Assembly (NCBI GenBank): GCA_046292385.1
Contig: JBKBRF010000034.1
Span: forward strand, 14,179-78,178
Direction of reading: 5' to 3'
DNA length: 64,000 nucleotides
From: Armatimonadota bacterium
Lineage (GTDB): Bacteria > Armatimonadota > SYMT01
The stretch's first letter is position 1. Every line of letters starts with the position of its first letter. The position numbers were made by a program, and so were the translations under genes. Below the pieces are notes generated by a model, which had not been told where the DNA came from, made no database searches, and saw only the letters and a program-made list of their open reading frames with translations. Positions 1 to 64,000 of the stretch are shown in pieces.

Positions 1-1398
1 ACCCGCTTTCCGCTGCGGCTGCGCATTCCGCGGTGGTCGGAGCGGACGGTGGTCCGGGTGAACGGAAAGGCGGTGGAGCAGGTGCAGCCCGGCCGCTACC
101 TGGCGCTCGACCGCCGCTGGGCGAAAGGGGACCGCGTCGAGTTGGAGCTCGACATGGCGCTGCGAGCCGTCGCGGGAGACCGGGACGCGCTCGGAAAGGT
201 GAGCCTCTACCGGGGGCCGCTGCTGCTGGCGTTCGATCCGCGCGACAATGACTTCGACGAGGAACGGCTGCCGCCGCTCGACCTGGCGCGGCTGGCGCAG
301 GCAAGCCTGAGCGCTCCAAAGGACGGGTGGGTGCTGCTCCAGGCGGCGGGATCGGACGGCACCGTGGTGCGGCTGCGGGACTTCGCCAGCGCCGGAGCGA
401 CCGGCCGGCGCTACCGCTCCTGGCTGCCGGCAGCGTCTCCGCTGCCGCCTCCGCCCGTGACGCGCCTGCCACGGGACGGCGCGGCCGTTCCGAAAGGCCG
501 GGTACTCTTCCGCTGGACCGGACCCTCGTCTCCGAACGACTCCGTGAACGAGTACCGGCTGATTGTAGCGGACGATCCGGAGTTGAAGCGCCCCGTGGTC
601 CGGATACCGGCGGTGAAGACGAACTGGGTGGTGGCCGGCGAGCAGCTCGAGGCGCTCAAGCCGGGCACCAGCTACTGGTGGGGAGTGGAAGCGGTGAACG
701 CGCACGGCACCTCGCGCTCTACCGGCCCCGCCGCGCGGCTCACGCTCGACCCAACGCTGCCTCCGCTTACTGAAGCGCAGCTTCGCCCGCCGGCCGCGGT
801 CGGGGTGCTCCTGCGTGCGGCGCTCTCCGGAGCGCCCGATCCCGGCCAGGGGACGCTGACCGAGGCCGAGGGCGCGAGCGCTTCCACAGGGCCGGGGGGC
901 GAGGCGAACGGCGCGGTGCGGCTGGACGGCGCGCGCGGACGCTTGAAGTACGCCGTCGACCAGTTTCCCGAGGAAGAGTACACCGTCGCCGTGCGAGTCC
1001 GGATCGACGCGCTCCCGAGCGGGCGGATCGCGCAGGTCTTTAGCGCCTGGACCGCCCCCGCGGACGATCCACTGCGGATCACGGTGGACAGCGGCAAGCT
1101 CTTCGCGCGGATCGAAGCGGGCGGCAGCTTCAGCACCCCCGGGTTCCCGGTGACCCCCGGCCGCTGGTACGACGTGGTGGCGGTAAAGCAGGGCCCGCGC
1201 CTGCTGCTCTACGTGGACGGGCAGGTGGTGGGTCAGTCCGCAGCGCCGCTCTCCGTCCGGTCCCGGAGCCGGGAAGTCGCCCTGGGAGGCAACCCGCGCT
1301 ACGCCGGCAACGAGTTCCTCGCGGCCACGTTCGCGGACTTCTCGCTCCACGGGCGGGCCTTTACCGCCGAAGAGGTACGGGAGCGGCCCCGCCCGTAA
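1..1398 (+). CDS. 5'-truncated glycoside hydrolase family 127-like protein (C-terminal beta-sandwich) with Fn3-like and LamG/concanavalin-like domains
   Basis: Frame open from base 1: [41 protein letters not shown]-like GH127 C-terminal motifs, then [15 protein letters not shown] (Fn3) and [14 protein letters not shown] (LamG). Confidence 0.75.
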
Positions 1399-1415
1399 CG
1401 AGAGCCCCTTCTCAA

Positions 1416-1826
1416 ATGGAGAACACGATGAGCCGAGAGAACATCAGCACCGGATCGAAATGGGAACCGATCATCGGCTACTCGCGCGCCGTCCGGGTGG
1501 GCGAGCAGGTCTTCGTCTCAGGCACCACCGGAACCGACGCCAGCGGGACCCTGGTGGGCAAGGGAGACGTCTACGCCCAGACGGTCCAGACACTCAAGAA
1601 CGTGGCGGCCGCCCTGGAGCGGGCCGGCGCCAGCCTGGAGGACGTGGTGCGGACCCGGATCTACCTGGTCGACATCGCCCGCGACTGGCAAGAAGCGGGG
1701 CGGGCTCACGGCGAGGTGTTCGGCGAGATCCGGCCGGCCACCACGATGGTGGAGGTGCGGGCGCTGATCGACCCGGAGATGCTGGTCGAGATCGAGGCCG
1801 ACGCGGTGATCGGCGCTTCCCCTTAA
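1416..1826 (+). CDS. RidA/YjgF family protein
   Basis: [39 protein letters not shown]. Confidence 0.9.
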
Positions 1827-1896
1827 CGCCGGGCAAACTCGCCGCGAGCTGACCCTGACCGGCGCCTCGCGAGCCTCTACCCACGGAGTCTACCGC

Positions 1897-2355
1897 ATGC
1901 TGCGAGAGCTGTTCCCCCACGGCCGGTTTCATCCTCCGGCCTCCAACGCGCAGATCGCCGCGGTGGAGGCGAGCCTGGGCGTGCGGCTGCCGGAGCCCTT
2001 GCGGCGCCTCTACCTGGAAGCCGATGGCTTCCGAGAAGACCGCGGCAACGCGAAGTACCTACTCTCCCTGACGGAGCCGGATACGATCGGCTCGTTGGTG
2101 AGCACGACCCGCTTCTATTGGGACGAATGGCCGGGGATTCAGCCCGGGTTGGAGCTCCGAGACTACCTCTTCTTCGGCTACTCGGGCGGCGACGAGGTGT
2201 GGGGGATCCACTGGCGGCCACCGGAAGAGATCATCGTCTACCATCCGCAGATGGGGAGCAGCTTCGAGACAGCGGGCACCGACCTCCTCCGGCTCTTCCG
2301 GGACGACTACGCCGCCTACGACCTGCTCGCGGAGCCGGACGCGGCCGATGGTTAG
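1897..2355 (+). CDS. SMI1/KNR4 (SUKH) family protein
   Basis: PPASNAQIAAVEASLGVRLPEPLRRLYLEADG signature. Confidence 0.8.
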   Translation: MLRELFPHGRFHPPASNAQIAAVEASLGVRLPEPLRRLYLEADGFREDRGNAKYLLSLTEPDTIGSLVSTTRFYWDEWPGIQPGLELRDYLFFGYSGGDEVWGIHWRPPEEIIVYHPQMGSSFETAGTDLLRLFRDDYAAYDLLAEPDAADG

Positions 2356-2375
2356 CACGTTCCGTCGACCCGGTG

Positions 2376-3106
2376 ATGACTGACTTCTATGCAGAGGACC
2401 TGGCGTACGTCCACCACACCGGCTTCGGCGACTTCGCCCGGGGCACGGCGCCCGGCCTGATCCGGCACCTGCGGAGCGCAGGAATCCGGCAGGGGAGGGT
2501 CGTCGACCTCGGCTGCGCAGCGGCATCTGGGCCGGAGAGCTGCTGCGCGCGGGGTACGACGTGCTCGGGATCGACCGCTCGCCGGCCATGCTCCGGCTGG
2601 CAAGGGTCGAGGCGCCCGGCGCGCGCTTCGTAGCCGCCTCGATCCAGGAGGCGGCCCTGCCGCGGTGCGCCGCCGTCACCGCTCTCGGCGAGGTGCTCAA
2701 CTACTATCCGCCCGGGCACGATCCGCCGCTCCTGCTCCCGCTCTTCGCCCGCGTGCGGGAGGCGCTCGCGCCGGGAGGGCTCTTCCTCTTCGACGTGGTG
2801 CTTCGCTCCAAGAGGCGCCCCATGCGCTATCACGCCTCACGGGAGGGGGAGGGCTGGCGGGTGGAAGTCGACGTGGTCGAAGAGCCGGAGCGCTCCCGCC
2901 TCACCCGGCAGATCCGAATCGCGCGGTGCGTGGACGGCATCGAGCGCGCCTCTGCGGAGATCCACCGGCTGCAGACCTTCTCCCGCGCGGAGCTGGAGGG
3001 CTGGCTGCGGAAGGAAGGGTTTACCGTCCGAGCCCTCCGCCGCTACGGCGAGATGCCCCTCGCGCCGCAGCGGATGGCGTTCCGAGCGCGACGGGCGGGA
3101 CGCTGA
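2376..3106 (+). pseudogene. Class I SAM-dependent methyltransferase with a single-base frameshift (pseudogene or sequencing error)
   Basis: MTDFYAEDLAYVHHTGF...VVDLGC in one frame continues as SGIWAGELLRAGYDVLGIDRSPAML in another; one G missing at ~2517 in motif I (DLGCGSG). Confidence 0.8.
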
Positions 3107-3180
3107 ACGCAACGGTGCATCGGCACAGCTTCTGCCGGCATTACAAAGGCTTTCTACCCGCAGTGGGTGAACCTGTCTGT

Positions 3181-3660
3181 ATGGCAAGTCTCCAATGGAC
3201 CCTGCGCCTCCTCCCCCTGCTTCTGGCCCTGGTCGCCTGCGGCTGTTCGCCGCGGGACTCGGTCCTGCAGGTGGAGGACGATGACCCGGAGATGGCCGCC
3301 GCCATCTCCCAGGCCCGTGCCTCGCTTCCCCACCTCTGGAGTGTCTTCGAGCGTCCCATCCGCGGGGAGAGCGTGTTCTCGCTGAAGGTGAAGATCACGG
3401 ACGGGAACGGCACCGAGCACTTCTGGGTGGGCAGCCTGGAACGGCGCGACGGAGTCACGACCGGGAAGATCGACAACGATCCGAACATCGTCCGGAACGT
3501 CAAGCTGGGGGAGCGGATCACGATCCCGGACGCCGACATCTCGGACTGGCTCTATAAGCGCGAGGGAAAGATGGTCGGCAACTACACCCTCCGCGCCATG
3601 TTCAAGCAGATGCCCGCCGAGGAAGTGAGCCGATTCCGGGCGATGATGGCCGATCCGTAA
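3181..3660 (+). CDS. DUF2314 (YegJ-like) exported protein
   Basis: Hydrophobic signal or lipobox, DDDPEMAAAISQAR, EHFWV, GKIDNDP, ISDW, GNYTLR. Confidence 0.8.
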   Translation: MASLQWTLRLLPLLLALVACGCSPRDSVLQVEDDDPEMAAAISQARASLPHLWSVFERPIRGESVFSLKVKITDGNGTEHFWVGSLERRDGVTTGKIDNDPNIVRNVKLGERITIPDADISDWLYKREGKMVGNYTLRAMFKQMPAEEVSRFRAMMADP

Positions 3661-3978
3661 CCGGCCGCCTCGCGACCGGCGCGCTCTGCGGGGGAGACAT
3701 CACTCGGGGGGAGGTAACTCCCCGCGGAGGAAGCGGAGACCATCCTGCGCCAGCTACTCTTCCGGAAACCGCCGCGAGTGTTCACGGTGTCGTACCCGGC
3801 CTCGCTGCTGTCGGCGGCGGAGCCAGATCGTCGAGCCGCCGGCGCGGCGGTCGACTACACCGATCCACAGGGTAGAATGGAATGGAGCTCCAGGGCGTGG
3901 GCAGGAAGTACTGCGGGACTCGCGCCTGCACCACAGTCCGCTCGCCGTTCGGAGGGCGAATGGATCGAGAGGGAAAGT

Positions 3979-4170
3979 ATGAAGAAAGCGGCGGTTGTAT
4001 TCCGATCGTTCGAGGCAGCGGAGCGCGCCGAGAAGGAATACTACCGGAGCCTCTCTCCAGGAGAGCGCCTGGAGATTCTCCTGGAGCTGAACCGGCGCTT
4101 CTATCCAACCGTAGATGATCAGCCTTCCGAAAGACCTGCGCGAGTTTATCGGGTTACTGAACTCGAATGA
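3979..4170 (+). CDS. Small protein, likely partner of the downstream nucleotidyltransferase
   Basis: EYYRSLSPGERLEILLEL motif; overlaps the next gene. Confidence 0.6.
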   Translation: MKKAAVVFRSFEAAERAEKEYYRSLSPGERLEILLELNRRFYPTVDDQPSERPARVYRVTELE

Positions 4171-4558
4171 GGTTCGCTATCTCATCGTGGGCGGCTACGC
4201 CGTGGCCTACCACGGTTATCCGCGCTCGACGGGGGACATCGACTTCCTCCTTCAGGTCTCCGAAGAAAACGCTTCTCGCGTGATCGAGGCGCTGCGAGAG
4301 TTTGGCTTCTCCAGCCTGGGATTACGCCCAGCCGATCTCCTCCAGGAAGGCATCGTCATTCAGTTGGGCTACCCGCCTAACCGCATCGATCTGCTCACCG
4401 GGATCAGCGGCGCCACCTTTGACGATGCCTGGGAGAAGCGGATCGAGGATGAATTCGACGGCCTGACGCTGATCTTCGTCGACCTCGAGACTCTGCGGGC
4501 AAACAAAGCGGCAACAGGTCGGCCGAAGGACCTGGCCGACCTGGATGCGCTCTCTTGA
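4115..4558 (+). CDS. Minimal nucleotidyltransferase-like protein (DUF6036-like)
   Basis: YLIVGGYAVAYHGYPRSTGDID and NKAATGRPKDLADL. Confidence 0.8.
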   Translation: MISLPKDLREFIGLLNSNEVRYLIVGGYAVAYHGYPRSTGDIDFLLQVSEENASRVIEALREFGFSSLGLRPADLLQEGIVIQLGYPPNRIDLLTGISGATFDDAWEKRIEDEFDGLTLIFVDLETLRANKAATGRPKDLADLDALS

Positions 4559-4574
4559 ATGGCCGGGGCCGCGT

Positions 4575-5462
4575 CTACTTGCCGGCGAGGATCAGGTCGA
4601 CGCGGCGGTTGACGTCCTTCAGGTAGTCGGCGTCGCCGCCGCCCAGCTCGCAGGTGACCCAGCCGTTGTAGCCGATCTCGCCGAGCGCCTTGCGGACCTC
4701 CGGCCAGTCGATGCTGCCGTCCCGCAGGTTGACGAAGTCGCCCTTGATCGCCTGGAAGAGGCCCGGACCGCCCTTGAAGTCTTTCAGGTGGACCTTCTTG
4801 ATCCGCGGGCCGAGGGTGCGGATCCAGTCTTGCGGCCAGCCGAACGGCACCACGTTGCCGACGTCGAAGTAAGCCTGGACCCAGGGGCTCTGGAAGCTGT
4901 CGACGAACCGGTTGAACTCCAGCGGGGAGAGCAGGAAGTTGTTCCAGACCTCCTCGATCAGGATCGGCACGCGGAGCCGCTCCGCGGTGGGGATCAGCTT
5001 GCGGATCCCTTCCTGCGCCCATTGGTAGGCGCTGCCGTACGGCGTCTGGGCGTTGACCACCCCCGGCACCAGGAGGATGCAGTCCGACCCGAGCGCCTTG
5101 GCACTGCGCAGCGCCGCCTCGGCCAGCTTGACGCTCTGCTCCCGCTGGGCAGCATCCGGGTGGGTGAGCGGGGGATTCCAGCCGCCGTAGATGACCGAGT
5201 GGAGCCGCACGCCCGCTTTCTCCGCGGCAGAGCGGAGCGCCTCGCACTCCGCTTCCGGCACCGGCGGCATCTCGATGCCGTCGAAGCCGCACTCCCGCGC
5301 CAGCTTGAACCGCTCCGCCGGCGGGAGAGCCGAGGGGAGCATGGAGTAGACGACCGCCTTCTTCATGCCGCCTTCCTGGGCCGCGAAGGCCGAGCTGGCG
5401 CTCAGCCCGGCGGCTACGGCCGCGCCCGCGGCAGTCTGGGCGAGGAAATCACGTCGCTTCAT
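4575..5462 (-). CDS. Tat-exported sugar phosphate isomerase/epimerase (xylose isomerase-like TIM barrel)
   Basis: MKRRDFL Tat signal, GFDGIE, IEEVWNNFLLSP, YFDVGN, VHLKDF. Confidence 0.85.
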   Translation of the reverse strand: MKRRDFLAQTAAGAAVAAGLSASSAFAAQEGGMKKAVVYSMLPSALPPAERFKLARECGFDGIEMPPVPEAECEALRSAAEKAGVRLHSVIYGGWNPPLTHPDAAQREQSVKLAEAALRSAKALGSDCILLVPGVVNAQTPYGSAYQWAQEGIRKLIPTAERLRVPILIEEVWNNFLLSPLEFNRFVDSFQSPWVQAYFDVGNVVPFGWPQDWIRTLGPRIKKVHLKDFKGGPGLFQAIKGDFVNLRDGSIDWPEVRKALGEIGYNGWVTCELGGGDADYLKDVNRRVDLILAGK

Positions 5463-5495
5463 TTTCTGTTCCTTATCCTGGCGAACCGGGGTCGC

Positions 5496-6794
5496 CTACC
5501 CGAGCGGGGGAGTACCGGGCTTCGCCATGGGGGCGATGGCGAGCCGCCCGTCCCAGCGCAGCTCCTTGGGGAAGAGGTCCTCGCCGGACTTCAGCAGCTC
5601 GTCCCAGGTGACGGCGGCGCCGGTGTAGGCGGCCATGCGGCCCATCAGGCCGGCCAGGGTGCTGCGCGCCATCTTCTCCTGCTCGCGGATCGGCTGGCCC
5701 TTGCGGATGGCGGCGAAGAGGGCGTCGTGCTCCAACTGGTACATCGTCTTCTTCGGCGGCGGCGTGCGCCACTCGGTCTCCCCGGACATCTCCGCGGCGG
5801 CGAAGCGCACCGTGCCGGTCCCCTTCGCGCCGATCACGTAGTCGGTGTTGTCGTTGTGGGAGACGCCGGCGATCTGGCGCTGCGCCATCGTGGCGCGGGT
5901 GCCGTCCGCCCACTCGTAGAAGACGTCGATGTGGTCGTAGATATTCCCCTCGTTATTCGGGTGGACCCGTCCGCCGGTGGCGACGCAGCGCACCGGAGTC
6001 ACGTCTTTCATCGCCCACATGATCTTGTCGACGCTGTGGCACGCCTGCTCGATCAGGCCGTCGCCGCTGAGCCAGACGAAGTTGTACCAGTTGCGGATCT
6101 GCCACTCCACGTCGCTCATCCCCGCCGGCCGCGCGGAGGCGGGTGGCATCGGCTTGACGGGCCCAGTCAGGTAGGTGGAGTGGATGAAGCGGACCGGGCC
6201 GATGGCGCCCTCGTGCAGCCGCTTGAAGAAGGCGCGGTGCGGCTCCGCGTACCGGTAGCAGAAGCCGGAGAGGAAGCAGCGGTCCTTCCGCGCCCCGTCC
6301 GCCGCCCGCAGCGCGGAGAGTACGCCGGCGACGTCGGTCCCCATCGGCTTCTCCGCAAAGATGTGCTTGCCCGCGGCGACGGCGGCCTTGATGTGCTGCG
6401 GCCGGAATCCGGGCGGGGCGCAGAGGAGCACCACGTCGACGCCGGAATCGATCACCTTCTGGTAGGCGTCGAGCCCCACGAACTGCTGCGAGGCCGACAC
6501 CTGCACCCGGGAGCCGAACGTCTCGTGCTTCCGCAGCGCGCCGACGCTCCGCTCGATCACCTCGGGTAGCACGTCGCCCATCGCCGTCAGCACGGCGCCC
6601 TTGTCGGCCTGGAGCGCGTCGACCGCGGCACCCGTCCCACGCCCACCGCAGCCGATAAGCCCCACCTTGAGCTGGTCCGACCCCTGCGCGAAGGCGTAGT
6701 TTCCGCTCGCCAGCAGTGCCGCCGAGCCCGCCGCCGTCGCACCCTTCAAGAACTCTCGGCGGCTCGACGCCGCGCCCTGGATCTCCTCTGACAT
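5496..6794 (-). CDS. Tat-exported Gfo/Idh/MocA oxidoreductase
   Basis: SRREFLK, LKVGLIGCGGRGTGAA, GKHIFAEKP, EQACHSVD. Confidence 0.9.
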   Translation of the reverse strand: MSEEIQGAASSRREFLKGATAAGSAALLASGNYAFAQGSDQLKVGLIGCGGRGTGAAVDALQADKGAVLTAMGDVLPEVIERSVGALRKHETFGSRVQVSASQQFVGLDAYQKVIDSGVDVVLLCAPPGFRPQHIKAAVAAGKHIFAEKPMGTDVAGVLSALRAADGARKDRCFLSGFCYRYAEPHRAFFKRLHEGAIGPVRFIHSTYLTGPVKPMPPASARPAGMSDVEWQIRNWYNFVWLSGDGLIEQACHSVDKIMWAMKDVTPVRCVATGGRVHPNNEGNIYDHIDVFYEWADGTRATMAQRQIAGVSHNDNTDYVIGAKGTGTVRFAAAEMSGETEWRTPPPKKTMYQLEHDALFAAIRKGQPIREQEKMARSTLAGLMGRMAAYTGAAVTWDELLKSGEDLFPKELRWDGRLAIAPMAKPGTPPLG

Positions 6795-7056
6795 CCCACT
6801 ACCTCCCGCCGCGCCCGCGCCGCGCGACCGCGCAGCCGCCGCCGACTGTCCCATGCTGCCTTTCCAACCCAGGCGGCCCGTTTCCTGCCCGGCGGCCAAG
6901 AACTGCGAATTGCGAGCCTGGTAGGTTGCTCGGGGAGGAAATATCGGACGCTCGTGGAACCGAAGATCAACTACACAGTCCGGAAACCCCCGCCGGTACG
7001 CCGGGCGAGAGCTGCGCTGCGTTTTGCAGGTCGGCGAGCGACTGAGAAGAGGTCCG

Positions 7057-7242
7057 ATGCGAAGAGTGTTCGGTGGTTTGATCCTCTTACTGGGCCTGGC
7101 GCAGTCAGGCTGGATCGTCTACAACCTGTACATCCAGCCACTCCCGGAGACTCGAGGCATCGATCCGCTCCCTGCCTCGCTCCTCGCGGCGGGGATGATT
7201 ACGGTGGGCGTGAACTGGCTCCGCGGGAAGACGGCGCGCTAG
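7057..7242 (+). CDS. Small membrane protein with two predicted TM helices
   Basis: ATG after GAGG; two hydrophobic stretches. Confidence 0.5.
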   Translation: MRRVFGGLILLLGLAQSGWIVYNLYIQPLPETRGIDPLPASLLAAGMITVGVNWLRGKTAR

Positions 7243-7255
7243 CCCTGCGATCCGT

Positions 7256-7490
7256 TCACACCAGGACTTTGTATAAGTACGTGGTGCTGCACGGGCCGCC
7301 GTCCGGCATCAGCGCGAAGCCGGGCACCACGCCCACCCGCTGCCAGCCCAACCGCTCGCAGAGCCGCTCCGAGCCGCCACCGGTGACGGCGTCCAGCACC
7401 AGTAGCGTGCGTCCCGGCTCTCGCGCGGCTTTCTCCACGGCGTGCATCAGGAGGGCGCCCACGCTCTGGCGCTGGGCGAAGGCGCCTGGC
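7256..7490 (-). pseudogene. C-terminal fragment of a GNAT acetyltransferase
   Basis: QRQSVGALLMHAVEKAAR..RTLLVLDAVTG..ERL..RLGWQRVGVVPGFA; N-terminal half absent. Confidence 0.65.
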
Positions 7491-7796
7491 CAGTGAAACG
7501 TTCCTCCCTGATTCGAGAATCCACGTCCGGATTACTCGATCTCAGGAATGGCAAACCGGACCTCGACCCTACCACCGCGTAGTCATCCGTCGGCTTTGGT
7601 CGAAGAGGACGCGCCGGGAGAAACGAACGGCGATTGCAGGCGTCCGAGAAGCGAGACCGTGAGAGCGGCGGTCTATGCGGAGGGGAGGCACATCGAGGGT
7701 GGTGGAGGCCTACCGTGCGGATGCGATGGGCGCGACATCCAGGCTCTACGAGGTCGAGAGCCCCGGCGGACTTCGCTGCCTCTGATGGAAACGGGG

Positions 7797-8954
7797 TCAG
7801 TGAACCGCACTATCTCGTGCGGAACGCGACCACAGCATCAAGCCGTGCACGAACGGCATGGGGTCGTCCCACGATACCGCGGACTTGGCCTCGCATCGTG
7901 CCACCCAGAGCAACCACCTAGGCAGCGGCACCCCCCATTCCTTGGCCGCCGCCAGGTCTCGCCAGATGCGGCACCACCGGACGCCCGCCCGGGCCACCGA
8001 TGGGGCCTGCCGAGGAAGCCCGACCAGGTCCGCGTAGACTAGCGCGGGGAGATTGACGCCGGCGATGGCCCCGGGATGATGCCAGAGATTGAAGCGCGGG
8101 TTCACCTCCAGCAGATACAGCCGCCCGTCCGGACTCCGTTTGAAATCGAGCTTTGCCACCCCGCGGAGGCCCATCCGCTGCACCAGTTCTCGTCCGAGCG
8201 ACGCCACGTCCGGCAGGTCCGCGATCTCCAGCGCGGTACTGTGTCCGTACGCCACCGGGCGAGTCCGGATCTTGCGCCCGGTGAACTCACCGACCCGCTT
8301 CCCATCCCAATCGACATAGACGTGATAGCTCTCGACCCGGGTCTCCGGCCCTGGAATCCGCTCCTGCGCCAGAAAGGCCATGCCCGACTCCGCCAGGCGC
8401 GGCCACAGCCCTCTGAGCGCTGCGGGGGTCTCCACTTCCAGTGCTTTGTTCGAGCCGCCGATCTGCTCCCATGATTTCCAGCGGGTCAGCGGCTTGATCA
8501 TCAGCGGAAACCCAAGGTCTATGTCCGTGGGCGTAGATCCCGCCGCGGGTTGGATCTGGCGTGTTCTCGGAACGGGGAGGGCCAGGCGCTCCGCCAGCAC
8601 CTGGAACCGCGCCTTGTCGACCAGGTCTTCGACCAGTTCCGCGTCCGCCACCACGAACCGGAAGACTTCTGCCAGGAGGTCCCGGTGGCGCGACAGGAAA
8701 AGTAGCTGCGCGTCGCTTTCGTAGAACAACACCGGTGCGGAGGGCTGCCGCGAACCGTACCGGACGAGCATGGCGGCCAACTCCTCCGGCCGCTCCGAGA
8801 AGTCCTCCCAGTCCAGAATAGTGCGTGCAAAGCGCGAATACCGAGCCGGGCTGCCGCGACCAGCCACGACTGCGCAGGGGATTCCACGAAGGCCGAGTGG
8901 GCGCACCAGGTCCATGTCTCCCATTACACACGCGATCGGCATTCCGGTGGCCAT
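7797..8954 (-). CDS. ATP-grasp carboxylate-amine ligase (D-aspartate ligase-like)
   Basis: DKARF, FPLMIKP, QERIPG, GVAKLDFKR..YLLEVNPRFNLW..GVNLP. Confidence 0.85.
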   Translation of the reverse strand: MATGMPIACVMGDMDLVRPLGLRGIPCAVVAGRGSPARYSRFARTILDWEDFSERPEELAAMLVRYGSRQPSAPVLFYESDAQLLFLSRHRDLLAEVFRFVVADAELVEDLVDKARFQVLAERLALPVPRTRQIQPAAGSTPTDIDLGFPLMIKPLTRWKSWEQIGGSNKALEVETPAALRGLWPRLAESGMAFLAQERIPGPETRVESYHVYVDWDGKRVGEFTGRKIRTRPVAYGHSTALEIADLPDVASLGRELVQRMGLRGVAKLDFKRSPDGRLYLLEVNPRFNLWHHPGAIAGVNLPALVYADLVGLPRQAPSVARAGVRWCRIWRDLAAAKEWGVPLPRWLLWVARCEAKSAVSWDDPMPFVHGLMLWSRSARDSAVH

Positions 8955-8991
8955 CCGGAGTCTCCGTCGAAGCACGTCCCGTTCCGGAACG

Positions 8992-10227
8992 CTATTCTTT
9001 CTGAGCTTCGTCGAGGGATCGGGGTACCTGGGTCCTACTCGCAGCTCCGAAGCCGAGCAGTGAAGACCATTGCTGCCGGGACATTCGGCCTCGGAACGAC
9101 TGCTGCCACCGATACCCCTTCTCCGCCAGGCTGCGAGCCTGGGTGAGCCAGCCGTAGCGACTTCGGATCCACCGGTGTTGGCTCCCATCCAGCTCTGCGC
9201 CGAGTCTCGTCTTGAACTCACCTCGTCCCATGAAGTCGAAGGTGTCACAACCCCGCTCCATGGCTTTTTTCATCACCATCCACGTCATCAGCTCGGTAGG
9301 CCGGTACCAGCGGTACTGCGTACGGTGAGCCCACATCCAAAGAAGCAGCTCGTGCCCTTCCACCGTGAACGTTCCCGTGGCAATATTCACCTCGTTGCCG
9401 CCCTCGTCCGGAAGATAGACGGAGATCGCCAGCAGGTTGCCCGCTGCCTTCATGTGGCGGAAGTACTCCAACACTCGCTTCTTGTTGAAGGGGATGATGT
9501 TTCCACCGCGCAGGAAGACTTCTTTGAGCTGGTCGTAGTGTTCGTCGACAAAGCTCTCATCTTCCTCAAATCTCGTGATGAGTCCCAGCTTCTCCGCTCG
9601 ACGAACGTTCCGCCTGGCGCTGTCCTTCAGCATCTTCATCGCTCTGGCTTCGTCCCCAGGGTACAAAGGCGCCCGATAGGTGAATACGGGATCACCGCGG
9701 AAGTGGAAGGCCTTCATTGCCTCCGCATCGAGCTCGCTGCTGATCATCTCGATATGATGAACTCCGTACCGGTTCTGAAGGAAGGGAACCAGGACCGCTA
9801 TCATCTCTTCAGTGGAGATGTGAGATGGATCGAAGACAGGACCCATGCTCGCCGTTTGCCATCCTGGAAGGGGCGATCCAAAAACCCGAAAGAAACCGAC
9901 CGAAACCAGGAGCCCCGGCAAGCAGCTAACGATCTTCCCATTCTTCTCGAAGACGAGGTGGATCGGGGTGCCCAGCCCACAAGCTTCCAGTGACCACAGC
10001 CATGCCGTTTTGTGGGTTACTCTGCAATTACAAAACGACGATACGAGCTCATCCCAGATGAGCAGCTCACGGTCGGAAGCACATCTGACTTCCACACGGT
10101 TACAGCTCGAGACCTCTGATCTATACCCACATGATTTCACGTACTCTCTCCCGAATGGGACACCCTGGTGAAGCACGAAGAGGCAAAAACAACACGCTGA
10201 GTATTCCGGCATCACAGCAACCGACAC
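8992..10227 (-). CDS. GNAT family protein (Acetyltransf_6/FemAB-like); start codon uncertain
   Basis: ARRNVRRAEKLG, RPTELMTW..KKAMERGCDTFDFMG..FKTRLG; visibly AT-richer codon usage. Confidence 0.75.
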   Translation of the reverse strand: MSVAVMPEYSACCFCLFVLHQGVPFGREYVKSCGYRSEVSSCNRVEVRCASDRELLIWDELVSSFCNCRVTHKTAWLWSLEACGLGTPIHLVFEKNGKIVSCLPGLLVSVGFFRVFGSPLPGWQTASMGPVFDPSHISTEEMIAVLVPFLQNRYGVHHIEMISSELDAEAMKAFHFRGDPVFTYRAPLYPGDEARAMKMLKDSARRNVRRAEKLGLITRFEEDESFVDEHYDQLKEVFLRGGNIIPFNKKRVLEYFRHMKAAGNLLAISVYLPDEGGNEVNIATGTFTVEGHELLLWMWAHRTQYRWYRPTELMTWMVMKKAMERGCDTFDFMGRGEFKTRLGAELDGSQHRWIRSRYGWLTQARSLAEKGYRWQQSFRGRMSRQQWSSLLGFGAASRTQVPRSLDEAQKE

Positions 10228-10689
10228 CCTTAAATTTACAGATTCTATTGACCGGTACCTTTACCTTTGCATGCTTGCATATCCAGCAACTCACGTCTAC
10301 TCGGTCGTTGACCCGACTGGCTAGCCCATGCCTTTCGGATCAGGAATCTCTTACAACGATGACCTGCCGCACTTCATGTTTCGACTCCGAAAGATGCTGA
10401 AATCGGGCTCCGCATTCATCTCAGCCGTGACTCTACGAGAGGTGAGTGTTGCGAAGGCGGTGGGGGCAGCACGGAGCGGAGAAACCCGACGAGGGCACGG
10501 AGAGCTGCGACCAGCGGCTTACGGCGAAACTGGAGCAGAACTGCCGTGATCACTGCCCGTTTCCCGGTGGAGCCCGCGGCCGGGCGCCGGATGAGGGGGA
10601 GCCGAGATCGCCGTCGGGCTCGCGGTCGTCATGCGTGCGGCCTTACCCGGGTGCGAGCGTGAGAGCGGAAGCTGCCCGCACGCCGGATA

Positions 10690-10890
10690 CCGAAGTAGAG
10701 GTAGCCCTGGCGGTCACCGCCTGGCGGTGGGGTCGGGTCCACTGGCCGGGCTGCGAGCCGGGGCTACCGGCGGCGATAAGGAACTTCCCCTCGGAGGTGA
10801 AGCACTGCACCCGATCGTTGAGGCTGCTCACCCACACGCGCTCGGCACGGTCTATCGCGACCCCGACCGGACCGAAGGAGCGCTCGGAGT
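10690..10890 (-). pseudogene. NHL-repeat gene fragment
   Basis: FGPVGVAIDRAERVWVSSLNDRVQCFTSEGKFL..GSPGSQPGQW.RPH; no intact start or continuation. Confidence 0.55.
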
Positions 10891-10965
10891 AGGTGCAGGA
10901 GGGCTTACCCGCTCGCTCCAACGTTTTGATGAGTCTGGAGACGAACGAGCTGGAGCCCTGCGCAG

Positions 10966-11160
10966 ATGATGCACCTGAGGCCGATCACGCCTGATCTGGC
11001 GGAGTCCTTGCGAGCGGTCCGGCTGCGCGCCCTGCAGGACACGCCGACCGCCTTCGGCTCCACCTACGCCCGGGAGGCACAGCTTACCGATGCGGAGTGG
11101 GAGCAGCGGGCGGCGCGATGGAACGGAGAGGATGCGGTGGGGTACCTGGCGCGGTCGAAT
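10966..11160 (+). pseudogene. N-terminal fragment of a GNAT acetyltransferase
   Basis: LRAVRLRALQDTPTAFGSTYARE..EW..R N-terminal motif; the acetyl-CoA-binding half is missing. Confidence 0.6.
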
Positions 11161-11225
11161 ACTGACCGATCTGGACCACGTGGTACGATTCCTGAACGCA
11201 ACGGAGTACACGAAAGGGGAGGGCA

Positions 11226-11717
11226 ATGGGCTGTAGAGGCGTGTTCTTCGCGCTGTCGCCGGCGCAGGCGGAGCGGCTCCTGGCTGCAAGCTCCGGCGAA
11301 GAGGTCCTCGAGATCGTTCAGGAAGAGCTCGAGGAGCGCTGGGATGAGGAGTGGCTGCAGGAGACGGACCAAGCGTGGGACGCGATCCACCGCTGCCTGA
11401 CCGACGGCACCCTGAGCTTCGCCCCACTTTCGACGCTGCACCAGTGTGTCCTCGGCGGACGCCAGCTCTATGACGGCGACGACTACATCGTTTCGTTCCT
11501 CTCTCCTGCCGAAGTGAAGGAAGTGGCCGCAGCGATCCAGGGCCTGGACCGGCAGTGGCTGCGCGGGAAGTACTTCCGGATCGACCCGGACGATTACGGC
11601 CTGCTTCCCGACCACGAGGACTTCGACTACACGTGGGAGTGGTTCCAGGGAGTGCAGGCGTTCTACCAGAAGGTCGCGGCGGGTGACCGTCCGGTAATCT
11701 TCACCGCCGATCAATAA
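11226..11717 (+). CDS. YfbM/DUF1877 family protein
   Basis: TDQAWDAIHRCLT, LGG, LSPAEVKEVA, FYQKVAA..VIFT. Confidence 0.8.
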   Translation: MGCRGVFFALSPAQAERLLAASSGEEVLEIVQEELEERWDEEWLQETDQAWDAIHRCLTDGTLSFAPLSTLHQCVLGGRQLYDGDDYIVSFLSPAEVKEVAAAIQGLDRQWLRGKYFRIDPDDYGLLPDHEDFDYTWEWFQGVQAFYQKVAAGDRPVIFTADQ

Positions 11718-11884
11718 CCCGCCGGGCACCGGGCCTGACGAAGCGGCGCTTCGTCTCGGCAGGAGGCGGATGGTCGGCCAGCCCCCCGCCGTTGAAAGCG
11801 CCATCCGAGTCCGGGTACCAGCGCGCGGGCGCGACGGCGCGCTGAGCGGAGCGAGCGGCCGACCTGGGAAAGAGTGGAGTACTG

Positions 11885-12396
11885 ATGCGGCAGGTCCCTC
11901 GAGAAGCGCTGCCAGGCAGACGTTTCGCCGTTCAGGTGCTCGGTCGCGCCGACACCCTGCGCCTGGAAGTGGGGGTCCCGCATCTAGTGATCTCCATCTC
12001 GGAGCCGGGCGTGCCGCTCGTGCGATATCCCGAGTCGGAGCATCGCCTCGGGCTGCTGCGCCTCTGCTTTCACGATACGGATCGGGACGGGACCGCCCGC
12101 CACGCGTTCTCCGAAGAGCAGGCCCGCAACATCGTCGATTTCGTCAACCAGCACCGAGACGAGGTACTGCTCATCATATGCCAGTGCGAGGGGGGATCTC
12201 CCGCTCGGCCGGAATCGCCGCCGCGCTGGCGGAGTGGCTCGGCGAGGCATCGGATCCGATCTTCCGTTACTACCGCCCCAATCGCCTGGTCTACGAGCGC
12301 TTGCTCGCCGCGGCGCGCCGCTTCGCCGCAGAGGGCTCAGGCGACGTACCGGCAGAACCGGGCGCAGCAGGAGCCGCGGGCACGGATAAGCCGTAA
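11885..12396 (+). pseudogene. Predicted protein-tyrosine phosphatase-like (Cx5R) protein, frameshifted in a G run
   Basis: VISISEP, LRLCFHD, IICQCEGG|ISRSAGIAAAL..RPNRLVY; a G6 run at 12190-12195 needs G7. Confidence 0.75.
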
Positions 12397-12543
12397 GGAC
12401 GAGCAATGGTCGACCGGACCTGGACGGGCCGGCGGACTGAAGGCGTCCCTGGGAGCGGTTTTGCACCGTAAGCGCCAGGCGCGGCGCGGTGGGTGGACCC
12501 GCCTGGGTGGCCTGCCGAGCCACCCAGGGGGCGTAAGGCCGTC

Positions 12544-13206
12544 TCAAGGGCCGTTTCCCGACCGCACTTCCAGGTAACCATCCGCGGTGGAGGAGAGGGA
12601 CGCTCCGGAGGCCGGCCCTAACGTCTCCGGGCTCCAATCCGCGAGGACAAACACTCCCATAGCCGTGGCGGTTCGTGAGAAGCCCACGGTCCGGTAACGA
12701 AAGAGATACCCATCGCCGACGAAGCCGGACTGCTCCGTAGAGCGAGACCGGTCGCCGGCTCCCTTCCAGTGGAGATCGAGCGCAAGCGGGAAGTAGCTGC
12801 CGGACGAGAAGTCATAGAGCCGGACGGTAGTCCTGAGACTCGCCTGGCTCAAGCTGCGGTCGATCTGAAAGGAGCCTCCCGCCAGCTCCGTCGCGGCAAA
12901 GCCGTCCAGCCAGCGGAAGCCGGTCTGCGGATCGGTCTTCATCACCTGGACCCACAGGCTGGTAGTCGGCTCGGGCCGTGCCGCCCCCACTTGCCGCCGG
13001 CCGTCCAACGCGAAGAGGTTCACCTCCGTCCAGCTCTCCGTCGACGGATCGTAGCCGGTGAAGCTGGCTTCGGCTGCCAGTCCGCTGAATCGCGAGTGGA
13101 AGACCGACGACTGCGCCGGGAGGGGGGAAGGGGTGGTGAGGACCCCGAGTGCGAAGGCGCCGGCGAGGAAAACGCGGTGCCACTTGCGGCAAGATTGTCT
13201 GCCCAT
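12544..13206 (-). CDS. Secreted hypothetical protein, beta-rich
   Basis: Signal-peptide-like N-terminus ending PLPA-QS; alternating polar/aromatic strands. Confidence 0.6.
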   Translation of the reverse strand: MGRQSCRKWHRVFLAGAFALGVLTTPSPLPAQSSVFHSRFSGLAAEASFTGYDPSTESWTEVNLFALDGRRQVGAARPEPTTSLWVQVMKTDPQTGFRWLDGFAATELAGGSFQIDRSLSQASLRTTVRLYDFSSGSYFPLALDLHWKGAGDRSRSTEQSGFVGDGYLFRYRTVGFSRTATAMGVFVLADWSPETLGPASGASLSSTADGYLEVRSGNGP

Positions 13207-13725
13207 CCTGTCTCCTACTGATCACACTTCCAGAGACGGTCCGAGCGGTGACGACGGTCACCCTACCGTTACCCCAGAGGGTGCCCGGCGGCAGGGGATT
13301 CTGTAACCAGAATTGAGGGAGCCTTCGCACCTCGCTCGCGACACGGTCATCCCGTCGCGCGCAGAGGCCGCGCTCGCCGCGCGGCGGCCGGAAAGCGGAT
13401 CGTAGAGGTGTAGAAGTCGGAAGTGCTCTGCATCCTCCGCCGGTGCTGATCTCGCGCACGGCGACCTGCCGAGGGCGGAGGCCGTCTCGGGCCTGAAACG
13501 ACCTCCCTGCCGGGTTAACGCCAGCTCCGGCCAGCCGTTAGCCCCCAGCCCGCGTCTGCCCAGGTTGGCGGGGCACTTGCCACTTACCGCTGGCTAAATC
13601 ACTTGATACCCAGGAAGCCCCACGCGACACACACGGGCGAGTTTACCGCTGGACCCCTCCGGCAAGAGTCCCCATATAAGGCTCGCCCATCTCTACGGAT
13701 GGGCTCCTGATGAACCGAGGACAAG

Positions 13726-14421
13726 ATGAGACTCCGTATTGCCGGAATAGCAAGTGCCCTCGTGATGGGCGTTTCGATATTGGGTGCTGCCCTGGTGAGT
13801 CAGCCGGCGGAGGCGCAGACCTTCCGCGGCAGTGGCTCCATGGGTGGCAGGGGCGGCTTCTCCCGCGGCGGCTTTGGTGGGGGCAGCAGGTCGAGCTTCC
13901 GCACGGGGAACTTCGACAGTGGCAGGGCTCCGATCTTTTCGGACCGGGGCTTGAACCGTCCATTTTCCGTAAACCGAGGCTTCAACGATCCATTCTTCTT
14001 CAACCGGAGCGTCAATGATCCATTCTTCAACCGGGGCTTCAATGACCCGTTCTTCGTGAACCGGGGGTTCAGCGGCCCGTTCTTCGTCGACCAGGGGTTC
14101 AATCGCCCGTTCTTCATTGGCGGGGGCTTCAGCAACCCGTTCCTCGTGAACCAGGGGTTCAGCGGCCCGTTCTTTATCGACCGGGACTTCAATCGCCCGT
14201 TCTTTATCGACCGAGGTTTCAACCGCCCGTTCTTCATCGACCGGGACCACTTCGGGCGCTTCCATCGCCGGGACTTCGATCGGGACGACTTCCGGCGCTG
14301 GCACCGGATGAATGACTGGGACCGGAACGACTTCCGGCGCTGGCAGCGGACGAATGATTGGGACCGGGACGGTGTGCCGAACAACTGGGATCGCTTCCCA
14401 CGCGACCGCCGCCGCGACTAA
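13726..14421 (+). CDS. Secreted low-complexity repeat protein (approx. 10-aa FN[DR]PFFxxRG repeats)
   Basis: RBS GAGG, signal peptide ending AEA, Gly-rich linker, about ten tandem repeats, Asp/Arg/Trp-rich C-terminus. Confidence 0.75.
   Translation: MRLRIAGIASALVMGVSILGAALVSQPAEAQTFRGSGSMGGRGGFSRGGFGGGSRSSFRTGNFDSGRAPIFSDRGLNRPFSVNRGFNDPFFFNRSVNDPFFNRGFNDPFFVNRGFSGPFFVDQGFNRPFFIGGGFSNPFLVNQGFSGPFFIDRDFNRPFFIDRGFNRPFFIDRDHFGRFHRRDFDRDDFRRWHRMNDWDRNDFRRWQRTNDWDRDGVPNNWDRFPRDRRRD
13940..14245 (+). repeat. Degenerate ~30-bp coding tandem repeat
   Basis: Recurrent ccggggyttcaaycgcccgttcttcatcga-like units. Confidence 0.8.
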
Positions 14422-14438
14422 ACCCGACCCATGGCGAC

Positions 14439-14471
14439 CAGAGAGAGCTCCGGAGCCCGGGGCTCTCTCTG
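14439..14471 (+). terminator. Stem-loop downstream of the repeat-protein gene
   Basis: cagagagagctccgg-agc-ccggggctctctctg; no U tract. Confidence 0.5.
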
Positions 14472-14692
14472 CCCCCGGCCCGCAGCCGATCCCTCCGCCA
14501 CGCCCACCCAGGTGCTCCGAACCTCTGGCTGAAGACAGCGTCGGGGCTCTGCCTCCGGTTCCGACACTGACGGAGAGTGGGGCGGAGGTTGGAAGCGCCC
14601 ACCACGAGACTGTAGGATGACTGGTAGGGTGTAACCCATCTGCCCGGTCCAAGTCGTTACCTATCTACCCGTTCGTTCTGGGGAGGGGCGCC

Positions 14693-15100
14693 CTGATACC
14701 GCCGATCCCTCGGGACGCGCTGCGGGGCGAGCGCACGGCCTGCCAGATACTCGGAAGAGCCGAGACGCTGCGCCTGGAGGTGGGAGTCAGGAGTCGGAGT
14801 ACGGCGCGGGGCTCCTGTGGCTGTGCTCTCACGACACGACTCTGGATGGGACGGACCGGAAGGCGTTCTCCGAGGGATAGGGCCGCCGTATCGTAGAACT
14901 CGCGCGCCAGCACCCGGAGGCGGTGCGGCTCATCATCTGCCAGTGCGATGGGTATCGCGTTCAGCGGGATTGGCGGCCGCGCTGGCGGAGTGGCTCGGCC
15001 GGACTTCCGAGGAGATCTTCCGGCACCACCGCCCGAACCGCCTGGTCTACGAGCGCCTACTCGCCGCAACGGAGCGACTCGAAGCAGCGAGACCGCAGGC
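14693..15100 (+). pseudogene. Decayed paralogue of the Cx5R phosphatase at 11885
   Basis: PRDAL..QILGRAETLRLEVGV, LLWLCSHDT, in-frame TAG near 14878, LIICQCD|VSRSAGLAAALAEWLG..RPNRLVYERLLAA. Confidence 0.75.
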
Positions 15101-15204
15101 GACGCCTTCCTCGGGGGAGAACGGTTTCGGGAGCGAAGAGGCCGAGGGCGAACGGGGAGTTGATAGAAAAGTATCAGGCCGACGCCCTCGTCGGAGAGAG
15201 AGAC

Positions 15205-15423
15205 ATGACCCGACTACTCGAGCAGGCGATCCAAGAGGTGCGGGGGCTCCCCGCCAGTGAGCAGGACGAGATTGCCGCCGTCATCCTGAAGGAGTTGGAA
15301 GACGAGCGACTCTGGCAGGACGCGTTCGAGAGATCCCAAGACCAGCTTTCCCTATTGGCTCAAGAAGCGCTAGCCGAGCATCGCGCTGGGGTGACGCGGG
15401 AGCTTGAGCCGGACGAGCTATGA
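15205..15423 (+). CDS. Putative antitoxin
   Basis: MTRLLEQAI..LP.SEQDEIA..ILKELEDERLW..F..SQD.L..LA.EAL.EHRAG; overlaps the toxin gene by ATGA. Confidence 0.7.
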   Translation: MTRLLEQAIQEVRGLPASEQDEIAAVILKELEDERLWQDAFERSQDQLSLLAQEALAEHRAGVTRELEPDEL

Positions 15424-15689
15424 CCTCCCGCACCACCGAGCGGTTCCGGCGAGCGTTTGGCCGCCTCCCGACGGATGTGCAAGAGCAGGCACGCGCTGCA
15501 TACCGGCTTTTCCGACAGGATCCATTCCACCCTGGCCTGCGCTTCAAGAGGGTCCACGACAGCGAACTTATCTACTCGGCGCGGGTCGGATTACACTATC
15601 GGGCGCTTTGCGTCCTCGACACTGATACGGCAACCTGGTTCTGGATCGGCCCTCACGCCGACTATGATCACCTGATCCGCCACCTCTGA
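15420..15689 (+). CDS. ParE/RelE-like toxin
   Basis: F.RLP.DVQ..AR.AYRLF..DPFHPGLRFK, SARVG..YRAL, WFWIGPHADYD. Confidence 0.8.
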   Translation: MTSRTTERFRRAFGRLPTDVQEQARAAYRLFRQDPFHPGLRFKRVHDSELIYSARVGLHYRALCVLDTDTATWFWIGPHADYDHLIRHL

Positions 15690-15743
15690 CCTCGATCGGG
15701 TAAACCTGGGGTGTCGTCCGTGAAGTGCGGGATTACAAGCCAG

Positions 15744-16448
15744 ATGCTTACGAAGCAGATCACCCTGGAGGAAATGCGGGATCTTCCTCTGCCCAGCGCG
15801 GCTCAATTGGCACGATTTGTCGAGCACCTGAAGAACGTACACAGCTGGTATAAGCACCTCCCGCTGCTTGACGGAGATGCCTTCTACGTATTCCTGGCTC
15901 CCGACGCCGGCGAGTGCTATCCCACTCAGCACCCGCCATTGCCCTTCGGGAATGACGCTGAAGGTTACCGGCGGGCCTTTGGGCATCTCGACTACATGTG
16001 GGAGTCGGATGGCTACTGGTTGCGGGATGGGGGACCCCCAAAACGGCTACCGACGCAGGTGGAGGATGAGTGCCGTTTCGTGCTCTTCCCCTACGTGTCG
16101 TACGGTTTCGAGTGGAGCATGCACGAAAAAGCGCTCTCCGTTCTCCACCAGCGGCCGGGCAGCGAGCTGAGACAACGTCTCCTCGACTGGGAAGCCGCCG
16201 ATCACAGAGCTGACGAGGTGTGGCAGCGCCTCCCTGAGACCGAGCGCGATGAGCTCTGCGGACACGACGAACCTTCCGAGAGTCCGGTCACGGCGGGCCA
16301 GTTGGAGTACTTGACTCTGAGGGGGTGGGCGGGCGCGATTCACGAATCGCTGCATATGCAAGAGGAGTCGAAGATCTGGCGCGCCTTGACGAAGCTCCAG
16401 GAGATCCTCCGGCCCCGCAGTACAGGATCGGATATGGAGCTTGAATGA
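15744..16448 (+). CDS. Hypothetical protein
   Basis: Long ORF with globular composition (HSWYKHLP motif); no family recognised. Confidence 0.55.
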   Translation: MLTKQITLEEMRDLPLPSAAQLARFVEHLKNVHSWYKHLPLLDGDAFYVFLAPDAGECYPTQHPPLPFGNDAEGYRRAFGHLDYMWESDGYWLRDGGPPKRLPTQVEDECRFVLFPYVSYGFEWSMHEKALSVLHQRPGSELRQRLLDWEAADHRADEVWQRLPETERDELCGHDEPSESPVTAGQLEYLTLRGWAGAIHESLHMQEESKIWRALTKLQEILRPRSTGSDMELE

Positions 16449-16546
16449 GCCTGCCATACGCAGGCTGCCGTGCGGCTGATCTTGACCTAATCTGACCTGC
16501 GATATCTGAAGTCGCCGTTTCCTGACTGACCCGGACAGAGAGCAAC

Positions 16547-17281
16547 ATGCCTTCCAATGATCAGCTCGAAGTTTGTGCCTTCAACGTTCAATCCTGCGTC
16601 ATTGCCCAGCGCGCCGGGGCGGCGCGGATCGAGCTGTGCGACAACCCGATCGAAGGGGGCACCACGCCGAGCTACGGCACCGTGAGGCGGGCGCGGGAGC
16701 GAGTCGACATCGCGCTCTACCCGATCATCCGACCGCGCTCGGGGAACTACTTCTACGACGAGGACGAGCTCGAGATCATCCGGCGGGACATCGAGGCGTG
16801 CAAGGAGCTCGGCTGCAATGGCATCTCGGTCGGGGTCGCGACGATCGACGCGGAGATCGATACGGAGCGGCTGAAGCGGATCGTCGAGTGGGCCACGCCG
16901 ATGGGCGTTACCTGCAACCGGGTTTTCGACGGCGCGCCGGATCTCTTCCAGGCGCTGGAAGAGGTGATCCGCTGCGGCTGCGAGAGGGTGCTCACCTCCG
17001 GAGGCAAGAGCAGCGCTCCCGAGGCGGGTGAGATTCTCGCCCGATTGGTGCAGCAGGCCGGCGATCGCATCAGCGTGATGCCGGGTGCCGGCGTCAAGAG
17101 CAGCAACCTGGCGAGGCTGCGCCGGGAGTGCGGCGCCCGCGAGTACCATGCTTCGGCGCGCACGATTGCTCCCAACCCGCTGACGTACGTCAATACGCAG
17201 GTCAGCGACTATGGCAATGTGTACCTGGCGGACGAGGAAGAGGTGCGGCGGATGGTCGAGATCCTCTCGGAGGCGGCGTAG
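16547..17281 (+). CDS. cutC: CutC family protein
   Basis: LEVCA, GAARIELC..EGGTTPSYG, IIRPRSGNY, RVFD, ERVLTSGG, MPGAGV. Confidence 0.9.
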   Translation: MPSNDQLEVCAFNVQSCVIAQRAGAARIELCDNPIEGGTTPSYGTVRRARERVDIALYPIIRPRSGNYFYDEDELEIIRRDIEACKELGCNGISVGVATIDAEIDTERLKRIVEWATPMGVTCNRVFDGAPDLFQALEEVIRCGCERVLTSGGKSSAPEAGEILARLVQQAGDRISVMPGAGVKSSNLARLRRECGAREYHASARTIAPNPLTYVNTQVSDYGNVYLADEEEVRRMVEILSEAA

Positions 17282-17568
17282 CAGGGATTCCGACGGTCCT
17301 GGACGAGTCGTCCGGCGCAGTCGCCCTTCCGAGACTGGATCTCTGCCGCGCCTGGGCACTACGCAGCTCACCGGCATCCGCCGCGACTCGCCCCCGGCCT
17401 GCAACCTGGAACGGCCCGCTGACTTCTAACAGTGCCGGGAGGGTCTACGCTCCGCTGTTCCCTGCCTCGGGGAGCGGATGCCAACCCGCAGAGGCATCGG
17501 GCCTCGGGAGAGCGCTAGGGACAGTCTGTGCCTGCTTTCCAAGCTGACGGTCCCAACGGAGACGCGAC

Positions 17569-17895
17569 GTGTTTCGACAGATCCCTGAAGCAGATTGGAA
17601 GGTCTTCCGCCGGCTGCAGCCGCTCGCGATGGACCGGTTCTGCCGGCGAGTTCTGGAGGAGGTGGAGGGAATAGCGGGGGACGCCGGGCGGAGCCCCCAC
17701 CAGCGGTACCTCGAACTCTATCGGCTCCTTCAGGAGCGAGACAAGGAGCTGGAGCGCGGTTTCGATACCCCCCGGCGGTCTACCGCTCTGCTTCAGCTCG
17801 CGCACATCTACGCCGCGGGTCTGCTGACCGAGGAAGAGCTCGCCCAGTTCGGAGACGAAACCCGCGGGTTCGTGGAGTGCCTGGTGAACGGATAG
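17569..17895 (+). CDS. Conserved hypothetical protein
   Basis: IPEADWKVFRRL..A.DRFC, HQRYL.LY, D.EL..FD..RRS; GGAG RBS before GTG. Confidence 0.65.
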   Translation: MFRQIPEADWKVFRRLQPLAMDRFCRRVLEEVEGIAGDAGRSPHQRYLELYRLLQERDKELERGFDTPRRSTALLQLAHIYAAGLLTEEELAQFGDETRGFVECLVNG

Positions 17896-18254
17896 CAGGG
17901 CCGGTCGTCGAGCTCGGCGGGAGCGCGACGCGTGAGCCCACCCGGGCGCAGGGCACCTCCGTGACCCGCAGGCAAAGAGAGCGTCGCGGTTCGGTGCATC
18001 CGCCGTGCCGAACCAAGGAAGCGGGGGTCCACAGCCAGTGGCGCGGGGGCTGTGCCGGCCAGAGGCCAAGTGAAGTTCGGGCACACGCATGACTCTGTCT
18101 CGACGGACGCGGATTGTCTTCCGCTCGGCACAATTCGGTGGCGGACCGCGGGCGGGGGCCTGGGCCCCGTGTCGGTCAGGTATCCCCTGGTTACTGCCGC
18201 TCCGGAATCCGCCGCTGCGGAGTAGGCTCCAGCGTCACCAGGTAAAATGCCGCT

Positions 18255-18479
18255 ATGACTACTAACCAGATCGTCGCACGCGACCCCGAAGTCATGAACG
18301 GGGCGCTGGTCTTCGCCGGGACCCGCGTTCCAGTCGAGGTCTTGATCCAGCATCTCGCGGCGGGAGACTCGCTGGAGCTGTTCCTCGAGGACTTTCCGAG
18401 CGTCAGCCGGGAGCAGGCGGTAGCCTTCCTGCAGTTGGCACTGAAGGAGTTCGAAGCTGAACATGCGTGTGCTGCTTGA
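18255..18479 (+). CDS. DUF433 antitoxin-like protein
   Basis: DPEVMNGALVFAGTRVPV..L..G.S..FLEDFPSV. Confidence 0.9.
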   Translation: MTTNQIVARDPEVMNGALVFAGTRVPVEVLIQHLAAGDSLELFLEDFPSVSREQAVAFLQLALKEFEAEHACAA

Positions 18480-18786
18480 CGAGAACCTTCCCCGCCGCCT
18501 GAAGCACTACCTGCCCGCGAACGTCCAGGCAATGACCGTGGCGGAACGAGGTTGGCCGGGGAAGAAGAACGGCGAGCTGCTCCGAGCGGCACACGCGGAG
18601 TTCGATGCATTCTTGACCACCGACCAGGGAATCCCCCACCAGCAAAACCTGTCGTGGCTGTCCATGGGCATTGTCGTGTTGCAGGCCCGCAGTAACCGGT
18701 TGGAAGACCTAGCGGCGCTCATGCCTGCCGTATCCAGCGCGCTGGACACTCTCCAGCCGGGACAAGTGGTCGTTATCTCGGGCTAA
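18463..18786 (+). CDS. DUF5615 PIN-like toxin
   Basis: MRVLLDENLP, GW.GKKNGELL, FLTTD..IPHQQNL. Confidence 0.9.
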   Translation: MRVLLDENLPRRLKHYLPANVQAMTVAERGWPGKKNGELLRAAHAEFDAFLTTDQGIPHQQNLSWLSMGIVVLQARSNRLEDLAALMPAVSSALDTLQPGQVVVISG

Positions 18787-18823
18787 AGAGCAAACCAGGC
18801 GCCTGCGATCGATTTTAAGCATC

Positions 18824-19288
18824 ATGAATCTCACCGGCATCCACCACGTTTCGATCCTGGTCTCCGACATGGAGCGCGCCGTCGCGTTCTACCGGGACTC
18901 GCTGGGCCTCACCGAGGTGAAGCGGCCCTCCAACTTCGTGACCCCCGTCCGCTGGTTCGAGTTGGGGGAGCAGCAGCTCCACCTGATCCCGAACGACGAG
19001 CCGGACGTCGTGAGCCCGCGGCACTTTGCGGTGCACGTGGACGACTGCGACGCCGCCCGGGAGACGCTCGCCGCGCGCGGGGTGCCGATCCGGGAGACGG
19101 TGCCGATCGCCGGCGCAAAGCGGTTCTTCATCCACGATCCCGACGGGAACAACATCGAGGTGATCCAGTGGCTCCGCCGGTGGGACGACTGGAGCGAGGA
19201 GGAGCTCGGCGTGCCGGACAACGGCGACCGGCGCATGATGACCGAAGACCACGCCGCCCGGCGCCGGCAGGAGCTCCCTGGGAGGTGA
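18824..19288 (+). CDS. VOC/glyoxalase family protein
   Basis: IHHVSILVSDMERAVAFY, HFAVHV, FIHDPDGNNIE. Confidence 0.9.
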   Translation: MNLTGIHHVSILVSDMERAVAFYRDSLGLTEVKRPSNFVTPVRWFELGEQQLHLIPNDEPDVVSPRHFAVHVDDCDAARETLAARGVPIRETVPIAGAKRFFIHDPDGNNIEVIQWLRRWDDWSEEELGVPDNGDRRMMTEDHAARRRQELPGR

Positions 19289-20256
19289 TGGTCGTGCGGA
19301 AAAACGCAGCTCCGGTATTCGGCGCTCCCCCGGACGAGGTGCCGAGGCACAATGCCCCGGATGAGGCGATCCCGCCGTCACACGGGTGCATCCCGTACGA
19401 GCGCCAGTTAGCAGAGAACCCGAGGTGGGCGTTGAGTGAAGGCAGCCGACATTTCGAGGAGAACAGCGCGGTCTTCCAGGCGCTAGAAAAGATCTCACGC
19501 CGGCTTGATGAGTTAGGCGTGGAGTATGCCGTAGTCGGCGGAATGGCCCTGTTCCAACACGGATACCGCCGGTTTACGGAAGACGTCGACATCCTGGTCA
19601 CTCCCAAGGATCTCAGAACCATCCATCAGCGGCTGGAGGGGCGTGGGTACCGGCCCCCACATCCCCATAGTAAGCACCTCCGAGATACCGAGTTGGGAGT
19701 TCGGATCGAGTTCCTGACCTCCGGCGAGTACCCGGGGGACGGGAAGCCCAAGCCGGTGCAGTTCCCAGATCCTGAAGGTGCGACGGTGGAGCGAGATGGG
19801 ATCAAGTTTCTCAGCCTTGAGAAGCTGATCGAACTCAAGCTCGCCTCAGGCATGACCGGAGTTGGCCGTCTTCGCGATCACTCGGATGTCCTGGAGTTAA
19901 TCAAGCTGATTGGGCTTCCGCGAGATTACTCCCGGCACCTCGACCCTTACGTCCGTGAGAAGTACGAGGAACTGTGGGCGCAGGCGGTCCGCCGATATGT
20001 GACTCTCTGGCGAAATGAGCGGTTGACAGCCGGTGCTACGAGTATCCAGGAGATGGCGAGCCGCCTTCGTGACGCGGCAGAGCTGCTGGAAGCGATGCAG
20101 CGGGACGGTGTGGAGCTTCAGTCTCTGGACAGCGTGCGTGACGACTGCGTGTTTCTCACCACCACAGACCCGGAAGTCGCTCGTAAATACGACATGGTTG
20201 AGGAGACCGAGTTCTGGGATGAAGCTGCGGAGGCCTCAGAAGCGGATCAGGATTGA
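19288..20256 (+). CDS. Nucleotidyltransferase-fold protein with a C-terminal extension
   Basis: YAVVGGMALFQHGYRRFTEDVDILV, LEKLIELKLASG, RLRDHSDV; TGATG coupling to the upstream gene. Confidence 0.75.
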   Translation: MVVRKNAAPVFGAPPDEVPRHNAPDEAIPPSHGCIPYERQLAENPRWALSEGSRHFEENSAVFQALEKISRRLDELGVEYAVVGGMALFQHGYRRFTEDVDILVTPKDLRTIHQRLEGRGYRPPHPHSKHLRDTELGVRIEFLTSGEYPGDGKPKPVQFPDPEGATVERDGIKFLSLEKLIELKLASGMTGVGRLRDHSDVLELIKLIGLPRDYSRHLDPYVREKYEELWAQAVRRYVTLWRNERLTAGATSIQEMASRLRDAAELLEAMQRDGVELQSLDSVRDDCVFLTTTDPEVARKYDMVEETEFWDEAAEASEADQD

Positions 20257-20382
20257 GTCGCCTCCCAGGATCGGCAGAGAGTGTCCCAGTACCTGGCGTG
20301 CCGGACAACCGCGCCCGGCGCCGGCAGGAGCTGCCGCGGCATTAGGCTCCCCGCTGCGACCGGCTCCGCGCGAGGCACGCCG

Positions 20383-20748
20383 CTACTCCGAGGGCTCTTC
20401 CACCACGTCCTGGATCCGGCGCTCGGCGATGTTGAGGTCCAGGCTGCTGCGGTCCCGCACGATGTCCCGCACGGTCTCGTTCACGGTGCCGAGGTCTTCC
20501 AGCAGGTCTCGCAGGATCTCCTGCTGCTGCCGGGCGCGGGTCACCTCGCGCGGCTCGCGGACCAGGTCCCGGACCAGCGAGTCTTCCGCGCGGGAGGCAA
20601 CCAGCGGCTCTTCCTGCCCCTCTACGAAGACGAAGGTACGGCGCCCGGGTCCCCGCTCCTCTTCGATCGGCACGATCGCGGTGACCCGGTCGGACCGTAC
20701 GTACTTCCCGTAGCCCAACGGCACCAGCACCCCCAGTTGGATCCGCAT
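20383..20748 (-). CDS. Hypothetical protein with an N-terminus reminiscent of RemA/DUF370
   Basis: LVPLGYGKYVRSDRVTAIVP..RT; AGGAGG RBS. Confidence 0.6.
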   Translation of the reverse strand: MRIQLGVLVPLGYGKYVRSDRVTAIVPIEEERGPGRRTFVFVEGQEEPLVASRAEDSLVRDLVREPREVTRARQQQEILRDLLEDLGTVNETVRDIVRDRSSLDLNIAERRIQDVVEEPSE

Positions 20749-20948
20749 GGCCGGTCCTCCCTTTACCCTCCTCTACCCATCTCGAGCTTCCGGTTAGCCG
20801 CCAGGCTTGACACTGTCGTGCGTGCTGCGAGTGGACGAGCGCCGGTATCATAGCTCTGGCAACTCTGAATGGTTCTCGGCTCTTGCCAGCCCGCTTCCCG
20901 GCTCCGCCTCCGCGGCGCCAACCGTGGGACACGGCGTCCCACCACCTG

Positions 20949-22481
20949 ATGTCAGCAGACCTCTCGCCGACCCAGCAGCAAGCGTTCGAACTCCTGCTGC
21001 GCGGCCTCTCGCTCGGCTCGATCGTCACCCTACACGGCACCGAGGGGATGGGAAAGACCACCCTCCTCCGCGCCCTGCACCGGCAGCTTGGCGGCGTGCT
21101 CCTGGACATGAAGGAGTATGTCGAAGAGCTTCGCGGCTCACACCCGCTCGCCATGGAAGAGGCGTTCGAGCGTCTCCTGATGGCGGCGCTACGGGAGCAC
21201 GAGGTGGTGCTGGTGGACGACCTCGACCTGCTCGTGAACGTGGTGGGCGGCTGCGGCAACTACCCCCGCGCCGGGTTTCTGGACGCCGCGGCAAAGGTGG
21301 TCGCCATCTTCGCCGCCGAAGCCGGCAAGAAGCTGGTCCTGGCGGGCGCCGCTCCGGGCCCGATGTCGAGCCGCGCCTATTCCGCCTACGTCTACCGGTT
21401 TGCCTCGGAAGACTATGCCTTCATCTGCCGCCACTTGCTGGGTGAGGAGGTGGCGAGCCGCCTCGATTTCCAGAAGGTCCACCGGTTCGCGTCTCACCTG
21501 GATGGGCACCAGCTCCGCAGCGCGTGTACCTGGCTGCGATCGGAGCCGGGGCTCGATACGGAGCAGTTCATCGAGTACCTGCAGGAGCAGGGCCTCAGCA
21601 GCAACGTCGAGCTTGCGGAGGTCCAGGCGGTCTCGCTGGAGGATATCCGCGGCTGCGACGACGTGATCCGCAGCCTGATCGCGAACATCGTCGTACCGCT
21701 GGAGCGAGACGACCTGGCGCTGGAGCTGGGCCTCAAGCCGAAGCGCGGCGTGCTGCTGGCGGGACCGCCCGGAACGGGGAAGACGACAGTCGGCCGCGCC
21801 CTCGCCCACCGGCTGCGCGGCAAGTTCTTCCTGGTCGACGGCACCGTCATCGCCGGCTCCAGTCACTTCTACGGGCAGATCCACCACATCTTCGAGTCCG
21901 CGAAGCACAACGCGCCGGCGGTGATCTTCATCGACGACTGCGACGTGATCTTCGAGACGGGCGAGGAGATGGGCCTCTACCGCTACCTGCTCACCATGCT
22001 CGACGGCCTGGAGAGCGAGAGCGCCGGCCGCGTCTGCCTGATGCTCACCGCCATGGACGTGGCGAACATCCCACCCGCGCTGCTCCGGTCCGGCCGCGTG
22101 GAGCTGTGGCTGGAGATGACGCTGCCGGACGCGCAGGCCCGGCGGGAGATCTTCGAGCGGCACCTGGCCGGCGCGGCGGGAGAGATGGGCCGTCCGGACC
22201 TCGACCGGATGGTGGAGGCGACCGAAGGCTTCTCCGGCGCGGACCTGAAGCGGCTGGTGGAGGACGGCAAGAACCTCTACGCCTACGACCGCGCCATGGA
22301 GACGCCGACCGCGGAGAGCACCGGCTACTACCTGCGAGCCATCAAGACGGTGCTGGAGAACCGCGCCCGCTACGAGGCCGCCGACGCCCGCGCCCGCGCC
22401 CGCCGCGCCAGCACCCGGCCCGGCCCCCGCTCCGACTACGGCCCGTTCCCGGGTCTCTCCACGCTGGATTACGAGGAGTAG
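20949..22481 (+). CDS. Tandem-domain AAA+ ATPase
   Basis: D1 GTEGMGKT/VLVDD; D2 KRGVLLAGPPGTGKT, VIFIDD, ALLRSGRV, TEGFSGADL. Confidence 0.85.
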   Translation: MSADLSPTQQQAFELLLRGLSLGSIVTLHGTEGMGKTTLLRALHRQLGGVLLDMKEYVEELRGSHPLAMEEAFERLLMAALREHEVVLVDDLDLLVNVVGGCGNYPRAGFLDAAAKVVAIFAAEAGKKLVLAGAAPGPMSSRAYSAYVYRFASEDYAFICRHLLGEEVASRLDFQKVHRFASHLDGHQLRSACTWLRSEPGLDTEQFIEYLQEQGLSSNVELAEVQAVSLEDIRGCDDVIRSLIANIVVPLERDDLALELGLKPKRGVLLAGPPGTGKTTVGRALAHRLRGKFFLVDGTVIAGSSHFYGQIHHIFESAKHNAPAVIFIDDCDVIFETGEEMGLYRYLLTMLDGLESESAGRVCLMLTAMDVANIPPALLRSGRVELWLEMTLPDAQARREIFERHLAGAAGEMGRPDLDRMVEATEGFSGADLKRLVEDGKNLYAYDRAMETPTAESTGYYLRAIKTVLENRARYEAADARARARRASTRPGPRSDYGPFPGLSTLDYEE

Positions 22482-22664
22482 CGCGCGGACCAGGAGTGGG
22501 TGAAAGGGAGAGTGGGGGAGTGGGAGATCCGAACCCGAACGGAGCTGCCCCCACTCTCTCCCCTCAAGGCGAGGACGGCTCGTGAGGACGGCTTCGTAGA
22601 GCCACCGAGAGGAGAGCGATTGGGTCGTATCCGCGGTGTCTCGAGGCGGAATATGGGCGTCAGG

Positions 22665-22887
22665 ATGATCCACACAGTTGAAGCCGTTATTGACGAAGCC
22701 GGCAAGGTGCACCTGCTGGAGAGCGTCGAGCTTCCGGAAGCTCGACGGGCACTGGGTGACCATCTTGGAAGAGCCCGCATCGGTCACGCCAGAGATAGCT
22801 CACTTGAGCGAACCCGCACTCGGCGACTGGAGTCGCCCCGAGGAGGATGCTGCCTGGTCTCACCTCCAATCGACGGGCGCGCAGTAA
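22665..22887 (+). pseudogene. Small antitoxin-like protein with a +1 frameshift
   Basis: MIHTVEAVIDEAGKVHLLESVELP..RRAL|VTILEE..LSE.AL.DW.RPEEDAAWSHLQ; extra G at ~22755. Confidence 0.65.
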
Positions 22888-22906
22888 GGTTGGATCAGGA
22901 GGGGCT

Positions 22907-23218
22907 ATGCGATTTCAAGCAATTCGGCTGGGGCACGGCCAGCACGCAGATTGGAGCAGGATCACCCACGTCCGGGTGAAGGTTGGCGCGGCCGGAGATA
23001 CCGCTGCTGGACAGCGCGTCCTCGACCACATCCGTTCCCGCGCGGATCAGCACGGCATCGCAGCCATCACAGCCATCGAGGCGGACTTCCCCGCGCGAAA
23101 GACGGACCTGCCCCATCCCCGCGGCATGCAAGTCGACCTTCGCCATTTGGCCAACGACCGGAATGCCGGGAGCAGCGCGCAAGACAAGGGGCTGCTGGAA
23201 CTCGGCTGGCTGGAGTAG
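22907..23218 (+). CDS. Hypothetical protein
   Basis: ATG after strong GGAGG; ends just before a shared hairpin. Confidence 0.45.
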   Translation: MRFQAIRLGHGQHADWSRITHVRVKVGAAGDTAAGQRVLDHIRSRADQHGIAAITAIEADFPARKTDLPHPRGMQVDLRHLANDRNAGSSAQDKGLLELGWLE

Positions 23219-23246
23219 AAGCAGCTCGATTCAAATTCCTACGGGA

Positions 23247-23278
23247 GACGGCCCGTCCCGTATCCGGGACGGGCCGTC
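23247..23278. terminator. Perfect 14-bp hairpin between convergent genes
   Basis: gacggcccgtcccg-tatc-cgggacgggccgtc. Confidence 0.65.
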
Positions 23279-23308
23279 GTGCTCAGCGGTGGCAATGTCC
23301 GGAGGAAC

Positions 23309-24526
23309 CTATGCAGTAACGCCGGCGTGGCGAGCATGGCCGTTGGAGCGCTGCATGCCTGGCTTCAGGATCACCTTCACGCAGTCGTCGGTCTTGCTCA
23401 GGAACATCTGGTAGGCGTCCGGAGCGGCGTCGAGCGGCATCTCGTGGGTGATGATGAAGGTCGGGTCGATGTCGCCGTTCTGGATCCGCTCCAGGAGCGG
23501 CCGCATGTAGCGGTGCACGTGCGTCTGGCCGGTCTTCAGCGTGAGCGACCGGTTCATGAACGAGCCGATCGGGAACTTGTCGATGAACCCGCCGTAGACG
23601 CCGATCACGGAGACGATCCCCCCGTTCCGGCAGGCGTGGATCGCGTCCCGCAGCACGATCGGGCGGTCGGTCTCCAGCCGCATCGCCTGCTTGGTGCGGT
23701 CGTACCAGTAGAGCGGGGGAGGGGTGTGCGCCTCCATGCCGACCGCGTCGATGCAGGCGTCCGGGCCGCGGCCGGCGGTCATCTCCCGCAGGGCGTCGAG
23801 GACGTTCAACTCTTCGTAGTTCAGCGTCTCCGCGCCGGCTTTCTCCCGCGCCATCTTGAGCCGGGCGGGGTAGCGGTCGATGGCGATCACCCGCTCCGCA
23901 CCCAGCATGTAGGCGCTGGCGATGGCGAACTGGCCCACCGGCCCGCAGCCCCAGACGGCGATGGTGTCGCCCGGCTTGATGTCGCACATCTCGGCGCCCA
24001 TGTAGCCGGTAGGGAGGATGTCGGAAAGGAAGAGCACCTGCTCGTCCGTCATCCCCTCCGGGATCTTCAGCGGACCCACGTCCGCGAACGGCACGCGCGC
24101 GTACTCCGCCTGGCCGCCCGCGTAGCCGCCGGTCAGGTGGGAGTAGCCGAAGATGCCGCAGGGGGAGTGGCCCCACAGCTTCTCCGCCATCCAGGCGTTC
24201 GGGTTGGAGTTCTCACACAGGGAGAACATCTCCGACTGGCAGGCGCCGCAGTTGCCGCAGGAGATCGGGAACGGCACCACCACGCGGTCGCCGACCTTCA
24301 GGTTGTTCACCCCGCGGCCCACTTCCACCACCTCGCCCATGAACTCGTGGCCGAGGATGTCTCCCTTCTGCATGCTCGGGATGAAGCCGTCGTACAGGTG
24401 CAGGTCGGAGCCGCAGATCGCCGTGGAGGTGATCCGCACGATCGCGTCCCGGTCGCTCAGGATCTTCGGGTCAGGGACTTCCTTCACCTCAACCCGGTTC
24501 ACGCCCATCCAGCAGTTCGCTTTCAT
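23309..24526 (-). CDS. Zinc-dependent alcohol/formaldehyde dehydrogenase (FDH-like, YbdR-type)
   Basis: [47 protein letters not shown]. Confidence 0.9.
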
Positions 24527-24569
24527 CGCTTCTCCTCGAAAAGGTGTCAAGGTACCACGGCGCCGCGCG

Positions 24570-25619
24570 TCACCGGGTCTCGCTCATCTCGCGCGTGGAG
24601 AGCGGCTGTGCCGCGTGCTGCGGCCAGGAGAGGGTGGTCATGCTCCCGTCGGAGCGCACGACGTCGCCTGTCTCCAACACCTGCTTGAAATGGCGCAGGT
24701 TCTCCTCGAGCTGGGACTCGGGGTCCTTGTTGAAGAGCTTCGCGACCGCCGCGCCGAGGCCGCCGCCGGGGGGCGAATACTGGATCTCCACCCGGACCTC
24801 CGTGCCGCGGCCGCGGGGCGCGGCGTCGAAGCGCACCCAGCCGGACGTCTCCACCTGCGAGCCCGGCAGCGACCGCCACGCGATCCGCTCGTTGGGGCGG
24901 TCGTCGGTGATCTCCGCGTCCCACTCCACCAGCACGTTTCCGGGCCCGCGAGCGCACCAGCGGGAGCGGGTCTCGCTCAGCACGTCGATCGACTCAAGCT
25001 GGCTCATAAACCGGGGCAGGTTCTCCAGCCGGCGCCAGTGGCGGTAGACCTCTTCGACCGGCCGGTTGATCGTGATCGCCTTCACCCGGGAGAGGTAGTC
25101 GCGCACCGCCCGCCCTTCGGGGGTGGAGGGAGCGGCGCTGAGCTGCTGGGCGTTGAGAGCGTCGACCACGGCGATCCCGGCTACCACGGCCGCCGCCGCG
25201 GCGGCACGGGTCCGATCGGTGTCGTCGGAGCGCATCGCCGTGCCGAGCAGCGAGAGGTCCATCACGTCGCCCGCCACGCGGGACCAGACCCAGCCGGCCG
25301 GCCGTGCCTGCGAGAGGATGCCCAGGCCGCTCACGATCTCCCGCGCGCCGACCAGGCGCACCAGCTTCTGGTTCTCCTCGCTGTCGCGCACGCCGACCAG
25401 CCGTGCTACCACCTGCGGCGCCGCCAGACCCGCGAGGCCGAGGCCCAGGCTCAGCCACCCCAGCGCGTTGGCGAACTGCTCGGACGGCGCGGTGGCGCCG
25501 TTACTCCGAAAGGCGTCCGGCGGCTCTTCCAGCCGGACCCGGGTCTGGCCCTCACTGCCGTACATCTCGGCCTCGCTCATTGCTCGGCTGCTCACGGTTC
25601 TGCCCTCCTGCCGCGGCAT
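24570..25619 (-). CDS. SRPBCC/cyclase-dehydrase family protein with an N-terminal membrane region
   Basis: [51 protein letters not shown]. Confidence 0.85.
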
Positions 25620-25724
25620 GTCCCGGGCCCGCCGGAGAGTCGGCGGCCGGGGTGGATCGGGGAGTGTGCCGGTACGCTCTCGCGGGACGGCGAGCCAGGA
25701 GCAGCGCCGCCCTTGTGAGCCAAA

Positions 25725-25750
25725 CTACCCGGCATTCGGGGGCGCAAAAC
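25725..25750 (-). promoter_or_regulatory. Possible SigB/SigF-type stress promoter
   Basis: Minus strand GTTTTG-N14-GGGTAG upstream of the SRPBCC-dehydrogenase operon. Confidence 0.35.
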
Positions 25751-25855
25751 GCGCGGGGGGCGGAAGAGATGAATAGCTCGCCGGGACGGCAATCCGCTGG
25801 GAGCAGAGAGGGCTCGGCAGCGCCCGGACGGGTTCTCGTGAGGGAAGCGCCGCCG

Positions 25856-26986
25856 TCAGAGACCCTGGAAGGCGGCGTCGAACGCGAGCGCCCACGGCGG
25901 GCGGAGGAAGCCGAGGGCCCGCACGTCCTGCTGCCAGTAACCGAACGGCGAGTGCCGCGAGTAGCTGCCGCCGCCGAGGATGCGGCAGAGGCGGGTGAGC
26001 AGCACTTCGGAGAGCTCCGCGATGGCGAGCTTGCCCAGCCGGGTGCCGACCGGCGTGCCGGGGCTTGCCTCGACCTCTCGGAGCATGCCGTCGTAAGCCC
26101 GGTCGATCAGCCAGCTCTCCGTCTCCGCCCGCACCCACTCGGCCTGCTCGAAGGACCGCAGGCTTTCCTTCCGGCGGCGAAGCTGCTCCCGGGCGGTCGC
26201 CATGGCCACCTGCGCGATCCCGGTCACCACCGCGGCGAAGTAGCAGGAGATCGCGCCGCCGGCCGCCTTCTGCAGGCCGAGGAGGTTTCCCGGCCAGGCA
26301 AAGCGCGCGGCGGGGTAGCCCTCGAACCGGAACGCGTGGCTCTGGGTCGCCGTCATGCCGTGGCCGTCCCACTCCGCCAACAGCGTCATCCCGCCGGTGC
26401 CGTCCCACTCCGCGCCGCGGACGTCCAGGAAGAACCAGTCCGGCTCCGGCTCGCCGTCCGGCAAGGCGGAGGTGAGGACGAACGACGTGATCCCCGAGCC
26501 GCTCCCGAAGTGCTTGCTGCCGGTGATCCGGTAGCCCGTGCCGTCCCACTCCGCCCGGGTGCGGGTCTGGGAGACGTCGCCGCCGCTCCCCGGCTCGGAA
26601 GTGATGGTGCCCCACCAGGCGCCCTCGGCGGCGCTCCGGAAGACCTCCCGCCGCTGCGGCTCCCAGGCATCCCGGTACGGTGCGGGCGCCTCCGGAGAGG
26701 CGAGCCAGAAGGTGAGGACGGAGGGGTGCATGGCGGCGACCAGCGCCAACGACGAGTCGCCCTGCGCCAGCGTCCGCAGCGCCTCGCAGATCGGCCGGGT
26801 CGACTCCGCCACGCTCCGCCACGAGCCGCCGAGCGGCTCCGGCACCGCCGCGCGGAGGAAGCCGAGCGCCTCGAGCCGCTCGAAGTCCGCCGGGTCGAGC
26901 GCCCGCCGCCGCTGCCGGGCGTTCCGCTCGACGGCCATCTCGGCGGCAAAGGCCTGGATCTGGGGCAGCAGCTCTCGCTCGCGCAC
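25856..26986 (-). CDS. Acyl-CoA dehydrogenase / flavin-dependent hydroxylase family protein
   Basis: TSEPGSGGD, ITGSKHFGSG, WDGHGMTATQSH, RILGG; GGAGG RBS. Confidence 0.8.
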   Translation of the reverse strand: MRERELLPQIQAFAAEMAVERNARQRRRALDPADFERLEALGFLRAAVPEPLGGSWRSVAESTRPICEALRTLAQGDSSLALVAAMHPSVLTFWLASPEAPAPYRDAWEPQRREVFRSAAEGAWWGTITSEPGSGGDVSQTRTRAEWDGTGYRITGSKHFGSGSGITSFVLTSALPDGEPEPDWFFLDVRGAEWDGTGGMTLLAEWDGHGMTATQSHAFRFEGYPAARFAWPGNLLGLQKAAGGAISCYFAAVVTGIAQVAMATAREQLRRRKESLRSFEQAEWVRAETESWLIDRAYDGMLREVEASPGTPVGTRLGKLAIAELSEVLLTRLCRILGGGSYSRHSPFGYWQQDVRALGFLRPPWALAFDAAFQGL

Positions 26987-27485
26987 GGTCTCTCCTCCGA
27001 ATGGAATTGCACCACCCCGTTAGGTACCTGGACCGAAGATGCCTGTACCTATCTCGACGTGAGTTCTTGTCGAGCCGCGGAGACTCTCCGTGGAGAGACC
27101 CTGAGGAGCCCGGAAGCGCTGCCGGCAGGCAGGGCGGGAGGGGTCCCCTTGTGAGGCCCCCCGGGTGCCCGCTTGCGGGCGGTAGGGGGCCTCGCTTGAG
27201 CCGCCTGGAGCGGCCCGTGAGTCGTCGTCTCGCTGCAGGCGCCGCCTGCGGACGCGGAACGGAGCGCGCGGGGAGCACGCCCGCAGCGCCCGCTAGCAGA
27301 GGCGCAGCCGGAGCGTCAAAGGGCCGCGGAGGGCCACCCACGCGGGAGGGCCGCTCCGGGAGGTGAGGGCGGGGGGTGGATCCCCGGTGAGCTGACGGTG
27401 CCGCCAGGAGGCACTCTCCCTTGGTGAACACGCTTGGAGGGCGACGCCTCTACCTGTGTCGGAGCGAGCCGAAGGAGCCTGCGCA

Positions 27486-28547
27486 CTACGCGGCGCGGCG
27501 CAGCGCGTCGGAGCCACTTCCCTCCAGCAGCCGCAGGGTACCCGAGGTGCCGGTCACCACCTGGTCGAGCGTGCACTCCCGCGGCGGCTTGTCCGGCCGC
27601 CACCGCAGCAGGCTGGTCCCGTGGCGAAAGCGGCCGCCGGTGAAGTGGTCGTACGTCACCTCCACCACCAGCTCCGGCTTCAGCGGCTGCCACTCCTGCG
27701 AGCGGCCGCGGCTCCAGCGGCTCGGCCCGCCCGGCGCGCGGCCGGTGAATCCGGGCGGCTGCACCAGCGCTTCCAGGCGGGCGGTCAGCTCCTTCTTCTC
27801 CGCAGAGCGCAGACCGGAAGTGAAGCCGACGTGGTGCAGCAGGCCGGCGTCGTCGTAGAGGCCGAGCAGCAGCGAGCCGACCACCTTGCTTCCGGAGCCG
27901 TAGCGGAAGCCGCCGACCACGCACTCGGCGGAGCGGATCGCCTTGATCTTCTGCATCCCGCGCCGCTCGCCGCTCAAGTAGGGGAGGTCGGCGCGCTTCG
28001 CGACGATACCATCCAGGCTCCCCCCGACTCCGGCGAGCCACTGCCGGGCCAGGGAGAGCTCGCGCGTGGCGGGGGAGAGGCGGAGCGGCGCTCCGGCGGG
28101 TACTCCGCGGAAGAACGCCTCCAAACGCGGACGCCGCGACTCCAGCGGGAGCGCCGTCAGGAGGTCGCCGGAGGGCTCGACCAGCAGGTCGAAGGCGATG
28201 AACCAGGCCGGCGAGGTCTCCGCCAGGAGCCGGACGCGGCTCTCCGCCGGGTGGATGCGCTGCAGGAGGTCGTCGAACGAGAGCGTCTCGCCCTTCGGGA
28301 TCACGATCTCGCCGTCGAGCACGAACCGGACGGCGGGGAGGGCGCGGACCGCCTCCACCAACTCCGGAAAGTAGCGGTGCAGCGGCTGGCCGGCCTTCGA
28401 CTGCAGTTCCACCTCGTCGCCGTCCCGGAAGACAAGGCAGCGGAAGCCGTCCCACTTCGGCTCGTACTGCCACTGGGCGCCCGTGGGGATCTTTTCCACC
28501 AGCTGCGCCTCCATCGGCGGGACCGGCGGCTTCAGCGGGAGCTCCAC
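27486..28547 (-). CDS. ligC: ATP-dependent DNA ligase (LigC-type)
   Basis: PPMEA, YEPKWDGFR (motif I), LDGEIV, AFDLL, DGIVAK, CVVGGFR, SLLLGLY, RFRH..RWRPDK. Confidence 0.9.
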   Translation of the reverse strand: MELPLKPPVPPMEAQLVEKIPTGAQWQYEPKWDGFRCLVFRDGDEVELQSKAGQPLHRYFPELVEAVRALPAVRFVLDGEIVIPKGETLSFDDLLQRIHPAESRVRLLAETSPAWFIAFDLLVEPSGDLLTALPLESRRPRLEAFFRGVPAGAPLRLSPATRELSLARQWLAGVGGSLDGIVAKRADLPYLSGERRGMQKIKAIRSAECVVGGFRYGSGSKVVGSLLLGLYDDAGLLHHVGFTSGLRSAEKKELTARLEALVQPPGFTGRAPGGPSRWSRGRSQEWQPLKPELVVEVTYDHFTGGRFRHGTSLLRWRPDKPPRECTLDQVVTGTSGTLRLLEGSGSDALRRAA

Positions 28548-29572
28548 AGCAGTGCCTCCAGGTCGACCCGCCCGCTCCGGTCGAGCAGCGGCTTCCACAG
28601 GTCGCCCCGCTCCCGCACGCGCTCTCGCACGTTGCCGAGGTGGAAATCCTCGATCGCAATCCCGGCCTCCACCTCCTCCCATGTGACGGGGGTCGAGACG
28701 GTGGCACGGGGGGTGGGGCGGACCGAGTAGACGGAAGCGAGAGTGCGGCCCCAGGCGTTCTGGTTGTAATCGACCAGCACCCGCCCATGGGGTCGCCTGG
28801 CGATCCGGTACTCCGCGGTCAGCAGCTCCGGGTGCTGCTGCGCCAGGCTCACTGCCAGGCCCTTCGCGAAGGCCCAGACCTGCTTCTGCGCCGGATTGCG
28901 GACGATCGGCACGTAGACGTGGATGCCTTTCGAGCCGCTCGTCTTCGGATAGGAGGGGATGCCGAGCGAGCCGAGCGCGTCCCGCACCCGCAGCGCCGCC
29001 TCGCGCACCTTCTCGAAGCCGGCGCCGGGACCCGGGTCGAGATCGAAATGGAGAAAGTCGGGCCGGTCCACGTCGTCGCAGCGCGCGTACCAGGGGTTGA
29101 GGTCGATGCAGCCGAGGTTGACCACCCAGAGCAGCGACGCGAGGTCCTGCACCAGGGGGAAGTCGATCACGTTCCCGGAGCGGTGCGCGATCGAGCAGGT
29201 CTCGATCCACCGCGGACGCGGGCTCGGTGCGCGCTTCATGTAGAAGAACTCGCCCTGCGCTCCGTGCGGGTAGCGCTTCATCACCATCGCCCGGTCGATC
29301 AGGTGCGGCAGGAGCACGGAGGCCACGTCGGCGTAGTACTGCAGCAGCGCGCCCTTCGTGATCCCCAGCTCCGGCCAGAACGGCTTCCCCAGGTTCGTCA
29401 GGCAAACCACCCGGTCCCCCGCGCGCACCTCCATCCGCTCACCTTCCGAGGGGATCACCACGCCGCGCAGCGGGGACGGAGGCGTGCTCCGCCCGGGTGC
29501 GCGGCGATGCACCGCCGGGTGGTACTCGGTGGTCGGCTCCCGCTCGAGCACCGGCTGGGTCGTTCTCGCCAT
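28532..29572 (-). CDS. NHEJ LigD polymerase/primase domain protein (stand-alone PolDom)
   Basis: LTNLGKPFWP..ITK, KRYP.G..FY.K, PD..FDLDP, KTSGSKGIH, VDYNQN..T..YSVR. Confidence 0.9.
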   Translation of the reverse strand: MARTTQPVLEREPTTEYHPAVHRRAPGRSTPPSPLRGVVIPSEGERMEVRAGDRVVCLTNLGKPFWPELGITKGALLQYYADVASVLLPHLIDRAMVMKRYPHGAQGEFFYMKRAPSPRPRWIETCSIAHRSGNVIDFPLVQDLASLLWVVNLGCIDLNPWYARCDDVDRPDFLHFDLDPGPGAGFEKVREAALRVRDALGSLGIPSYPKTSGSKGIHVYVPIVRNPAQKQVWAFAKGLAVSLAQQHPELLTAEYRIARRPHGRVLVDYNQNAWGRTLASVYSVRPTPRATVSTPVTWEEVEAGIAIEDFHLGNVRERVRERGDLWKPLLDRSGRVDLEALLWSSR

Positions 29573-29797
29573 CTCGCTCTCCTCCACCCGGCGGTACCCG
29601 GCGGCGGGCCGGCGACAGTCTCGCGGGAGGTGTCAGAGGGTGGCGGGAGGGGGTAAGAGCCTGATCCGAGTGCCGGCCGACTGGGCGGGTGAGCGAGTCC
29701 TCGCGAGTCGGGTCGGGCTGCGCCTGAAACCCTGGCGACAGACGGCTCCTTGCCTGTAACCTGGGTTAGGGCTATAGGGCGGGAGGGAGAGCTGCCG

Positions 29798-31231
29798 GTG
29801 CGGGACTTCGAGAGCTATGAGCTGGCGGACGCCTTCGACGAGGCGGTGGGGCGGAACGGAGAGCTGCGGGAGCATTACGGCCCGCTCGCCGCGGCGCTGG
29901 CGAACGCCGATCCCGGGAGCCTCGCCAGCCGTCACCGCGCGGCGGAGCTGTTCTTCCTGCACCGCGGCACCACGTTTACGGTCTATGGGGAGTCGGCGGG
30001 GATCGACCGCATCTTTCCGTTCGACTTCGTCCCGCGCGTGGTGCCGAGGCAGGAGTGGGAGCGGGTAGAGAAGGGCCTCAAGCAGCGGATCTACGCACTC
30101 AACCTCTATCTCCACGACATCTACCACAACCAGCAGATCCTCCGGGACGGAGTGGTGCCGGTGGAGCTGGTCTACGGCGCCAGCCACTTCCGGCGGGAGT
30201 GGATCGGCGTCTCCGTCCCGCACAACATCTACGTCCACATCTGCGGCACCGACCTGATCCGTGACCGGGACGGCAGCTACCTGGTGCTGGAGGACAACCT
30301 GCGCAGCCCCTCCGGCGTCTCCTACGTGCTGGAGAACCGCCAGGCGATGCAGCGGATCTTCCCGGAGTTCTTCGAGGGGTACGAGGTCCAGCCGGTCCAG
30401 CCGTACTGTCCCACCCTCCGCAAGGTACTCCAGCACCTCGCCCCGGGCGGAAGGGACGAGCCGGTGATCGCGCTGCTGACGCCGGGGGTCTACAACTCCG
30501 CCTACTTCGAGCACACCTACCTGGCGAAGCAGATGGGCGTCGAGCTGGTCGAGGGGAGCGACCTGGTGGTGGACGACGACGTCGTCTACATGCGCACCAC
30601 GCGCGGCCTGCAGCGGGTCGACGTGATCTACCGCCGCGTGGACGACGACTTCATCGACCCGATCGTCTTCCGCCCGGAGAGCATCCTGGGAGTGCCGGGG
30701 CTGGTGAACGCCTACCGCAGCGGGCAGGTCGCGCTGGCGAACTCACTCGGCACCGGCGTGGCGGACGACAAGGCGATCTACGCCTACACCCCGGCGATCA
30801 TCAAGTACTACCTGGGCGAGGAGCCGATCCTGCCGATCGTGCCGACGCTGCTCCCGACCGACGATACCACGCGGCAGTACGTCCTGGAGAACCTGGCCCA
30901 GCTCGTGGTGAAGCGGGTCGACGAGTCGGGCGGGTACGGAATGCTGATCGGACCGGCGGCGAGCCAGGTGGAGCTGGAGGAGTTCCGCCGCCGCGTGGCC
31001 GCGGAGCCGCGGGCCTACATCGCGCAGCCGGTGATCTCCCTCTCCACGCACCCCACCTGGATCGGCGAGCGGCTGGAGCCGCGACACGTCGACCTCCGGC
31101 CGTACATCCTCTACGGAGAAGAGCTCTACGTGCTCCCCGGCGGGCTCACCCGCGTGGCGCTGCCCAAGGGATCGCTCGTCGTGAACTCCTCCCAGGGCGG
31201 CGGGAGCAAAGACACCTGGGTCCTGGCTTGA
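29798..31231 (+). CDS. Circularly permuted type 2 ATP-grasp protein
   Basis: LEDNLRSPSGVSY, TPGVYNSAYFEH, YRRVDD, GVADDK, PRHVDLRP, NSSQGGGSKDTW. Confidence 0.92.
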   Translation: MRDFESYELADAFDEAVGRNGELREHYGPLAAALANADPGSLASRHRAAELFFLHRGTTFTVYGESAGIDRIFPFDFVPRVVPRQEWERVEKGLKQRIYALNLYLHDIYHNQQILRDGVVPVELVYGASHFRREWIGVSVPHNIYVHICGTDLIRDRDGSYLVLEDNLRSPSGVSYVLENRQAMQRIFPEFFEGYEVQPVQPYCPTLRKVLQHLAPGGRDEPVIALLTPGVYNSAYFEHTYLAKQMGVELVEGSDLVVDDDVVYMRTTRGLQRVDVIYRRVDDDFIDPIVFRPESILGVPGLVNAYRSGQVALANSLGTGVADDKAIYAYTPAIIKYYLGEEPILPIVPTLLPTDDTTRQYVLENLAQLVVKRVDESGGYGMLIGPAASQVELEEFRRRVAAEPRAYIAQPVISLSTHPTWIGERLEPRHVDLRPYILYGEELYVLPGGLTRVALPKGSLVVNSSQGGGSKDTWVLA

Positions 31232-31265
31232 GCCGGGCGGAGGAGCTTCGGAGTAGGACTGACTG

Positions 31266-32201
31266 ATGCTGAGTCGTGTTGCCAATGCGCTCTACTGGAT
31301 GTCGCGCTACCTGGAGCGCGCCGAGAACTCCGCCCGGTTCCTCTCCGTCACCCACGGGTACGCGCAGGAGATGCGGGGCATCTCCCGGCAGGCGGCCGAC
31401 GAGTGCTGGGCGGTCGCCCGGCGGATGTTCGCCCAGGAGCAGAGCGAAGGCGGCATGGAGTCGTTCCGGAGGCTCGCGTTCGACCACTCGCTCGACAACA
31501 GCCTGGTCAACTGCCTCACCCGGGCGCGGGAGAACGCCCGCGGCATCCGGGACGCTATCTCCAGCGAGCTCTGGGAGGAGCTGAACACGCTCTACCTCTA
31601 CGTGAGCCAGGAGGCGAACGACCGGCCGACGGAGGCGAGCGAGCTCTCCCTGCTCCACCGCGTCCGCACCACCTCCCACGTGATCCAGGGGCTTCGGGAC
31701 AACACGCTGCGCCACACCGACGAGTGGCACTTCATGCTGCTGGGGCAGAGCGTGGAGCGGGCCGACCAGACCGCCCGCCTGCTCTCCGCCATGTTCTCCC
31801 ATCCCGTGCTCGCCGCCGCGGATGCGGCCGGGCACAACATCGACACACTGCACCTGGTGGCGACGCTGCGGAGCTGCACCGCCCTGGAGACCTTCTCCCG
31901 CGCCGGCCACGCCCTCTCGGCAGAGAACGTGGCCGCCTTCCTGCTGCTGGACAACTACTTCCCGCGGTCGGTGGAGTTCTCGGCCCAGCAGGTAGTCCAC
32001 TCGCTCCACGCGCTGAGCGGGACCAGCCTGGAGCAGTACGGCAACGAAGCCGAGCAGGTCGCCGGCCGCCTCCTGAGCGAGCTTCGCTTCGCGGACATCA
32101 ACGAGATCCTGGAGATGGGTCTCAAAGGGTATGTCGACTCGGTGGCCGGCAAGATCGGGCAGATCGGGCTGGCGATCCGCCGCGTCTACTTCGAGATCTG
32201 A
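31266..32201 (+). CDS. Alpha-E domain protein
   Basis: MLSRVA..LYWMSRYLERAE, ARENAR, ERADQTAR, FPRS. Confidence 0.92.
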   Translation: MLSRVANALYWMSRYLERAENSARFLSVTHGYAQEMRGISRQAADECWAVARRMFAQEQSEGGMESFRRLAFDHSLDNSLVNCLTRARENARGIRDAISSELWEELNTLYLYVSQEANDRPTEASELSLLHRVRTTSHVIQGLRDNTLRHTDEWHFMLLGQSVERADQTARLLSAMFSHPVLAAADAAGHNIDTLHLVATLRSCTALETFSRAGHALSAENVAAFLLLDNYFPRSVEFSAQQVVHSLHALSGTSLEQYGNEAEQVAGRLLSELRFADINEILEMGLKGYVDSVAGKIGQIGLAIRRVYFEI

Positions 32202-32217
32202 AGGAACGGGAGAATCG

Positions 32218-33219
32218 ATGCTGCTGGAGTTGACCCACCAGACCGTCTTCGAATACAGCGAGCCGGTGAGCGTGAGCTACCTGGAGTTCCGCCAGACGCC
32301 GCTCACCGATAGCTCGCAGCACCTGCTGCAGCACCGGCAGCGGGTGGTCCCGCAGCGTCCCGTCCGGCAGTATGTCGACGCGCTCGGCAACACCGTCTCG
32401 CACCTCAACGTGCTGGAGCGGCAGACGCGGATCGAGGTCGCGTTCGACAGCCTGGTCCAGACCTACCCCACGCGCTACCGCGGCAAGCCGATCCCCCCGC
32501 CAGAGCGCGCCGGGCCGGCCGCCCGGATGGCGCTGCACGACTTCTTGCAGCCGACGGAGCTGACCCGTCCCTGCGAGCGCCTCTTCGAATTCGCGCGGCC
32601 GCTGGAGCCCCTCCGCAGGGCTCCGGTGGAGGCTGCGGTCGAGGAGATCCGCGCCGCGATCCACACCGGCTTCCGCTACGAGCCGGCGCTCACCACGGCG
32701 TCCTCCCCGATCCAGGAGTTCCTGGAGCACGGCGGCGGCGTCTGCCAGGACTACGCGCACCTGATGCTCACCGTCTGCCGCCACCTCGGCTTCGCCGCCC
32801 GCTACGTGAGCGGCTACGTGCTGCCGGACCCGGGGGAAGAGGACGCTCCCCAGGCGAGCCACGCCTGGTGCGAGGTGTTCGACCCGGACCGCGGCTGGCT
32901 GGGAGTCGACCCCACCCACAACGCCTGGGTGGAGGAGCGTTACGTGCGGCTGGGAGTGGGGCGCGACTTCCGCGATGTGCCGCCGAACCGGGGCGTCTTC
33001 CGCGGCGGCGGCACGGAGACGCTGCACGTGTTCGTCCGCCTCCGCCCGGTCAACCAGGAGGCGCTCTCCGAGCGCTCCCGCGCCGAGTACCTGCCGGAGC
33101 GGCCGGTCGCCCCGAGCGGGCCCTCCGGCGGCTCCCGAAAGGCGCCCACGCTGACGCTGCTGCAGCAGGCGCAGATCATGCACCAACAGCAGCAGCAGCA
33201 ACAGCAAACCAGCAAGTAG
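32218..33219 (+). CDS. Transglutaminase-like protein with a C-terminal poly-Gln tail
   Basis: GVCQDYAH, ARYVSGY, SHAWCEV, DPT, GRDF.DVPP.RG; tail QQAQIMHQQQQQQQQTSK. Confidence 0.92.
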   Translation: MLLELTHQTVFEYSEPVSVSYLEFRQTPLTDSSQHLLQHRQRVVPQRPVRQYVDALGNTVSHLNVLERQTRIEVAFDSLVQTYPTRYRGKPIPPPERAGPAARMALHDFLQPTELTRPCERLFEFARPLEPLRRAPVEAAVEEIRAAIHTGFRYEPALTTASSPIQEFLEHGGGVCQDYAHLMLTVCRHLGFAARYVSGYVLPDPGEEDAPQASHAWCEVFDPDRGWLGVDPTHNAWVEERYVRLGVGRDFRDVPPNRGVFRGGGTETLHVFVRLRPVNQEALSERSRAEYLPERPVAPSGPSGGSRKAPTLTLLQQAQIMHQQQQQQQQTSK

Positions 33220-33703
33220 GCGCCTGCTCCCTGCGCCAGGCTCAGGACCAGGGCAAGCAACCTCCCCGTGCTCCCAAGTTACCGGTACCGCGTCTTGCCG
33301 GCAGCAGCATGGAGAAGATGTTGGCGGCAGGCACGATCGACGTGGGGATAGGGCGCTGCAGCTCACCGTCAGCGTCGGCATAGCCGGCGTTGAGAGCGAC
33401 GTTCTCTCCCTGGATGAGGCGTTCCGTCGAGCCCACACTGCGGTCCAACTCCCCGATAGAGACGGTGCGTTCGGGTGGAGTAGTGCGGGTCCGACACTGG
33501 GGCTCCACACGGTCCGCCCACTGTGCCTCTTCCGGCAGCGGCAGCGGCAGCGGTATGGAACGTTTATCCGGCGGATGATTGCGGCAATGAGCGCTCTGAA
33601 CGCGCCCGGCGCCCCAATCTCCCACCCGGGAATGCCCTCCAGCGCGTTCAGAGCACTGCCGGCTCGGGTTGGCGCCTCCCGAGCCTCTGGAATGGAGACT
33701 GTG

Positions 33704-35875
33704 ATGGCATCCCGCGACCGCGTGGACGAGCAGAGCAAGAATGAAGCCCTGGAGCCATTCCGCGAGGAGCCGGAAGGCACCTATCTGACTACGAGCCAGG
33801 GAGTACGGATCACCCACACCGACGACTCCCTGAAAGCGGGCGGGCGGGGACCAACGCTCATGGAAGACTTCCACTTCCGTGAGAAGATGACCCACTTCGA
33901 CCACGAACGGATCCCGGAGCGGGTGGTGCACGCCCGCGGCTCCGCGGCGCACGGCTACTTTCAGGTCTACGAGCCGCTGACGGAGTACACGAAGGCGAAG
34001 GTGTTCCAGGACCCGTCCGTGAAGACCCCGGTCTTCGTGCGCTTCTCGACGGTGGTCGGGTTCCGCGGCTCGGCAGACACCGTGCGCGACGTGCGGGGCT
34101 TCGCGACCAAGTTCTACACCGAAGACGGCAACTGGGACCTGGTCGGCAACAACATGCCGGTCTTCTTCATCCAGGACGGCATCAAGTTTCCGGACCTGGT
34201 CCACGCCATCAAGCCGCAGCCGCACCACGAGATGCCGCAGGCTTCCGCCGCGCACGACAACTTCTGGGACTTCATCTCGTTGATGCCGGAGGCGGTCCAC
34301 ATGATCATGTGGGTCTTCTCCGACCGGGCGCTGCCGCGCAGCTACGCAATGATGGAAGGCTTCGGAGTCCACACCTTCCGGCTGATCAACGAGCAGGGGA
34401 AGGCCCGGCTCGTCAAATTCCACTGGCGGCCGGTGCTCGGCGTCCACTCTCTGGTCTGGGACGAGACCCAGAAGATCGCCGGCAAAGATCCCGACTTCAA
34501 CCGCCGTGACCTCTGGGAGCGGATCGAGATGGGCGACTACCCGGAGTTCGAGTTGGGCCTTCAGATCGTGGAGGAGGCGGACGAGCACAAGTTCGACTTC
34601 GATCTCCTCGATCCCACGAAGATCATCCCGGAAGAGGAAGTGCCGGTAAAGATCGTCGGGAAGATGGTGCTCAACCGCAACCCGGACAACTTCTTCGCGG
34701 AGACGGAGCAAGCGGCGTTCCATCCCGGCCACGTGGTGCCGGGAATCGACTTCACCAACGATCCGCTGCTGCAGGCGCGGCTCTTCTCCTACCTGGACAC
34801 GCAGCTCATCCGGCTGGGCGGCCCGAACTTCGCGGAACTGCCGATCAACCGGCCGGTGGTGGAGGTCCATAACAACCAGCGGGACGGTTACGGCCGGCAG
34901 ACGATCAACAAGGGCCCAGTGAACTACTTCCCCAACTCCCGCGGCGGCGGCTGCCCCATGCTTGCCCCGGAGAGCATGGGGGGCTACGCCCATTACATGG
35001 AGAAGGTCGAGGGCCGTAAGGTCCGCGAGCGGAGCGACAGCTTCAAGGACCACTTCAGCCAGGCGACCCTCTTCTGGAACAGCATGTCCGCCCCGGAGAA
35101 GCAGCGGATCATCGAAGCAGCGCACTTTGAGTGGGGCAAGGTGGAGGACAAAGAGATCCGCAAGCGCCTGGTCGATCTCTTTAACCACGTCGACCACGAG
35201 ATGGCGAAGCAGATGGCCGCCAGCGTCGGCGTGGAGCCACCGGCGAAGCCGGCGCGGGAGAACCACGGCAAGGCCTCTCCGGCGCTGAGTATGGAAACGA
35301 CGCCGAAATCGCCGAAGACACGCAAGGTGGCGATCCTGGCGATGGACGGCTTCGACCACTCGCACTTGAGTGAGATGAGGCAGGCGCTTGCGGCCGCGGG
35401 GGTCCAATCGAAAGTCGTCTCCCAGCTCGGCGGCACGATCAAGAGCGCAGAGGGGCAGGAAATACAAGTCGACAAGACGTTTGTCACCACCGCCTCCGTC
35501 CTGTTCGACGCGGTCTACGTACCCGGCGGCGAGCAGAGCGCGCGCGCCCTGCGGAGCATGGGCGACGCGGTCCACTTCGTTAGCGAGGCGTTCCGACACT
35601 GCAAGCCGGTCGCCGCCACCGGCGAGGGGGTCGATCTGCTGGCAGCGTCCCGCCTGGCCGGGGTTTCGCTGGCGGGCGACGATGGCAATCTTACCTGCGA
35701 CCACGGCGTTGTGACCTGGCGGGAGAAGGCCGGAGATACCTCGCTCGTGGAGAAGGTGAAGGACGCCGTCGGTCTCTCAGGCGACGGAGTTGCGGAGGCG
35801 GCGACCGCCTTTGTTGCGGCGATTGCCGCCCACCGCCACTGGGACCGAGTCCAGAAGGAGCAGGTCCCGGCTTGA
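33704..35875 (+). CDS. katE: Large-subunit monofunctional catalase HPII
   Basis: [42 protein letters not shown]-terminal DJ-1-like domain. Confidence 0.95.
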
Positions 35876-35912
35876 TGCAACCCGGGCGGAAGCCGCCGCC
35901 CACCAAACCCCT

Positions 35913-35950
35913 GGGAGCCCGTGGGCGGAAACCGCCGCCCACGGGCTCCC
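35913..35950 (+). terminator. Perfect 16-bp hairpin after katE, preceded by a partial copy
   Basis: gggagcccgtgggcgg-aaaccg-ccgcccacgggctccc; a related gggcggaagccgccgcccac lies at ~35884. Confidence 0.5.
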
Positions 35951-35964
35951 GATGGAGGCGAAGC

Positions 35965-36510
35965 ATGCAACACCGAACCGCACGCTGGCTCTCGCTGCTG
36001 CTGGCGCCTTGCCTGGCACTGGCGCTCCTGGTCGGCTGCGCGGGAGACGACACTGCGACGACCGGCAATGGGCCAGACACCGCCGCGAACGTTCCGGCCA
36101 ATACGCCGGAAGCGACCATGAACGGCACGGGGGAGACCCGTGAGATCCAGGTGGTGGCGGAAGACATGCGGTACGACCCAAGCGAGATCACGGTGCAGCC
36201 CGGCGAACAGGTCCGGGTAACGCTGACCAACCGGGGGAACTCGCCGCACAACATCGAGTTCGAGCTGCCTTCCGGCGAAGTCGAATTCGAAGAGGACCTC
36301 CCGCCCGGGGAGACCCGGAGCCTCGACTTCCAGGCGCCGCGGGAGCCGGGCCGCTACACCGTCTACTGCCCGGTTGGGAACCACCGTGAGCTAGGGATGA
36401 CCGGTACGTTGATCGTGGAAGCCGAAGGCACCGGGGCCTCCAGCGGCATGGAAGGGACGGAAGGCACTACCGGAAGCGGGGCCGGGAACATGCCTGGCAA
36501 CAGCCCCTGA
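35965..36510 (+). CDS. Cupredoxin-domain lipoprotein
   Basis: Lipobox LVGC; PHN and YCPVGNHRELGM type-1 Cu ligands. Confidence 0.85.
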   Translation: MQHRTARWLSLLLAPCLALALLVGCAGDDTATTGNGPDTAANVPANTPEATMNGTGETREIQVVAEDMRYDPSEITVQPGEQVRVTLTNRGNSPHNIEFELPSGEVEFEEDLPPGETRSLDFQAPREPGRYTVYCPVGNHRELGMTGTLIVEAEGTGASSGMEGTEGTTGSGAGNMPGNSP

Positions 36511-36725
36511 GCCGGTGCGCCTTGGGGCGCGGGTGCGAGAAACGTCCCCGTGCCCCACTCCATCCACTCGCCCGGCCCAGCTCGCGGACCAGGCGGACGC
36601 GCAGCTCCACCCCACCCGCTCGTCGCTCCACGCGGGCGGGAGGCCGGCAGCCGCACGGCGGTTTCATTCCCCTTAAATGGGGAGAGACCTACCGAGAGGA
36701 CGCAGCGCAGACTGGAGGATGAGCC

Positions 36726-38039
36726 ATGCCGGCACGAGGGGGCCAGCCCACGCAGAAGCCCGATCCGAGGGAGATCTTCCCGACCTTCTTCATGGCCGGG
36801 TTCGAGTGCTCTACCTTCATCTGGAAAGACGAGGGCCGGAAGGACTACGTCGCGATTACGGGGCACGACCGCCACCTCCGGGAGGACTACCGCCGCCTGC
36901 TGGAGCTCGGGATCGGCGTGGCGCGGGAGGCGGTCCGCTGGCCGATGATCGACCGGGGCGGCGGGAAGTACGACTGGAGCTATCTCGACCCGTTCCTGGA
37001 AGCGGCCGAGGAGTTTCACGTCACGCCGATCTGGGATCTCTGTCACTACGGCTTTCCGGACGGCTGCGACCCCTTCTCGGACGACTGCGTGCGCCGCTTC
37101 GAGGACTACTGCCGCGCGGTGACGGAGCGGGTACTGACCCACGGCACCGGCACGCGCTTCTTCACCCCCGTCAATGAGATCAGCTTCTTCTCCGGCGCCG
37201 GCACCGACATGGGCTGGATGTACCCGTTTGCCAGGGGCCGCTACCAGGAGCTCAAGCGCGCGCTCTGCCGGCTCGACATCGCCGGGGTGAAGGCGATCCG
37301 GGAAGTCTGTCCGGAGGCGCGGATGGTCCACGTCGACCCGATCATCCACCACGCGCCGCCGGAGGACCGCCCGGATCTCTCTGACGAGGCGTACCACAAG
37401 GCCTACGACGAGGCCTACGAGGCGTGGGACATCCTCTACGGCGGCCTCTATCCCGAGTTGGGGGGCGCGCCGGAGATCCTCGACATCGTCGGCGTGAACG
37501 TCTACCACTTCAGCCAGGCCGAGCAGGACGCCAGGGGCAACCGTGAGATCCTCGCGCCTCGCGATCCACGCCGCAAGCCGCTGAGTGAGCTGCTGCTCTA
37601 CGCCTGGGAGCGGTACCGGCGCCCGATCATCATCGGCGAGACGAGCGGCTACCAGGACCGCCGCGCCGAGTGGCTGCGGATGACGATGGAGGAGAGCTTC
37701 AAAGCGCTGAACGGCGGGGTCGACCTCCACGGCGTCTGCCTCTATCCGTGCGTCGATATCCCGGACTGGAACACCGGCGAGTGGGCCCAGATCGGCCTGT
37801 TCGACGTGACGGACCGGGACACGCTGGAGCGGTGCCCGTGTGACCCGTACATCGAGGAGCTGCGCCGCTGGCAGCAGCTCCTGAGCCACCCGGAGCAGGT
37901 CGATCCGGAGACCCTGCGCCACTGCGATGCCCGCGTGGAGCTGGATGAGGTGCACCGACACGCCAGCGAGTGGGAGGAAGAGGACCCGGAGCACCGCGCC
38001 GTCACCAGCGCGCCGCCGCAGGCGCCGATGGGGAAGTGA
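36726..38039 (+). CDS. Clan GH-A (GH1-like) glycoside hydrolase-fold protein
   Basis: FMAGFECS, WDLCHYG.P, PVNEISF (acid/base), IGETS (nucleophile), GVCLYP. Confidence 0.75.
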   Translation: MPARGGQPTQKPDPREIFPTFFMAGFECSTFIWKDEGRKDYVAITGHDRHLREDYRRLLELGIGVAREAVRWPMIDRGGGKYDWSYLDPFLEAAEEFHVTPIWDLCHYGFPDGCDPFSDDCVRRFEDYCRAVTERVLTHGTGTRFFTPVNEISFFSGAGTDMGWMYPFARGRYQELKRALCRLDIAGVKAIREVCPEARMVHVDPIIHHAPPEDRPDLSDEAYHKAYDEAYEAWDILYGGLYPELGGAPEILDIVGVNVYHFSQAEQDARGNREILAPRDPRRKPLSELLLYAWERYRRPIIIGETSGYQDRRAEWLRMTMEESFKALNGGVDLHGVCLYPCVDIPDWNTGEWAQIGLFDVTDRDTLERCPCDPYIEELRRWQQLLSHPEQVDPETLRHCDARVELDEVHRHASEWEEEDPEHRAVTSAPPQAPMGK

Positions 38040-38041
38040 CC

Positions 38042-39148
38042 ATGGGGGGCTGGGAGCTCGCCGGGGCGTTCGACGCCGGCCACATCCGCGGCTGGACTCC
38101 GGGCTGGGAGCAGGAGCTCGACTTCCACCAGCTCGAGATGACCGGCCATGCGGAGCAGCTCGAAGCGGACTACCGCCTCTTCCGCGAGGAGTTCGGGCTT
38201 CGCCGCTTCCGGGACGGCGCCTGGCTCGCCCGCACCTGGCCGGAGCCCTCCCGGTTCGACTGGGACTACCTCGACCGCCTCGCGGCGGCGAGCCTCGGAG
38301 AGGTGACGCTCTCTCTCTGTCACTATGAGTGGCTCCCCTGGATCGAAGAAGAAGACCTCTGGAACGGCCGGGCGGTGGAGCTGATGTCCGATTTCGCCGG
38401 ACGGGTGGCGGAGCGGTACCGCGGCTGCTTCGACGCCTACATCCCGGTGGTGGAGAGCGGCTACTGGACCGCGATGATGACCGACTGGAACCGCTGGTGG
38501 CCGGCGGGAAAGGACCGGCCCCGCCGCCGCTGGTGGGAGCTGTACGGGGTGGTGGGCCGGATGCTAACCGGGATGGCGCTGGCGATCCGGGCCGCCGATC
38601 CCGCGGCCCGGATCGCGCTCTCCGAGCCGTGGGCCTGGCACCCGGACCTGAGCCTGCCCGAACAGGGACGACCCTTCAACACCCTGCTGGGCCGGCCCGA
38701 CCCCGCGGCCGAGCATGAGCTCGGAACCGACCAGTTGGGCGGCGACCCGTCGCTCCTGCAAGTGGTGGGGCTCAACTTCTACAACAACTGGGGCGAGGAG
38801 CAGGACTGGCCGCTCCACCGCCTGCTCCTGGAGGCGCGGCGCCAGTTCCCGGAGCAGGAGATCGTGATGGGGGAGACCGGGAACTGCCACTTCTCCCACT
38901 GCTTTACCACGGAAGGCTGGCTGCGCCTGCTCGACGAGCAGGTCCGTCTGGCCAACGAGCAGGGCGCGCGGATCAGCGCCGTCACCTGGGCGCCGATCCT
39001 GACGCTCGGCGATTTCGATTGGGGCCGGCCCGCCCCCGGCGCCTGGGTGACCTGGGACCCGGACGATCCCGCGCGGAAGCGGCACTGGGATCCGGAGGTC
39101 GCCGCCGCGGTTCGACGCTACACCGGTTCAGCGGTATCCTCAGCATAG
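38042..39148 (+). CDS. Second, divergent GH-A-fold protein
   Basis: TGH..L..DY, FDW.YLD, LCHY, VGLNFY, MGETG. Confidence 0.65.
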   Translation: MGGWELAGAFDAGHIRGWTPGWEQELDFHQLEMTGHAEQLEADYRLFREEFGLRRFRDGAWLARTWPEPSRFDWDYLDRLAAASLGEVTLSLCHYEWLPWIEEEDLWNGRAVELMSDFAGRVAERYRGCFDAYIPVVESGYWTAMMTDWNRWWPAGKDRPRRRWWELYGVVGRMLTGMALAIRAADPAARIALSEPWAWHPDLSLPEQGRPFNTLLGRPDPAAEHELGTDQLGGDPSLLQVVGLNFYNNWGEEQDWPLHRLLLEARRQFPEQEIVMGETGNCHFSHCFTTEGWLRLLDEQVRLANEQGARISAVTWAPILTLGDFDWGRPAPGAWVTWDPDDPARKRHWDPEVAAAVRRYTGSAVSSA

Positions 39149-39403
39149 ACCCTCCGTGCTGCGGAAGCTCAACCTGCTTCCGAGAAACCGCCAGTGGGCC
39201 TGGTTGTCTATCCTGTCTGAGGGTGTGCCCAGATACCGCTGATGTGTTGGAGTGGGAGCAAGGGAAAATGGGGGAGTCGGAGAGCCGCTCCCGTAAGCAG
39301 CTTCCCAAGCTCGCCCTCTCGCCCACTCTCCCTTGCCAGATCCACCTATAGATCCCGGTCTGACGGAGTATTCGGCGGCCCTCTCTCCGCCCGCGCCATT
39401 CTC

Positions 39404-41083
39404 ATGAGAAGCCTGTCTCCCTGGTCCCTTCCCCACGCCGGCCGACGCGCCTGGCTGGCGCTCGGCATCGCCGCGCTGTCGATCTCGGTGGTCGTCCCCG
39501 CCCGCTCCCAGGACCCGCCTCCGCCCGCCGCGGCCGCGGCGGAGATGACGCGGACTATCGACTCCCTGGTGGAGAAGCGGTGGAAAGAGAGCGGAGTCAC
39601 CCCGACCCCCGGGGTGGACGACGCCGGCTTCGCCCGCCGGGTCTACCTGGATCTCGCGGGGCGGATCCCGACGCCGGTGGAGCTGGCGGCCTTCGTTGCC
39701 GACACCTCCACCGGAAAGCGCGCGGCGCTGGTCGATAAGCTCCTCGCCAGCCCGGAGTACGCCGAGCACCTGCGCGACATCTTCGACGTCGTCTTCATGG
39801 GCCGCGGAGAGGGCGCCCAGCCCCGGCGGCGACGGGGCGGCGGAGAGGTGCAGAACGCGCGGGCGCAGTGGCTGGACTACCTGGAGCAGTCGTTCGCGCA
39901 GAACCGGCCGTGGAGTCAGGTGGTGAGCGACCTGCTGCTGGCGCGTCCCGCGGGCGATGCGGAGCGCGGCGCGGTCTGGTTCCTCTACGCGCGCCAGGAG
40001 AAGTTCCAGGACATTGCGGAGGCGATCTCGCCCGCCGTCTTCGGCCTTCAGATCCAGTGTGCCCAGTGCCACGACCACCCGATTGCGCCGGAGATCAAGC
40101 AGGCGCACTACTGGGGACTGGTGGCGTTCTTCAACCGCAGCAAGAACCAGAACACCCCGCAGGGGCCCCGCGTCGCCGAGTCGGCGATCGGCGGCTTCTC
40201 CCAGTTCGCCACGCTCTTTGGGGAAAGCAAGCCGGCGCAGTTGACCTTCCTCGGGACCGACCCGCTGCCGGAGGACCGGCCCGCGCCGGACGTGAAGGAG
40301 ATGGACTCTCCCGAGCTGTACCGACCGAAGCCGGAGACCGCTCCGAAGGAAGAGCCGCCGGTGCCGAAGTTCTCCCGCCGGGAGCTGTTCGTGGAGCGGG
40401 TGGTGCAGGGCAACCCGCTCGTCGCCCGCGCCGCCGTCAACCGGTTCTGGGCGCTGTTGATGGGCCGCGGGCTGGTACACCCGGTCGACAAGATGGACTC
40501 GGTCCACAAGCCATCCCACCCGGAGCTGCTCGACTGGCTCGCCGCCGACTTCGAGAAGAGCGGCTACGACGTGAAGCGGCTGGTCCGCTCCATCGTGCTC
40601 TCCAGACCATACCAGCTACAGGCAAAGGCGACGGGGACGGTGCAGCCGGACCTCTTCGCCTACGGCGTGGAGAAGCCGCTGACGGCGGAGATGCTCTACC
40701 GTTCGCTGATGGTCGCCACCAGCGGCAACACCGAGGCCGATAACGGCGAGCTGCTCCAGTCGCTGGTGAAGGTGTTTCCGGACGTCTTTGCGGAGGAGAA
40801 CATCGCCACCCTGCGGCAGGCGATGTTCCTGACGAACAACCCGACGATCCAGAAGCTGGTCCAGCCTCACAGCGGCAGCACCGCGGAAAAGCTGGCGGCG
40901 ATCGCCGATCCGGCCCAGCGGGTGAAGGAGGCGTTCCGCATCGCGTACGCACGAGAGCCGGACGCGGAGGAGCTGAAGCAGGCGACGGCCTACCTCCAGG
41001 CTCGCGCGGACCGCCCGAAGGAAGCGACCTCCCAGCTCTGGTGGGCGCTCCTCACCGGCGCCGAGTTCCGGTTCAACCACTAG
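39404..41083 (+). CDS. DUF1549/DUF1553 domain exported protein
   Basis: Signal peptide, RRVYLDLAGRIPT, CAQCHDHP, ARAAVNRFW..LMGRGLV.PVD, PSHPELLDWLA. Confidence 0.9.
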   Translation: MRSLSPWSLPHAGRRAWLALGIAALSISVVVPARSQDPPPPAAAAAEMTRTIDSLVEKRWKESGVTPTPGVDDAGFARRVYLDLAGRIPTPVELAAFVADTSTGKRAALVDKLLASPEYAEHLRDIFDVVFMGRGEGAQPRRRRGGGEVQNARAQWLDYLEQSFAQNRPWSQVVSDLLLARPAGDAERGAVWFLYARQEKFQDIAEAISPAVFGLQIQCAQCHDHPIAPEIKQAHYWGLVAFFNRSKNQNTPQGPRVAESAIGGFSQFATLFGESKPAQLTFLGTDPLPEDRPAPDVKEMDSPELYRPKPETAPKEEPPVPKFSRRELFVERVVQGNPLVARAAVNRFWALLMGRGLVHPVDKMDSVHKPSHPELLDWLAADFEKSGYDVKRLVRSIVLSRPYQLQAKATGTVQPDLFAYGVEKPLTAEMLYRSLMVATSGNTEADNGELLQSLVKVFPDVFAEENIATLRQAMFLTNNPTIQKLVQPHSGSTAEKLAAIADPAQRVKEAFRIAYAREPDAEELKQATAYLQARADRPKEATSQLWWALLTGAEFRFNH

Positions 41084-41096
41084 GGATACGAGAACG

Positions 41097-42422
41097 ATGA
41101 AGAACCCGAAGGCTCCGCGCAACTGCGGAAGTCCCGACCATAAGATCCACCGTCGCCGCTTCCTGGAGGGGACCCTCGCGGGTGCGCTCAGCGTCTCCAG
41201 CTTCAGCGGCCTGTTCTCGATCCCCGCCTTCGCGGAGCAGGCGAAGAAGGAGCAGAAGCACGTCATCCTGCTCTGGCTCTGCGGCGCGCCGAGCCAGTTC
41301 GAGACCTGGGACCCGAAGCCGGGCGTGCCGACGAGTGGACCGTTCGGGAGCATCCCGACCAACCTGCCGGGCGTGCATGTGAGCGAGCTGATGCCGCGCT
41401 GCGCCAGGATGATGGACAAGCTGGCGGTGATCCGCTCGATGAAGACGTCCCAGAGCGAGCACCTCCAGGCGATCGACCTGCTGAACCGGGGAGACGGTCC
41501 CCGCCCACCGTTCATCCGCCCCACGCTCGGCAGCGTGCTGGGCCAGCAGCTCGGCCAGCTCGACAGCCCGATCCCGAGCTTCGTCCTCCTCGATCCCTGC
41601 CCGGAAGGCAACGAGTTCCGCGCCTTCAAGGCGGGCAACTGGGCCGGCTGGCTCGGCGCGGAGTACGGCCCGGTGCGCGTGGGCGGCGAGTTCAGGATCG
41701 AGGACATCGCGCGTCCGGAGGAGCTTTCGGAGGTCGACCACGAGGAGCGGGAGGCGCTGCGCCGCTTCCTGAGCCGGAAGTACGAGAACGACCGCAAGAG
41801 CGCGGCCTCCGGCTCCTACAACGCCGCCTACGAGCGCGTGAAGGGGCTGATGAGCTGCGCGCACCTATTCGACCTGGAGAAGCTGCCGCAGAAGGACCGC
41901 GACCGGTACGGGCCGGGCGCCTTCGCCCAGCACGCGCTGCTGGCCCGCCACCTGGTGGAGAACGGCGCGCCGTTCGTGATGGTGGCGAACGGGATGCCGT
42001 GGGACTGCCACGTCTACAACCACGAGATGCACCAGATGCTGGTGCCGGAGCTGGACCAGGTGATCTTCAACCTGATCAACGACCTGGAGCAGCGCGGCAT
42101 GCTCGACAAGACGCTGGTGATCATGATGGGCGAGTTCGGCCGCACGCCGAACCTGAACGACGCCCGCGGCCGCGACCACTACCCGAACGCCTGGAGCATG
42201 GCGCTGGCCGGCTGCGGCATCCGCGGGGGCGTGGTCTACGGCGCCACGGACGAGCTGGGGATCGACGTCAAGGAGAACCCGGTCGACCAGCGCCAGCTCT
42301 TCTCGACCTTCTTCACCGCGCTCGGCATCGAGCCGCACGAGCAGTACGACCTGCCCGGACTGCCCACCTTCTACCGCGTAGAGGGTGATGCAAAGCCGAT
42401 CCGAGAGGTGCTGCGGGTCTAG
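41097..42422 (+). CDS. DUF1501 domain protein (Tat signal)
   Basis: RRRFL, PSQFETWDPKP, GEFGRTP, GRDH, GGVVYGATD. Confidence 0.9.
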   Translation: MKNPKAPRNCGSPDHKIHRRRFLEGTLAGALSVSSFSGLFSIPAFAEQAKKEQKHVILLWLCGAPSQFETWDPKPGVPTSGPFGSIPTNLPGVHVSELMPRCARMMDKLAVIRSMKTSQSEHLQAIDLLNRGDGPRPPFIRPTLGSVLGQQLGQLDSPIPSFVLLDPCPEGNEFRAFKAGNWAGWLGAEYGPVRVGGEFRIEDIARPEELSEVDHEEREALRRFLSRKYENDRKSAASGSYNAAYERVKGLMSCAHLFDLEKLPQKDRDRYGPGAFAQHALLARHLVENGAPFVMVANGMPWDCHVYNHEMHQMLVPELDQVIFNLINDLEQRGMLDKTLVIMMGEFGRTPNLNDARGRDHYPNAWSMALAGCGIRGGVVYGATDELGIDVKENPVDQRQLFSTFFTALGIEPHEQYDLPGLPTFYRVEGDAKPIREVLRV

Positions 42423-42533
42423 GGTCCAGGGTCCAGGGTCTAGGTCTGTGCGGGGCAGACTGCGCCATTCGCAGACCGCTATTCCTGCGTAATGCAGTCT
42501 TTCATCTTTCTTCTTCCCTCTACTTGACTTGTC

Positions 42534-43595
42534 ATGACTGAACTGAAGCGCCTTCACCGGCATATGCTGCCGACGGCGGTCCTGGGCGTCGACATGCGGA
42601 GCGACGGCAGCACGCTCTACGCCGCCTGCATGGACGGCGTCTACGAGGTGAACGCCGAGTCCGGCGCGGCGCGGCAGCTCTACACGCACGACCGCTACGC
42701 GTCCCGGGTGGCGCTGCTGGAGAAAGCGGGCACACTGGTCTCCGCGGGGTACGACGGCGCGCTGAAGTGGTACGACCTGACGGGCGGCAAGCTGGTCCGC
42801 ACGGTGAAGGCGCACAACTTCTGGTCGTGGAGCCTCGCCGTCTCGCCGGACGGCAAGTACGTGGCGTCGGTCACCGGACAGTATCTCTCCGGCGGCCCCA
42901 AGTACGAGCCGGCCCCGGAGACGGAGCCCTCCGTCAAGGTCTTCGACGCCGCCACCGGCGCGCTGGTCGGGAGCTTCTCGCACGTGCCGTCGGTGCAGTC
43001 GGTCGCCTTCAGCCCGGACAGCCGGTATGTCGCCGCGGGCAACCTGATGGGCGAGGTGCGGGTCTGGGACGTGCCGGCCGGCAAGCAGGTGGCGAGCTGG
43101 ACCACCGACTCGTTCACGAGCTGGGGCATCATCAAGAGCCACTGCTACCTGGGCGGCATCTTCGGGATGGCCTTCGCTCCCGGTGGGGAGGAGCTGATCG
43201 TTTGCGGCATGGGCCCCATGCGGGATCCGATGGCAGGCAACGGCAAGCAGCTCTGGCAGCGGTTCGCCTGGAAGGAGTCCCCCGCCAAGATGGTAGCGGA
43301 GACGAAGGCGAGCGAGAGCGGGGAAGGTCTGATGGAAGCGCTGGCAGTCCACCCCGGCGGCTCCCACTTCGTGATGTCGGGCCGCCTCCGCGGTGGAAGC
43401 TGGAACACCGGCCTCTTCAGCCTAGCGGACGGTGCCCTCCAGCACTCCCTCAAGACCGACACCCGCGTCACCGGCGCCGCCTTTACCGCAGACGGCAGCC
43501 GCCTGGCGCTTGGCGGCACCCGCAGCCAGCCGATGCCCAAAGACGGGAAGATCGAGCCGTTCGGGCACGTGGATCTGTTCGAGGTGACGCTCTAG
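42534..43595 (+). CDS. WD40-repeat beta-propeller protein
   Basis: SAGYDG.LKWYD, LAVSPDG, VAFSPD..VRVWD. Confidence 0.85.
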   Translation: MTELKRLHRHMLPTAVLGVDMRSDGSTLYAACMDGVYEVNAESGAARQLYTHDRYASRVALLEKAGTLVSAGYDGALKWYDLTGGKLVRTVKAHNFWSWSLAVSPDGKYVASVTGQYLSGGPKYEPAPETEPSVKVFDAATGALVGSFSHVPSVQSVAFSPDSRYVAAGNLMGEVRVWDVPAGKQVASWTTDSFTSWGIIKSHCYLGGIFGMAFAPGGEELIVCGMGPMRDPMAGNGKQLWQRFAWKESPAKMVAETKASESGEGLMEALAVHPGGSHFVMSGRLRGGSWNTGLFSLADGALQHSLKTDTRVTGAAFTADGSRLALGGTRSQPMPKDGKIEPFGHVDLFEVTL

Positions 43596-43658
43596 CGACC
43601 GGTTTGCATCGCGTCACCCCGGCGCGCAAGCCGGATCACGAGGAGTGCGCGCTGAGCG

Positions 43659-43780
43659 GCGAGGGAATGAATTCCCTCGCTGGGCGGCCTACGGCCACGC
43701 GTCCTCCGGACTTCCGTACCTGACCTTCTCAGTCCCCGAAGGGGGACTTCGTGCCGTTGTTGCCGTGGTTTCAACCGCCC
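43659..43780. repeat. REP-like cluster of short GC palindromes
   Basis: gcgagggaatgaattccctcgc, agtccccgaagggggact, cgtggtttcaaccgc in one intergenic gap. Confidence 0.4.
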
Positions 43781-43834
43781 GATATCGGCTGAAGGCGCCA
43801 TAATTCCCCTCTGGCGGAGAGTGGGGGTGGCGAG

Positions 43835-44722
43835 TTGAACCGGTATCGCGTGGCTCTGGTGGGGGCGGGGATTCTCTGGAGCCTGGGCGGCCTGTTCATC
43901 AAGGCGATGGGCCTGAATCCCTCCGTCAAGCCTTCCGCCCTCGCCATCACCTGCTACCGCAGCCTCTTCGCGGCGCTCTGCCTCGCGCTGCTGCTGCGGG
44001 GTCGGACGATGCCGAAGGCGAAGGACATCCTCTGCTCCATCGCCCTCTACAGCGCGCTGCTGGTGCTCTACGTCTCCTCCGTGCAGGGCACCACCGCCGC
44101 CAACGCGATCCTGCTCCAGTACACGGCGCCGCTCTACGCGCTGGTGCTGGGACCGCTCTTCTTTAAGGAGCCGTTCGAGAGGGCCGACGCCGGCGCGCTC
44201 TCGGCGGCGATGATCGGCATCGCGATCCTCTTCTGGGGCAACTACGTGCCCGGGGCGGAGGCGCCGCTGATCATGGGGGCGGCGAGCGGCGCGCTGTTCG
44301 GGCTCTTCATGCTCTGGCTTCGCCGCATGCGGGAGGCCGACCCGGTCGCGGTCACCGTCCTGAACAACGGCGGCGCGGCGCTGGTCTGCGGGGCGGCGAT
44401 GGCCTGGATCTCTCCGGGAGAGCTGGCGCTCATTCCCCGCGCGCTCGGCGGCGAGGCGGCCGTCTGGCCGATCGTCGGCACCCTGGCGGTGATGGGCTGC
44501 ATCCAGATCGCCGCACCGTACGTGCTCTTCAGCTACGGCCTCCAGCGGGTGACCGCCGTGGAAGCGAGCCTGCTCGCACTGGTGGAGCCGCTCCTGAGCC
44601 CGCTCTGGGTGCTCCTCGCCATCGGCGAGCGGCCGACCCCCTACACGATCGGCGGCGGCGCCCTGATCCTCGCGGCGCTGACCTTCCGCTATCTCCCCCG
44701 CCGCGCGAAGGCCGCTCCGTAG
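43835..44722 (+). CDS. EamA/DMT family transporter
   Basis: About ten TM segments, ANAILLQYTAP, ASLLALVEP..P.W..GE.P. Confidence 0.88.
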   Translation: MNRYRVALVGAGILWSLGGLFIKAMGLNPSVKPSALAITCYRSLFAALCLALLLRGRTMPKAKDILCSIALYSALLVLYVSSVQGTTAANAILLQYTAPLYALVLGPLFFKEPFERADAGALSAAMIGIAILFWGNYVPGAEAPLIMGAASGALFGLFMLWLRRMREADPVAVTVLNNGGAALVCGAAMAWISPGELALIPRALGGEAAVWPIVGTLAVMGCIQIAAPYVLFSYGLQRVTAVEASLLALVEPLLSPLWVLLAIGERPTPYTIGGGALILAALTFRYLPRRAKAAP

Positions 44723-44809
44723 CCGCGCCGGTCGCGCCGGACCTCCAGGTCACCTATAATACACTCGGGTCGCTCGGGGCCGCAGTGAGAGGAGAGAGGA
44801 GGCGCCCGG

Positions 44810-45094
44810 ATGTCGCTCGTCATCAACTTACCGGAATGGGAAGATCGACTCCGAGAAGAGGCGGCCGAGGCGGGCAAGGAGCCCGGGGAGTACGTCTCGG
44901 AGCTGCTCAAGCGCCAGCTCGTCCTACACGAGCTGGAGGCGCTCAAGCAGCGTAAGCCGCCGCAGAGTCTCGCGGACCTGAAGCCCAAGCGACCGGCCCC
45001 TCCGGGACAGAGCTGGATCGCGGCGATCGTGGGAAAATGGCCGGGGGATGAGAGCGATGAGGAAGTCGAGCGCATCCTGGAAGAGATGAGCTGA
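44810..45094 (+). CDS. Small antitoxin-like (ribbon-helix-helix-like) protein
   Basis: L.INLPE.EDRLREEA...G..P.EYV; IVGKWPGDESDEE; strong RBS and TATAAT at ~44755. Confidence 0.55.
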   Translation: MSLVINLPEWEDRLREEAAEAGKEPGEYVSELLKRQLVLHELEALKQRKPPQSLADLKPKRPAPPGQSWIAAIVGKWPGDESDEEVERILEEMS

Positions 45095-45138
45095 CGTCGA
45101 AGATCATCCTCATCCTCGGGATCGTGCTCCCGACCAGG

Positions 45139-45579
45139 CTACGACCTCCAAAGCTCGACTTCCGAGTCGACCACTCCGTCGCTGACACGCAAACGGTACC
45201 CCCGTCCGAAGAGGCGGCCGTAGGTCAGCTGGACGTACAGCCAATTCGTCTCCGCAGCGTATGGCGCGAAGCTCGCGATACCGATCGGGTAGCGGCGTTC
45301 GCCGTAGATCCCCGTCTGCTCGGAATACGGTCGCTGACACCATGGCTGAAGGAAGTGTACGGACCAGAACCGGCGAAACCCCCACGGGCTACGAGGGGTG
45401 ACCCCCGAATCGCTGAGAAACCACGCATCCAGAGCCGGCGAAGCTGCGTAGTCCAGCGCGTCCGCCTCGCCATCCACGGGGGCATGACGGGTGATCCACA
45501 TCCCCCACGGCCGGTTCTCCGCCTGTGCTTGCCAGTGTCGCTGGAGGAATAGAAGCACCGCGCCAAGCTGTGCATCCAT
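45139..45579 (-). CDS. Hypothetical protein
   Basis: Trp/aromatic-rich ORF with AGGAG RBS. Confidence 0.5.
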   Translation of the reverse strand: MDAQLGAVLLFLQRHWQAQAENRPWGMWITRHAPVDGEADALDYAASPALDAWFLSDSGVTPRSPWGFRRFWSVHFLQPWCQRPYSEQTGIYGERRYPIGIASFAPYAAETNWLYVQLTYGRLFGRGYRLRVSDGVVDSEVELWRS

Positions 45580-45755
45580 GGCTCAACTCCTGCTCAACTC
45601 CTTTACGCCTCCCGGACGAGTGAGCACCGAGCATCTTCGTTCATCAACGCTTTGCTGACGGCCATATGGCTCCGGCTGCGATCACAGCGCCAGGCAGCGT
45701 ACTACTCTTGTCGTCGGCAGTGCCTGCGATACGGTAGCCGCTTGTGCAGGCGAGA

Positions 45756-46103
45756 TCATCCGTCAGCACTCTCTGAAGCGTCGTCTCCAGCGCGCAGCGT
45801 CAGCAGGTAAGTGCACCTCTCGTAAAGGCTATACTTCGGCGAGTCGTTCTCGATGTAGAACGCCTCCACTGCTCCGCATTTGGTTCCGCGTTCGGCGTTG
45901 GCGCGGTCGACGCCGGTTCGGATCGCTCGTTCGAGCTGCACCTCATCAATCTGGCCGTGGCTGCAGGTGCCGATAGGCGGACGCCGATGCAATGTGAGCT
46001 GGGCTGAGCCGTGGGCGCCGAACCGCAGCCCCAGCAGTACGTGCGAAGGGCCGGTAATAAACGAAGCGGTTTGGAACCCACCGATCTCGCTGAATTGCGG
46101 CAT
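45756..46103 (-). CDS. Hypothetical protein
   Basis: ORF with GGAG RBS and globular composition. Confidence 0.5.
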   Translation of the reverse strand: MPQFSEIGGFQTASFITGPSHVLLGLRFGAHGSAQLTLHRRPPIGTCSHGQIDEVQLERAIRTGVDRANAERGTKCGAVEAFYIENDSPKYSLYERCTYLLTLRAGDDASESADG

Positions 46104-46151
46104 CGGAACGTCTCCCAACTGTCGAGCACCGACCTATCGAAATGACAGTGA

Positions 46152-47579
46152 CTACCGAGCCGCGCCGCGGGGCGGCTCGGGGCCGTGCCGGTGGTGGCGG
46201 GCGGGGTGCCAGAACCAGTAGGCGGGGAGGCCGAGCAGCACGAGGAAGAGGCCGGCGAGCGCCTCCTGCGGCTGGGTCCAGAGGGTGTAGCCGACGAAGG
46301 CGATGCTGAGCAGTACGAACGCGAGCGGCACGGCCGGGTATCCCCAGGCGCGGTACGGGCGCTCCAGCTCCGGCCGGCGGACGCGGAGCACCAGCACTCC
46401 GGCGACCGTCATCCCGTAAAACGCCCACGAGGCGAAGATTACGAAGGTGATGAGCTGGTCGAACAGCTTCTTGTCCTTCTCCCAGCCGAGCAGCGGGTTC
46501 AGGAAGTCGCCGAACGGGATCAGGATGAGGAGCCCGGCCCAGGCGCCCTGGAACAGGATCGACCAGTGCGGGGTCCGGAACCGCAGGTGCAACTCGCCCA
46601 TCTGGCGGAAGAAGAGCTGGTCGCGCGCCATGGCGTAGAAGATGCGCGGGCCGGTGAGGAGCAGTCCGTTCACGGCGCCTGCAGTGGAGATCATCACCGC
46701 CGCCGCGATCAGGCTCGCTCCGGGAGGGCCGAGGAGCGTTCCGGCGACAGTCGCCGCCACGCGCTTGGAGCTGGCGACCTCCGCCATCGGCACCACGTAG
46801 TGGTACGCCAGGTTCACCGCCAGGTAGATGCCGGTAATCGCGAGCGTGCCGAACAGGAGCGCGCGCGGGACGTTCCGCTGCGGGTCGCGCACCTCCTCCG
46901 ACACCGCCGCGCCGTTCGCCCAGCCGTCGAACGCCCAGAGGCTCTGGAGCATCGCCCAGCCGAACGCCGGCAGCAGCGCCCAGCCGAAGCTGCCGCTGAA
47001 GAACGGCTGCCAGTTCTGCGGCGTGCCGATCGGATAGACGAACGCGCCGATCACCAGCGCCACCAGCGCGCCGACCTTGACGGCGGTAAAGAGCACCTGG
47101 GTGACGCCGCCGGTCTTCACGCCGACGTAGTTGATCAGCGTGAACGCCGCGACGGCGGCAAACGCCGCCCAGCGCTGCTGGTCGGGCCCCAGCGCGACGA
47201 ACTCGCCCAGGTAATCGGTGAATGCCACCGCCAGGGCCGCGATGCTTCCCGGCCGCGCCACCCAGAACTCCATCCACCCGAAGAGGAACGCCCAGAGCGG
47301 TCCGTACGCCTCCTTGAGGTAGACATACTGCCCGCCGGACCGCGGGAACATGGCCGCGAGCTCCGCGTAGGCGAGCGCCCCCGCGAGGGAGAGGAGTCCG
47401 GCGACGATCCAGACCAGCAGGATCGTCCCGAACCCGTAGGAGCCGAGGGAGCCGGCGATCGCCGCGGGGGTGACGAAGATCCCGGAGCCGATGACGGTGC
47501 CGACGACAATGGAGGCGCCTTCTACGGGGCCGAGGGCGCGGCGGGGGGTAGGGGATTTGGACGCAGGTGGTTCAGACAT
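46152..47579 (-). CDS. APC family amino acid permease
   Basis: GTVIGSGIF, YAELAAMFPRSGGQYVY, AFDGW, EEVRDP.RN.P, ERPYRAWGYP. Confidence 0.92.
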   Translation of the reverse strand: MSEPPASKSPTPRRALGPVEGASIVVGTVIGSGIFVTPAAIAGSLGSYGFGTILLVWIVAGLLSLAGALAYAELAAMFPRSGGQYVYLKEAYGPLWAFLFGWMEFWVARPGSIAALAVAFTDYLGEFVALGPDQQRWAAFAAVAAFTLINYVGVKTGGVTQVLFTAVKVGALVALVIGAFVYPIGTPQNWQPFFSGSFGWALLPAFGWAMLQSLWAFDGWANGAAVSEEVRDPQRNVPRALLFGTLAITGIYLAVNLAYHYVVPMAEVASSKRVAATVAGTLLGPPGASLIAAAVMISTAGAVNGLLLTGPRIFYAMARDQLFFRQMGELHLRFRTPHWSILFQGAWAGLLILIPFGDFLNPLLGWEKDKKLFDQLITFVIFASWAFYGMTVAGVLVLRVRRPELERPYRAWGYPAVPLAFVLLSIAFVGYTLWTQPQEALAGLFLVLLGLPAYWFWHPARHHRHGPEPPRGAAR

Positions 47580-47607
47580 ATGCGGCGCTCCCGCGCCGCT
47601 AGCTCTT

Positions 47608-47631
47608 ACTCCTTCTCCTTCTCCTTCTCCT
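47608..47631. repeat. (TCCTTC)n tract, left arm of a 24-bp inverted repeat
   Basis: actccttctccttctccttctcct is the exact reverse complement of 48093-48116. Confidence 0.85.
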
Positions 47632-48037
47632 ACTCCGAAAGCCCGCCGGAGTCATACTCAACCTGCGCGTCAGAGACCCGGTCTGCGACGCTGTTCCGCA
47701 GCTTACGGAGCATCCCCACGATCGCGTGTAAGTGGCGCTTACCCGTGTTCGCATCCGTGGCGGCGAGCTTCCCCTGCGCGACCAGGACGTCGAGTCCGGC
47801 TGCGCACTCGAAGGCAGAGCCACAGGCGATGTCGAGGTAGTGACAGCGCTCCCGAGGCGATTGCTTGGCATTTCCCTCTGCGATATTGAGGGGGATACTT
47901 GTCGACGCACGGTCGATCTGGTCCCGAACCGCCAGCCTGCCTGGCGCTCGATCTGCTGTCGAAGTCCACCAGGTGACGAAAAGAATGGCTTCCTGGTACA
48001 CGCGGAGCTTTTCGTGGTCGAAGATCGGGTCAGTCAC
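47630..48037 (-). CDS. Four-helix-bundle protein (23S rRNA IVS / bAvd-like family)
   Basis: FDHEKLRVYQ.A, DQIDRASTSIPLNIAEG, IACGSAFECAA.LD. Confidence 0.9.
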   Translation of the reverse strand: MTDPIFDHEKLRVYQEAILFVTWWTSTADRAPGRLAVRDQIDRASTSIPLNIAEGNAKQSPRERCHYLDIACGSAFECAAGLDVLVAQGKLAATDANTGKRHLHAIVGMLRKLRNSVADRVSDAQVEYDSGGLSE

Positions 48038-48092
48038 CTCACACTCCGTTTCAGAGTTCGATGATGATGGAACCGGGAGAACGAGAAAGAGA

Positions 48093-48116
48093 AGGAGAAG
48101 GAGAAGGAGAAGGAGT
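48093..48116. repeat. (GAAGGA)n tract, right arm of the 24-bp inverted repeat
   Basis: aggagaaggagaaggagaaggagt, preceded by degenerate units. Confidence 0.85.
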
Positions 48117-49336
48117 CATTCGCCTATCATCCGGACGATGACCTCATCCCCCGCCGCGTACCCCGCAGACCCCGACGGCACCACCGTAATCCCCTGCGCC
48201 CGCACCATCGTGGTGATCATCGCGGAAACGCCCATAATCGGCGTGGCATGCCACTCGCTGTCGCGCTGCTCCAGGGTCACGCGCACGTGGTCCTCGCGGC
48301 CGTCCGCAGAGCGAAGGGGCTGGGTGAGCTTCGCGCGCAGGGTGGGGACCTGCTCCGGCAGGTGCAGGAGCTGGCGGAGCACGGGGGCGACGAACTGGTC
48401 GAACGTGTTCAGCACGGAGACCGGCTGGCCGGGGAGGCCGAAGACCGGCTTCCCGCTGCAGACCGCGAAGACGGTCGGCTTGCCGGGGCGGATGTCGACA
48501 CCGTGGACCAGCACGCCGGGGGCGCCGAGCTGCTGGATCACCGGGGCGACGAGGTCTTTCGGGCCGACGGAAGTGCCGCCGTTGAAGAGGACGACGTCGT
48601 TCTCCGCCAGCGCGCGGCGGCCGGCGGCGAGGAGCGACTCCTCGTCGTCCTGGATCACCCGGTAGCGGGTGGCGACCGCGCCGAGCGCTTCGACGGAGGC
48701 GGCGAGGGCGTAGGAGTTCATGTCGCGGATCTTCCCGAACGGCGGAGTCTGGTCCGCGGGGACGATCTCGTCGCCGGTCGCCAGAATCCCGACGCGGGGG
48801 AGACGGTAGACGCTCACCTCCGTGACGCCGAGCCCCATCAGAGCGCCGATGTCGGGAGCCCGCAGGCGGTGACCGGCGGAGAGGAGCGGCTCTCCGGCGC
48901 GGACGTCCTCGCCGCGCTCGATCAGGTGCCGGCCCGCGGTGAGTGCGGCATGCACCGTCACCTCGTCGTCCGTCGCCTCGCACTGCTCGATCGGGACGAC
49001 CACGTCGGCGCCCTCGGGCAGCATGCCGCCGGTCGGGATCCGCGCCGCCTCGCCCGCGGAGAGGGAGAGGGAGGTCGGCTGGCCCATGTGCACTTCGCCG
49101 ATGATCCGCAGGATCGACGGCACGGCGCTGATGTCCTCCGCGCGGCAGGCGAAGCCGTCCATCAACGCCCGGTGGAACGGCGGCAGGTCTTCGGTCGCCT
49201 GCACCGCCTCCGCCAGCACCCGCCCCAGCGCGTGCGGGGTGTCTACCTGCTCCCGCTCGTGCTTAGGCTCCCACGCCTCCGCAAAGCGCGCTCGCGCCTC
49301 ATCCGCCCCCATCAACCGGCCCCACGTCTGCGTCAT
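48116..49336 (-). CDS. moeA: Molybdopterin molybdotransferase MoeA (gephyrin-like)
   Basis: ALGRVLA, PPF..A.MDGFA, IPTGG.LPEGAD.VV, TGDE, GGTSVG..D, IRPGKP, GLPG.P. Confidence 0.92.
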   Translation of the reverse strand: MTQTWGRLMGADEARARFAEAWEPKHEREQVDTPHALGRVLAEAVQATEDLPPFHRALMDGFACRAEDISAVPSILRIIGEVHMGQPTSLSLSAGEAARIPTGGMLPEGADVVVPIEQCEATDDEVTVHAALTAGRHLIERGEDVRAGEPLLSAGHRLRAPDIGALMGLGVTEVSVYRLPRVGILATGDEIVPADQTPPFGKIRDMNSYALAASVEALGAVATRYRVIQDDEESLLAAGRRALAENDVVLFNGGTSVGPKDLVAPVIQQLGAPGVLVHGVDIRPGKPTVFAVCSGKPVFGLPGQPVSVLNTFDQFVAPVLRQLLHLPEQVPTLRAKLTQPLRSADGREDHVRVTLEQRDSEWHATPIMGVSAMITTMVRAQGITVVPSGSAGYAAGDEVIVRMIGE

Positions 49337-49400
49337 GTCGCCCCCTCGTCCTCCTTGCCTGCCACATTATAGATCGCACGAGCGGCGGCAGAATCGACAA

Positions 49401-49426
49401 CGGCCGGGGGGACTTCCCCCCGGCCG
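49401..49426. terminator. 11-bp GC hairpin after the SLT-like gene
   Basis: cggccgggggg-actt-ccccccggccg. Confidence 0.55.
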
Positions 49427-49452
49427 CCAGGTCTTCTCGTTCAGAGCGTGAG

Positions 49453-51228
49453 CTACTTCGCCTTTTCGTAGTGGGCCGCCAGCTCTGCCTTGTGCTCCGG
49501 ATTCACCGCTACGTGATAGCGGCGGCTGCCCGCTTCGGTTTCCGGCCGCCAGGTGATCCGCAGCGAGTCGTAGAGCCGCCCGAGCGAGTACTCCAGCACC
49601 TTGCGGTCCCAGTCGCGAGACGGGCGCTTCACATCAAAGGTCACGCCCATGGTGTGGAACTCCGGGTCTCGCGGCACGTCCGGCGGCAGCGGCGCCAGCG
49701 GATACCGGGCCCGGAACTTCTCCCGGTAGCTCTCCGTCTCGACCATCGAGAGCAGCACCAGTGGCTCGCGGCCGCCGTGCTGGCGGTAGATCGCGGCGAG
49801 CCGCAGGAGGGCGCCCATCGCTTCCGGGCGGAGCCCCTTGTGGAGCTTCTCGCTGGAGGGCTGGAGCGCGGCCAGGTTCTGCGTGCGCACGCCCAGCTTG
49901 ACCGCTGAGGCAGGCAGCGGCACCAGCGTCCCGGAGCGATACCCCTCCGCCAGCTCCCGGTCGCTGGAGAACGAGAGCGGGCTCGGATCGGCGTACCAGA
50001 CCGCGTCCGAAGAGAGGCCCGGCTGCAGTGCCTGCCACTCCTTCTTGAACGCCTCCGGGTCTTCCCGGTAGAGGTTCAGCGCCCGCTCCGCCATCAGCAC
50101 CTTCCACCAGTAGTAGCGGTGGTCGTCGCTGCGGCCGAAGAGGTAGCCGAACGCCCCGGGGGTGCCGGTGGGGCTGACCCGCCGGTAGAGCTCCGCGTAG
50201 GGAAGCCAGCGGCCGTCCCCGCCGAGAGTGTAGCCGCGGCTGGCGAGCTGCGTGCGGGAGCCGAGACCCTCCGCGAAGAGACTTATGGTGCGCGACGCGC
50301 CGCCCTCGCCGCCGTGGTAGGCCTGGAGCGCCCAGTCGACCCCGCCGTAGCGGCGGGTGAGCCGGACCAGGTACTTCGTCTGCGCGCGGATCGCCTTGAA
50401 CGGATCGAACCGCTCGTCGGCCTGGCGCCGCTGCTGGATGAGCCGCTCCCGCTGGCTGCGCCGGTAGTCGAGCCACTGGTCGCGAGTCCACACGTCGGTC
50501 TTCGGAGCGGGAGCGACGCCCGGCATCTCGGAAGCGTCGGTGCCGGCGCTGGCGAGCTGGAGCTGCGACTGCTTCTTTGCCAGCCGGTCCGCATACGGAC
50601 GCAGCGCCACCGGCACCGGGCGGGTCCAGCTCTCGGCCTGCGCCTGCAGCCAATCGATCTCGCGCTCCACCCCGGCGATCTCCCGGGAGAGGCGGTTGGA
50701 AGCGCCGAGGTCGACCTTCAGCCCGCACGAGCGGCCGGTGCTGGCGAGGAACTGCGCCACGCCGATCGCGTCGGCCACGGAGCGGGCGTTCGGATCGCCG
50801 CCCGACTCGAGGAGGAGGTCCGCTTCCTGCTTGCCCTTGAAGTAGTCGCGGTACTCCGCCAGCGACATGCCGGACTGCTTCGCCAGCGCCTTCATGTCGG
50901 CCTGGACCTCCGGCATCTCGTGCGCCTTGTCCAGCAGCGGGCGGATGGTGGTGGCGACGCGGCTCACCATCTCGAGCGAGTTCAACCGCCCCATGATCCG
51001 CTTCTTCTGGGCCAGCACCACGCTCTCCGCGTCCGCTTCCGGGACGGCGGTGAGGGCGGGGTCGCTGCTGGGCGACTTCGTCTCCGTGCGGGTGGTCGCC
51101 TCGGCGAGCTGCCCGGACGGAGACGGTCCGCTCCCCAGGAGCCGTCCGGCGCCGAATCCGGCGACTGCCAGACCCGCCGCGCCGGCGGCGCACATCCAGC
51201 CACGCGACCCTTGCAGGAACGCTTGCAT
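49453..51228 (-). CDS. Membrane-anchored lytic transglycosylase (SLT)-like protein with a probable DUF5715-like C-terminal domain
   Basis: N-terminal TM; LLESGGDPNARS...A.GVAQF (catalytic ES), ALQAYHGG; C-terminal L.SMV..H..G.TFDV..E...YH. Confidence 0.65.
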   Translation of the reverse strand: MQAFLQGSRGWMCAAGAAGLAVAGFGAGRLLGSGPSPSGQLAEATTRTETKSPSSDPALTAVPEADAESVVLAQKKRIMGRLNSLEMVSRVATTIRPLLDKAHEMPEVQADMKALAKQSGMSLAEYRDYFKGKQEADLLLESGGDPNARSVADAIGVAQFLASTGRSCGLKVDLGASNRLSREIAGVEREIDWLQAQAESWTRPVPVALRPYADRLAKKQSQLQLASAGTDASEMPGVAPAPKTDVWTRDQWLDYRRSQRERLIQQRRQADERFDPFKAIRAQTKYLVRLTRRYGGVDWALQAYHGGEGGASRTISLFAEGLGSRTQLASRGYTLGGDGRWLPYAELYRRVSPTGTPGAFGYLFGRSDDHRYYWWKVLMAERALNLYREDPEAFKKEWQALQPGLSSDAVWYADPSPLSFSSDRELAEGYRSGTLVPLPASAVKLGVRTQNLAALQPSSEKLHKGLRPEAMGALLRLAAIYRQHGGREPLVLLSMVETESYREKFRARYPLAPLPPDVPRDPEFHTMGVTFDVKRPSRDWDRKVLEYSLGRLYDSLRITWRPETEAGSRRYHVAVNPEHKAELAAHYEKAK

Positions 51229-51580
51229 ACCTCGGCCTCCTTCGGGGGAATTGCTTCGGGGGAGCTCGCCCTCAGTATCCTGGATGCTCGGAGGGCTGTC
51301 AACGAAGGGGGACCCGCCTCCCCGTGCCGTACCCGGGCGCCAGCTCGCCCGTTCTACAAGCGTCTCGGCGGCGCGCTAGAGTGCCTTTCCCGCCCTCGCT
51401 GCAGGTTGGCAGGTTACAGGTGCCGAGCCCCGGCCCCGGTGGTCTCAACCTGCAACCTGCTAACTTGCCAACCTGCAACGAGGGCTTACGGCATTTGAAG
51501 CGGCGGTTACAGGTGCCGGGCGGCTCCGAGACGAACGTGGTTCTGTCCCGTTACCGGTATCGAAGGGAAGAGCAGGCAGG

Positions 51581-53152
51581 ATGGCGTCGCGCTGGGCAAT
51601 CGACCTCGGGACTACGAACACCGTTGTGGCAATGGAAGAGTTCGGGAGCGTCCGCGCGGTGACGCTTCCCGGGGTGGGGCGAACCCTTCCGGTGGAGCAA
51701 TCGCCGCTCATCCCTTCGGCCGTGCACATTACCGATAGCTACGAGCGGTGGCTCTACTTCTTCCGCCGTCGCCGCCGGAACGTGAGCATCGGACAGCAGG
51801 CGCTGAGCCGCAACTTCGACGGCCGCTCGCCCGCCTTCGCGCAGAGCTTCAAGCCGGTCCTCGCCACCCAGCCGCACAAGCCGCTGCTGCGGGTGGGGGA
51901 CCGGGAGGAGCTGACCGCGCGGGACGTGACCTTCCATTTCCTGCGGGAGCTCCTGGCCCGGCTCCGGGAGCAGCACGGGGCGCATCCGCAGGACCTGACG
52001 ATCCCGGCGCCGGTCGGCTACTTCGACCACTACCGCGCGGAGCTGAGCTCCATGGTCAAGCGGCTCGGCGTGAAGCGCTTCCGCTCGCTCGACGAGCCGG
52101 TGGCGGCGGCGCTCGGCTACGGCGTGAACGTGGCGCGGGAAGAGTCGCTGCTGGTGGTCGACTTCGGCGGCGGCACGCTCAACCTGGCGGTGGTGCGGCT
52201 GGGACCGCGCACGGCGGAGACCGGCAAGGCCGATGTGGTGGCCAAGCACATGGTGAGCGTGGGCGGCAACGACGTGGACCACTGGCTGGTGGAGCACCTG
52301 GTCGCCTCGGAGCTGCGGGAGATCCCGGAGTGGTACAAGGACATCCACTGGGAAGCGATGTTCGTGAAGGAGCGGGTGAGCCAGCAGGGAAGCGCGGAGT
52401 TCCGCTGGGGCGGGATCCAGCGCCACGTGACGCGCGACGACCTGGTGGGAGTGCTCGACCGCCACGGCCTCTACGAGCAGCTCCGCATCGCGCTGCGCGA
52501 CATTCAGCGGCAGCTCGCCGAGGACCCGATGATCCCGGTGAACGGGGTGGACGAGGTGCTGATGGTCGGCGGCTCCACGCTGCTGCCGGAGGTGCCGGCG
52601 GTGGTGGACGAGGCGTTCCCCCAGGCAATCGTGCGGCACGACCCGGACTTCGTATTCCAGTCGGTCGCCCTCGGCGCGGCACGGTACGCGGGCGGCACCG
52701 CGCTGGAGGACTTCGTCTACCACGACTACGCCATCGCCGTGCAGAACGAGAAAACGCGGAGCCAGGAGTACGAGCTGCTGGTGCCCCGCCGCACCCGCTA
52801 TCCCACCACCTCCGACTTCGCGGTCCGCTACTACGCGGACTACCCCGGCATGAACGAGGTCCGGTTCAGCGTCTGCGAGGTCGGCCGCCTGGGGCAGTCG
52901 CCGGTCTCCTGGGAGCAGCGTCCCAACGCCAACCGGTACTGGTGCCCGCAGGACGAGCGGGAGCGCGCGATGGTGGTGCTGCTGAACCCGGCGGACGAGG
53001 CGGTGCCGCTCCGGCCGCCGGGACAGGGCGCCTCGGCCCGGCTGCGGGTGACCTACAACATCAACGCCGACCGCTGGCTCTGCGTGACCGTGGAAGACCT
53101 GGTGCGCAAGCAGGTGCTCAAGGAGAACGAGCCGGTAGTCCGCCTGAGGTGA
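51581..53152 (+). CDS. Atypical Hsp70-family protein (NBD plus SBD-beta-like domain, no helical lid)
   Basis: AIDLGTTNT, DEPVAAALGYG, VVDFGGGT, GGNDVD, VGGSTLLP; LVPRRTRYP..RVTYNINADRWL.V.V.D. Confidence 0.88.
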   Translation: MASRWAIDLGTTNTVVAMEEFGSVRAVTLPGVGRTLPVEQSPLIPSAVHITDSYERWLYFFRRRRRNVSIGQQALSRNFDGRSPAFAQSFKPVLATQPHKPLLRVGDREELTARDVTFHFLRELLARLREQHGAHPQDLTIPAPVGYFDHYRAELSSMVKRLGVKRFRSLDEPVAAALGYGVNVAREESLLVVDFGGGTLNLAVVRLGPRTAETGKADVVAKHMVSVGGNDVDHWLVEHLVASELREIPEWYKDIHWEAMFVKERVSQQGSAEFRWGGIQRHVTRDDLVGVLDRHGLYEQLRIALRDIQRQLAEDPMIPVNGVDEVLMVGGSTLLPEVPAVVDEAFPQAIVRHDPDFVFQSVALGAARYAGGTALEDFVYHDYAIAVQNEKTRSQEYELLVPRRTRYPTTSDFAVRYYADYPGMNEVRFSVCEVGRLGQSPVSWEQRPNANRYWCPQDERERAMVVLLNPADEAVPLRPPGQGASARLRVTYNINADRWLCVTVEDLVRKQVLKENEPVVRLR

Positions 53153-53156
53153 CGCG

Positions 53157-54167
53157 ATGGAGAGTGATCGTGCGGTACTCGGGAGATTCCTCTCGGACCT
53201 CAGCCACCCCAATCAGAGGCGTCGAGAGGAAGCGATAGCCGGAATCGCCCGCCTCGGCGAGGAAGCTATTCCCGGAGTGTGCCACGTCGCACTGAAGGGA
53301 ACCACGGTCGCCCAGCAAGCGGCGATGAAGGCGCTCACCGCGCTCGCGTCTCCGCAGGCGGTAGAAAGGCTGGCGCGGGTACCCGGCTTCGAGTGGACGG
53401 ACGAGCTCAACACCCGAATCCGGATGTTGGCCGCCTGCGGACCTCCCGCGGCTCCGGAGCTGGTCCGCGCCCTCTCCGTGGATGACAGCGCCACGTGGAT
53501 TGCCTTGATGGCGCTCCGGCGAATGGGAGTGGATGCGGTGCCGGCGCTGTGCGACGGCCTGGTTTCCCGCTTCTCGCGTACTGTCACCTCCAGCGCCAGA
53601 CTGCTGGGCGAGATCGGGAATGCGCTCGCGGTGGAGCCGCTCTCCCGTGCGATGCTCCGGACGGAGCCGGAGGTACGCCGGGAAGCGGTGCTCGCCCTCG
53701 GGAAGCTGGGCTGCGATGGGGCGCGTGAGACACTCCGGCAGGCGGTCGCCGCGCCGGATCTCGGTCCCCTCGCCGCGCTGGCGCTGGTGGAGCTGGGGCA
53801 TGGGAGCGACGAGCTGGTCCCGCCCCTGGTCCGCGTGCTGCAGGATCACGACTCGCGAGTCCGCGTCCGCGCGGCCCGAGCCCTGGAACGGCTGGCGGAA
53901 GCGGAGGCGCCGCTCTCGCTGCGAAGCGCGCTCGGCCCGCTGCGGCGGCTTTCCTGGTCGTGGCTAATCGACGGCGACGAGCGCGCGCTCTGCCGGCACG
54001 TCGCGGAACGGATCCGCGCGGCTACCGTTGGAATATCGGATCTGCCGATCCCGCGCCGGGCCGGCGACACCGATTCGCTGCCCGTTCCCGCGGAGCCGGC
54101 GGAAACTCGCGAAGAGTCGCTGCCTCGTCCGAGCCGCGAGTATGAGCGTGGATCCCAGGGCGCATAA
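53157..54167 (+). CDS. HEAT-repeat protein 1 of 8
   Basis: PEVRREAVLALGKLG, DSRVRVRAARAL; tail DLPIP-SLPVP-SLPRP. Confidence 0.85.
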   Translation: MESDRAVLGRFLSDLSHPNQRRREEAIAGIARLGEEAIPGVCHVALKGTTVAQQAAMKALTALASPQAVERLARVPGFEWTDELNTRIRMLAACGPPAAPELVRALSVDDSATWIALMALRRMGVDAVPALCDGLVSRFSRTVTSSARLLGEIGNALAVEPLSRAMLRTEPEVRREAVLALGKLGCDGARETLRQAVAAPDLGPLAALALVELGHGSDELVPPLVRVLQDHDSRVRVRAARALERLAEAEAPLSLRSALGPLRRLSWSWLIDGDERALCRHVAERIRAATVGISDLPIPRRAGDTDSLPVPAEPAETREESLPRPSREYERGSQGA

Positions 54168-54193
54168 CCGGAGCGGAAGGGTCCCACAGGAAC

Positions 54194-55651
54194 GTGATGC
54201 AGAGCGATCCCGTCCAGAGCCAGGTCGAGCACCAGATCGCGCGGCTGGACGCGCCGCACCCCGGCGCGCGGCGGGAGGCGTTCGACGCGCTCGCCCGCGC
54301 TGGCTTCGCCGCGGTTCCTCCGCTCTGCACGGTGCTGAAAGAGGGGAGCGTGCGGGCACGCATCGCCGCGGCGCACCTGCTCGCGGTGATCCGGGAACCG
54401 GAGAGCGTGCCGGCGGTGATGGAGGCGGTCTGGGACCCCCACCTCGCCGTACGCCGCGCCGCCATCGCTGCGCTGGGGACGATGCAGGCCGCGGAAGCGG
54501 TCACGGTGCTGATCGAGGTTGCCCGCTTGCCCGCGGCGGCCTGCCGCGAGGACGTGCTCCGAGCCCTGGCAAAGATCCACGACCCGCAAACCGTACCCGC
54601 GCTTTGCCGCTTTCTGACGGAGGGCGGTTCGAGAGCGGTGATCGTCGAGGCGCTGGCGGCCAGCGGTGATCCCGCCGCCGTTCCCGCGCTCGCCAAGCTG
54701 CTGGGCTCCGCTCCGTCCTCGGCGGCAGACATTATCTCTGCCCTGGCTCGCATCCCGCACCCGGATGCCGCAGCCGCGCTCCTACAAGGCCTCGACCGTG
54801 CCGGCGGGACACTCCGGCTGCGGATCGAGGCCTTGCAGGGCCTCGGTGCGGCGGCAGTACCGGCGCTAATCGACGCCCTGGGCGGTCCGGCGGATGCGGC
54901 GAATCTCTCGGAGAACCTTCTGAGCTCCATGGGGGATTCAGTCACTCCGGCACTCAGCGAAGCGCTGTCTGCCCCGGCCGACTACCGGAGCCATGCAGCC
55001 TGGAACCGCCGGTTCCGGGTGATACGCCTGCTCGCATCCTGCGGGTCTCCGGCGGTTCGCCCCCTGGTAGGAACCCTCCGGGACCCCGCACCGCAGGTCC
55101 GCAAGGCGGCGGCGCTGGCGCTCGGGCTGATCGGGCAACCGAAGGCAATTCCTTCCCTGTGCCCGCTGCTGCAGAGCCAGGCCCCGGGGATCCGCGAGGC
55201 CGCAGCAGTGGCGCTCGTGGAGTGTGGAGCCGCGGAGGAGGAGTTGATCGAGCACCTGGTGCGCGGACTGGAATTGACGGTCCCCAATGATCTCCTTCCA
55301 CGAGCCGCGGCAGCACTCACCCGGATCGCGAGGGACGCGCCCTGCTCGCGGCTCAGGCTCGCCCTGCCGGCGCTCCGACGCATCGCCCGCAACTTCTTCC
55401 GCCCGACCGCTGAGCGGTCGGCCGCTCGGGAGGCGGTTTCCGCCATCGAGGCGGCGACGGCCGGTCTCTCCGACCTTCCGTTACCTTCCAGCGGAGCGGG
55501 TGGGGAGGCAGCCCTGCCGCTCCCGGCGCGGGCAGCCTCGGCCACCGCTCCGGAGTCGCTGCCGCGCCCGCAGCCGGCTCCCGAGACTGCGGGGGCTGCC
55601 GGCGACTCTCCCGGCGACGACTTCAACCTGACACGATCTACGTATGGCTAG
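54194..55651 (+). CDS. HEAT-repeat protein 2 of 8
   Basis: AVRRAAIAALG, PQVRKAAALALG.IG; tail DLPLP-ALPLP-SLPRP. Confidence 0.85.
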   Translation: MMQSDPVQSQVEHQIARLDAPHPGARREAFDALARAGFAAVPPLCTVLKEGSVRARIAAAHLLAVIREPESVPAVMEAVWDPHLAVRRAAIAALGTMQAAEAVTVLIEVARLPAAACREDVLRALAKIHDPQTVPALCRFLTEGGSRAVIVEALAASGDPAAVPALAKLLGSAPSSAADIISALARIPHPDAAAALLQGLDRAGGTLRLRIEALQGLGAAAVPALIDALGGPADAANLSENLLSSMGDSVTPALSEALSAPADYRSHAAWNRRFRVIRLLASCGSPAVRPLVGTLRDPAPQVRKAAALALGLIGQPKAIPSLCPLLQSQAPGIREAAAVALVECGAAEEELIEHLVRGLELTVPNDLLPRAAAALTRIARDAPCSRLRLALPALRRIARNFFRPTAERSAAREAVSAIEAATAGLSDLPLPSSGAGGEAALPLPARAASATAPESLPRPQPAPETAGAAGDSPGDDFNLTRSTYG

Positions 55652-55711
55652 TCCTTCAAACGTTCATATGCGCCAGCTCTCCGCTTCCTCGCCGGGCGCG
55701 TCCACACCGAA

Positions 55712-57127
55712 ATGCTAAGCTCGACGCCCGGTGAACTGGAACGCGCTGCCGCCCGGCTGGGGTTCTGGTATCCGCCGGAGCGCCGACGGGCGGCGGCCAC
55801 CCTGGAGCGAGCAGGCGCCAGTGCCGTGCCGGTGCTGGCGCGGGTGCTCCGGCGCGGCTCCGGCCCCGCCCGGTCCGCGGCGGTGCGGCTGCTCTCCGCC
55901 CACTACCTGGCCGAGGTGGAAGGGCTGCTGATCGAGGCGCTAAGAGACCGCGCGCCGACCGTGCGCCGGACGGCGATGCGCGCACTCGGCCTGCGGAGGT
56001 CCACGGCAGCGCTCCCCGCGCTGCTGGGGATGGTGAAGTCCGGCCCGGCGAGCTGCCGGGAAGCCGCCATCCGTGCCCTGGGGCGGATTGGAGACCCTCG
56101 GGCGGCACCGGTGCTGCTCGAGATCCTGGCGCGGGACTCGCTGCGGACTACCGTGGTGGAGTCGCTCGGAATGATCGGAGAGCCGATCGCCGTCCCCGCG
56201 CTGGTGGCGATCCTGGGCGAGCAGGGCCCCTCCGAGCTGCAGCACGTCATCCTGGCACTCGGGCGCATCCGGCATCCCGACTCAGCGGCGGCGCTGGTCG
56301 ACTACGCCACCCGGCAGCGTTGGACCGCCCCTGCGATCCGCCAGCCGCTGCTCCGCCTCGGCCAATGCGCCGTGCCGGCCCTGATCGACGCGCTCGACCG
56401 GGACCGCACGACGGTCGTCTTCGCGTCCGAGCTGCTCCAGGAGTTGGACGAGGAGGCGGTGCCGGGGCTCCTCGAGGCGCTCGATCGCCCTGCGGCGACG
56501 GAGGGCGGGAGCTGGCGGCGCCGCGCCCACGCCGCCCAGGTGCTCGGCGCGATCCGCAGCCCCGCGTCGACCCCGGCGCTCATCCGGACTCTCGCTGATC
56601 CGACAGTGCAGGTCCGCTTCGAGGCGGCCCTCGCGCTGGGGGAGTTGGGCGATCCCGCGGCCTGTCCGGCGCTGCGGACGCTGCTGCCGGATGAGGCGCC
56701 GTCGGTGCAGGCAGCGGCAGCGGTCGCCCTGATCCTCTGTGAAGGCTACGAGGAGGCGCTGATCCCCCTGGTCGTCGGCGGCCTCGACCGCAGCCACCCG
56801 GAGTTCCTGCGGCGGCGCGCCCTCCGGGCGCTGCTGCAATTCACCCGAGCGGCGCCGACGCCCGCGCTCCGAGCGGCGATCCCGCGCCTGCGCGCCGCCC
56901 TGCATCCGATGGGCGCTGCGGCCGGCGAGCGAGACACTGTCCGCAGGGTGCTGAGCGAGATCGAGGCCGCTACCGGCAACCTGGCTGCCCTGCCGCTGCC
57001 GGCGGCGGGCCTCGAGGCGCAGGCGGACCAGCTCCCGCGCCCGGCCGCCGCGCCGGACGGCGCGCCGCACTCGCTCCCCAGGCCGGCCCCGGCGGCCGAT
57101 CACGAGCCGGAGTTCCTGGTCCCATGA
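55712..57127 (+). CDS. HEAT-repeat protein 3 of 8
   Basis: CREAAIRALGRIGDPRA, VRFEAALALGELGDP; tail ALPLP-QLPRP-SLPRP. Confidence 0.85.
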   Translation: MLSSTPGELERAAARLGFWYPPERRRAAATLERAGASAVPVLARVLRRGSGPARSAAVRLLSAHYLAEVEGLLIEALRDRAPTVRRTAMRALGLRRSTAALPALLGMVKSGPASCREAAIRALGRIGDPRAAPVLLEILARDSLRTTVVESLGMIGEPIAVPALVAILGEQGPSELQHVILALGRIRHPDSAAALVDYATRQRWTAPAIRQPLLRLGQCAVPALIDALDRDRTTVVFASELLQELDEEAVPGLLEALDRPAATEGGSWRRRAHAAQVLGAIRSPASTPALIRTLADPTVQVRFEAALALGELGDPAACPALRTLLPDEAPSVQAAAAVALILCEGYEEALIPLVVGGLDRSHPEFLRRRALRALLQFTRAAPTPALRAAIPRLRAALHPMGAAAGERDTVRRVLSEIEAATGNLAALPLPAAGLEAQADQLPRPAAAPDGAPHSLPRPAPAADHEPEFLVP

Positions 57128-58353
57128 GCCATCTCGCTATCCATCCACACCTGGCGGCGCTGATCGAAGCGAACGTGGCGCAGCTCGAGAGCGAGGACGC
57201 GGGGGAGCGCGAGGAGGCGGTACGGCGCCTGGTGAGCTGCGGCGACGCCGCGGTGCGCGACCTGTGCCGGGTACTCGAGAGCGGCTCCGATGCCGTGCGG
57301 ATTGCGGCCTGCCGGGCGCTGCGGCAGCTCCGCTCCCGCCAGGCGACCCCGCCGCTCTGCCGCGCCGCGACCAGTCCCGCACCGGAGGTCCGGCGGGCGG
57401 CCCTGGAGGCGCTCGCCGTGGCGGGGGAGGAGCCGGATCTCTCCGGAGAGGAGGGCGAGCGCGCCTTCGAAGCGGCGAAGCTGCTGGCGCGGATGGAGGA
57501 TCGGCCGGCGCTGCCGATCCTGCTGGGGCTGCTCCACCCGGGCGGCGGCGAGGCATTCGCGTCAGAGGCCCCCACGGTGGATCCGGAGGCGCTGCGGCAG
57601 CTGGGGGCCCGGCAGCCGGGCTTCCTCGCGCGGCTCTGCGTCGACGAGACCTTCGCCTGCGAGGCGCTGGACGAGGCGGTGGTCGCCCTGGGCGACTCAG
57701 GCGAGCGCCCGCTGCGGATGGTGCTGAAGCGGCCCGACCGCTACGATGCGGCCGCGCGGCGGCGAGCGGTGCGGGTGCTCGCGCGGATGCCGGACAACGC
57801 GATCCCGCTGGCGCGGGCGCTCTCCGACCCGGAGGCTAGCGTTCGCGAGGAGGCGGCGCTGGCCCTCGGCTCCTTTACAGAAGAGTCGGCGAGGCAGGCA
57901 CTCCTCGCCGTGCTGCAGAGCGAGCGAGAGGAGGAGAGCGTCCGAGCGTGCGCGGCCATCGCGCTCCTGGAGCATGGGGAAGTGCTCCCCGCGGCTCTCC
58001 AGCGGGTAGCACGCGTCCTCGGGCGCGACCCGCGGCTGAACGAGCGCGCCGTGCGAGCGCTGGTCCGCGTGGCGCAGTCCGGCGCGCTCGTCGACCTGAA
58101 CCCGGCCATCCGGAGACTGAGCCAGCTCTGCCGCGCCTGGACGCTCCCCGCGGAGGAAAAGGCGCTCTACCAGGAGGCACTGCGAGAGATCCAGGCGGCA
58201 GGCGACCGCCTGACCGACCTGCCGCTGCCGTCCCAGCGGCCGCCCGTCGACGCCAGCGCGCTCCCCCGGCCAGCGATGGAGAGCCGGACCTCCGCCGAGC
58301 AGCTGCCGAGACCGTCCGCCGGACCGGCCGGCACCGGGGAGTGGGAGGGCTAA
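57124..58353 (+). CDS. HEAT-repeat protein 4 of 8
   Basis: PEVRRAALEAL, DPEASVREEAALALG; tail DLPLP-ALPRP-QLPRP. Confidence 0.85.
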   Translation: MSHLAIHPHLAALIEANVAQLESEDAGEREEAVRRLVSCGDAAVRDLCRVLESGSDAVRIAACRALRQLRSRQATPPLCRAATSPAPEVRRAALEALAVAGEEPDLSGEEGERAFEAAKLLARMEDRPALPILLGLLHPGGGEAFASEAPTVDPEALRQLGARQPGFLARLCVDETFACEALDEAVVALGDSGERPLRMVLKRPDRYDAAARRRAVRVLARMPDNAIPLARALSDPEASVREEAALALGSFTEESARQALLAVLQSEREEESVRACAAIALLEHGEVLPAALQRVARVLGRDPRLNERAVRALVRVAQSGALVDLNPAIRRLSQLCRAWTLPAEEKALYQEALREIQAAGDRLTDLPLPSQRPPVDASALPRPAMESRTSAEQLPRPSAGPAGTGEWEG

Positions 58354-58357
58354 CTCG

Positions 58358-59746
58358 ATGGATCCCTGGAGCCACCAAGAGCCCTCGATCGCCCGGCTGC
58401 TTCGGGAGTTGTCGGCGGACGATCCAGCCCGGCGCAAGGCGGCGGTAGAACGGCTGGTGAGGTGCGGGGAGGCCGCGGTGGAGGACCTCTGCGCGGTCCT
58501 GGAAAGCGGCACGGAGCCCGCGAAGCTCGCCGCCTGCGACGCGCTGGAGCGGCTGCGGTCTAGAAAGTCCGCCCCCTGGCTCGGCGAGGCGGTGAGATCC
58601 GGGTCGCCGGCCGTCAGCCGGGCCGCGTTCCGCGCCCTGGCGTCGCTCCAGCCACGCGACGGCGCGGAGGAGCTTCGGGCGCTGGCCGAGAGCCACTGTG
58701 AGCTCGCGATCGAGGCTGCCGAGCTCCTGGCCTGCCGCGAGGACCCGGAGGCGCTCTCAATCCTGCGCGTGCGGCTGATGCGGATCAATGAGCCGCAGCC
58801 GCGCGTCGTCGCCGCACTCGGAGGGCTCGGCGACAGGAGGGCGCTCCCGCTGATTCAGCGCATCCTGGATGAGGGCTCGTCGGAGATGCAGATCGCCGCC
58901 GCAAACGCGCTGGCCCAGTTCGGCGATGTCCGCACCGCGCCCACTCTCTGGCTGCCGCCCGTGGAGCCGCTCACCTCCGAAGTGCGCGAAGCTCGTCTCG
59001 AGGCGCTGATATTGCTCGGAATGCGGAACCCCGAGGCGTTTATCCGGCTCTGGTCGCTCGCCGCGGGAGATCTGGAGCTCGCGGACGAGGCGCTGGCGCG
59101 GATCGGAGCTCCCGCCCTGAATCGGCTCGAAACTCTGCTGCGTACCCCGAATCCGGCGCTGCAGTGCAGAACTGCCCGCGTTTTCGGGATGAGCAGCCCC
59201 AATCCGAGCGCTCTCCTACAGGCCCTGAACGATCCGGACGATGACGTGAAGGTGGAGGTGGCGCTGGCGCTGGCGAGATACCGCGAAGAACGCGTCACGC
59301 GAGCTCTCTTTCGCGTGCTCGAGGGGGACGAGCCGGGCAGGGTCAAAGCGAGTGCAGCCATCGTGCTGGCGGAGCAGGGCCAGTTGGACGCGGAAGTATT
59401 CACGGCGGCGGCGGACGGCCTCACGCAGGAGCGGCGCATTCGGGAGCGGGCGGCGCTCGCCATCGCCCGGATCGCGGAATCGGGAGCGCGGGTCGATCTG
59501 CGGCCGGCGGTCCGGAAGCTCAGGAGCCTGACCCGGCCGTGGACACTCCTCCCCGCCGAGGAAAAGGCAGTCTACCGGGGCGCGCTGCGGCGGATCGAGG
59601 CGGCAGGCGACCGCCTGACCGACCTGCCGCTACCGTCCCAGCGGCCGCCCGTCGACGCCAGCGCGCTCCCCCGGCCGGCCGGATCGGCGCCGCTCTCGCC
59701 GGAACTGCTGCCGCGGCCGGCGGGCGACCCGGAGGGAGACCGGTAG
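58358..59746 (+). CDS. HEAT-repeat protein 5 of 8
   Basis: ALGGLGDRRALP, DPDDDVKVEVALAL; tail DLPLP-ALPRP-LLPRP. Confidence 0.85.
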   Translation: MDPWSHQEPSIARLLRELSADDPARRKAAVERLVRCGEAAVEDLCAVLESGTEPAKLAACDALERLRSRKSAPWLGEAVRSGSPAVSRAAFRALASLQPRDGAEELRALAESHCELAIEAAELLACREDPEALSILRVRLMRINEPQPRVVAALGGLGDRRALPLIQRILDEGSSEMQIAAANALAQFGDVRTAPTLWLPPVEPLTSEVREARLEALILLGMRNPEAFIRLWSLAAGDLELADEALARIGAPALNRLETLLRTPNPALQCRTARVFGMSSPNPSALLQALNDPDDDVKVEVALALARYREERVTRALFRVLEGDEPGRVKASAAIVLAEQGQLDAEVFTAAADGLTQERRIRERAALAIARIAESGARVDLRPAVRKLRSLTRPWTLLPAEEKAVYRGALRRIEAAGDRLTDLPLPSQRPPVDASALPRPAGSAPLSPELLPRPAGDPEGDR

Positions 59747-59749
59747 GAC

Positions 59750-60811
59750 ATGGACCCGGTTGGCGACGGAAGAAAGAGATCGCTCGGAGGCGATCCGGAG
59801 ACAGGTCAGCCGCCCGACGCGCGGGCACGCTCCGCGATAGGGGAGCCGGCAGGGCGCGGCCGTGCCGCCATCCCCGCGCTCTGTGAGCAGCTCGCGAAGG
59901 GCCAACCGACGGAGCAGGCCGCGGCGGCACGCGCGCTCGGGCGGCTCCGGGATCTGCGCGCCGTCGCCCCGCTGCTGCACGCGCCGTCCGGCAGCGCCGG
60001 TGCGCCGCTTCGGGAGGCCTGCATCGAGGCGCTCGCGCGGATCGGGGCTCCAGCGGTCCCGCTGCTGGCCCGGGCGCTCGCCTTCGACGCTGAAGAGGTC
60101 GCCTCCTCCGCCCTCGTACGGATCGGAAGCCCGGCCGCCGGCGCTCTGCTCGACGCGCTCTACTCCTCCGATCGCGCGGTCCGGACGAGTGCGGTGCGGA
60201 TCCTCGCCGCCATCGGCACTGAGGAGGCGGGCGCGGTGCTCGCGCGGGTGCTCGGCGACCCGGAGCGGAAGCGGCGAATCGACGTCGCCACCCGGATTGA
60301 CCTCGCGCTCGCGCTCGGCACCGTCATCCCGGGGTCCGGCTCCCAGGCGCTCACGCAGGTGATGCGGGATGCGGACGAACACCCGCTCGTGCGGGCGTGT
60401 GCCGCCATCGCTCTCTGCGAACGGGGCGATTCGGAGGCGGAACGGATCCAGTTAGCAGTGGGAGGGCTCCACGGCAATCACCGCATCCGGAAACGCGCCG
60501 CAGCCGTGCTGGCGTGCTGCGCGCGGGAGCGCCCGTGGCGGGAGCTCGACCTCGCGGTCCCCCTGGTGCGCCGGCTAGCGCGGTCGCGCGAGCTGCCGCA
60601 AGCGGAGACCGCCGCCTACCGGGAGACGCTCGTCCTCGTGGAGACGGCACTGGAGAGAATGGCGACCCTGCCGGTACCGGCGGGGGTTTCGACGGAGCTG
60701 CGCAGCCTGCCGCAGCCCGCCGAAGCCCCTTTCGCCGCGGCAGGCCTACCCCGGCCCGCTATCACGTCCGCAGCTCATCCGGCGGAGGCCGATCCCCATG
60801 GCGACCTCTGA
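59750..60811 (+). CDS. HEAT-repeat protein 6 of 8 (shorter, eroded N-terminus)
   Basis: AARALGRLRDLRAV.PL, AVRTSAVRILAAIG; tail TLPVP-SLPQP-GLPRP. Confidence 0.8.
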   Translation: MDPVGDGRKRSLGGDPETGQPPDARARSAIGEPAGRGRAAIPALCEQLAKGQPTEQAAAARALGRLRDLRAVAPLLHAPSGSAGAPLREACIEALARIGAPAVPLLARALAFDAEEVASSALVRIGSPAAGALLDALYSSDRAVRTSAVRILAAIGTEEAGAVLARVLGDPERKRRIDVATRIDLALALGTVIPGSGSQALTQVMRDADEHPLVRACAAIALCERGDSEAERIQLAVGGLHGNHRIRKRAAAVLACCARERPWRELDLAVPLVRRLARSRELPQAETAAYRETLVLVETALERMATLPVPAGVSTELRSLPQPAEAPFAAAGLPRPAITSAAHPAEADPHGDL

Positions 60812-62210
60812 CGACGCAGCCGATCCGGGCGCGCCCATCGACGAGGCGATCGATCAGCTCAACGCGTTCGATCCGCAGCTCCGGAGCGCCGCAATCGAGC
60901 GGCTGGTCCGGTCCGGCCACGCGGCGGTCCCGGCGCTCTGCCGCGCGCTGGTAACGGCGCCGGATGTCGCGCGCGTCGCCATCTGCCAGGTGCTCGGCAC
61001 GCTGCAGGCGCCCGAGGCGGCGACCGCGCTCTGTGAGGCGGTAACCGAAGGCTCCTCGGAAGTACGACGGGCGGCACTGGCAGCCCTCGCGGCGCTCCCT
61101 CCGGAACGGGTGGCTCACCCGCTGCGGGAGCTGGCCGGGAGTGGGGGAGAGGCCGGGCTCGCGGCCGCGGAGCTGCTGGCGGAGCTGCACGACTTCGGCG
61201 CGCTGCCCATCCTGCAGCAGATGCTGCTGTTTTCCGGCTGGCAGGTACACCGGGTGCGGGTCATCCGCGCCCTCGGACGGCTGGGCGATCCGCGCGCGTT
61301 CTCCACCCTCTGTGAGCTCCTCGAGGGGCCGTCCGCGGACGAAGCGCTGGCGGCGATCCGCGCGCTCCAGGATCTGGGAGATCCGCGCGCCGTCGAGCCG
61401 CTCTGGCTGCTGGGCGGACCGAATGAACGCGATAGTCTCCGGCAAGCCCGGATCGAGGCGATGGCCAGCTTCGGCAGCAGCGCCGTACCGGGGCTGGTCG
61501 GCCTGCTGCAAAACGACGACGGGAAGGCGGAAGCGGCGCTCGTCCGGATCGGCGAGGCGGCGATCGCGCCGCTCATCGACGCGCTGCCGCACCTCGGCGC
61601 CGCCGCCTGCACCCGGGCCATCTGGGTCCTTGGGGGGCTGAAGGCGGCCGAAGCCGGCCCGGCGCTCGCGTTCGCGCTCGGGGACTCGATCGCGGCGGTG
61701 CGGGAAGGCGCGGCACTCGCGCTCGCGGAGATCGAGACTCCCTGCGGCACGGAGCAGCTGCGGCGGATCGTAGAAAACGAGGCGGAGAGCGACCCGGTGC
61801 GCTCCGCCGCCGCCTTCGCGCTGGCCCGCCGCGGGGTCGAGCACCCGGCTCTGGAGGCGGCACTCACCCGCGGGCTGCACCTCCAGGACGCCGAGAGCCG
61901 GCAGCGAGCAGCCGAGGGACTACTGCAGCTGGCGAACACGCGGCCGAACGTCGCGCTGCGCCTCTGCATCAAGCGGCTGCGCAGTCTCTCCCGCGCCTGG
62001 ACGCTGCCGGAGGAGGAGAAGCGGACTTACCGCACGGCACTCCGGGGCATCGAGCAGGCGACCCGGCACCTTGCGAGCCTGCCGCTGCCGGCCGAGCGTG
62101 GTGGGGGAGACCAGTCTAGCCTGCCCCGGCCCGGCGGACGACCCGCGCTGGACCCGGAGCGGCTCCCGCGGCCCGGACCGGCTGCGACAGACGGAGAAGC
62201 GACCGAATGA
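60798..62210 (+). CDS. HEAT-repeat protein 7 of 8
   Basis: EVRRAALAAL, ALGRLGDPRA, AVREGAALAL; tail SLPLP-SLPRP-RLPRP. Confidence 0.85.
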   Translation: MATSDDAADPGAPIDEAIDQLNAFDPQLRSAAIERLVRSGHAAVPALCRALVTAPDVARVAICQVLGTLQAPEAATALCEAVTEGSSEVRRAALAALAALPPERVAHPLRELAGSGGEAGLAAAELLAELHDFGALPILQQMLLFSGWQVHRVRVIRALGRLGDPRAFSTLCELLEGPSADEALAAIRALQDLGDPRAVEPLWLLGGPNERDSLRQARIEAMASFGSSAVPGLVGLLQNDDGKAEAALVRIGEAAIAPLIDALPHLGAAACTRAIWVLGGLKAAEAGPALAFALGDSIAAVREGAALALAEIETPCGTEQLRRIVENEAESDPVRSAAAFALARRGVEHPALEAALTRGLHLQDAESRQRAAEGLLQLANTRPNVALRLCIKRLRSLSRAWTLPEEEKRTYRTALRGIEQATRHLASLPLPAERGGGDQSSLPRPGGRPALDPERLPRPGPAATDGEATE

Positions 62211-63631
62211 AAAAGAGTAGGAAGGAGCCGTCCCTGGAGGAGCGGATCGAGGAGAGCACCGGCCACCTGCGGATCTGGGACGCGCGGATCCGGGACCGGG
62301 CGATTGCGGAGCTGATTCGCTGCGGCGAGGCGGCGGTCCCCGCTCTCTGCGGCGTGCTGGAGACCGAGTTCGAAGTTGCGCGCATCGCGGCGTGCCGGGC
62401 GCTGCAGACGCTCCGAGCACCGCAGTCGGTCCGCTGGCTCTGCCGCACGGCCCTCGACCCCTCGCAAGACGTGGCCCTGGCCGCGGTGGCGGCCCTGCGC
62501 GCGCTCCGCTCACCGGATTCAGTTTATACCCTCTGCGAGCTGGCGCGCCGGGGAGGGGAGACGGGCCTGCTCGCGGTCGAGGCGCTCGGGAGCATCGGCG
62601 ATCCTTCGGCGACGCCGGCCGTCCTGCAGATGATGCGCTCGCTGCTCCTCGGCGGGAGGGAGCGGGTCATCCGGGTGCTGGGGCAGCTTCGCGACCCGCG
62701 CGCGACGCTGCCGTTGTGTGAAATGCTGGAGCAGGGTTCACACGCAGAGCGGGTGGCGGCGGCGGAGGCGCTGGGGGAGATCGGAGACGCGCGCGCCGTC
62801 GCCCCGCTCTGCCAGTTCCTGGCCTACCCCGTTCCGACGGAAATCCGACACGCGCGCCTGCGGGCCGTGATCAAGATCGGCGCCCTCGGCGCGGAGCCGC
62901 TGGCCCGCCTCCTCGCGTACGACGACGGCACCGCCGACCTCGCGGAGCAAGCGCTGAAGGAGCTGGGGCCGGCCGCGGCGGGCGCACTGGCGGAGATGCT
63001 CGGCGCCCCCAGCTCCGAGGGGCGCCGGCGCGCCGCGGCCTTGCTCGGCGCGGCGGCAGTGCCCGACTACGCTCCGGACCTGGTCCGGGCTCTTTCCGAT
63101 CCGAATGCAGCAGTCCGGCAGGAGGCGGCACTCGCCCTCGGCCCGCTGGCCCTCCCACCCGTCAGGGCGGCGCTGCGCTCGGCGCACGCGCAGGAGAAGG
63201 AAGCGGAGCAGGTACGCGCATGCGCGGGCGTTTCCTTAGCTGAGCACGGCGACGGGAGCGCGGAGGTAATCGCCTCACTCGTGGAGGCGCTGCACCTGGA
63301 GCGGCGGATCCGCGAGCGCGCCGCCCGGGGGCTGGGCCGCCTCGCGGAGACCGAGCCGTCGCTGGCGCTGCGGGGAGCGGTCCGACGCCTGCGCAGCCTC
63401 TCCCGCGCGTGGACCCTGCCGCGCGAAGAGAAGGAGATCTACCGCCGCGCCCTCGCGCAGGTGGAGGCGGCCACCGCGAACCGCCGCGACCTGCCGATCC
63501 CCTCCGAGAGGGGACGCGGGCGCCCGGACGACCTGCCCCGGCCCGCCCAGCCCCCGCAAAACGGCGACGATCTGCCCGTCCCGGCGGAGAGCCGAAAAGC
63601 ACCTGTTGACTCCGGCGGAGGCGTTCAGTAA
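62207..63631 (+). CDS. HEAT-repeat protein 8 of 8
   Basis: RVAAAEALGEIGDARAV, DPNAAVRQEAALALG; tail DLPIP-DLPRP-DLPVP. Confidence 0.85.
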   Translation: MKKSRKEPSLEERIEESTGHLRIWDARIRDRAIAELIRCGEAAVPALCGVLETEFEVARIAACRALQTLRAPQSVRWLCRTALDPSQDVALAAVAALRALRSPDSVYTLCELARRGGETGLLAVEALGSIGDPSATPAVLQMMRSLLLGGRERVIRVLGQLRDPRATLPLCEMLEQGSHAERVAAAEALGEIGDARAVAPLCQFLAYPVPTEIRHARLRAVIKIGALGAEPLARLLAYDDGTADLAEQALKELGPAAAGALAEMLGAPSSEGRRRAAALLGAAAVPDYAPDLVRALSDPNAAVRQEAALALGPLALPPVRAALRSAHAQEKEAEQVRACAGVSLAEHGDGSAEVIASLVEALHLERRIRERAARGLGRLAETEPSLALRGAVRRLRSLSRAWTLPREEKEIYRRALAQVEAATANRRDLPIPSERGRGRPDDLPRPAQPPQNGDDLPVPAESRKAPVDSGGGVQ

Positions 63632-63732
63632 GATACGCGAGCCAGCCGAAACGGACCGCCCGAGCGGCGCTCGAGAGAGCATTGCCCCGCGGTCTGCCGG
63701 AAGAGAGCAGCGAACGAATGTTCGCAAAAGGC

Positions 63733-63761
63733 TTGACTCCAGACGGCCGGTTTGATAAGCT
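63733..63761 (+). promoter_or_regulatory. Sigma70-type promoter P1 (rrn-like)
   Basis: TTGACT-17 bp-TAAGCT with TG extended -10 and an A-tract upstream. Confidence 0.65.
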
Positions 63762-63846
63762 TACAGCACGCTCCCGGGGACAACCCCGAGAGCGCAGCCC
63801 CCGGTCGGAAACGGCCGCCGCGGAAACCGGAGCGAAAAACTCCCGA

Positions 63847-63875
63847 TTGACAGCGGCGCGCGGGACTGGTAAGCT
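63847..63875 (+). promoter_or_regulatory. Sigma70-type promoter P2 (rrn-like)
   Basis: TTGACA-17 bp-TAAGCT with TG extended -10, 114 bp after P1. Confidence 0.7.
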
Positions 63876-64000
63876 GATGGAGCGCTCGGGAATGGCCCGG
63901 ACGGCGGAGACGCCCCGGAGCCAGGACGAGCTTGAGAATTGCAGACCGGCTAGAGAGCCTCCGCGCTGTAGGGAAACCGAGTGGAGCCCGTCCCGTAGAG

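Follow-up and report, generated by a model that had tools for sequence, protein, structure and literature searches.

The window, a stretch of 64,000 nucleotides from an Armatimonadota bacterium, holds at positions 51581-63631 nine closely packed genes on the + strand, namely one for an Hsp70-like ATPase followed by eight for HEAT-repeat paralogues. In gene order, they are joined by gaps of 4, 26, and 60 nt, an overlap of 4 nt, gaps of 4 and 3 nt, and overlaps of 14 and 4 nt. Both the ORF coordinates and these junctions agree with an earlier sequence-only reading of the window, which had described nine co-oriented genes with short gaps or overlaps. The array is complete at its 3' end, with 370 non-coding bases between paralogue 8 and the end of the contig. 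The features, with their evidence in brackets, are the following:

51581..53152, +, lidless Hsp70-like ATPase gene, P0001, 523 aa (ORF, Pfam HSP70, AF2 model)
51581..52693, +, nucleotide-binding domain (NBD), residues 1-371 (structural match to DnaK/Hsp70 NBDs, conserved residues)
52694..53149, +, linker and beta-sandwich substrate-binding domain (SBD), no alpha lid, residues 372-523 (AF2, structure/profile matches)
53157..54167, +, HEAT paralogue 1, P0002, 336 aa, 4 nt past the Hsp70 stop (HEAT_2 E 2.6e-19; tail module)
54194..55651, +, HEAT paralogue 2, P0003, 485 aa (HEAT_2 E 6.1e-35)
55712..57127, +, HEAT paralogue 3, P0004, 471 aa (HEAT_2 E 1.2e-40)
57124..58353, +, HEAT paralogue 4, P0005, 409 aa (HEAT_2 E 1.2e-24)
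58358..59746, +, HEAT paralogue 5, P0006, 462 aa (HEAT_2 E 1.8e-30)
59750..60811, +, HEAT paralogue 6, P0007, 353 aa, without N-terminal cap (HEAT_2 E 9.9e-19)
60798..62210, +, HEAT paralogue 7, P0008, 470 aa (HEAT_2 E 2.9e-39)
62207..63631, +, HEAT paralogue 8, P0009, 474 aa, last gene of the array (HEAT_2 E 1e-33)
54042..54131, +, triple LPxP tail of paralogue 1, aa 296-325 (motifs at 296, 308, 322)
55475..55570, +, triple LPxP tail of paralogue 2, aa 428-459 (motifs at 428, 441, 456)
56990..57085, +, triple LPxP tail of paralogue 3, aa 427-458 (motifs at 427, 441, 455)
58219..58314, +, triple LPxP tail of paralogue 4, aa 366-397 (motifs at 366, 380, 394)
59624..59719, +, triple LPxP tail of paralogue 5, aa 423-454 (motifs at 423, 437, 451)
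60668..60757, +, triple LPxP tail of paralogue 6, aa 307-336 (motifs at 307, 320, 333)
62079..62174, +, triple LPxP tail of paralogue 7, aa 428-459 (motifs at 428, 442, 456)
63491..63583, +, triple LPxP tail of paralogue 8, aa 429-459 (motifs at 429, 443, 456)

P0001 matches Pfam HSP70 (E 1.2e-23) only across residues 7-371, and its AF2 model has a pLDDT of 93.6 and a pTM of 0.84. The NBD superimposes on solved DnaK/Hsp70 NBDs at Z 36-38 and rmsd 2.3-2.4, with about 337 residues aligned. D8, G10, K91, E172, D194, G196-T199 (GGGT), and G330-S332 (GGS) are conserved across 111 family members, being invariant or nearly so, and these catalytic residues suggest an intact, ATPase-competent NBD. Modelled alone, the SBD is all-beta (pLDDT 91.4), and its best matches in a structure search covering 48161 chains are the SBDs of Hsp70s (5gjj at Z 9.2, with 116 residues aligned at rmsd 2.5; 3n8e at 8.7; 5e84 at 8.2; 1dg4 at 7.3), where unrelated chains score Z 5.8 or less. 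[quoted passage not shown] The two hallmarks of the Hsp70 superfamily, an actin-like NBD and a linker with a beta-sandwich SBD, are thus both present.

Within the superfamily, P0001 stays far below the NCBIfam cut-offs for DnaK (74.2 of 648 bits), HscA (112.9 of 620), and PRK11678 (56.8 of 331), HscA being the best match though far sub-threshold. Databases name family members 'Hsp70 family protein' or 'molecular chaperone DnaK (HSP70)/HEAT repeat protein'. In this naming, the family resembles the cd10170-type 'Hsp70 family proteins', of which 3,477 genes were counted in 5,551 genomes and whose specific functions are given as unknown (Pan et al., PMC8265645). In the sections of that account drawn on here, neither HEAT partners nor tail motifs nor lidless SBDs are mentioned.

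All of the genes 2-9 match HEAT_2 (E 1e-18 to 1e-40) and HEAT_PBS in Pfam. A transmembrane-like segment is absent from the proteins, as the maximal 19-residue hydropathy (0.92-1.68) always falls within HEAT helices. Scores against the phycobilin lyase/NblB families (CpcE, CpcF, NblB) reach at best 38-61 bits, compared with cut-offs of 220-330, and the paralogues share only the repeat type with those proteins. The C-terminal module, consisting of a conserved helix and then the tail, occurs in all eight, and each protein has exactly three LPxP motifs, confined to the tail and 12-15 residues apart. The common C-terminal module with a Pro-rich tail that had been proposed is therefore borne out, and so is an N-terminal cap in most paralogues: six of the eight have it, while it is truncated in paralogue 1 and missing from paralogue 6. 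The claim that they are strongly diverged in the middle holds only in part: pairwise identity amounts to 0.28-0.35 there, to 0.45 in the cap block, and to 0.36-0.42 in the C-terminal blocks. At the DNA level, the tail of paralogue 4 falls in a 131-nt segment sharing 90% identity with the paralogue 5 tail, and the DNA repeat family D4 ends on the first LPxP motif of paralogue 3.

Elsewhere in the same genome, the HEAT paralogues are many, diverged, and locally expanded. The triple LPxP tail was found in 20 of 4580 gene-like ORFs (chosen by a custom GC3 filter), and 18 of these 20 are among the 27 matches to our HEAT model; judged by sequence, the tail is specific to the HEAT family. Two small ORFs outside the HEAT model carry the same triple tail. 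Altogether, the genome has about 27 tail-bearing HEAT genes, some 19 of which sit away from the Hsp70 gene next to unrelated neighbours. At six or more further loci, the genome has HEAT-tail arrays without Hsp70, and such arrays adjoin unrelated housekeeping genes.

A classical Hsp70 system usually has the gene of its dedicated J-domain co-chaperone nearby, whereas the contig carrying the locus (C34) has no match to the J-domain (PF00226) or GrpE, in line with the sequence-only reading, which had noted neither gene by the locus. Both occur on other contigs, with six J-domain matches above the family cut-off and two GrpE matches. The two canonical Hsp70 genes of the genome (contigs C62 and C4) each adjoin a J-domain gene; P0001 adjoins HEAT genes instead. 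A J-protein may still act on P0001 in trans.

Is the pairing of this Hsp70 with HEAT genes more than a lineage-specific HEAT expansion beside an unrelated orphan Hsp70? The Hsp70-free arrays elsewhere in the genome would fit such a chance neighbourhood, as would two of the close orthologues discussed below. We drew 80 family loci from named genomes and scored HEAT with our own model. In 19 of the 80, spread over three other phyla, a HEAT gene lies directly 3' of the Hsp70 gene on the same strand or is fused to it (Gemmatimonadota 7/7, Acidobacteriota-lineage 7/11, Chloroflexota 5/5). HEAT matches anywhere in the +/-8 kb flanks were found at only 21 of the 80 loci, so that 19 of 21 HEAT-positive loci have HEAT exactly at the Hsp70 3' end. 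Mapped on the family tree, the HEAT label can be explained by 7 changes; shuffled labels required 18.4 on average, and none of 500 shuffles came as low. Among 19 long family members that we scanned (long meaning above the usual 500-570 residues), 13 combine an Hsp70-like part with C-terminal HEAT_2 and two an Hsp70-like part with WD40; depending on the clade, the family is linked or fused to HEAT, TPR, or WD40.

Closer to the locus, HEAT genes stand beside Hsp70 in four of six evaluable close orthologue loci. Same-module HEAT genes follow the orthologue in G005 (five genes) and in G031 and G065 (two genes), and in G001 HEAT genes with the same tail module are convergent to it. Beside the G002 and G003 orthologues, the available 4 kb contain no HEAT gene, and both genomes hold tail-bearing HEAT genes at other loci. 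Further away, in G136 and G078, a HEAT gene whose product bears a 3x NLPRPA tail comes after a homologue of 44-46% identity. A phylum survey of 151 genomes, which are related and hence not independent samples, found the tail module in 16. Twelve of these also have the Hsp70 family, compared with just 21 of the 135 genomes without the module, and the module is present in all eight genomes with an Hsp70 orthologue of at least 59% identity. The remaining four tail-bearing genomes (G006, G018, G066, G129) have no Hsp70-family match at E 1e-60.

The Hsp70-HEAT link is not chance, and we regard a coincidental neighbourhood as highly improbable: the fusions, the 3' adjacency, the co-occurrence of both families, and the clustering on the tree largely refute it. 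Linkage of orthologues to HEAT genes, on which the sequence-only reading had staked its proposal, was found at the 19 loci and four close orthologues given above, as were fusions and co-occurrence. The linkage is not universal either: none was found beside the 46 cyanobacterial family members of the tree or in the 4 kb next to the G002 and G003 orthologues. What emerges is an unstudied pairing that recurs in several bacterial phyla.

The tails in other phyla follow a related design. Unfused Gemmatimonadota partners end in 3x LPR(A/S/G) in five of the six tails printed, and unfused Acidobacteriota partners in three to four GQLSL-like motifs with a period of about 10 in all eight printed. None of 12 fused Hsp70-HEAT proteins has such a tandem-motif tail. 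As fused forms are tail-less and unfused partners in three phyla are tailed, the pattern fits a tether to this Hsp70.

A structural counterpart of the tether comes from complex prediction with P0001 and the 104-residue C-terminal module of paralogue 7 (P0008), which scored 0.63 (runs 0.63, 0.72, and 0.00). The best of three controls scored 0.00, the value also given with an unrelated protein in place of the Hsp70. Of solved complexes, 58 of 80 reached the score mark, as did 2 of 110 mismatched pairs, counts that are only rough because we used our own alignments for complex prediction. Partner pLDDT was at least 54. One of the three runs failed, and contact agreement between runs was at least 0%, which assures no contact common to all of them. 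The predicted contacts join Hsp70 residues 385-398, 416-430, and 485-490, which are strands of the SBD groove, to partner residues 66-77, HLASLPLPAERG, a segment that holds the first LPxP motif of paralogue 7. The pass may merely mirror likeness, because solved Hsp70-peptide complexes exist. With this in mind, the shared HEAT tails probably plug into the Hsp70 peptide groove, and the 'constant docking end' proposed earlier gains a predicted site from the tail module of one paralogue.

The same prediction speaks against the comparison with eukaryotic exchange factors that the sequence-only reading had drawn. HspBP1, Fes1, and Sil1 place an armadillo/HEAT body on lobe II of the NBD, whereas the conserved module studied here (the 104-residue tail module only) is predicted to contact the SBD. 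HEAT proteins that replace GrpE as nucleotide exchange factors would account for the alpha-solenoid fold, for a solenoid gene directly after the Hsp70 gene, and for a contig without GrpE. But about 27 diverged paralogues for one Hsp70 exceed the need of such a role, and the partner type switches to TPR or WD40 in other clades, so we give this explanation very little credence.

It is also conceivable, though we consider it improbable, that something else reads the tails (e.g., the housekeeping DnaK, a protease adaptor, or a modifying enzyme) and that the Hsp70-HEAT adjacency reflects a different functional link. LPRP-containing proline-rich peptides bind DnaK, and with about 19 of 27 tail-bearing HEAT genes at other loci, the tail could equally be read by canonical DnaK or another protein. 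The four tail-bearing genomes without a family match and the tailed small ORFs that do not match the HEAT model point the same way. Against this stand the loss of tandem motifs in fused proteins and their presence in unfused partners of three phyla, the tail module in every genome with a close Hsp70 orthologue, and a complex prediction that passes with P0001 and gives 0.00 with an unrelated protein, DnaK lying outside the control set.

A further alternative, which we think unlikely but somewhat less so than another reader of the tails, is a conflict or defence system, in which the Hsp70-like ATPase would be the switch and the diversified HEAT paralogues the invader sensors, as in CnuD or NTP-dependent repeat-scaffold systems. 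CnuD of type III CoCoNuT is described as an Hsp70-like NBD/SBD with HEAT-like repeats, fused or in separate genes (PMC11090510), and this combination recurs here as separate adjacent genes at the locus and as fusions in the 13 relatives. HEAT, TPR, and WD40 scaffolds are reported as common effector-position domains in NTP-dependent systems (PMC7159879), and it is to these three that the family is linked or fused in different clades. Numerous, diverged, and locally expanded paralogues would suit sensors as well, and PADLOC gives weak HEAT-ARM_XIII and WGR_XIII matches to the HEAT bodies. These matches are to generic HEAT repeats, however, and PADLOC has none for the Hsp70. By its description, CnuD is set in operons with McrBC-type GTPases, nucleases, and HEPN proteins and has degenerate ATPase motifs (PMC11090510), which sets the P0001 locus apart: Pfam found no nuclease, protease, McrB/McrC-like GTPase, toxin, McrC/DUF2357, or HEPN domain in the nine genes and ten flanking ORFs, and the ATPase residues are kept in the P0001 family. 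Those flanking ORFs with a Pfam match are housekeeping genes (SLT, MoeA, permeases), as are the unrelated neighbours of the other HEAT arrays.

We therefore lean toward a specialized Hsp70 machine, apparently without a dedicated J-protein, that works with tail-docked solenoid partners. The dedicated Hsp70 with solenoid partners envisaged by the sequence-only reading draws support from the conserved linkage and fusions and from co-occurrence, which like the domain make-up and the tail architecture are computational observations, as well as from the docking prediction. P0001, an Hsp70 with NBD, linker, and beta-sandwich SBD but no helical lid, would be ATPase-competent, and its partners would be soluble HEAT solenoids (from the eight downstream genes and about 19 elsewhere), each with a flexible tail bearing three LPxP motifs. 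The tail may act as a built-in substrate-like peptide docking in the Hsp70 groove, and ATP turnover by the Hsp70 could bind, release, or remodel the solenoids. The diverged HEAT bodies might be adaptors that bring different targets to one Hsp70, and the paralogues may have the 'variable specificity' earlier ascribed to them; or the HEAT proteins might be clients whose assemblies the Hsp70 takes apart. More speculatively, and with considerably less confidence, one could picture a widespread J-protein-free machine built on a lidless Hsp70, which solenoid adaptors that can stand in for one another (HEAT here, TPR or WD40 in other clades) would load through pseudo-substrate tails of tandem motifs. 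If so, as many as about 27 adaptors, differing in their targets, would share one ATPase, or else the Hsp70 would take apart solenoid assemblies, much as Hsc70 uncoats clathrin.

Several known systems resemble parts of this proposal. The SBD of HscA (Hsc66) recognizes the LPPVK motif of IscU (PMC3438969), and as in that pair, a specialized bacterial Hsp70 would here read a short Leu-Pro motif of a dedicated partner, the reading being a prediction in our case. HscA, on the other hand, has a lid, the J-protein HscB, one client, and one motif, whereas P0001 has no lid, no adjacent J-protein, a motif tripled in a C-terminal tail, and about 27 putative solenoid partners. The ribosome-associated complex (RAC; compare PMC7083937) stably pairs Zuo1 with Ssz1, a non-canonical Hsp70 whose SBD is reduced. 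The P0001 model aligns over residues 1-521 to PDB 6sr6, 'RAC core with a pseudo substrate bound to Ssz1 SBD'. The Ssz1-Zuo1 pair is eukaryotic, its partner is a J-protein instead of a HEAT solenoid, and Ssz1 is not known to undergo an ATPase cycle, in contrast to the conserved ATPase residues of P0001.

For the tails themselves, clathrin offers a parallel, though as an analogy only. The clathrin heavy chain, itself a solenoid, carries in its C-terminal tail a QLMLT motif that Hsc70 requires, so that uncoating, too, unites an alpha-solenoid, a flexible C-terminal tail with a motif for the Hsp70 groove, and ATP-driven disassembly (PMC2830701). It differs in being eukaryotic and in using the J-protein auxilin and a single motif, and the bacterial HEAT proteins are not known to form lattices. 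The GQLSL repeats in the tails of the Acidobacteriota partners may be compared with clathrin's QLMLT.

ORF listing and translation confirm the nine-gene Hsp70 and HEAT array that the sequence-only reading had claimed, with all genes on one strand. The following features are of key importance here.

51581 to 53152, plus strand: gene of P0001, an Hsp70-like protein of 523 residues
51581 to 63631, plus strand: the nine-gene array, P0001 followed by HEAT paralogues 1 to 8
58144 to 58274 and 59549 to 59679: 131-nt stretches shared by the tails of paralogues 4 and 5
63632 to 64000: 370 non-coding bases after the last HEAT gene, up to the contig end

The junctions within the array consist of gaps (4, 26, 60, 4, and 3 nt) and overlaps (4, 14, and 4 nt), and codon-position GC supports coding for seven of the nine genes, paralogues 1 and 4 being outside the filter. 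The promoter scan yielded two promoter-like sites where 0.3 were expected, with none on the plus strand inside the array, and the four terminator-like sites (3.3 expected) give no signal above chance. The contig (C34, of which the window takes up 14179–78178) ends where the window ends, and since non-coding bases follow the last gene, the eight-HEAT array is complete at its 3′ end. One promoter-like site from the scan (TTGACT-17-TAAGAT, 63606–63634) sits around the start of this non-coding stretch, and two further TTGAC(T/A)...TAAGCT pairs can be seen in it by eye; this would fit a position upstream of an rRNA operon at which the assembly broke. Positions 51400–59400 are represented in 13 DNA data sets from four studies and in no listed RNA data set, and contigs from four other metagenome runs (pieces of 223–689 nt) cover all 30 bins. 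Some pieces bridge gene junctions (62170–62665 with 0 differences, 56878–57385 with 10), yet none from these four runs spans several array genes, and they thus add little.

The first gene of the array encodes an Hsp70 of reduced architecture. Pfam matches only the nucleotide-binding domain (NBD) of P0001 (residues 7–371), and the NCBIfam scores are far under the DnaK, HscA, and PRK11678 cut-offs. The AF2 model (111-sequence alignment) has a pLDDT of 93.6, and its NBD compares with solved Hsp70 NBDs at Z 36–38. Residues 378–523 are all-beta and, folded alone, reach a pLDDT of 91.4. Compared with 48161 chains, this model of the substrate-binding domain (SBD) retrieves the Hsp70 SBDs 5gjj (Z 9.2), 3n8e (8.7), and 5e84 (8.2), and more weakly 1dg4 (7.3), 3d2e (6.8), and 5mb9 (6.6). 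A ciliary microtubule protein (6u42_5F, Z 9.8) heads the list, and unrelated chains score 5.8 or less. A profile search against PDB sequences pairs the linker and two segments of SBD-beta with DnaK and ends at the point where the lid would start. The ATPase residues are conserved in the 111-sequence alignment. Taken together, the NBD and SBD-beta match, the end before the lid, and the conserved ATPase residues identify P0001 as a lidless Hsp70.

P0001 belongs to a large family, with 1678 representatives (profile search, E 1e-30 or better) that are mostly 500–570 residues long and match end to end. Trees place this family apart from the two canonical Hsp70s of the source genome with a support of 100/100. 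In one Armatimonadota MAG (L086:2858–7569), the gene order is ClpB, a weak GrpE-like ORF (E 1.8e-4, under the cut-off), and a distant Hsp70-like member, suggesting that the sub-clade of the latter has a classical chaperone context.

The eight partners are HEAT_2/HEAT_PBS proteins according to Pfam, and a hydropathy scan found no transmembrane-like segment in any of them. Paralogues 2–8 share 29–34% identity with paralogue 1, and the ends are only modestly better conserved (cap block 0.45, C-terminal blocks 0.36–0.42) than the middle (0.28–0.35). A homologue search with paralogue 7 gave 15 generic 'HEAT repeat protein' matches and no functional names. PADLOC did not match the Hsp70, and its matches to the partners were all of the generic HEAT kind. 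What unites the paralogues is their C-terminal tail module, as every one of them terminates in a conserved helix (..IEAAT..L) followed by exactly three LPxP motifs, 12–15 residues apart. The tails of paralogues 4 and 5 are 90% identical over the 131 nt listed in otherwise diverged proteins, which hints at gene conversion within the array or at a partial duplication of recent date.

The tail-module family has 27 matches in the source genome, in arrays on contigs C3, C16, C11, and C28 and as single copies elsewhere; no common neighbour of these other arrays was found, their neighbours being unrelated to one another. Tail trees indicate local expansions within arrays, and with 3/21 branches starred, the tail-module tree is too poorly resolved for orthology between arrays of different genomes. 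The triple tail occurs in 20 of the 4580 gene-like ORFs of this genome, 18 of them among the 27 HEAT-model matches; the other two are small and lack a Pfam match above cut-off. The latter ORFs (stop-to-stop; C9:89087–89659, 191 aa, and C41:28353–28895, 181 aa) have no HEAT-model match; one is without any Pfam match, and the other has only a weak, sub-cut-off zinc-ribbon match (E 4e-4). Both may represent further proteins that use the same docking tail.

The association between the lidless Hsp70 and HEAT proteins extends well beyond the window. Orthologues of P0001 with 59–71% identity are present in seven other genomes of the same phylum (G001, G002, G003, G005, G007, G031, and G065). Tail-bearing HEAT genes lie downstream of the Hsp70 gene in G005 (five genes) and in G031 and G065 (two genes), and in G001 three HEAT genes are convergent to it. 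No HEAT gene stands beside the orthologue within the available 4 kb in G002 and G003, and G007 was left out of this judgement for its short contig. More distant homologues of the phylum show the same neighbour: in G136 and G078 the gene directly downstream encodes a HEAT protein whose tail has 3x NLPRPA, and a HEAT gene also follows a distant Hsp70 homologue on G005:C19 and G036:C113.

Among 80 loci from named genomes, 19, all in other phyla, have a HEAT-model ORF immediately 3′ in the same orientation or fused in frame, comprising 7/7 Gemmatimonadota, 7/11 Acidobacteriota-lineage (one further locus of this lineage being cut by a contig end), and 5/5 Chloroflexota loci. Any HEAT match within ±8 kb is seen at only 21/80 loci, and three Acidobacteriota loci (L055, L058, and L063) carry three to five tandem HEAT genes. 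Fusions point to the same partner: a scan of 19 family members of more than the usual length found the Hsp70-like part combined with HEAT_2 in 13 and with WD40 in two, and one database cluster of the family is titled 'molecular chaperone DnaK (HSP70)/HEAT repeat protein'. Of 151 genomes from the phylum, 16 carry the tail module and 33 the Hsp70 family (E 1e-60 or better), the latter being found in 12/16 genomes with the tail versus 21/135 without it; none of the eight genomes that hold a close orthologue lacks the tail module. On a careful family tree, the HEAT label falls in at least four separated clades and requires seven changes, where shuffling gives a mean of 18.4 (0/500 shuffles as low). 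Fusion, adjacency, and co-occurrence point the same way, and as related genomes are non-independent, the counts overstate the case.

The tail is a candidate docking element. The unfused partners of other phyla likewise finish with a helix, after which short motifs containing Leu stand in tandem, namely 3x LPR(A/S/G) in 5/6 Gemmatimonadota tails examined and three to four GQLSL-like motifs (period of about 10) in 8/8 Acidobacteriota tails. Tandem motifs are absent from two unfused Chloroflexota partners and from 12/12 fused proteins. A tail on a separate partner, and none on a covalently fused one, is the pattern to be expected of a tether.

Complex prediction of P0001 (alignment A3) with the 104-residue tail module of paralogue 7 (alignment A5) scored 0.63 (runs 0.63, 0.72, and 0.00; best of three controls 0.00), a mark reached by 58/80 solved complexes and 2/110 mismatched pairs, which is approximate as our own alignments were used. 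The partner pLDDT was at least 54 and the contact agreement between runs at least 0%; solved Hsp70–peptide complexes exist, so part of the pass may only reflect resemblance to them. The confident predicted contacts join Hsp70 residues 385–398, 416–430, and 485–490 to partner residues 66–77 (HLASLPLPAERG, the first LPxP motif) and 24–28. The contacted Hsp70 segments fall in stretches that align with DnaK SBD-beta; the corresponding DnaK strands line the peptide groove. Several groove positions vary between clades (for example, 386 is A in P0001 and R in 73/111; 418 is Y in P0001 and L in 47/111), and we speculate that this fits the clade-specific motifs. The prediction thus makes the tail groove-compatible, which is less than a demonstration of binding.

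The domain make-up, linkage, and tail architecture are established computationally, and the best-supported reading is that of a specialised Hsp70 whose partners would carry their own groove ligand. The tail of a HEAT partner is predicted to dock in the groove, and an ATP-dependent cycle could capture and release the solenoids, be they adaptors or clients, a choice that we can only infer. The core of the sequence-only reading (a dedicated Hsp70 and a diversified set of solenoid partners that share a constant docking end) is thereby supported by fusion, adjacency, co-occurrence, and the predicted tail docking. Its analogy with exchange factors of the HspBP1/Fes1/Sil1 kind is not, as the predicted contacts of the tail module are on the SBD-beta segments of the Hsp70. 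A J-domain gene is absent from the locus, and J genes adjoin both canonical Hsp70s of the source genome. Targeting by a J-protein may thus be replaced here by the tail or by the conserved helix that precedes it; alternatively, a J-protein encoded elsewhere might act on the lidless Hsp70 in trans. For a partner-borne groove ligand, three motifs 14 residues apart would, by our own reasoning, leave too little room for three Hsp70s at once and more likely raise the probability of rebinding.

Functional analogues can be found in HscA with the LPPVK motif of IscU (PMC3438969, in part), Ssz1 with Zuo1, and Hsc70 with the clathrin QLMLT tail (PMC2830701, in part). In architecture, the nearest described protein is CnuD of type III CoCoNuT (from part of PMC11090510); neither its operon context nor its degenerate ATPase motifs, as given there, are found at the present locus. 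The consulted part of an Hsp70 review covers three prokaryotic types, DnaK, HscA, and HscC (PMC8215388), and that of Pan et al. mentions thousands of Hsp70-like genes without an assigned role (PMC8265645). A full-text search of part of the literature gave no account of a free-standing lidless Hsp70 with a HEAT operon, nor of the tail motifs; the supplements of PMC11090510 and PMC8265645 might list such genes. Judged from sequence, a lidless Hsp70 with HEAT solenoids would add to the specialised Hsp70s with a dedicated motif-bearing partner. The locus gives a large clade (the 1678 representatives) a concrete, testable partner, a HEAT solenoid, together with a candidate docking mechanism, tandem tail motifs predicted in the substrate groove. 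If true, it would show how an Hsp70 can be directed to its targets with no J-domain, why it needs no lid, and how adaptor gene duplication diversifies one chaperone. The motifs (LPxP, LPRA, and GQLSL) are short, so binding and ATPase assays are easy to set up.

HEAT proteins are not the only partners of the family. In genomes of Chthonomonadales and their relatives, the gene after the Hsp70 instead codes for a TPR protein that has a membrane domain, Yip1 or DUF4190, which makes the partner there a membrane-anchored TPR protein. Four TPR genes follow a lidless Hsp70 at L064:9657–11174, L069:9705–10586, L034:16724–17527, and L035:2283–4085, with Yip1/DUF4190 in three of them. Most members from Cyanobacteria are monocistronic, and a WD40 fusion occurs among them now and then. 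Some Acidobacteriota HEAT partners (L056:9711–11126 and L063:1665–2990) have an N-terminal segment with a 19-residue hydropathy of 2.1–2.2, suggestive of a membrane anchor; the paralogues of the window are soluble and without one.

Upstream, the divergent neighbours of the Hsp70 gene encode an SLT transglycosylase and MoeA. The divergent promoter region holds a near-perfect palindrome of about 90 nt (51393–51484, fold energy −70.4 kcal/mol), to which the only match of an Rfam scan of 51000–64000 fell, a sub-threshold chance match to mir-449. It is a dispersed repeat with at least 40 copies (79–88% identity) on many contigs and thus looks REP- or MITE-like. Further upstream (39242–43595) lie a PSCyt2/PSD1 (DUF1549/DUF1553) gene, a DUF1501 gene, and a WD40 beta-propeller gene, in a genome with a GC content of about 70%. 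The PSCyt2/PSD1 and DUF1501 families are typical of Planctomycetota-like genomes. Despite these genes, the Hsp70 relatives point to Armatimonadota: in the Hsp70 tree, same-phylum genomes group with Chthonomonadaceae, and Armatimonadota is the name given to the database clusters nearest to P0001.

Follow-up and report, generated by a model that had tools for sequence, protein, structure and literature searches.

This locus raises the question of why eight HEAT-repeat proteins, encoded in tandem behind an Hsp70-like gene, all end in the same kind of tail, and of what recognizes that tail. The window analyzed here is a 64,000-nucleotide stretch of a contig from an Armatimonadota bacterium (GenBank accession number JBKBRF010000034.1). 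The HEAT-repeat proteins are encoded by eight consecutive open reading frames (ORFs) at positions 53157 to 63631 of the + strand. These genes and the preceding Hsp70 gene are joined by tight spacing or overlaps, as follows.

51581..53152, + strand: lid-less Hsp70-like ATPase, 523 aa (Pfam HSP70, phmmer, AF2, Foldseek)
53157..54167, + strand: HEAT protein 1, 336 aa; begins 4 nt past the Hsp70 stop
54042..54164, + strand: tail 1 (LPIP, LPVP, LPRP)
54194..55651, + strand: HEAT protein 2, 485 aa
55475..55648, + strand: tail 2 (LPLP, LPLP, LPRP)
55712..57127, + strand: HEAT protein 3, 471 aa
56990..57124, + strand: tail 3 (LPLP, LPRP, LPRP)
57124..58353, + strand: HEAT protein 4, 409 aa; start overlaps the protein 3 stop
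58219..58350, + strand: tail 4 (LPLP, LPRP, LPRP)
58358..59746, + strand: HEAT protein 5, 462 aa
59624..59743, + strand: tail 5 (LPLP, LPRP, LPRP)
59750..60811, + strand: HEAT protein 6, 353 aa
60668..60808, + strand: tail 6 (LPVP, LPQP, LPRP)
60798..62210, + strand: HEAT protein 7, 470 aa; AF2 model an alpha-solenoid up to residue 422, with a tail of low confidence
62079..62207, + strand: tail 7 (LPLP, LPRP, LPRP); the complex model docks motif 1
62207..63631, + strand: HEAT protein 8, 474 aa; contig end 369 nt beyond
63491..63628, + strand: tail 8 (LPIP, LPRP, LPVP)

Each of the eight proteins contains exactly three LPxP motifs over its whole length, all of them within the final 40 to 58 residues. 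Shuffling the final 70 residues (20,000 times per protein) gave a mean of 0.04 to 0.31 motifs and a probability of three or more between 0 and 0.0021. The variable position is L, I, or V in motif 1 and mostly R, otherwise L, V, or Q, in motifs 2 and 3. The initial annotation, whose example peptide is the tail of protein 4, had put the spacing at about 12 to 14 residues; it is indeed conserved in the array, with measured start-to-start distances of 12 to 15 residues. In an alignment of the eight proteins, the L and both P residues of every motif account for 9 of the 27 invariant columns, and the linkers between the motifs are unconserved, just as the description of conserved motifs in divergent linkers had it.

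In the AF2 model of protein 7, a confident solenoid extends up to residue 422, with no helix beyond it, and the low-confidence tail is read as disordered. Successive tail blocks have pLDDT values of 75, 57, 69, 76, and 55; those bearing motifs score 75, 69, and 76, versus 57 and 55 for the linker blocks. Fixed L, P, and P residues, free linkers, low model confidence, and the presence of the same tail on a zinc-ribbon family (see below) mark these as short linear motifs. A sortase- or exosortase-type sorting signal was rejected, in agreement with the initial annotation: the array proteins have no TM helix or basic anchor after the motifs, their ends beyond the last motif are acidic or Gly/Pro-rich, and the N terminus is not hydrophobic.

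Upstream of the tails, all eight proteins pass the Pfam HEAT_2 cutoff (68 to 138 bits versus 27.7), and the model of protein 7 consists of 24 helices forming an alpha-solenoid (pLDDT 92.4), with alphaRep, PP2A-A, and importins among its Foldseek matches. The array proteins belong to the HEAT/PBS-lyase HEAT-like repeat family, and their HEAT domains are only 29 to 34% identical. Assignment to the phycobilin lyases or NblB was rejected, as the best NCBIfam scores were 51 bits versus 300 for NblB and 42.5 versus 220 for CpcF.

The protein encoded at the head of the array is a member of the Hsp70 superfamily, with an NBD, a linker, and a beta-sandwich SBD, and naturally lacks the lid. Residues 7 to 371 match Pfam HSP70 with 83.6 bits (cutoff, 20.6), and the phmmer alignment with DnaK extends to residues 410 to 434. 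Its ATPase motifs (D-x-G-T-T-N, D-E-P, D-x-G-G-G-T, and G-G-S-T) align with their DnaK counterparts and vary little or not at all across 59 homologues. The AF2 model (pLDDT 90.8) has strands at residues 382 to 521 and, after residue 371, no helices other than a 4-residue turn, the protein ending in a beta-strand at residue 523. Its best Foldseek matches are lid-deleted constructs of DnaK and BiP (NBD plus SBD-beta, ~547 aligned columns). Homologues are 508 to 560 aa long, and 66 of the 112 full-length ones have the C-terminal heptad EPVVRLR; the source protein ends in VVRLR.

The absence of the helical lid rules out the canonical Hsp70s of the DnaK, HscA, and HscC types. The NCBIfam scores for HscA are below the cutoffs (TIGR01991, 109 bits versus 709; NF003520, 113 versus 620), so the protein is not HscA, and the isc-operon context is absent as well; the DnaK equivalogs score 74 bits versus 648 and 73 versus 823. 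The source genome encodes a single copy of the lid-less Hsp70, and its other Hsp70s are 27 to 30% identical to it. The Hsp70 gene is flanked by the HEAT genes on one side and by an SLT-domain gene followed by MoeA on the other; none of the genome's 7 J-domain genes lies near it. PADLOC returned no match for the Hsp70-like protein. One distant lid-less Hsp70-like protein (29% identity) is a fusion with HEAT repeats and lacks the LPxP tail.

The tail is not confined to this array. A strict triple-LPxP regular expression, applied in six frames to all ORFs of at least 100 aa in the genome, found 22 ORFs with the triple, 16 of which have it at the C terminus: the 8 array proteins, 7 other HEAT paralogues, and one zinc-ribbon protein. 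A relaxed expression adds a second eight-gene HEAT array (contig C3; tails of the form LPLP...LPRV...LPRV) with no adjoining Hsp70 gene, one tailed gene on contig C24, and two on contig C16 in which the third motif is LPRV or LPIT. The genome thus encodes ~26 tailed HEAT paralogues in seven loci, plus the zinc-ribbon protein. Two of the source-genome paralogues have an N-terminal hydrophobic helix. Across 17 paralogues, the invariant columns are one Leu and L-P-x-P, L-P-x-P, and L-P.

Conservation in the wider family was assessed on the best 150 of 728 HMM-aligned representatives; the collecting HMM itself includes the motifs, so the following percentages are biased towards motif retention: motif 1 has L in 93%, P in 100%, x as L, V, or I in 93%, P in 95%, and A, S, or G in 96%; motif 2 has L in 95%, P in 98%, and the second P in 89%; and motif 3 has the same residues in 73%, 77%, and 61%. 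The last 110 residues of these 150 proteins contain no LPxP in 3 cases, one in 17, two in 60, three in 64, and four in 6. The period is 14 residues, and Pro is enriched at position +7 of each unit. The module comprises a conserved helix, with the consensus ...IEAAT..LKD, and after it 2 or 3 copies of a 14-residue unit, LP-x-P/V-(A/S/G). Exactly three LPxP motifs, which the initial annotation had held to be invariant, thus characterize the eight array proteins and not the genome or the wider family; the search across the proteome and relatives that it proposed found the spacing kept and the motif count variable. Among the same 150 representatives, 91 end soon after the last motif, as the array proteins do, and 45 have an additional W/R-rich end at least 25 residues past it. 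Three proteins of the zinc-ribbon family, which have no HEAT domain, carry two or three LPxP motifs at the same spacing as the HEAT tails; the tag is portable between unrelated folds.

Genomic distribution links the tail to the lid-less Hsp70. Of 301 Armatimonadota genomes, 26 have the tail module and 58 an Hsp70-like protein. The module is present in 19 of the 21 genomes with a close Hsp70 homologue versus 7 of the 280 without one. It accompanies homologues of at least 58% identity in 12/12 genomes and those of 43 to 46% identity in 7/9, and it is found in none of the 37 genomes whose best match is 38 to 43% identical. Two genomes with a 45 to 46% identical homologue have no tail module; in one of them, the HEAT neighbor carries a different repeated tail motif. 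The Hsp70 gene adjoins a tail gene in 12 of the 19 Armatimonadota genomes with both, across five families. In Gemmatimonadota, an orthologous Hsp70 gene is followed in 12/12 loci by a HEAT gene whose product ends in three LPR-x units, spaced as in the Armatimonadota tails (two of these HEAT genes are cut by the locus end).

According to the initial annotation, a tail widespread in genomes without this Hsp70 subfamily would point to a different receptor. This was observed in part, in 7 of the 26 tail-bearing Armatimonadota genomes (G021, G012, G064, G129, G190, G215, and G231), with absence called at E<=1e-30. Completeness is 94% or higher for four of these genomes, and five that were rechecked with a 59-sequence profile encode only generic Hsp70s (83 to 125 bits). 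The triple motifs are intact in G064. G129 has a single tail gene, an open frame of 134 aa; its same-genus relatives with the Hsp70 have full-length tail genes.

Modeling of the Hsp70 with the tail module, a check suggested at the outset, placed the first LPxP motif in the beta-sandwich. The ipSAE was 0.73 (0.76, 0.73, and 0.71 in individual runs) and that of the best of 3 controls was 0.00, although this pass may reflect memory of a like complex, because Hsp70-peptide complexes have already been solved. Of 157 solved complexes, 116 attain the ipSAE mark used, as do 2 of 215 mismatched pairs. At least 51% of contacts are common to the runs, and partner pLDDT is 64 or higher. The predicted interface involves Hsp70 residues 385 to 430, 448 to 451, 474, and 485 to 490 and module residues 62 to 73 (the first LPLP of tail 7) and 20 to 24. 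Motifs 2 and 3 are not docked in the model, and no NBD contact is predicted. The modeled-interface residues do not cleanly separate tail-linked from tail-free Hsp70-like proteins.

On balance, we lean towards the view that the tail is a portable multivalent Hsp70-recruitment tag that would work as LPPVK of IscU does for HscA. The original suggestion that the tail docks the co-encoded Hsp70 multivalently gains from the genomic linkage, the complex model, and the zinc-ribbon tail and loses from the seven genomes without the Hsp70. The operon-heading Hsp70, in which the ATPase motifs and the peptide-binding beta-sandwich are retained and the helical lid is absent, would take up the LPxP unit as an extended strand in that beta-sandwich, as HscA does with IscU LPPVK. 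Because the lid of an Hsp70 normally delays the release of bound peptide, a single motif should not stay long on a lid-less one. Repeating the motif at fixed intervals could provide avidity by rebinding or allow several Hsp70s per tail. In this way, ATP would likely be used to control how the alpha-solenoid proteins, which may serve as scaffolds or adaptors, are assembled or which conformation they adopt, by a logic resembling that of Hsc70 acting on the clathrin QLMLT tail.

A less likely explanation, though one that deserves attention, is that the tail docks another receptor, such as the housekeeping DnaK or a reader of proline motifs shared by all of the genomes concerned, and that the Hsp70-HEAT link exists for another reason, e.g., because the Hsp70 works on or with the solenoid. 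This would fit the seven tail-bearing genomes that lack the lid-less Hsp70 and keep generic ones, the occurrence of an Hsp70-like/HEAT link without LPxP in one Armatimonadota neighbor pair and in the fusion protein, and the binding of proline-rich peptides to DnaK described in the available part of PMC8215388. The source genome, too, has one lid-less Hsp70 versus ~26 tailed paralogues, most of them far from its gene, which speaks against the recruitment tag. However, the occurrence of the tail follows that of close lid-less Hsp70 homologues (19/21 versus 7/280 genomes), the genes are adjacent in 12/19 genomes and in 12/12 loci of a second phylum, the model docks the motif in this protein's own SBD with controls at 0.00, and G129, without the Hsp70, retains just the 134-aa tail frame.

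It is improbable that LPxP binds instead the groove of the HEAT solenoid, either its own (autoinhibition) or that of a paralogue (head-to-tail assembly), with the Hsp70 not reading the tail. Motif blocks have higher pLDDT than linker blocks in the monomer model, alpha-solenoids of like fold (e.g., importins and PP2A-A, both matched by Foldseek) commonly bind extended peptides, and the source genome has many paralogues; however, the same tail occurs on the zinc-ribbon family without a HEAT domain, and the HEAT domains have diverged to 29 to 34% identity while the motifs are invariant. No better placed is the proposal that the tail is mainly a degradation signal or a semi-rigid proline-rich stalk or spacer, in many relatives keeping the basic Trp/Arg-rich end clear of the solenoid so that it might reach a membrane or nucleic acid: it would accommodate that end, the N-terminal hydrophobic helix of two paralogues, and the Pro at +7, but a spacer needs no invariant Leu, hydrophobic or Arg x, small residue after the second Pro, or fixed 14-residue period, and in the array proteins and 91 of the best 150 of 728 representatives nothing is held out.

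The recruitment tag might form part of a larger scheme, which we put forward tentatively: an undescribed chaperone system of at least two phyla, in which a portable tandem LPx(P/V) tag directs a lid-less Hsp70 to an alpha-solenoid family and to one or more proteins unrelated to it, ATP powers the assembly, disassembly, or switching of these scaffolds, and motif valency stands in for the lid and J-protein. No description of this Hsp70-tail pairing in two bacterial phyla was found in print.

Several known systems offer comparisons. CnuD and CnuCD of the McrBC-related Type III CoCoNuT systems combine an Hsp70-like NBD/SBD with HEAT-like repeats, and the distant Hsp70-like/HEAT fusion noted above is of this kind. 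CoCoNuT loci have McrB/McrC-like genes (CnuB/CnuC) alongside, whereas none was detected among the ORFs at 36 to 64 kb of the window (15 kb upstream plus the array). In the available part of their description, the ATPase motifs are called degenerate, in contrast to the conserved ones here, and the LPxP tail is unmentioned; CnuD was rejected on this neighborhood and set apart by description only. Among helical-repeat partners, a flexible substrate-mimic segment of Fes1 enters the Hsp70 SBD. HspBP1, listed as an ARM protein in PMC3837014, is another such partner of Hsp70. Both are NBD-binding co-chaperones of eukaryotes, present in single copy, whereas here no NBD contact is predicted and 26 paralogues would be an unlikely number for a nucleotide-exchange factor.

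The insect peptides pyrrhocoricin and oncocin contain YLPRP. Proline-rich insect peptides lie substrate-like in the DnaK SBD, according to the available part of PMC8215388. They are, however, foreign inhibitors of the housekeeping DnaK, whereas LPxP would be an endogenous C-terminal tag tied to a lid-less paralogue. HscA with LPPVK is the closer precedent: the same part of that source describes HscA as reading only LPPVK in IscU, with client and chaperone encoded together (PMC8215388). In both cases, a specialized bacterial Hsp70 is paired with a short Leu-Pro motif borne by its own native client (putative in the present case), and some tails here end in LPRV, close to LPPV of IscU. HscA has a lid, the J-protein HscB, a single client, and a single motif, whereas the Hsp70 described here is lid-less and has no J-gene nearby, a motif present 2 to 3 times, and ~26 paralogous putative clients.

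Finally, the available part of PMC2830701 reports that the QLMLT tail of the clathrin heavy chain is needed for uncoating by Hsc70, an ATP-dependent disassembly. Like clathrin, the array proteins are alpha-solenoids with a (putative) Hsp70-binding motif in a flexible C-terminal tail; the clathrin system differs in being eukaryotic, having one motif, and using the J-protein auxilin to deliver Hsc70. If the proposed scheme is correct, the locus would encode a bacterial counterpart of the uncoating of clathrin by Hsc70.

The window forms the terminal 64 kb of a contig of 78 kb, which belongs to a 7.0-Mb genome assembled into 91 contigs. ORF calls outline the following locus:

51581-53152, plus strand: gene for the Hsp70-like protein (523 aa), followed by eight ORFs of 336 to 485 aa that encode HEAT proteins 1 to 8

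The array ORFs are separated by gaps of 3 to 60 nt or overlap by 4 to 14 nt, which fits a single operon. All eight proteins pass the Pfam HEAT_2 model and most also pass the models for PBS-lyase HEAT-like repeats; assignment of the locus as a phycobilin lyase was ruled out by curated cut-offs. The three C-terminal LPxP motifs reported for all eight proteins in the initial annotation are indeed there: each protein contains exactly three LPxP matches over its full length, all of them within the last 40 to 58 residues and with a start-to-start spacing of 12 to 15 residues. Shuffling the last 70 residues 20,000 times per protein produced three or more matches in 0 to 0.21% of the trials. The three motifs account, through their L, P, and P residues, for 9 of the 27 invariant columns in the eight-protein alignment (29 to 34% identity). 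The triple LPxP tails are real and lie far beyond chance expectation. Over the 131 nt that encode the helix and the first two motifs (58144-58274 and 59549-59679), HEAT genes 4 and 5 share 90% identity although their proteins are otherwise diverged, a likeness that suggests either a recent partial duplication or local gene conversion. Elsewhere in the window, positions 39242-42422 carry PSCyt2/PSD1 (DUF1549/DUF1553) and DUF1501 genes, a pair typical of Planctomycetota, here in an Armatimonadota genome.

The Pfam HSP70 domain covers residues 7 to 371 of the Hsp70-like protein, and its alignment with DnaK reaches the first strands of the substrate-binding domain. In the AF2 model (pLDDT 90.8), β-strands follow the actin-like ATPase and continue to residue 521, C-terminal helices are absent, and the best Foldseek matches are the engineered lid-deleted versions of DnaK and BiP. 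This protein is a natural lid-less Hsp70. Its homologues are 508 to 560 aa long, retain the DnaK-type ATPase motifs, mostly end in VVRLR, and are labeled in the databases only as "Hsp70 family protein" or DnaK of Armatimonadota; the NCBIfam models for HscA, DnaK, and a 450-residue "molecular chaperone" all scored far below their cut-offs. The almost invariant VVRLR is modeled as the last strand, and a conserved Pro/Leu-rich loop of the β-sandwich (residues ~470 to 480, consensus P-L-P-L-R-P) resembles the tail motif. This is the only lid-less Hsp70 in the genome. The two other Hsp70s encoded there are 27 to 30% identical to it, and each has a J-domain gene close by; no J-domain gene was found near the window locus or the other tail loci of this genome. 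The three types of prokaryotic Hsp70 named in the available text of PMC8215388 all have a lid.

Linkage of the two features was surveyed in 301 Armatimonadota genomes with cut-offs of E≤1e-5 for the tail module and E≤1e-30 for the Hsp70-like protein. In these counts and in those for Gemmatimonadota below, which take related genomes as separate and none of which is a statistical test, the tail module was found in 26 genomes and the Hsp70-like protein in 58, distributed as follows.

Tail module by identity of the genome's Hsp70-like protein to the window Hsp70
Identity of at least 58%: 12 genomes, tail module in 12
Identity of 43 to 46%: 9 genomes, tail module in 7
Best match of 38 to 43%: 37 genomes, tail module in 0

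Likewise, no tailed neighbour was seen at the six inspected loci of the 38 to 43% tier. Both features occur in 19 genomes. In 12 of these, from five families, the Hsp70 and a tail gene are direct neighbours on the same contig; the assemblies of the remaining seven are fragmented, and one of these seven has an Hsp70 that clearly lies next to other genes. The pairing extends to Gemmatimonadota. One such genome (locus L018) encodes a 42%-identical lid-less Hsp70 directly followed by a HEAT protein that ends in three LPR-x units 14 residues apart. An orthologous lid-less Hsp70 is present in 15 of 201 Gemmatimonadota genomes, and all 12 fetched loci, including two truncated where the locus stops, have a HEAT neighbour with an LPR-x tail. 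The fourth motif residue in these tails is mostly S, A, or G, so that the core motif becomes L-P-x followed by a small residue or Pro. A locus search with the Hsp70 alignment, whose pattern included the universal phosphate motif, returned mostly generic Hsp70s of other phyla (80 loci) and no tailed neighbour except at L018. Two variants were also seen. In genome G094, the HEAT protein at L102, 1990-2730 (minus strand), encoded next to a lid-less Hsp70 of 45% identity, lacks LPxP; its tail carries two or three repeats of another hydrophobic unit, E-L-x-L-x-E-P-like. A distant lid-less relative, P0274 (919 aa, 29% identity), is fused to HEAT repeats, has no LPxP tail, and might be a CoCoNuT CnuD-type protein.

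As envisaged in the initial annotation, a tail peptide can be modeled in the Hsp70 substrate-binding domain. A single prediction paired the full Hsp70, given as a 59-row alignment, with a 17-row alignment of the module of protein 7 (108 residues). The ipSAE was 0.73 (runs 0.76, 0.73, and 0.71), against 0.00 for the best of three controls; 116 of 157 solved complexes attain this mark, as do 2 of 215 mismatched pairs. Between runs, at least 51% of the contacts recur, and the partner pLDDT is at least 64. The confidently predicted interface joins Hsp70 residues 385-430, 448-451, 474, and 485-490, in the β-sandwich, to module residues 62-73 (the first LPLP) and 20-24; motif 1 is placed, and motifs 2 and 3 are not. 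Because Hsp70-peptide complexes have already been solved, this pass shows a likeness to them and is not proof of binding by this pair.

On balance, we lean toward the tail being an Hsp70-recruitment tag. In this reading, one LPxP unit would sit in the Hsp70 peptide groove in the same way as the LPPVK of IscU sits in HscA (PMC8215388). Since the lid and latch lower peptide off-rates in DnaK (PMC8215388), a lid-less Hsp70 should release its peptide quickly; two or three evenly spaced motifs could compensate by rebinding or could load several chaperones on one tail. We infer that the chaperone acts on the solenoids, for which the closest working analogy would be the binding of Hsc70 to QLMLT in the flexible C-terminal tail of the clathrin heavy chain, which drives disassembly (PMC2830701).

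Many potential clients are encoded far from the Hsp70 gene. A strict six-frame search of the genome for LPxP triples returned 22 ORFs of at least 100 aa, 16 with a C-terminal triple: the 8 array genes, 7 more HEAT paralogues (contigs C5, C11, C16, and C28), and one zinc-ribbon-like protein (C9, 153 aa). A relaxed pattern added two C16 genes with LPRV or LPIT as the third motif, one C24 gene, and a second array that had escaped both the strict regex and the profile search, which scored at most 15 candidates per genome and so gives lower bounds for copy number:

C3, ~113369-121353, minus strand: tandem array of eight HEAT genes, with tails of LPLP and LPRV and a last motif, LPRV or LPRI, that forms the extreme C-terminus

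No Hsp70 gene adjoins the C3 array. In total, the genome encodes ~26 tailed HEAT paralogues at seven loci, and its other HEAT_2 matches have no LPxP-type tail under the relaxed pattern. As 18 of the ~26 sit away from the lid-less Hsp70 gene, the Hsp70 would have to act on them in trans. On C28 (L005, ~13196-16104), two membrane-anchored tailed HEAT genes adjoin candidate cas ORFs, which, from their N-terminal sequences, we take to be related to cas3 and cas5 of CRISPR-Cas.

An alternative, which we consider unlikely, is that another receptor, such as DnaK, reads the tail. The initial annotation had regarded the spread of tails in genomes lacking this Hsp70 subfamily as a sign of a different receptor. 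That sign is seen in part: 7 of the 26 tail-bearing Armatimonadota genomes show no lid-less Hsp70 at E≤1e-30. Five of the seven, rechecked with a 59-sequence profile, yielded generic Hsp70s only, and four are at least 94% complete. One of these four, G064, has at least seven tail matches, with triple motifs intact or nearly so in the two genes read. The near-complete genome G129, also without the lid-less Hsp70, retains as its single tail gene a 134-aa open frame (L016, 7779-8180) that misses most of the HEAT part, whereas tail genes are full-length in Hsp70-bearing genomes of the same genus; this one case looks like joint decay of the tail gene and the Hsp70. Tail-linked and tail-free Hsp70-like proteins showed no clear specificity signature when their residues at the modeled interface were compared, and an R-Y-Y-A strand is common to both groups.

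It is quite improbable that the tail binds HEAT grooves. Two homologues of the C9 zinc-ribbon protein are present in the protein collection, and each member of this trio ends in a tail of two or three LPxP motifs with the same spacing. Judged by sequence, the tail is a module that moves between folds, and such portability is in keeping with a tag that is read in trans and speaks against a role bound to the HEAT fold alone. A profile built from 17 paralogues (111 positions) and searched among 1.84 billion proteins retrieved 728 representatives at E≤0.001, 231 of them at E≤1e-10. In the best 150 of the 728, the number of LPxP motifs per tail is 0 in 3, 1 in 17, 2 in 60, 3 in 64, and 4 in 6. Motif 1 has L in 93%, P in 100%, a hydrophobic x in 93%, P in 95%, and a small residue in 96% of these aligned proteins, and motif 2 has L in 95%, P in 98%, and P in 89%, percentages that lean toward the motifs, as the profile itself contains them. 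Motifs 1 and 2 are nearly universal in this set, and motif 3 occurs in roughly three of every four. The units repeat every 14 residues, in line with the conserved spacing proposed earlier; the proposed count of exactly three holds for the window array and gives way, in most of the family, to two or three. The family rule is a conserved helix with two or three LPx(P/V) units of 14 residues each after it. An extra Trp/Arg-rich basic end, lying at the extreme C-terminus at least 25 residues past the last motif in 45 of these best 150 (P0001-P0150) and not present in the eight window proteins, could be an amphipathic membrane- or nucleic-acid-binding segment.

A stalk or degron role for this region seems hardly probable. 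The AF2 model of protein 7 (pLDDT 92.4 overall) is a confident α-solenoid up to residue 422, with only generic solenoids among its Foldseek matches, followed by a tail of low confidence in which the motif blocks score somewhat higher than the linkers.

Dedicated Hsp70-client pairs read through a defined motif are rare. If the binding is true, recruitment through the LPxP tail would reveal a fourth, lid-less type of bacterial Hsp70 with identifiable clients, provide a simple sequence tag that predicts clients from genomes alone, and offer a test, set up by nature, of the extent to which motif valency can stand in for the lid in substrate holding; it would also give the first functional handle on the large, unexplained HEAT expansions in Armatimonadota. 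The tag could serve as a tool to recruit Hsp70 to a chosen protein.

PADLOC matched nothing in the Hsp70-like protein and gave only generic HEAT hits among its partners. Published literature outside subscription journals yielded no description of this LPxP motif or of this Hsp70/HEAT pairing in the text available. CoCoNuT systems also combine Hsp70-like and HEAT-like units, but the window locus lacks the McrBC-like genes that define them in the accessible part of PMC11090510. IscU is described, in the available text of PMC8215388, as the only known client of HscA. A dedicated Hsp70 that reads a defined client motif is a known kind of system; new here are the missing lid, the tandem valency, and the large paralogous client family.
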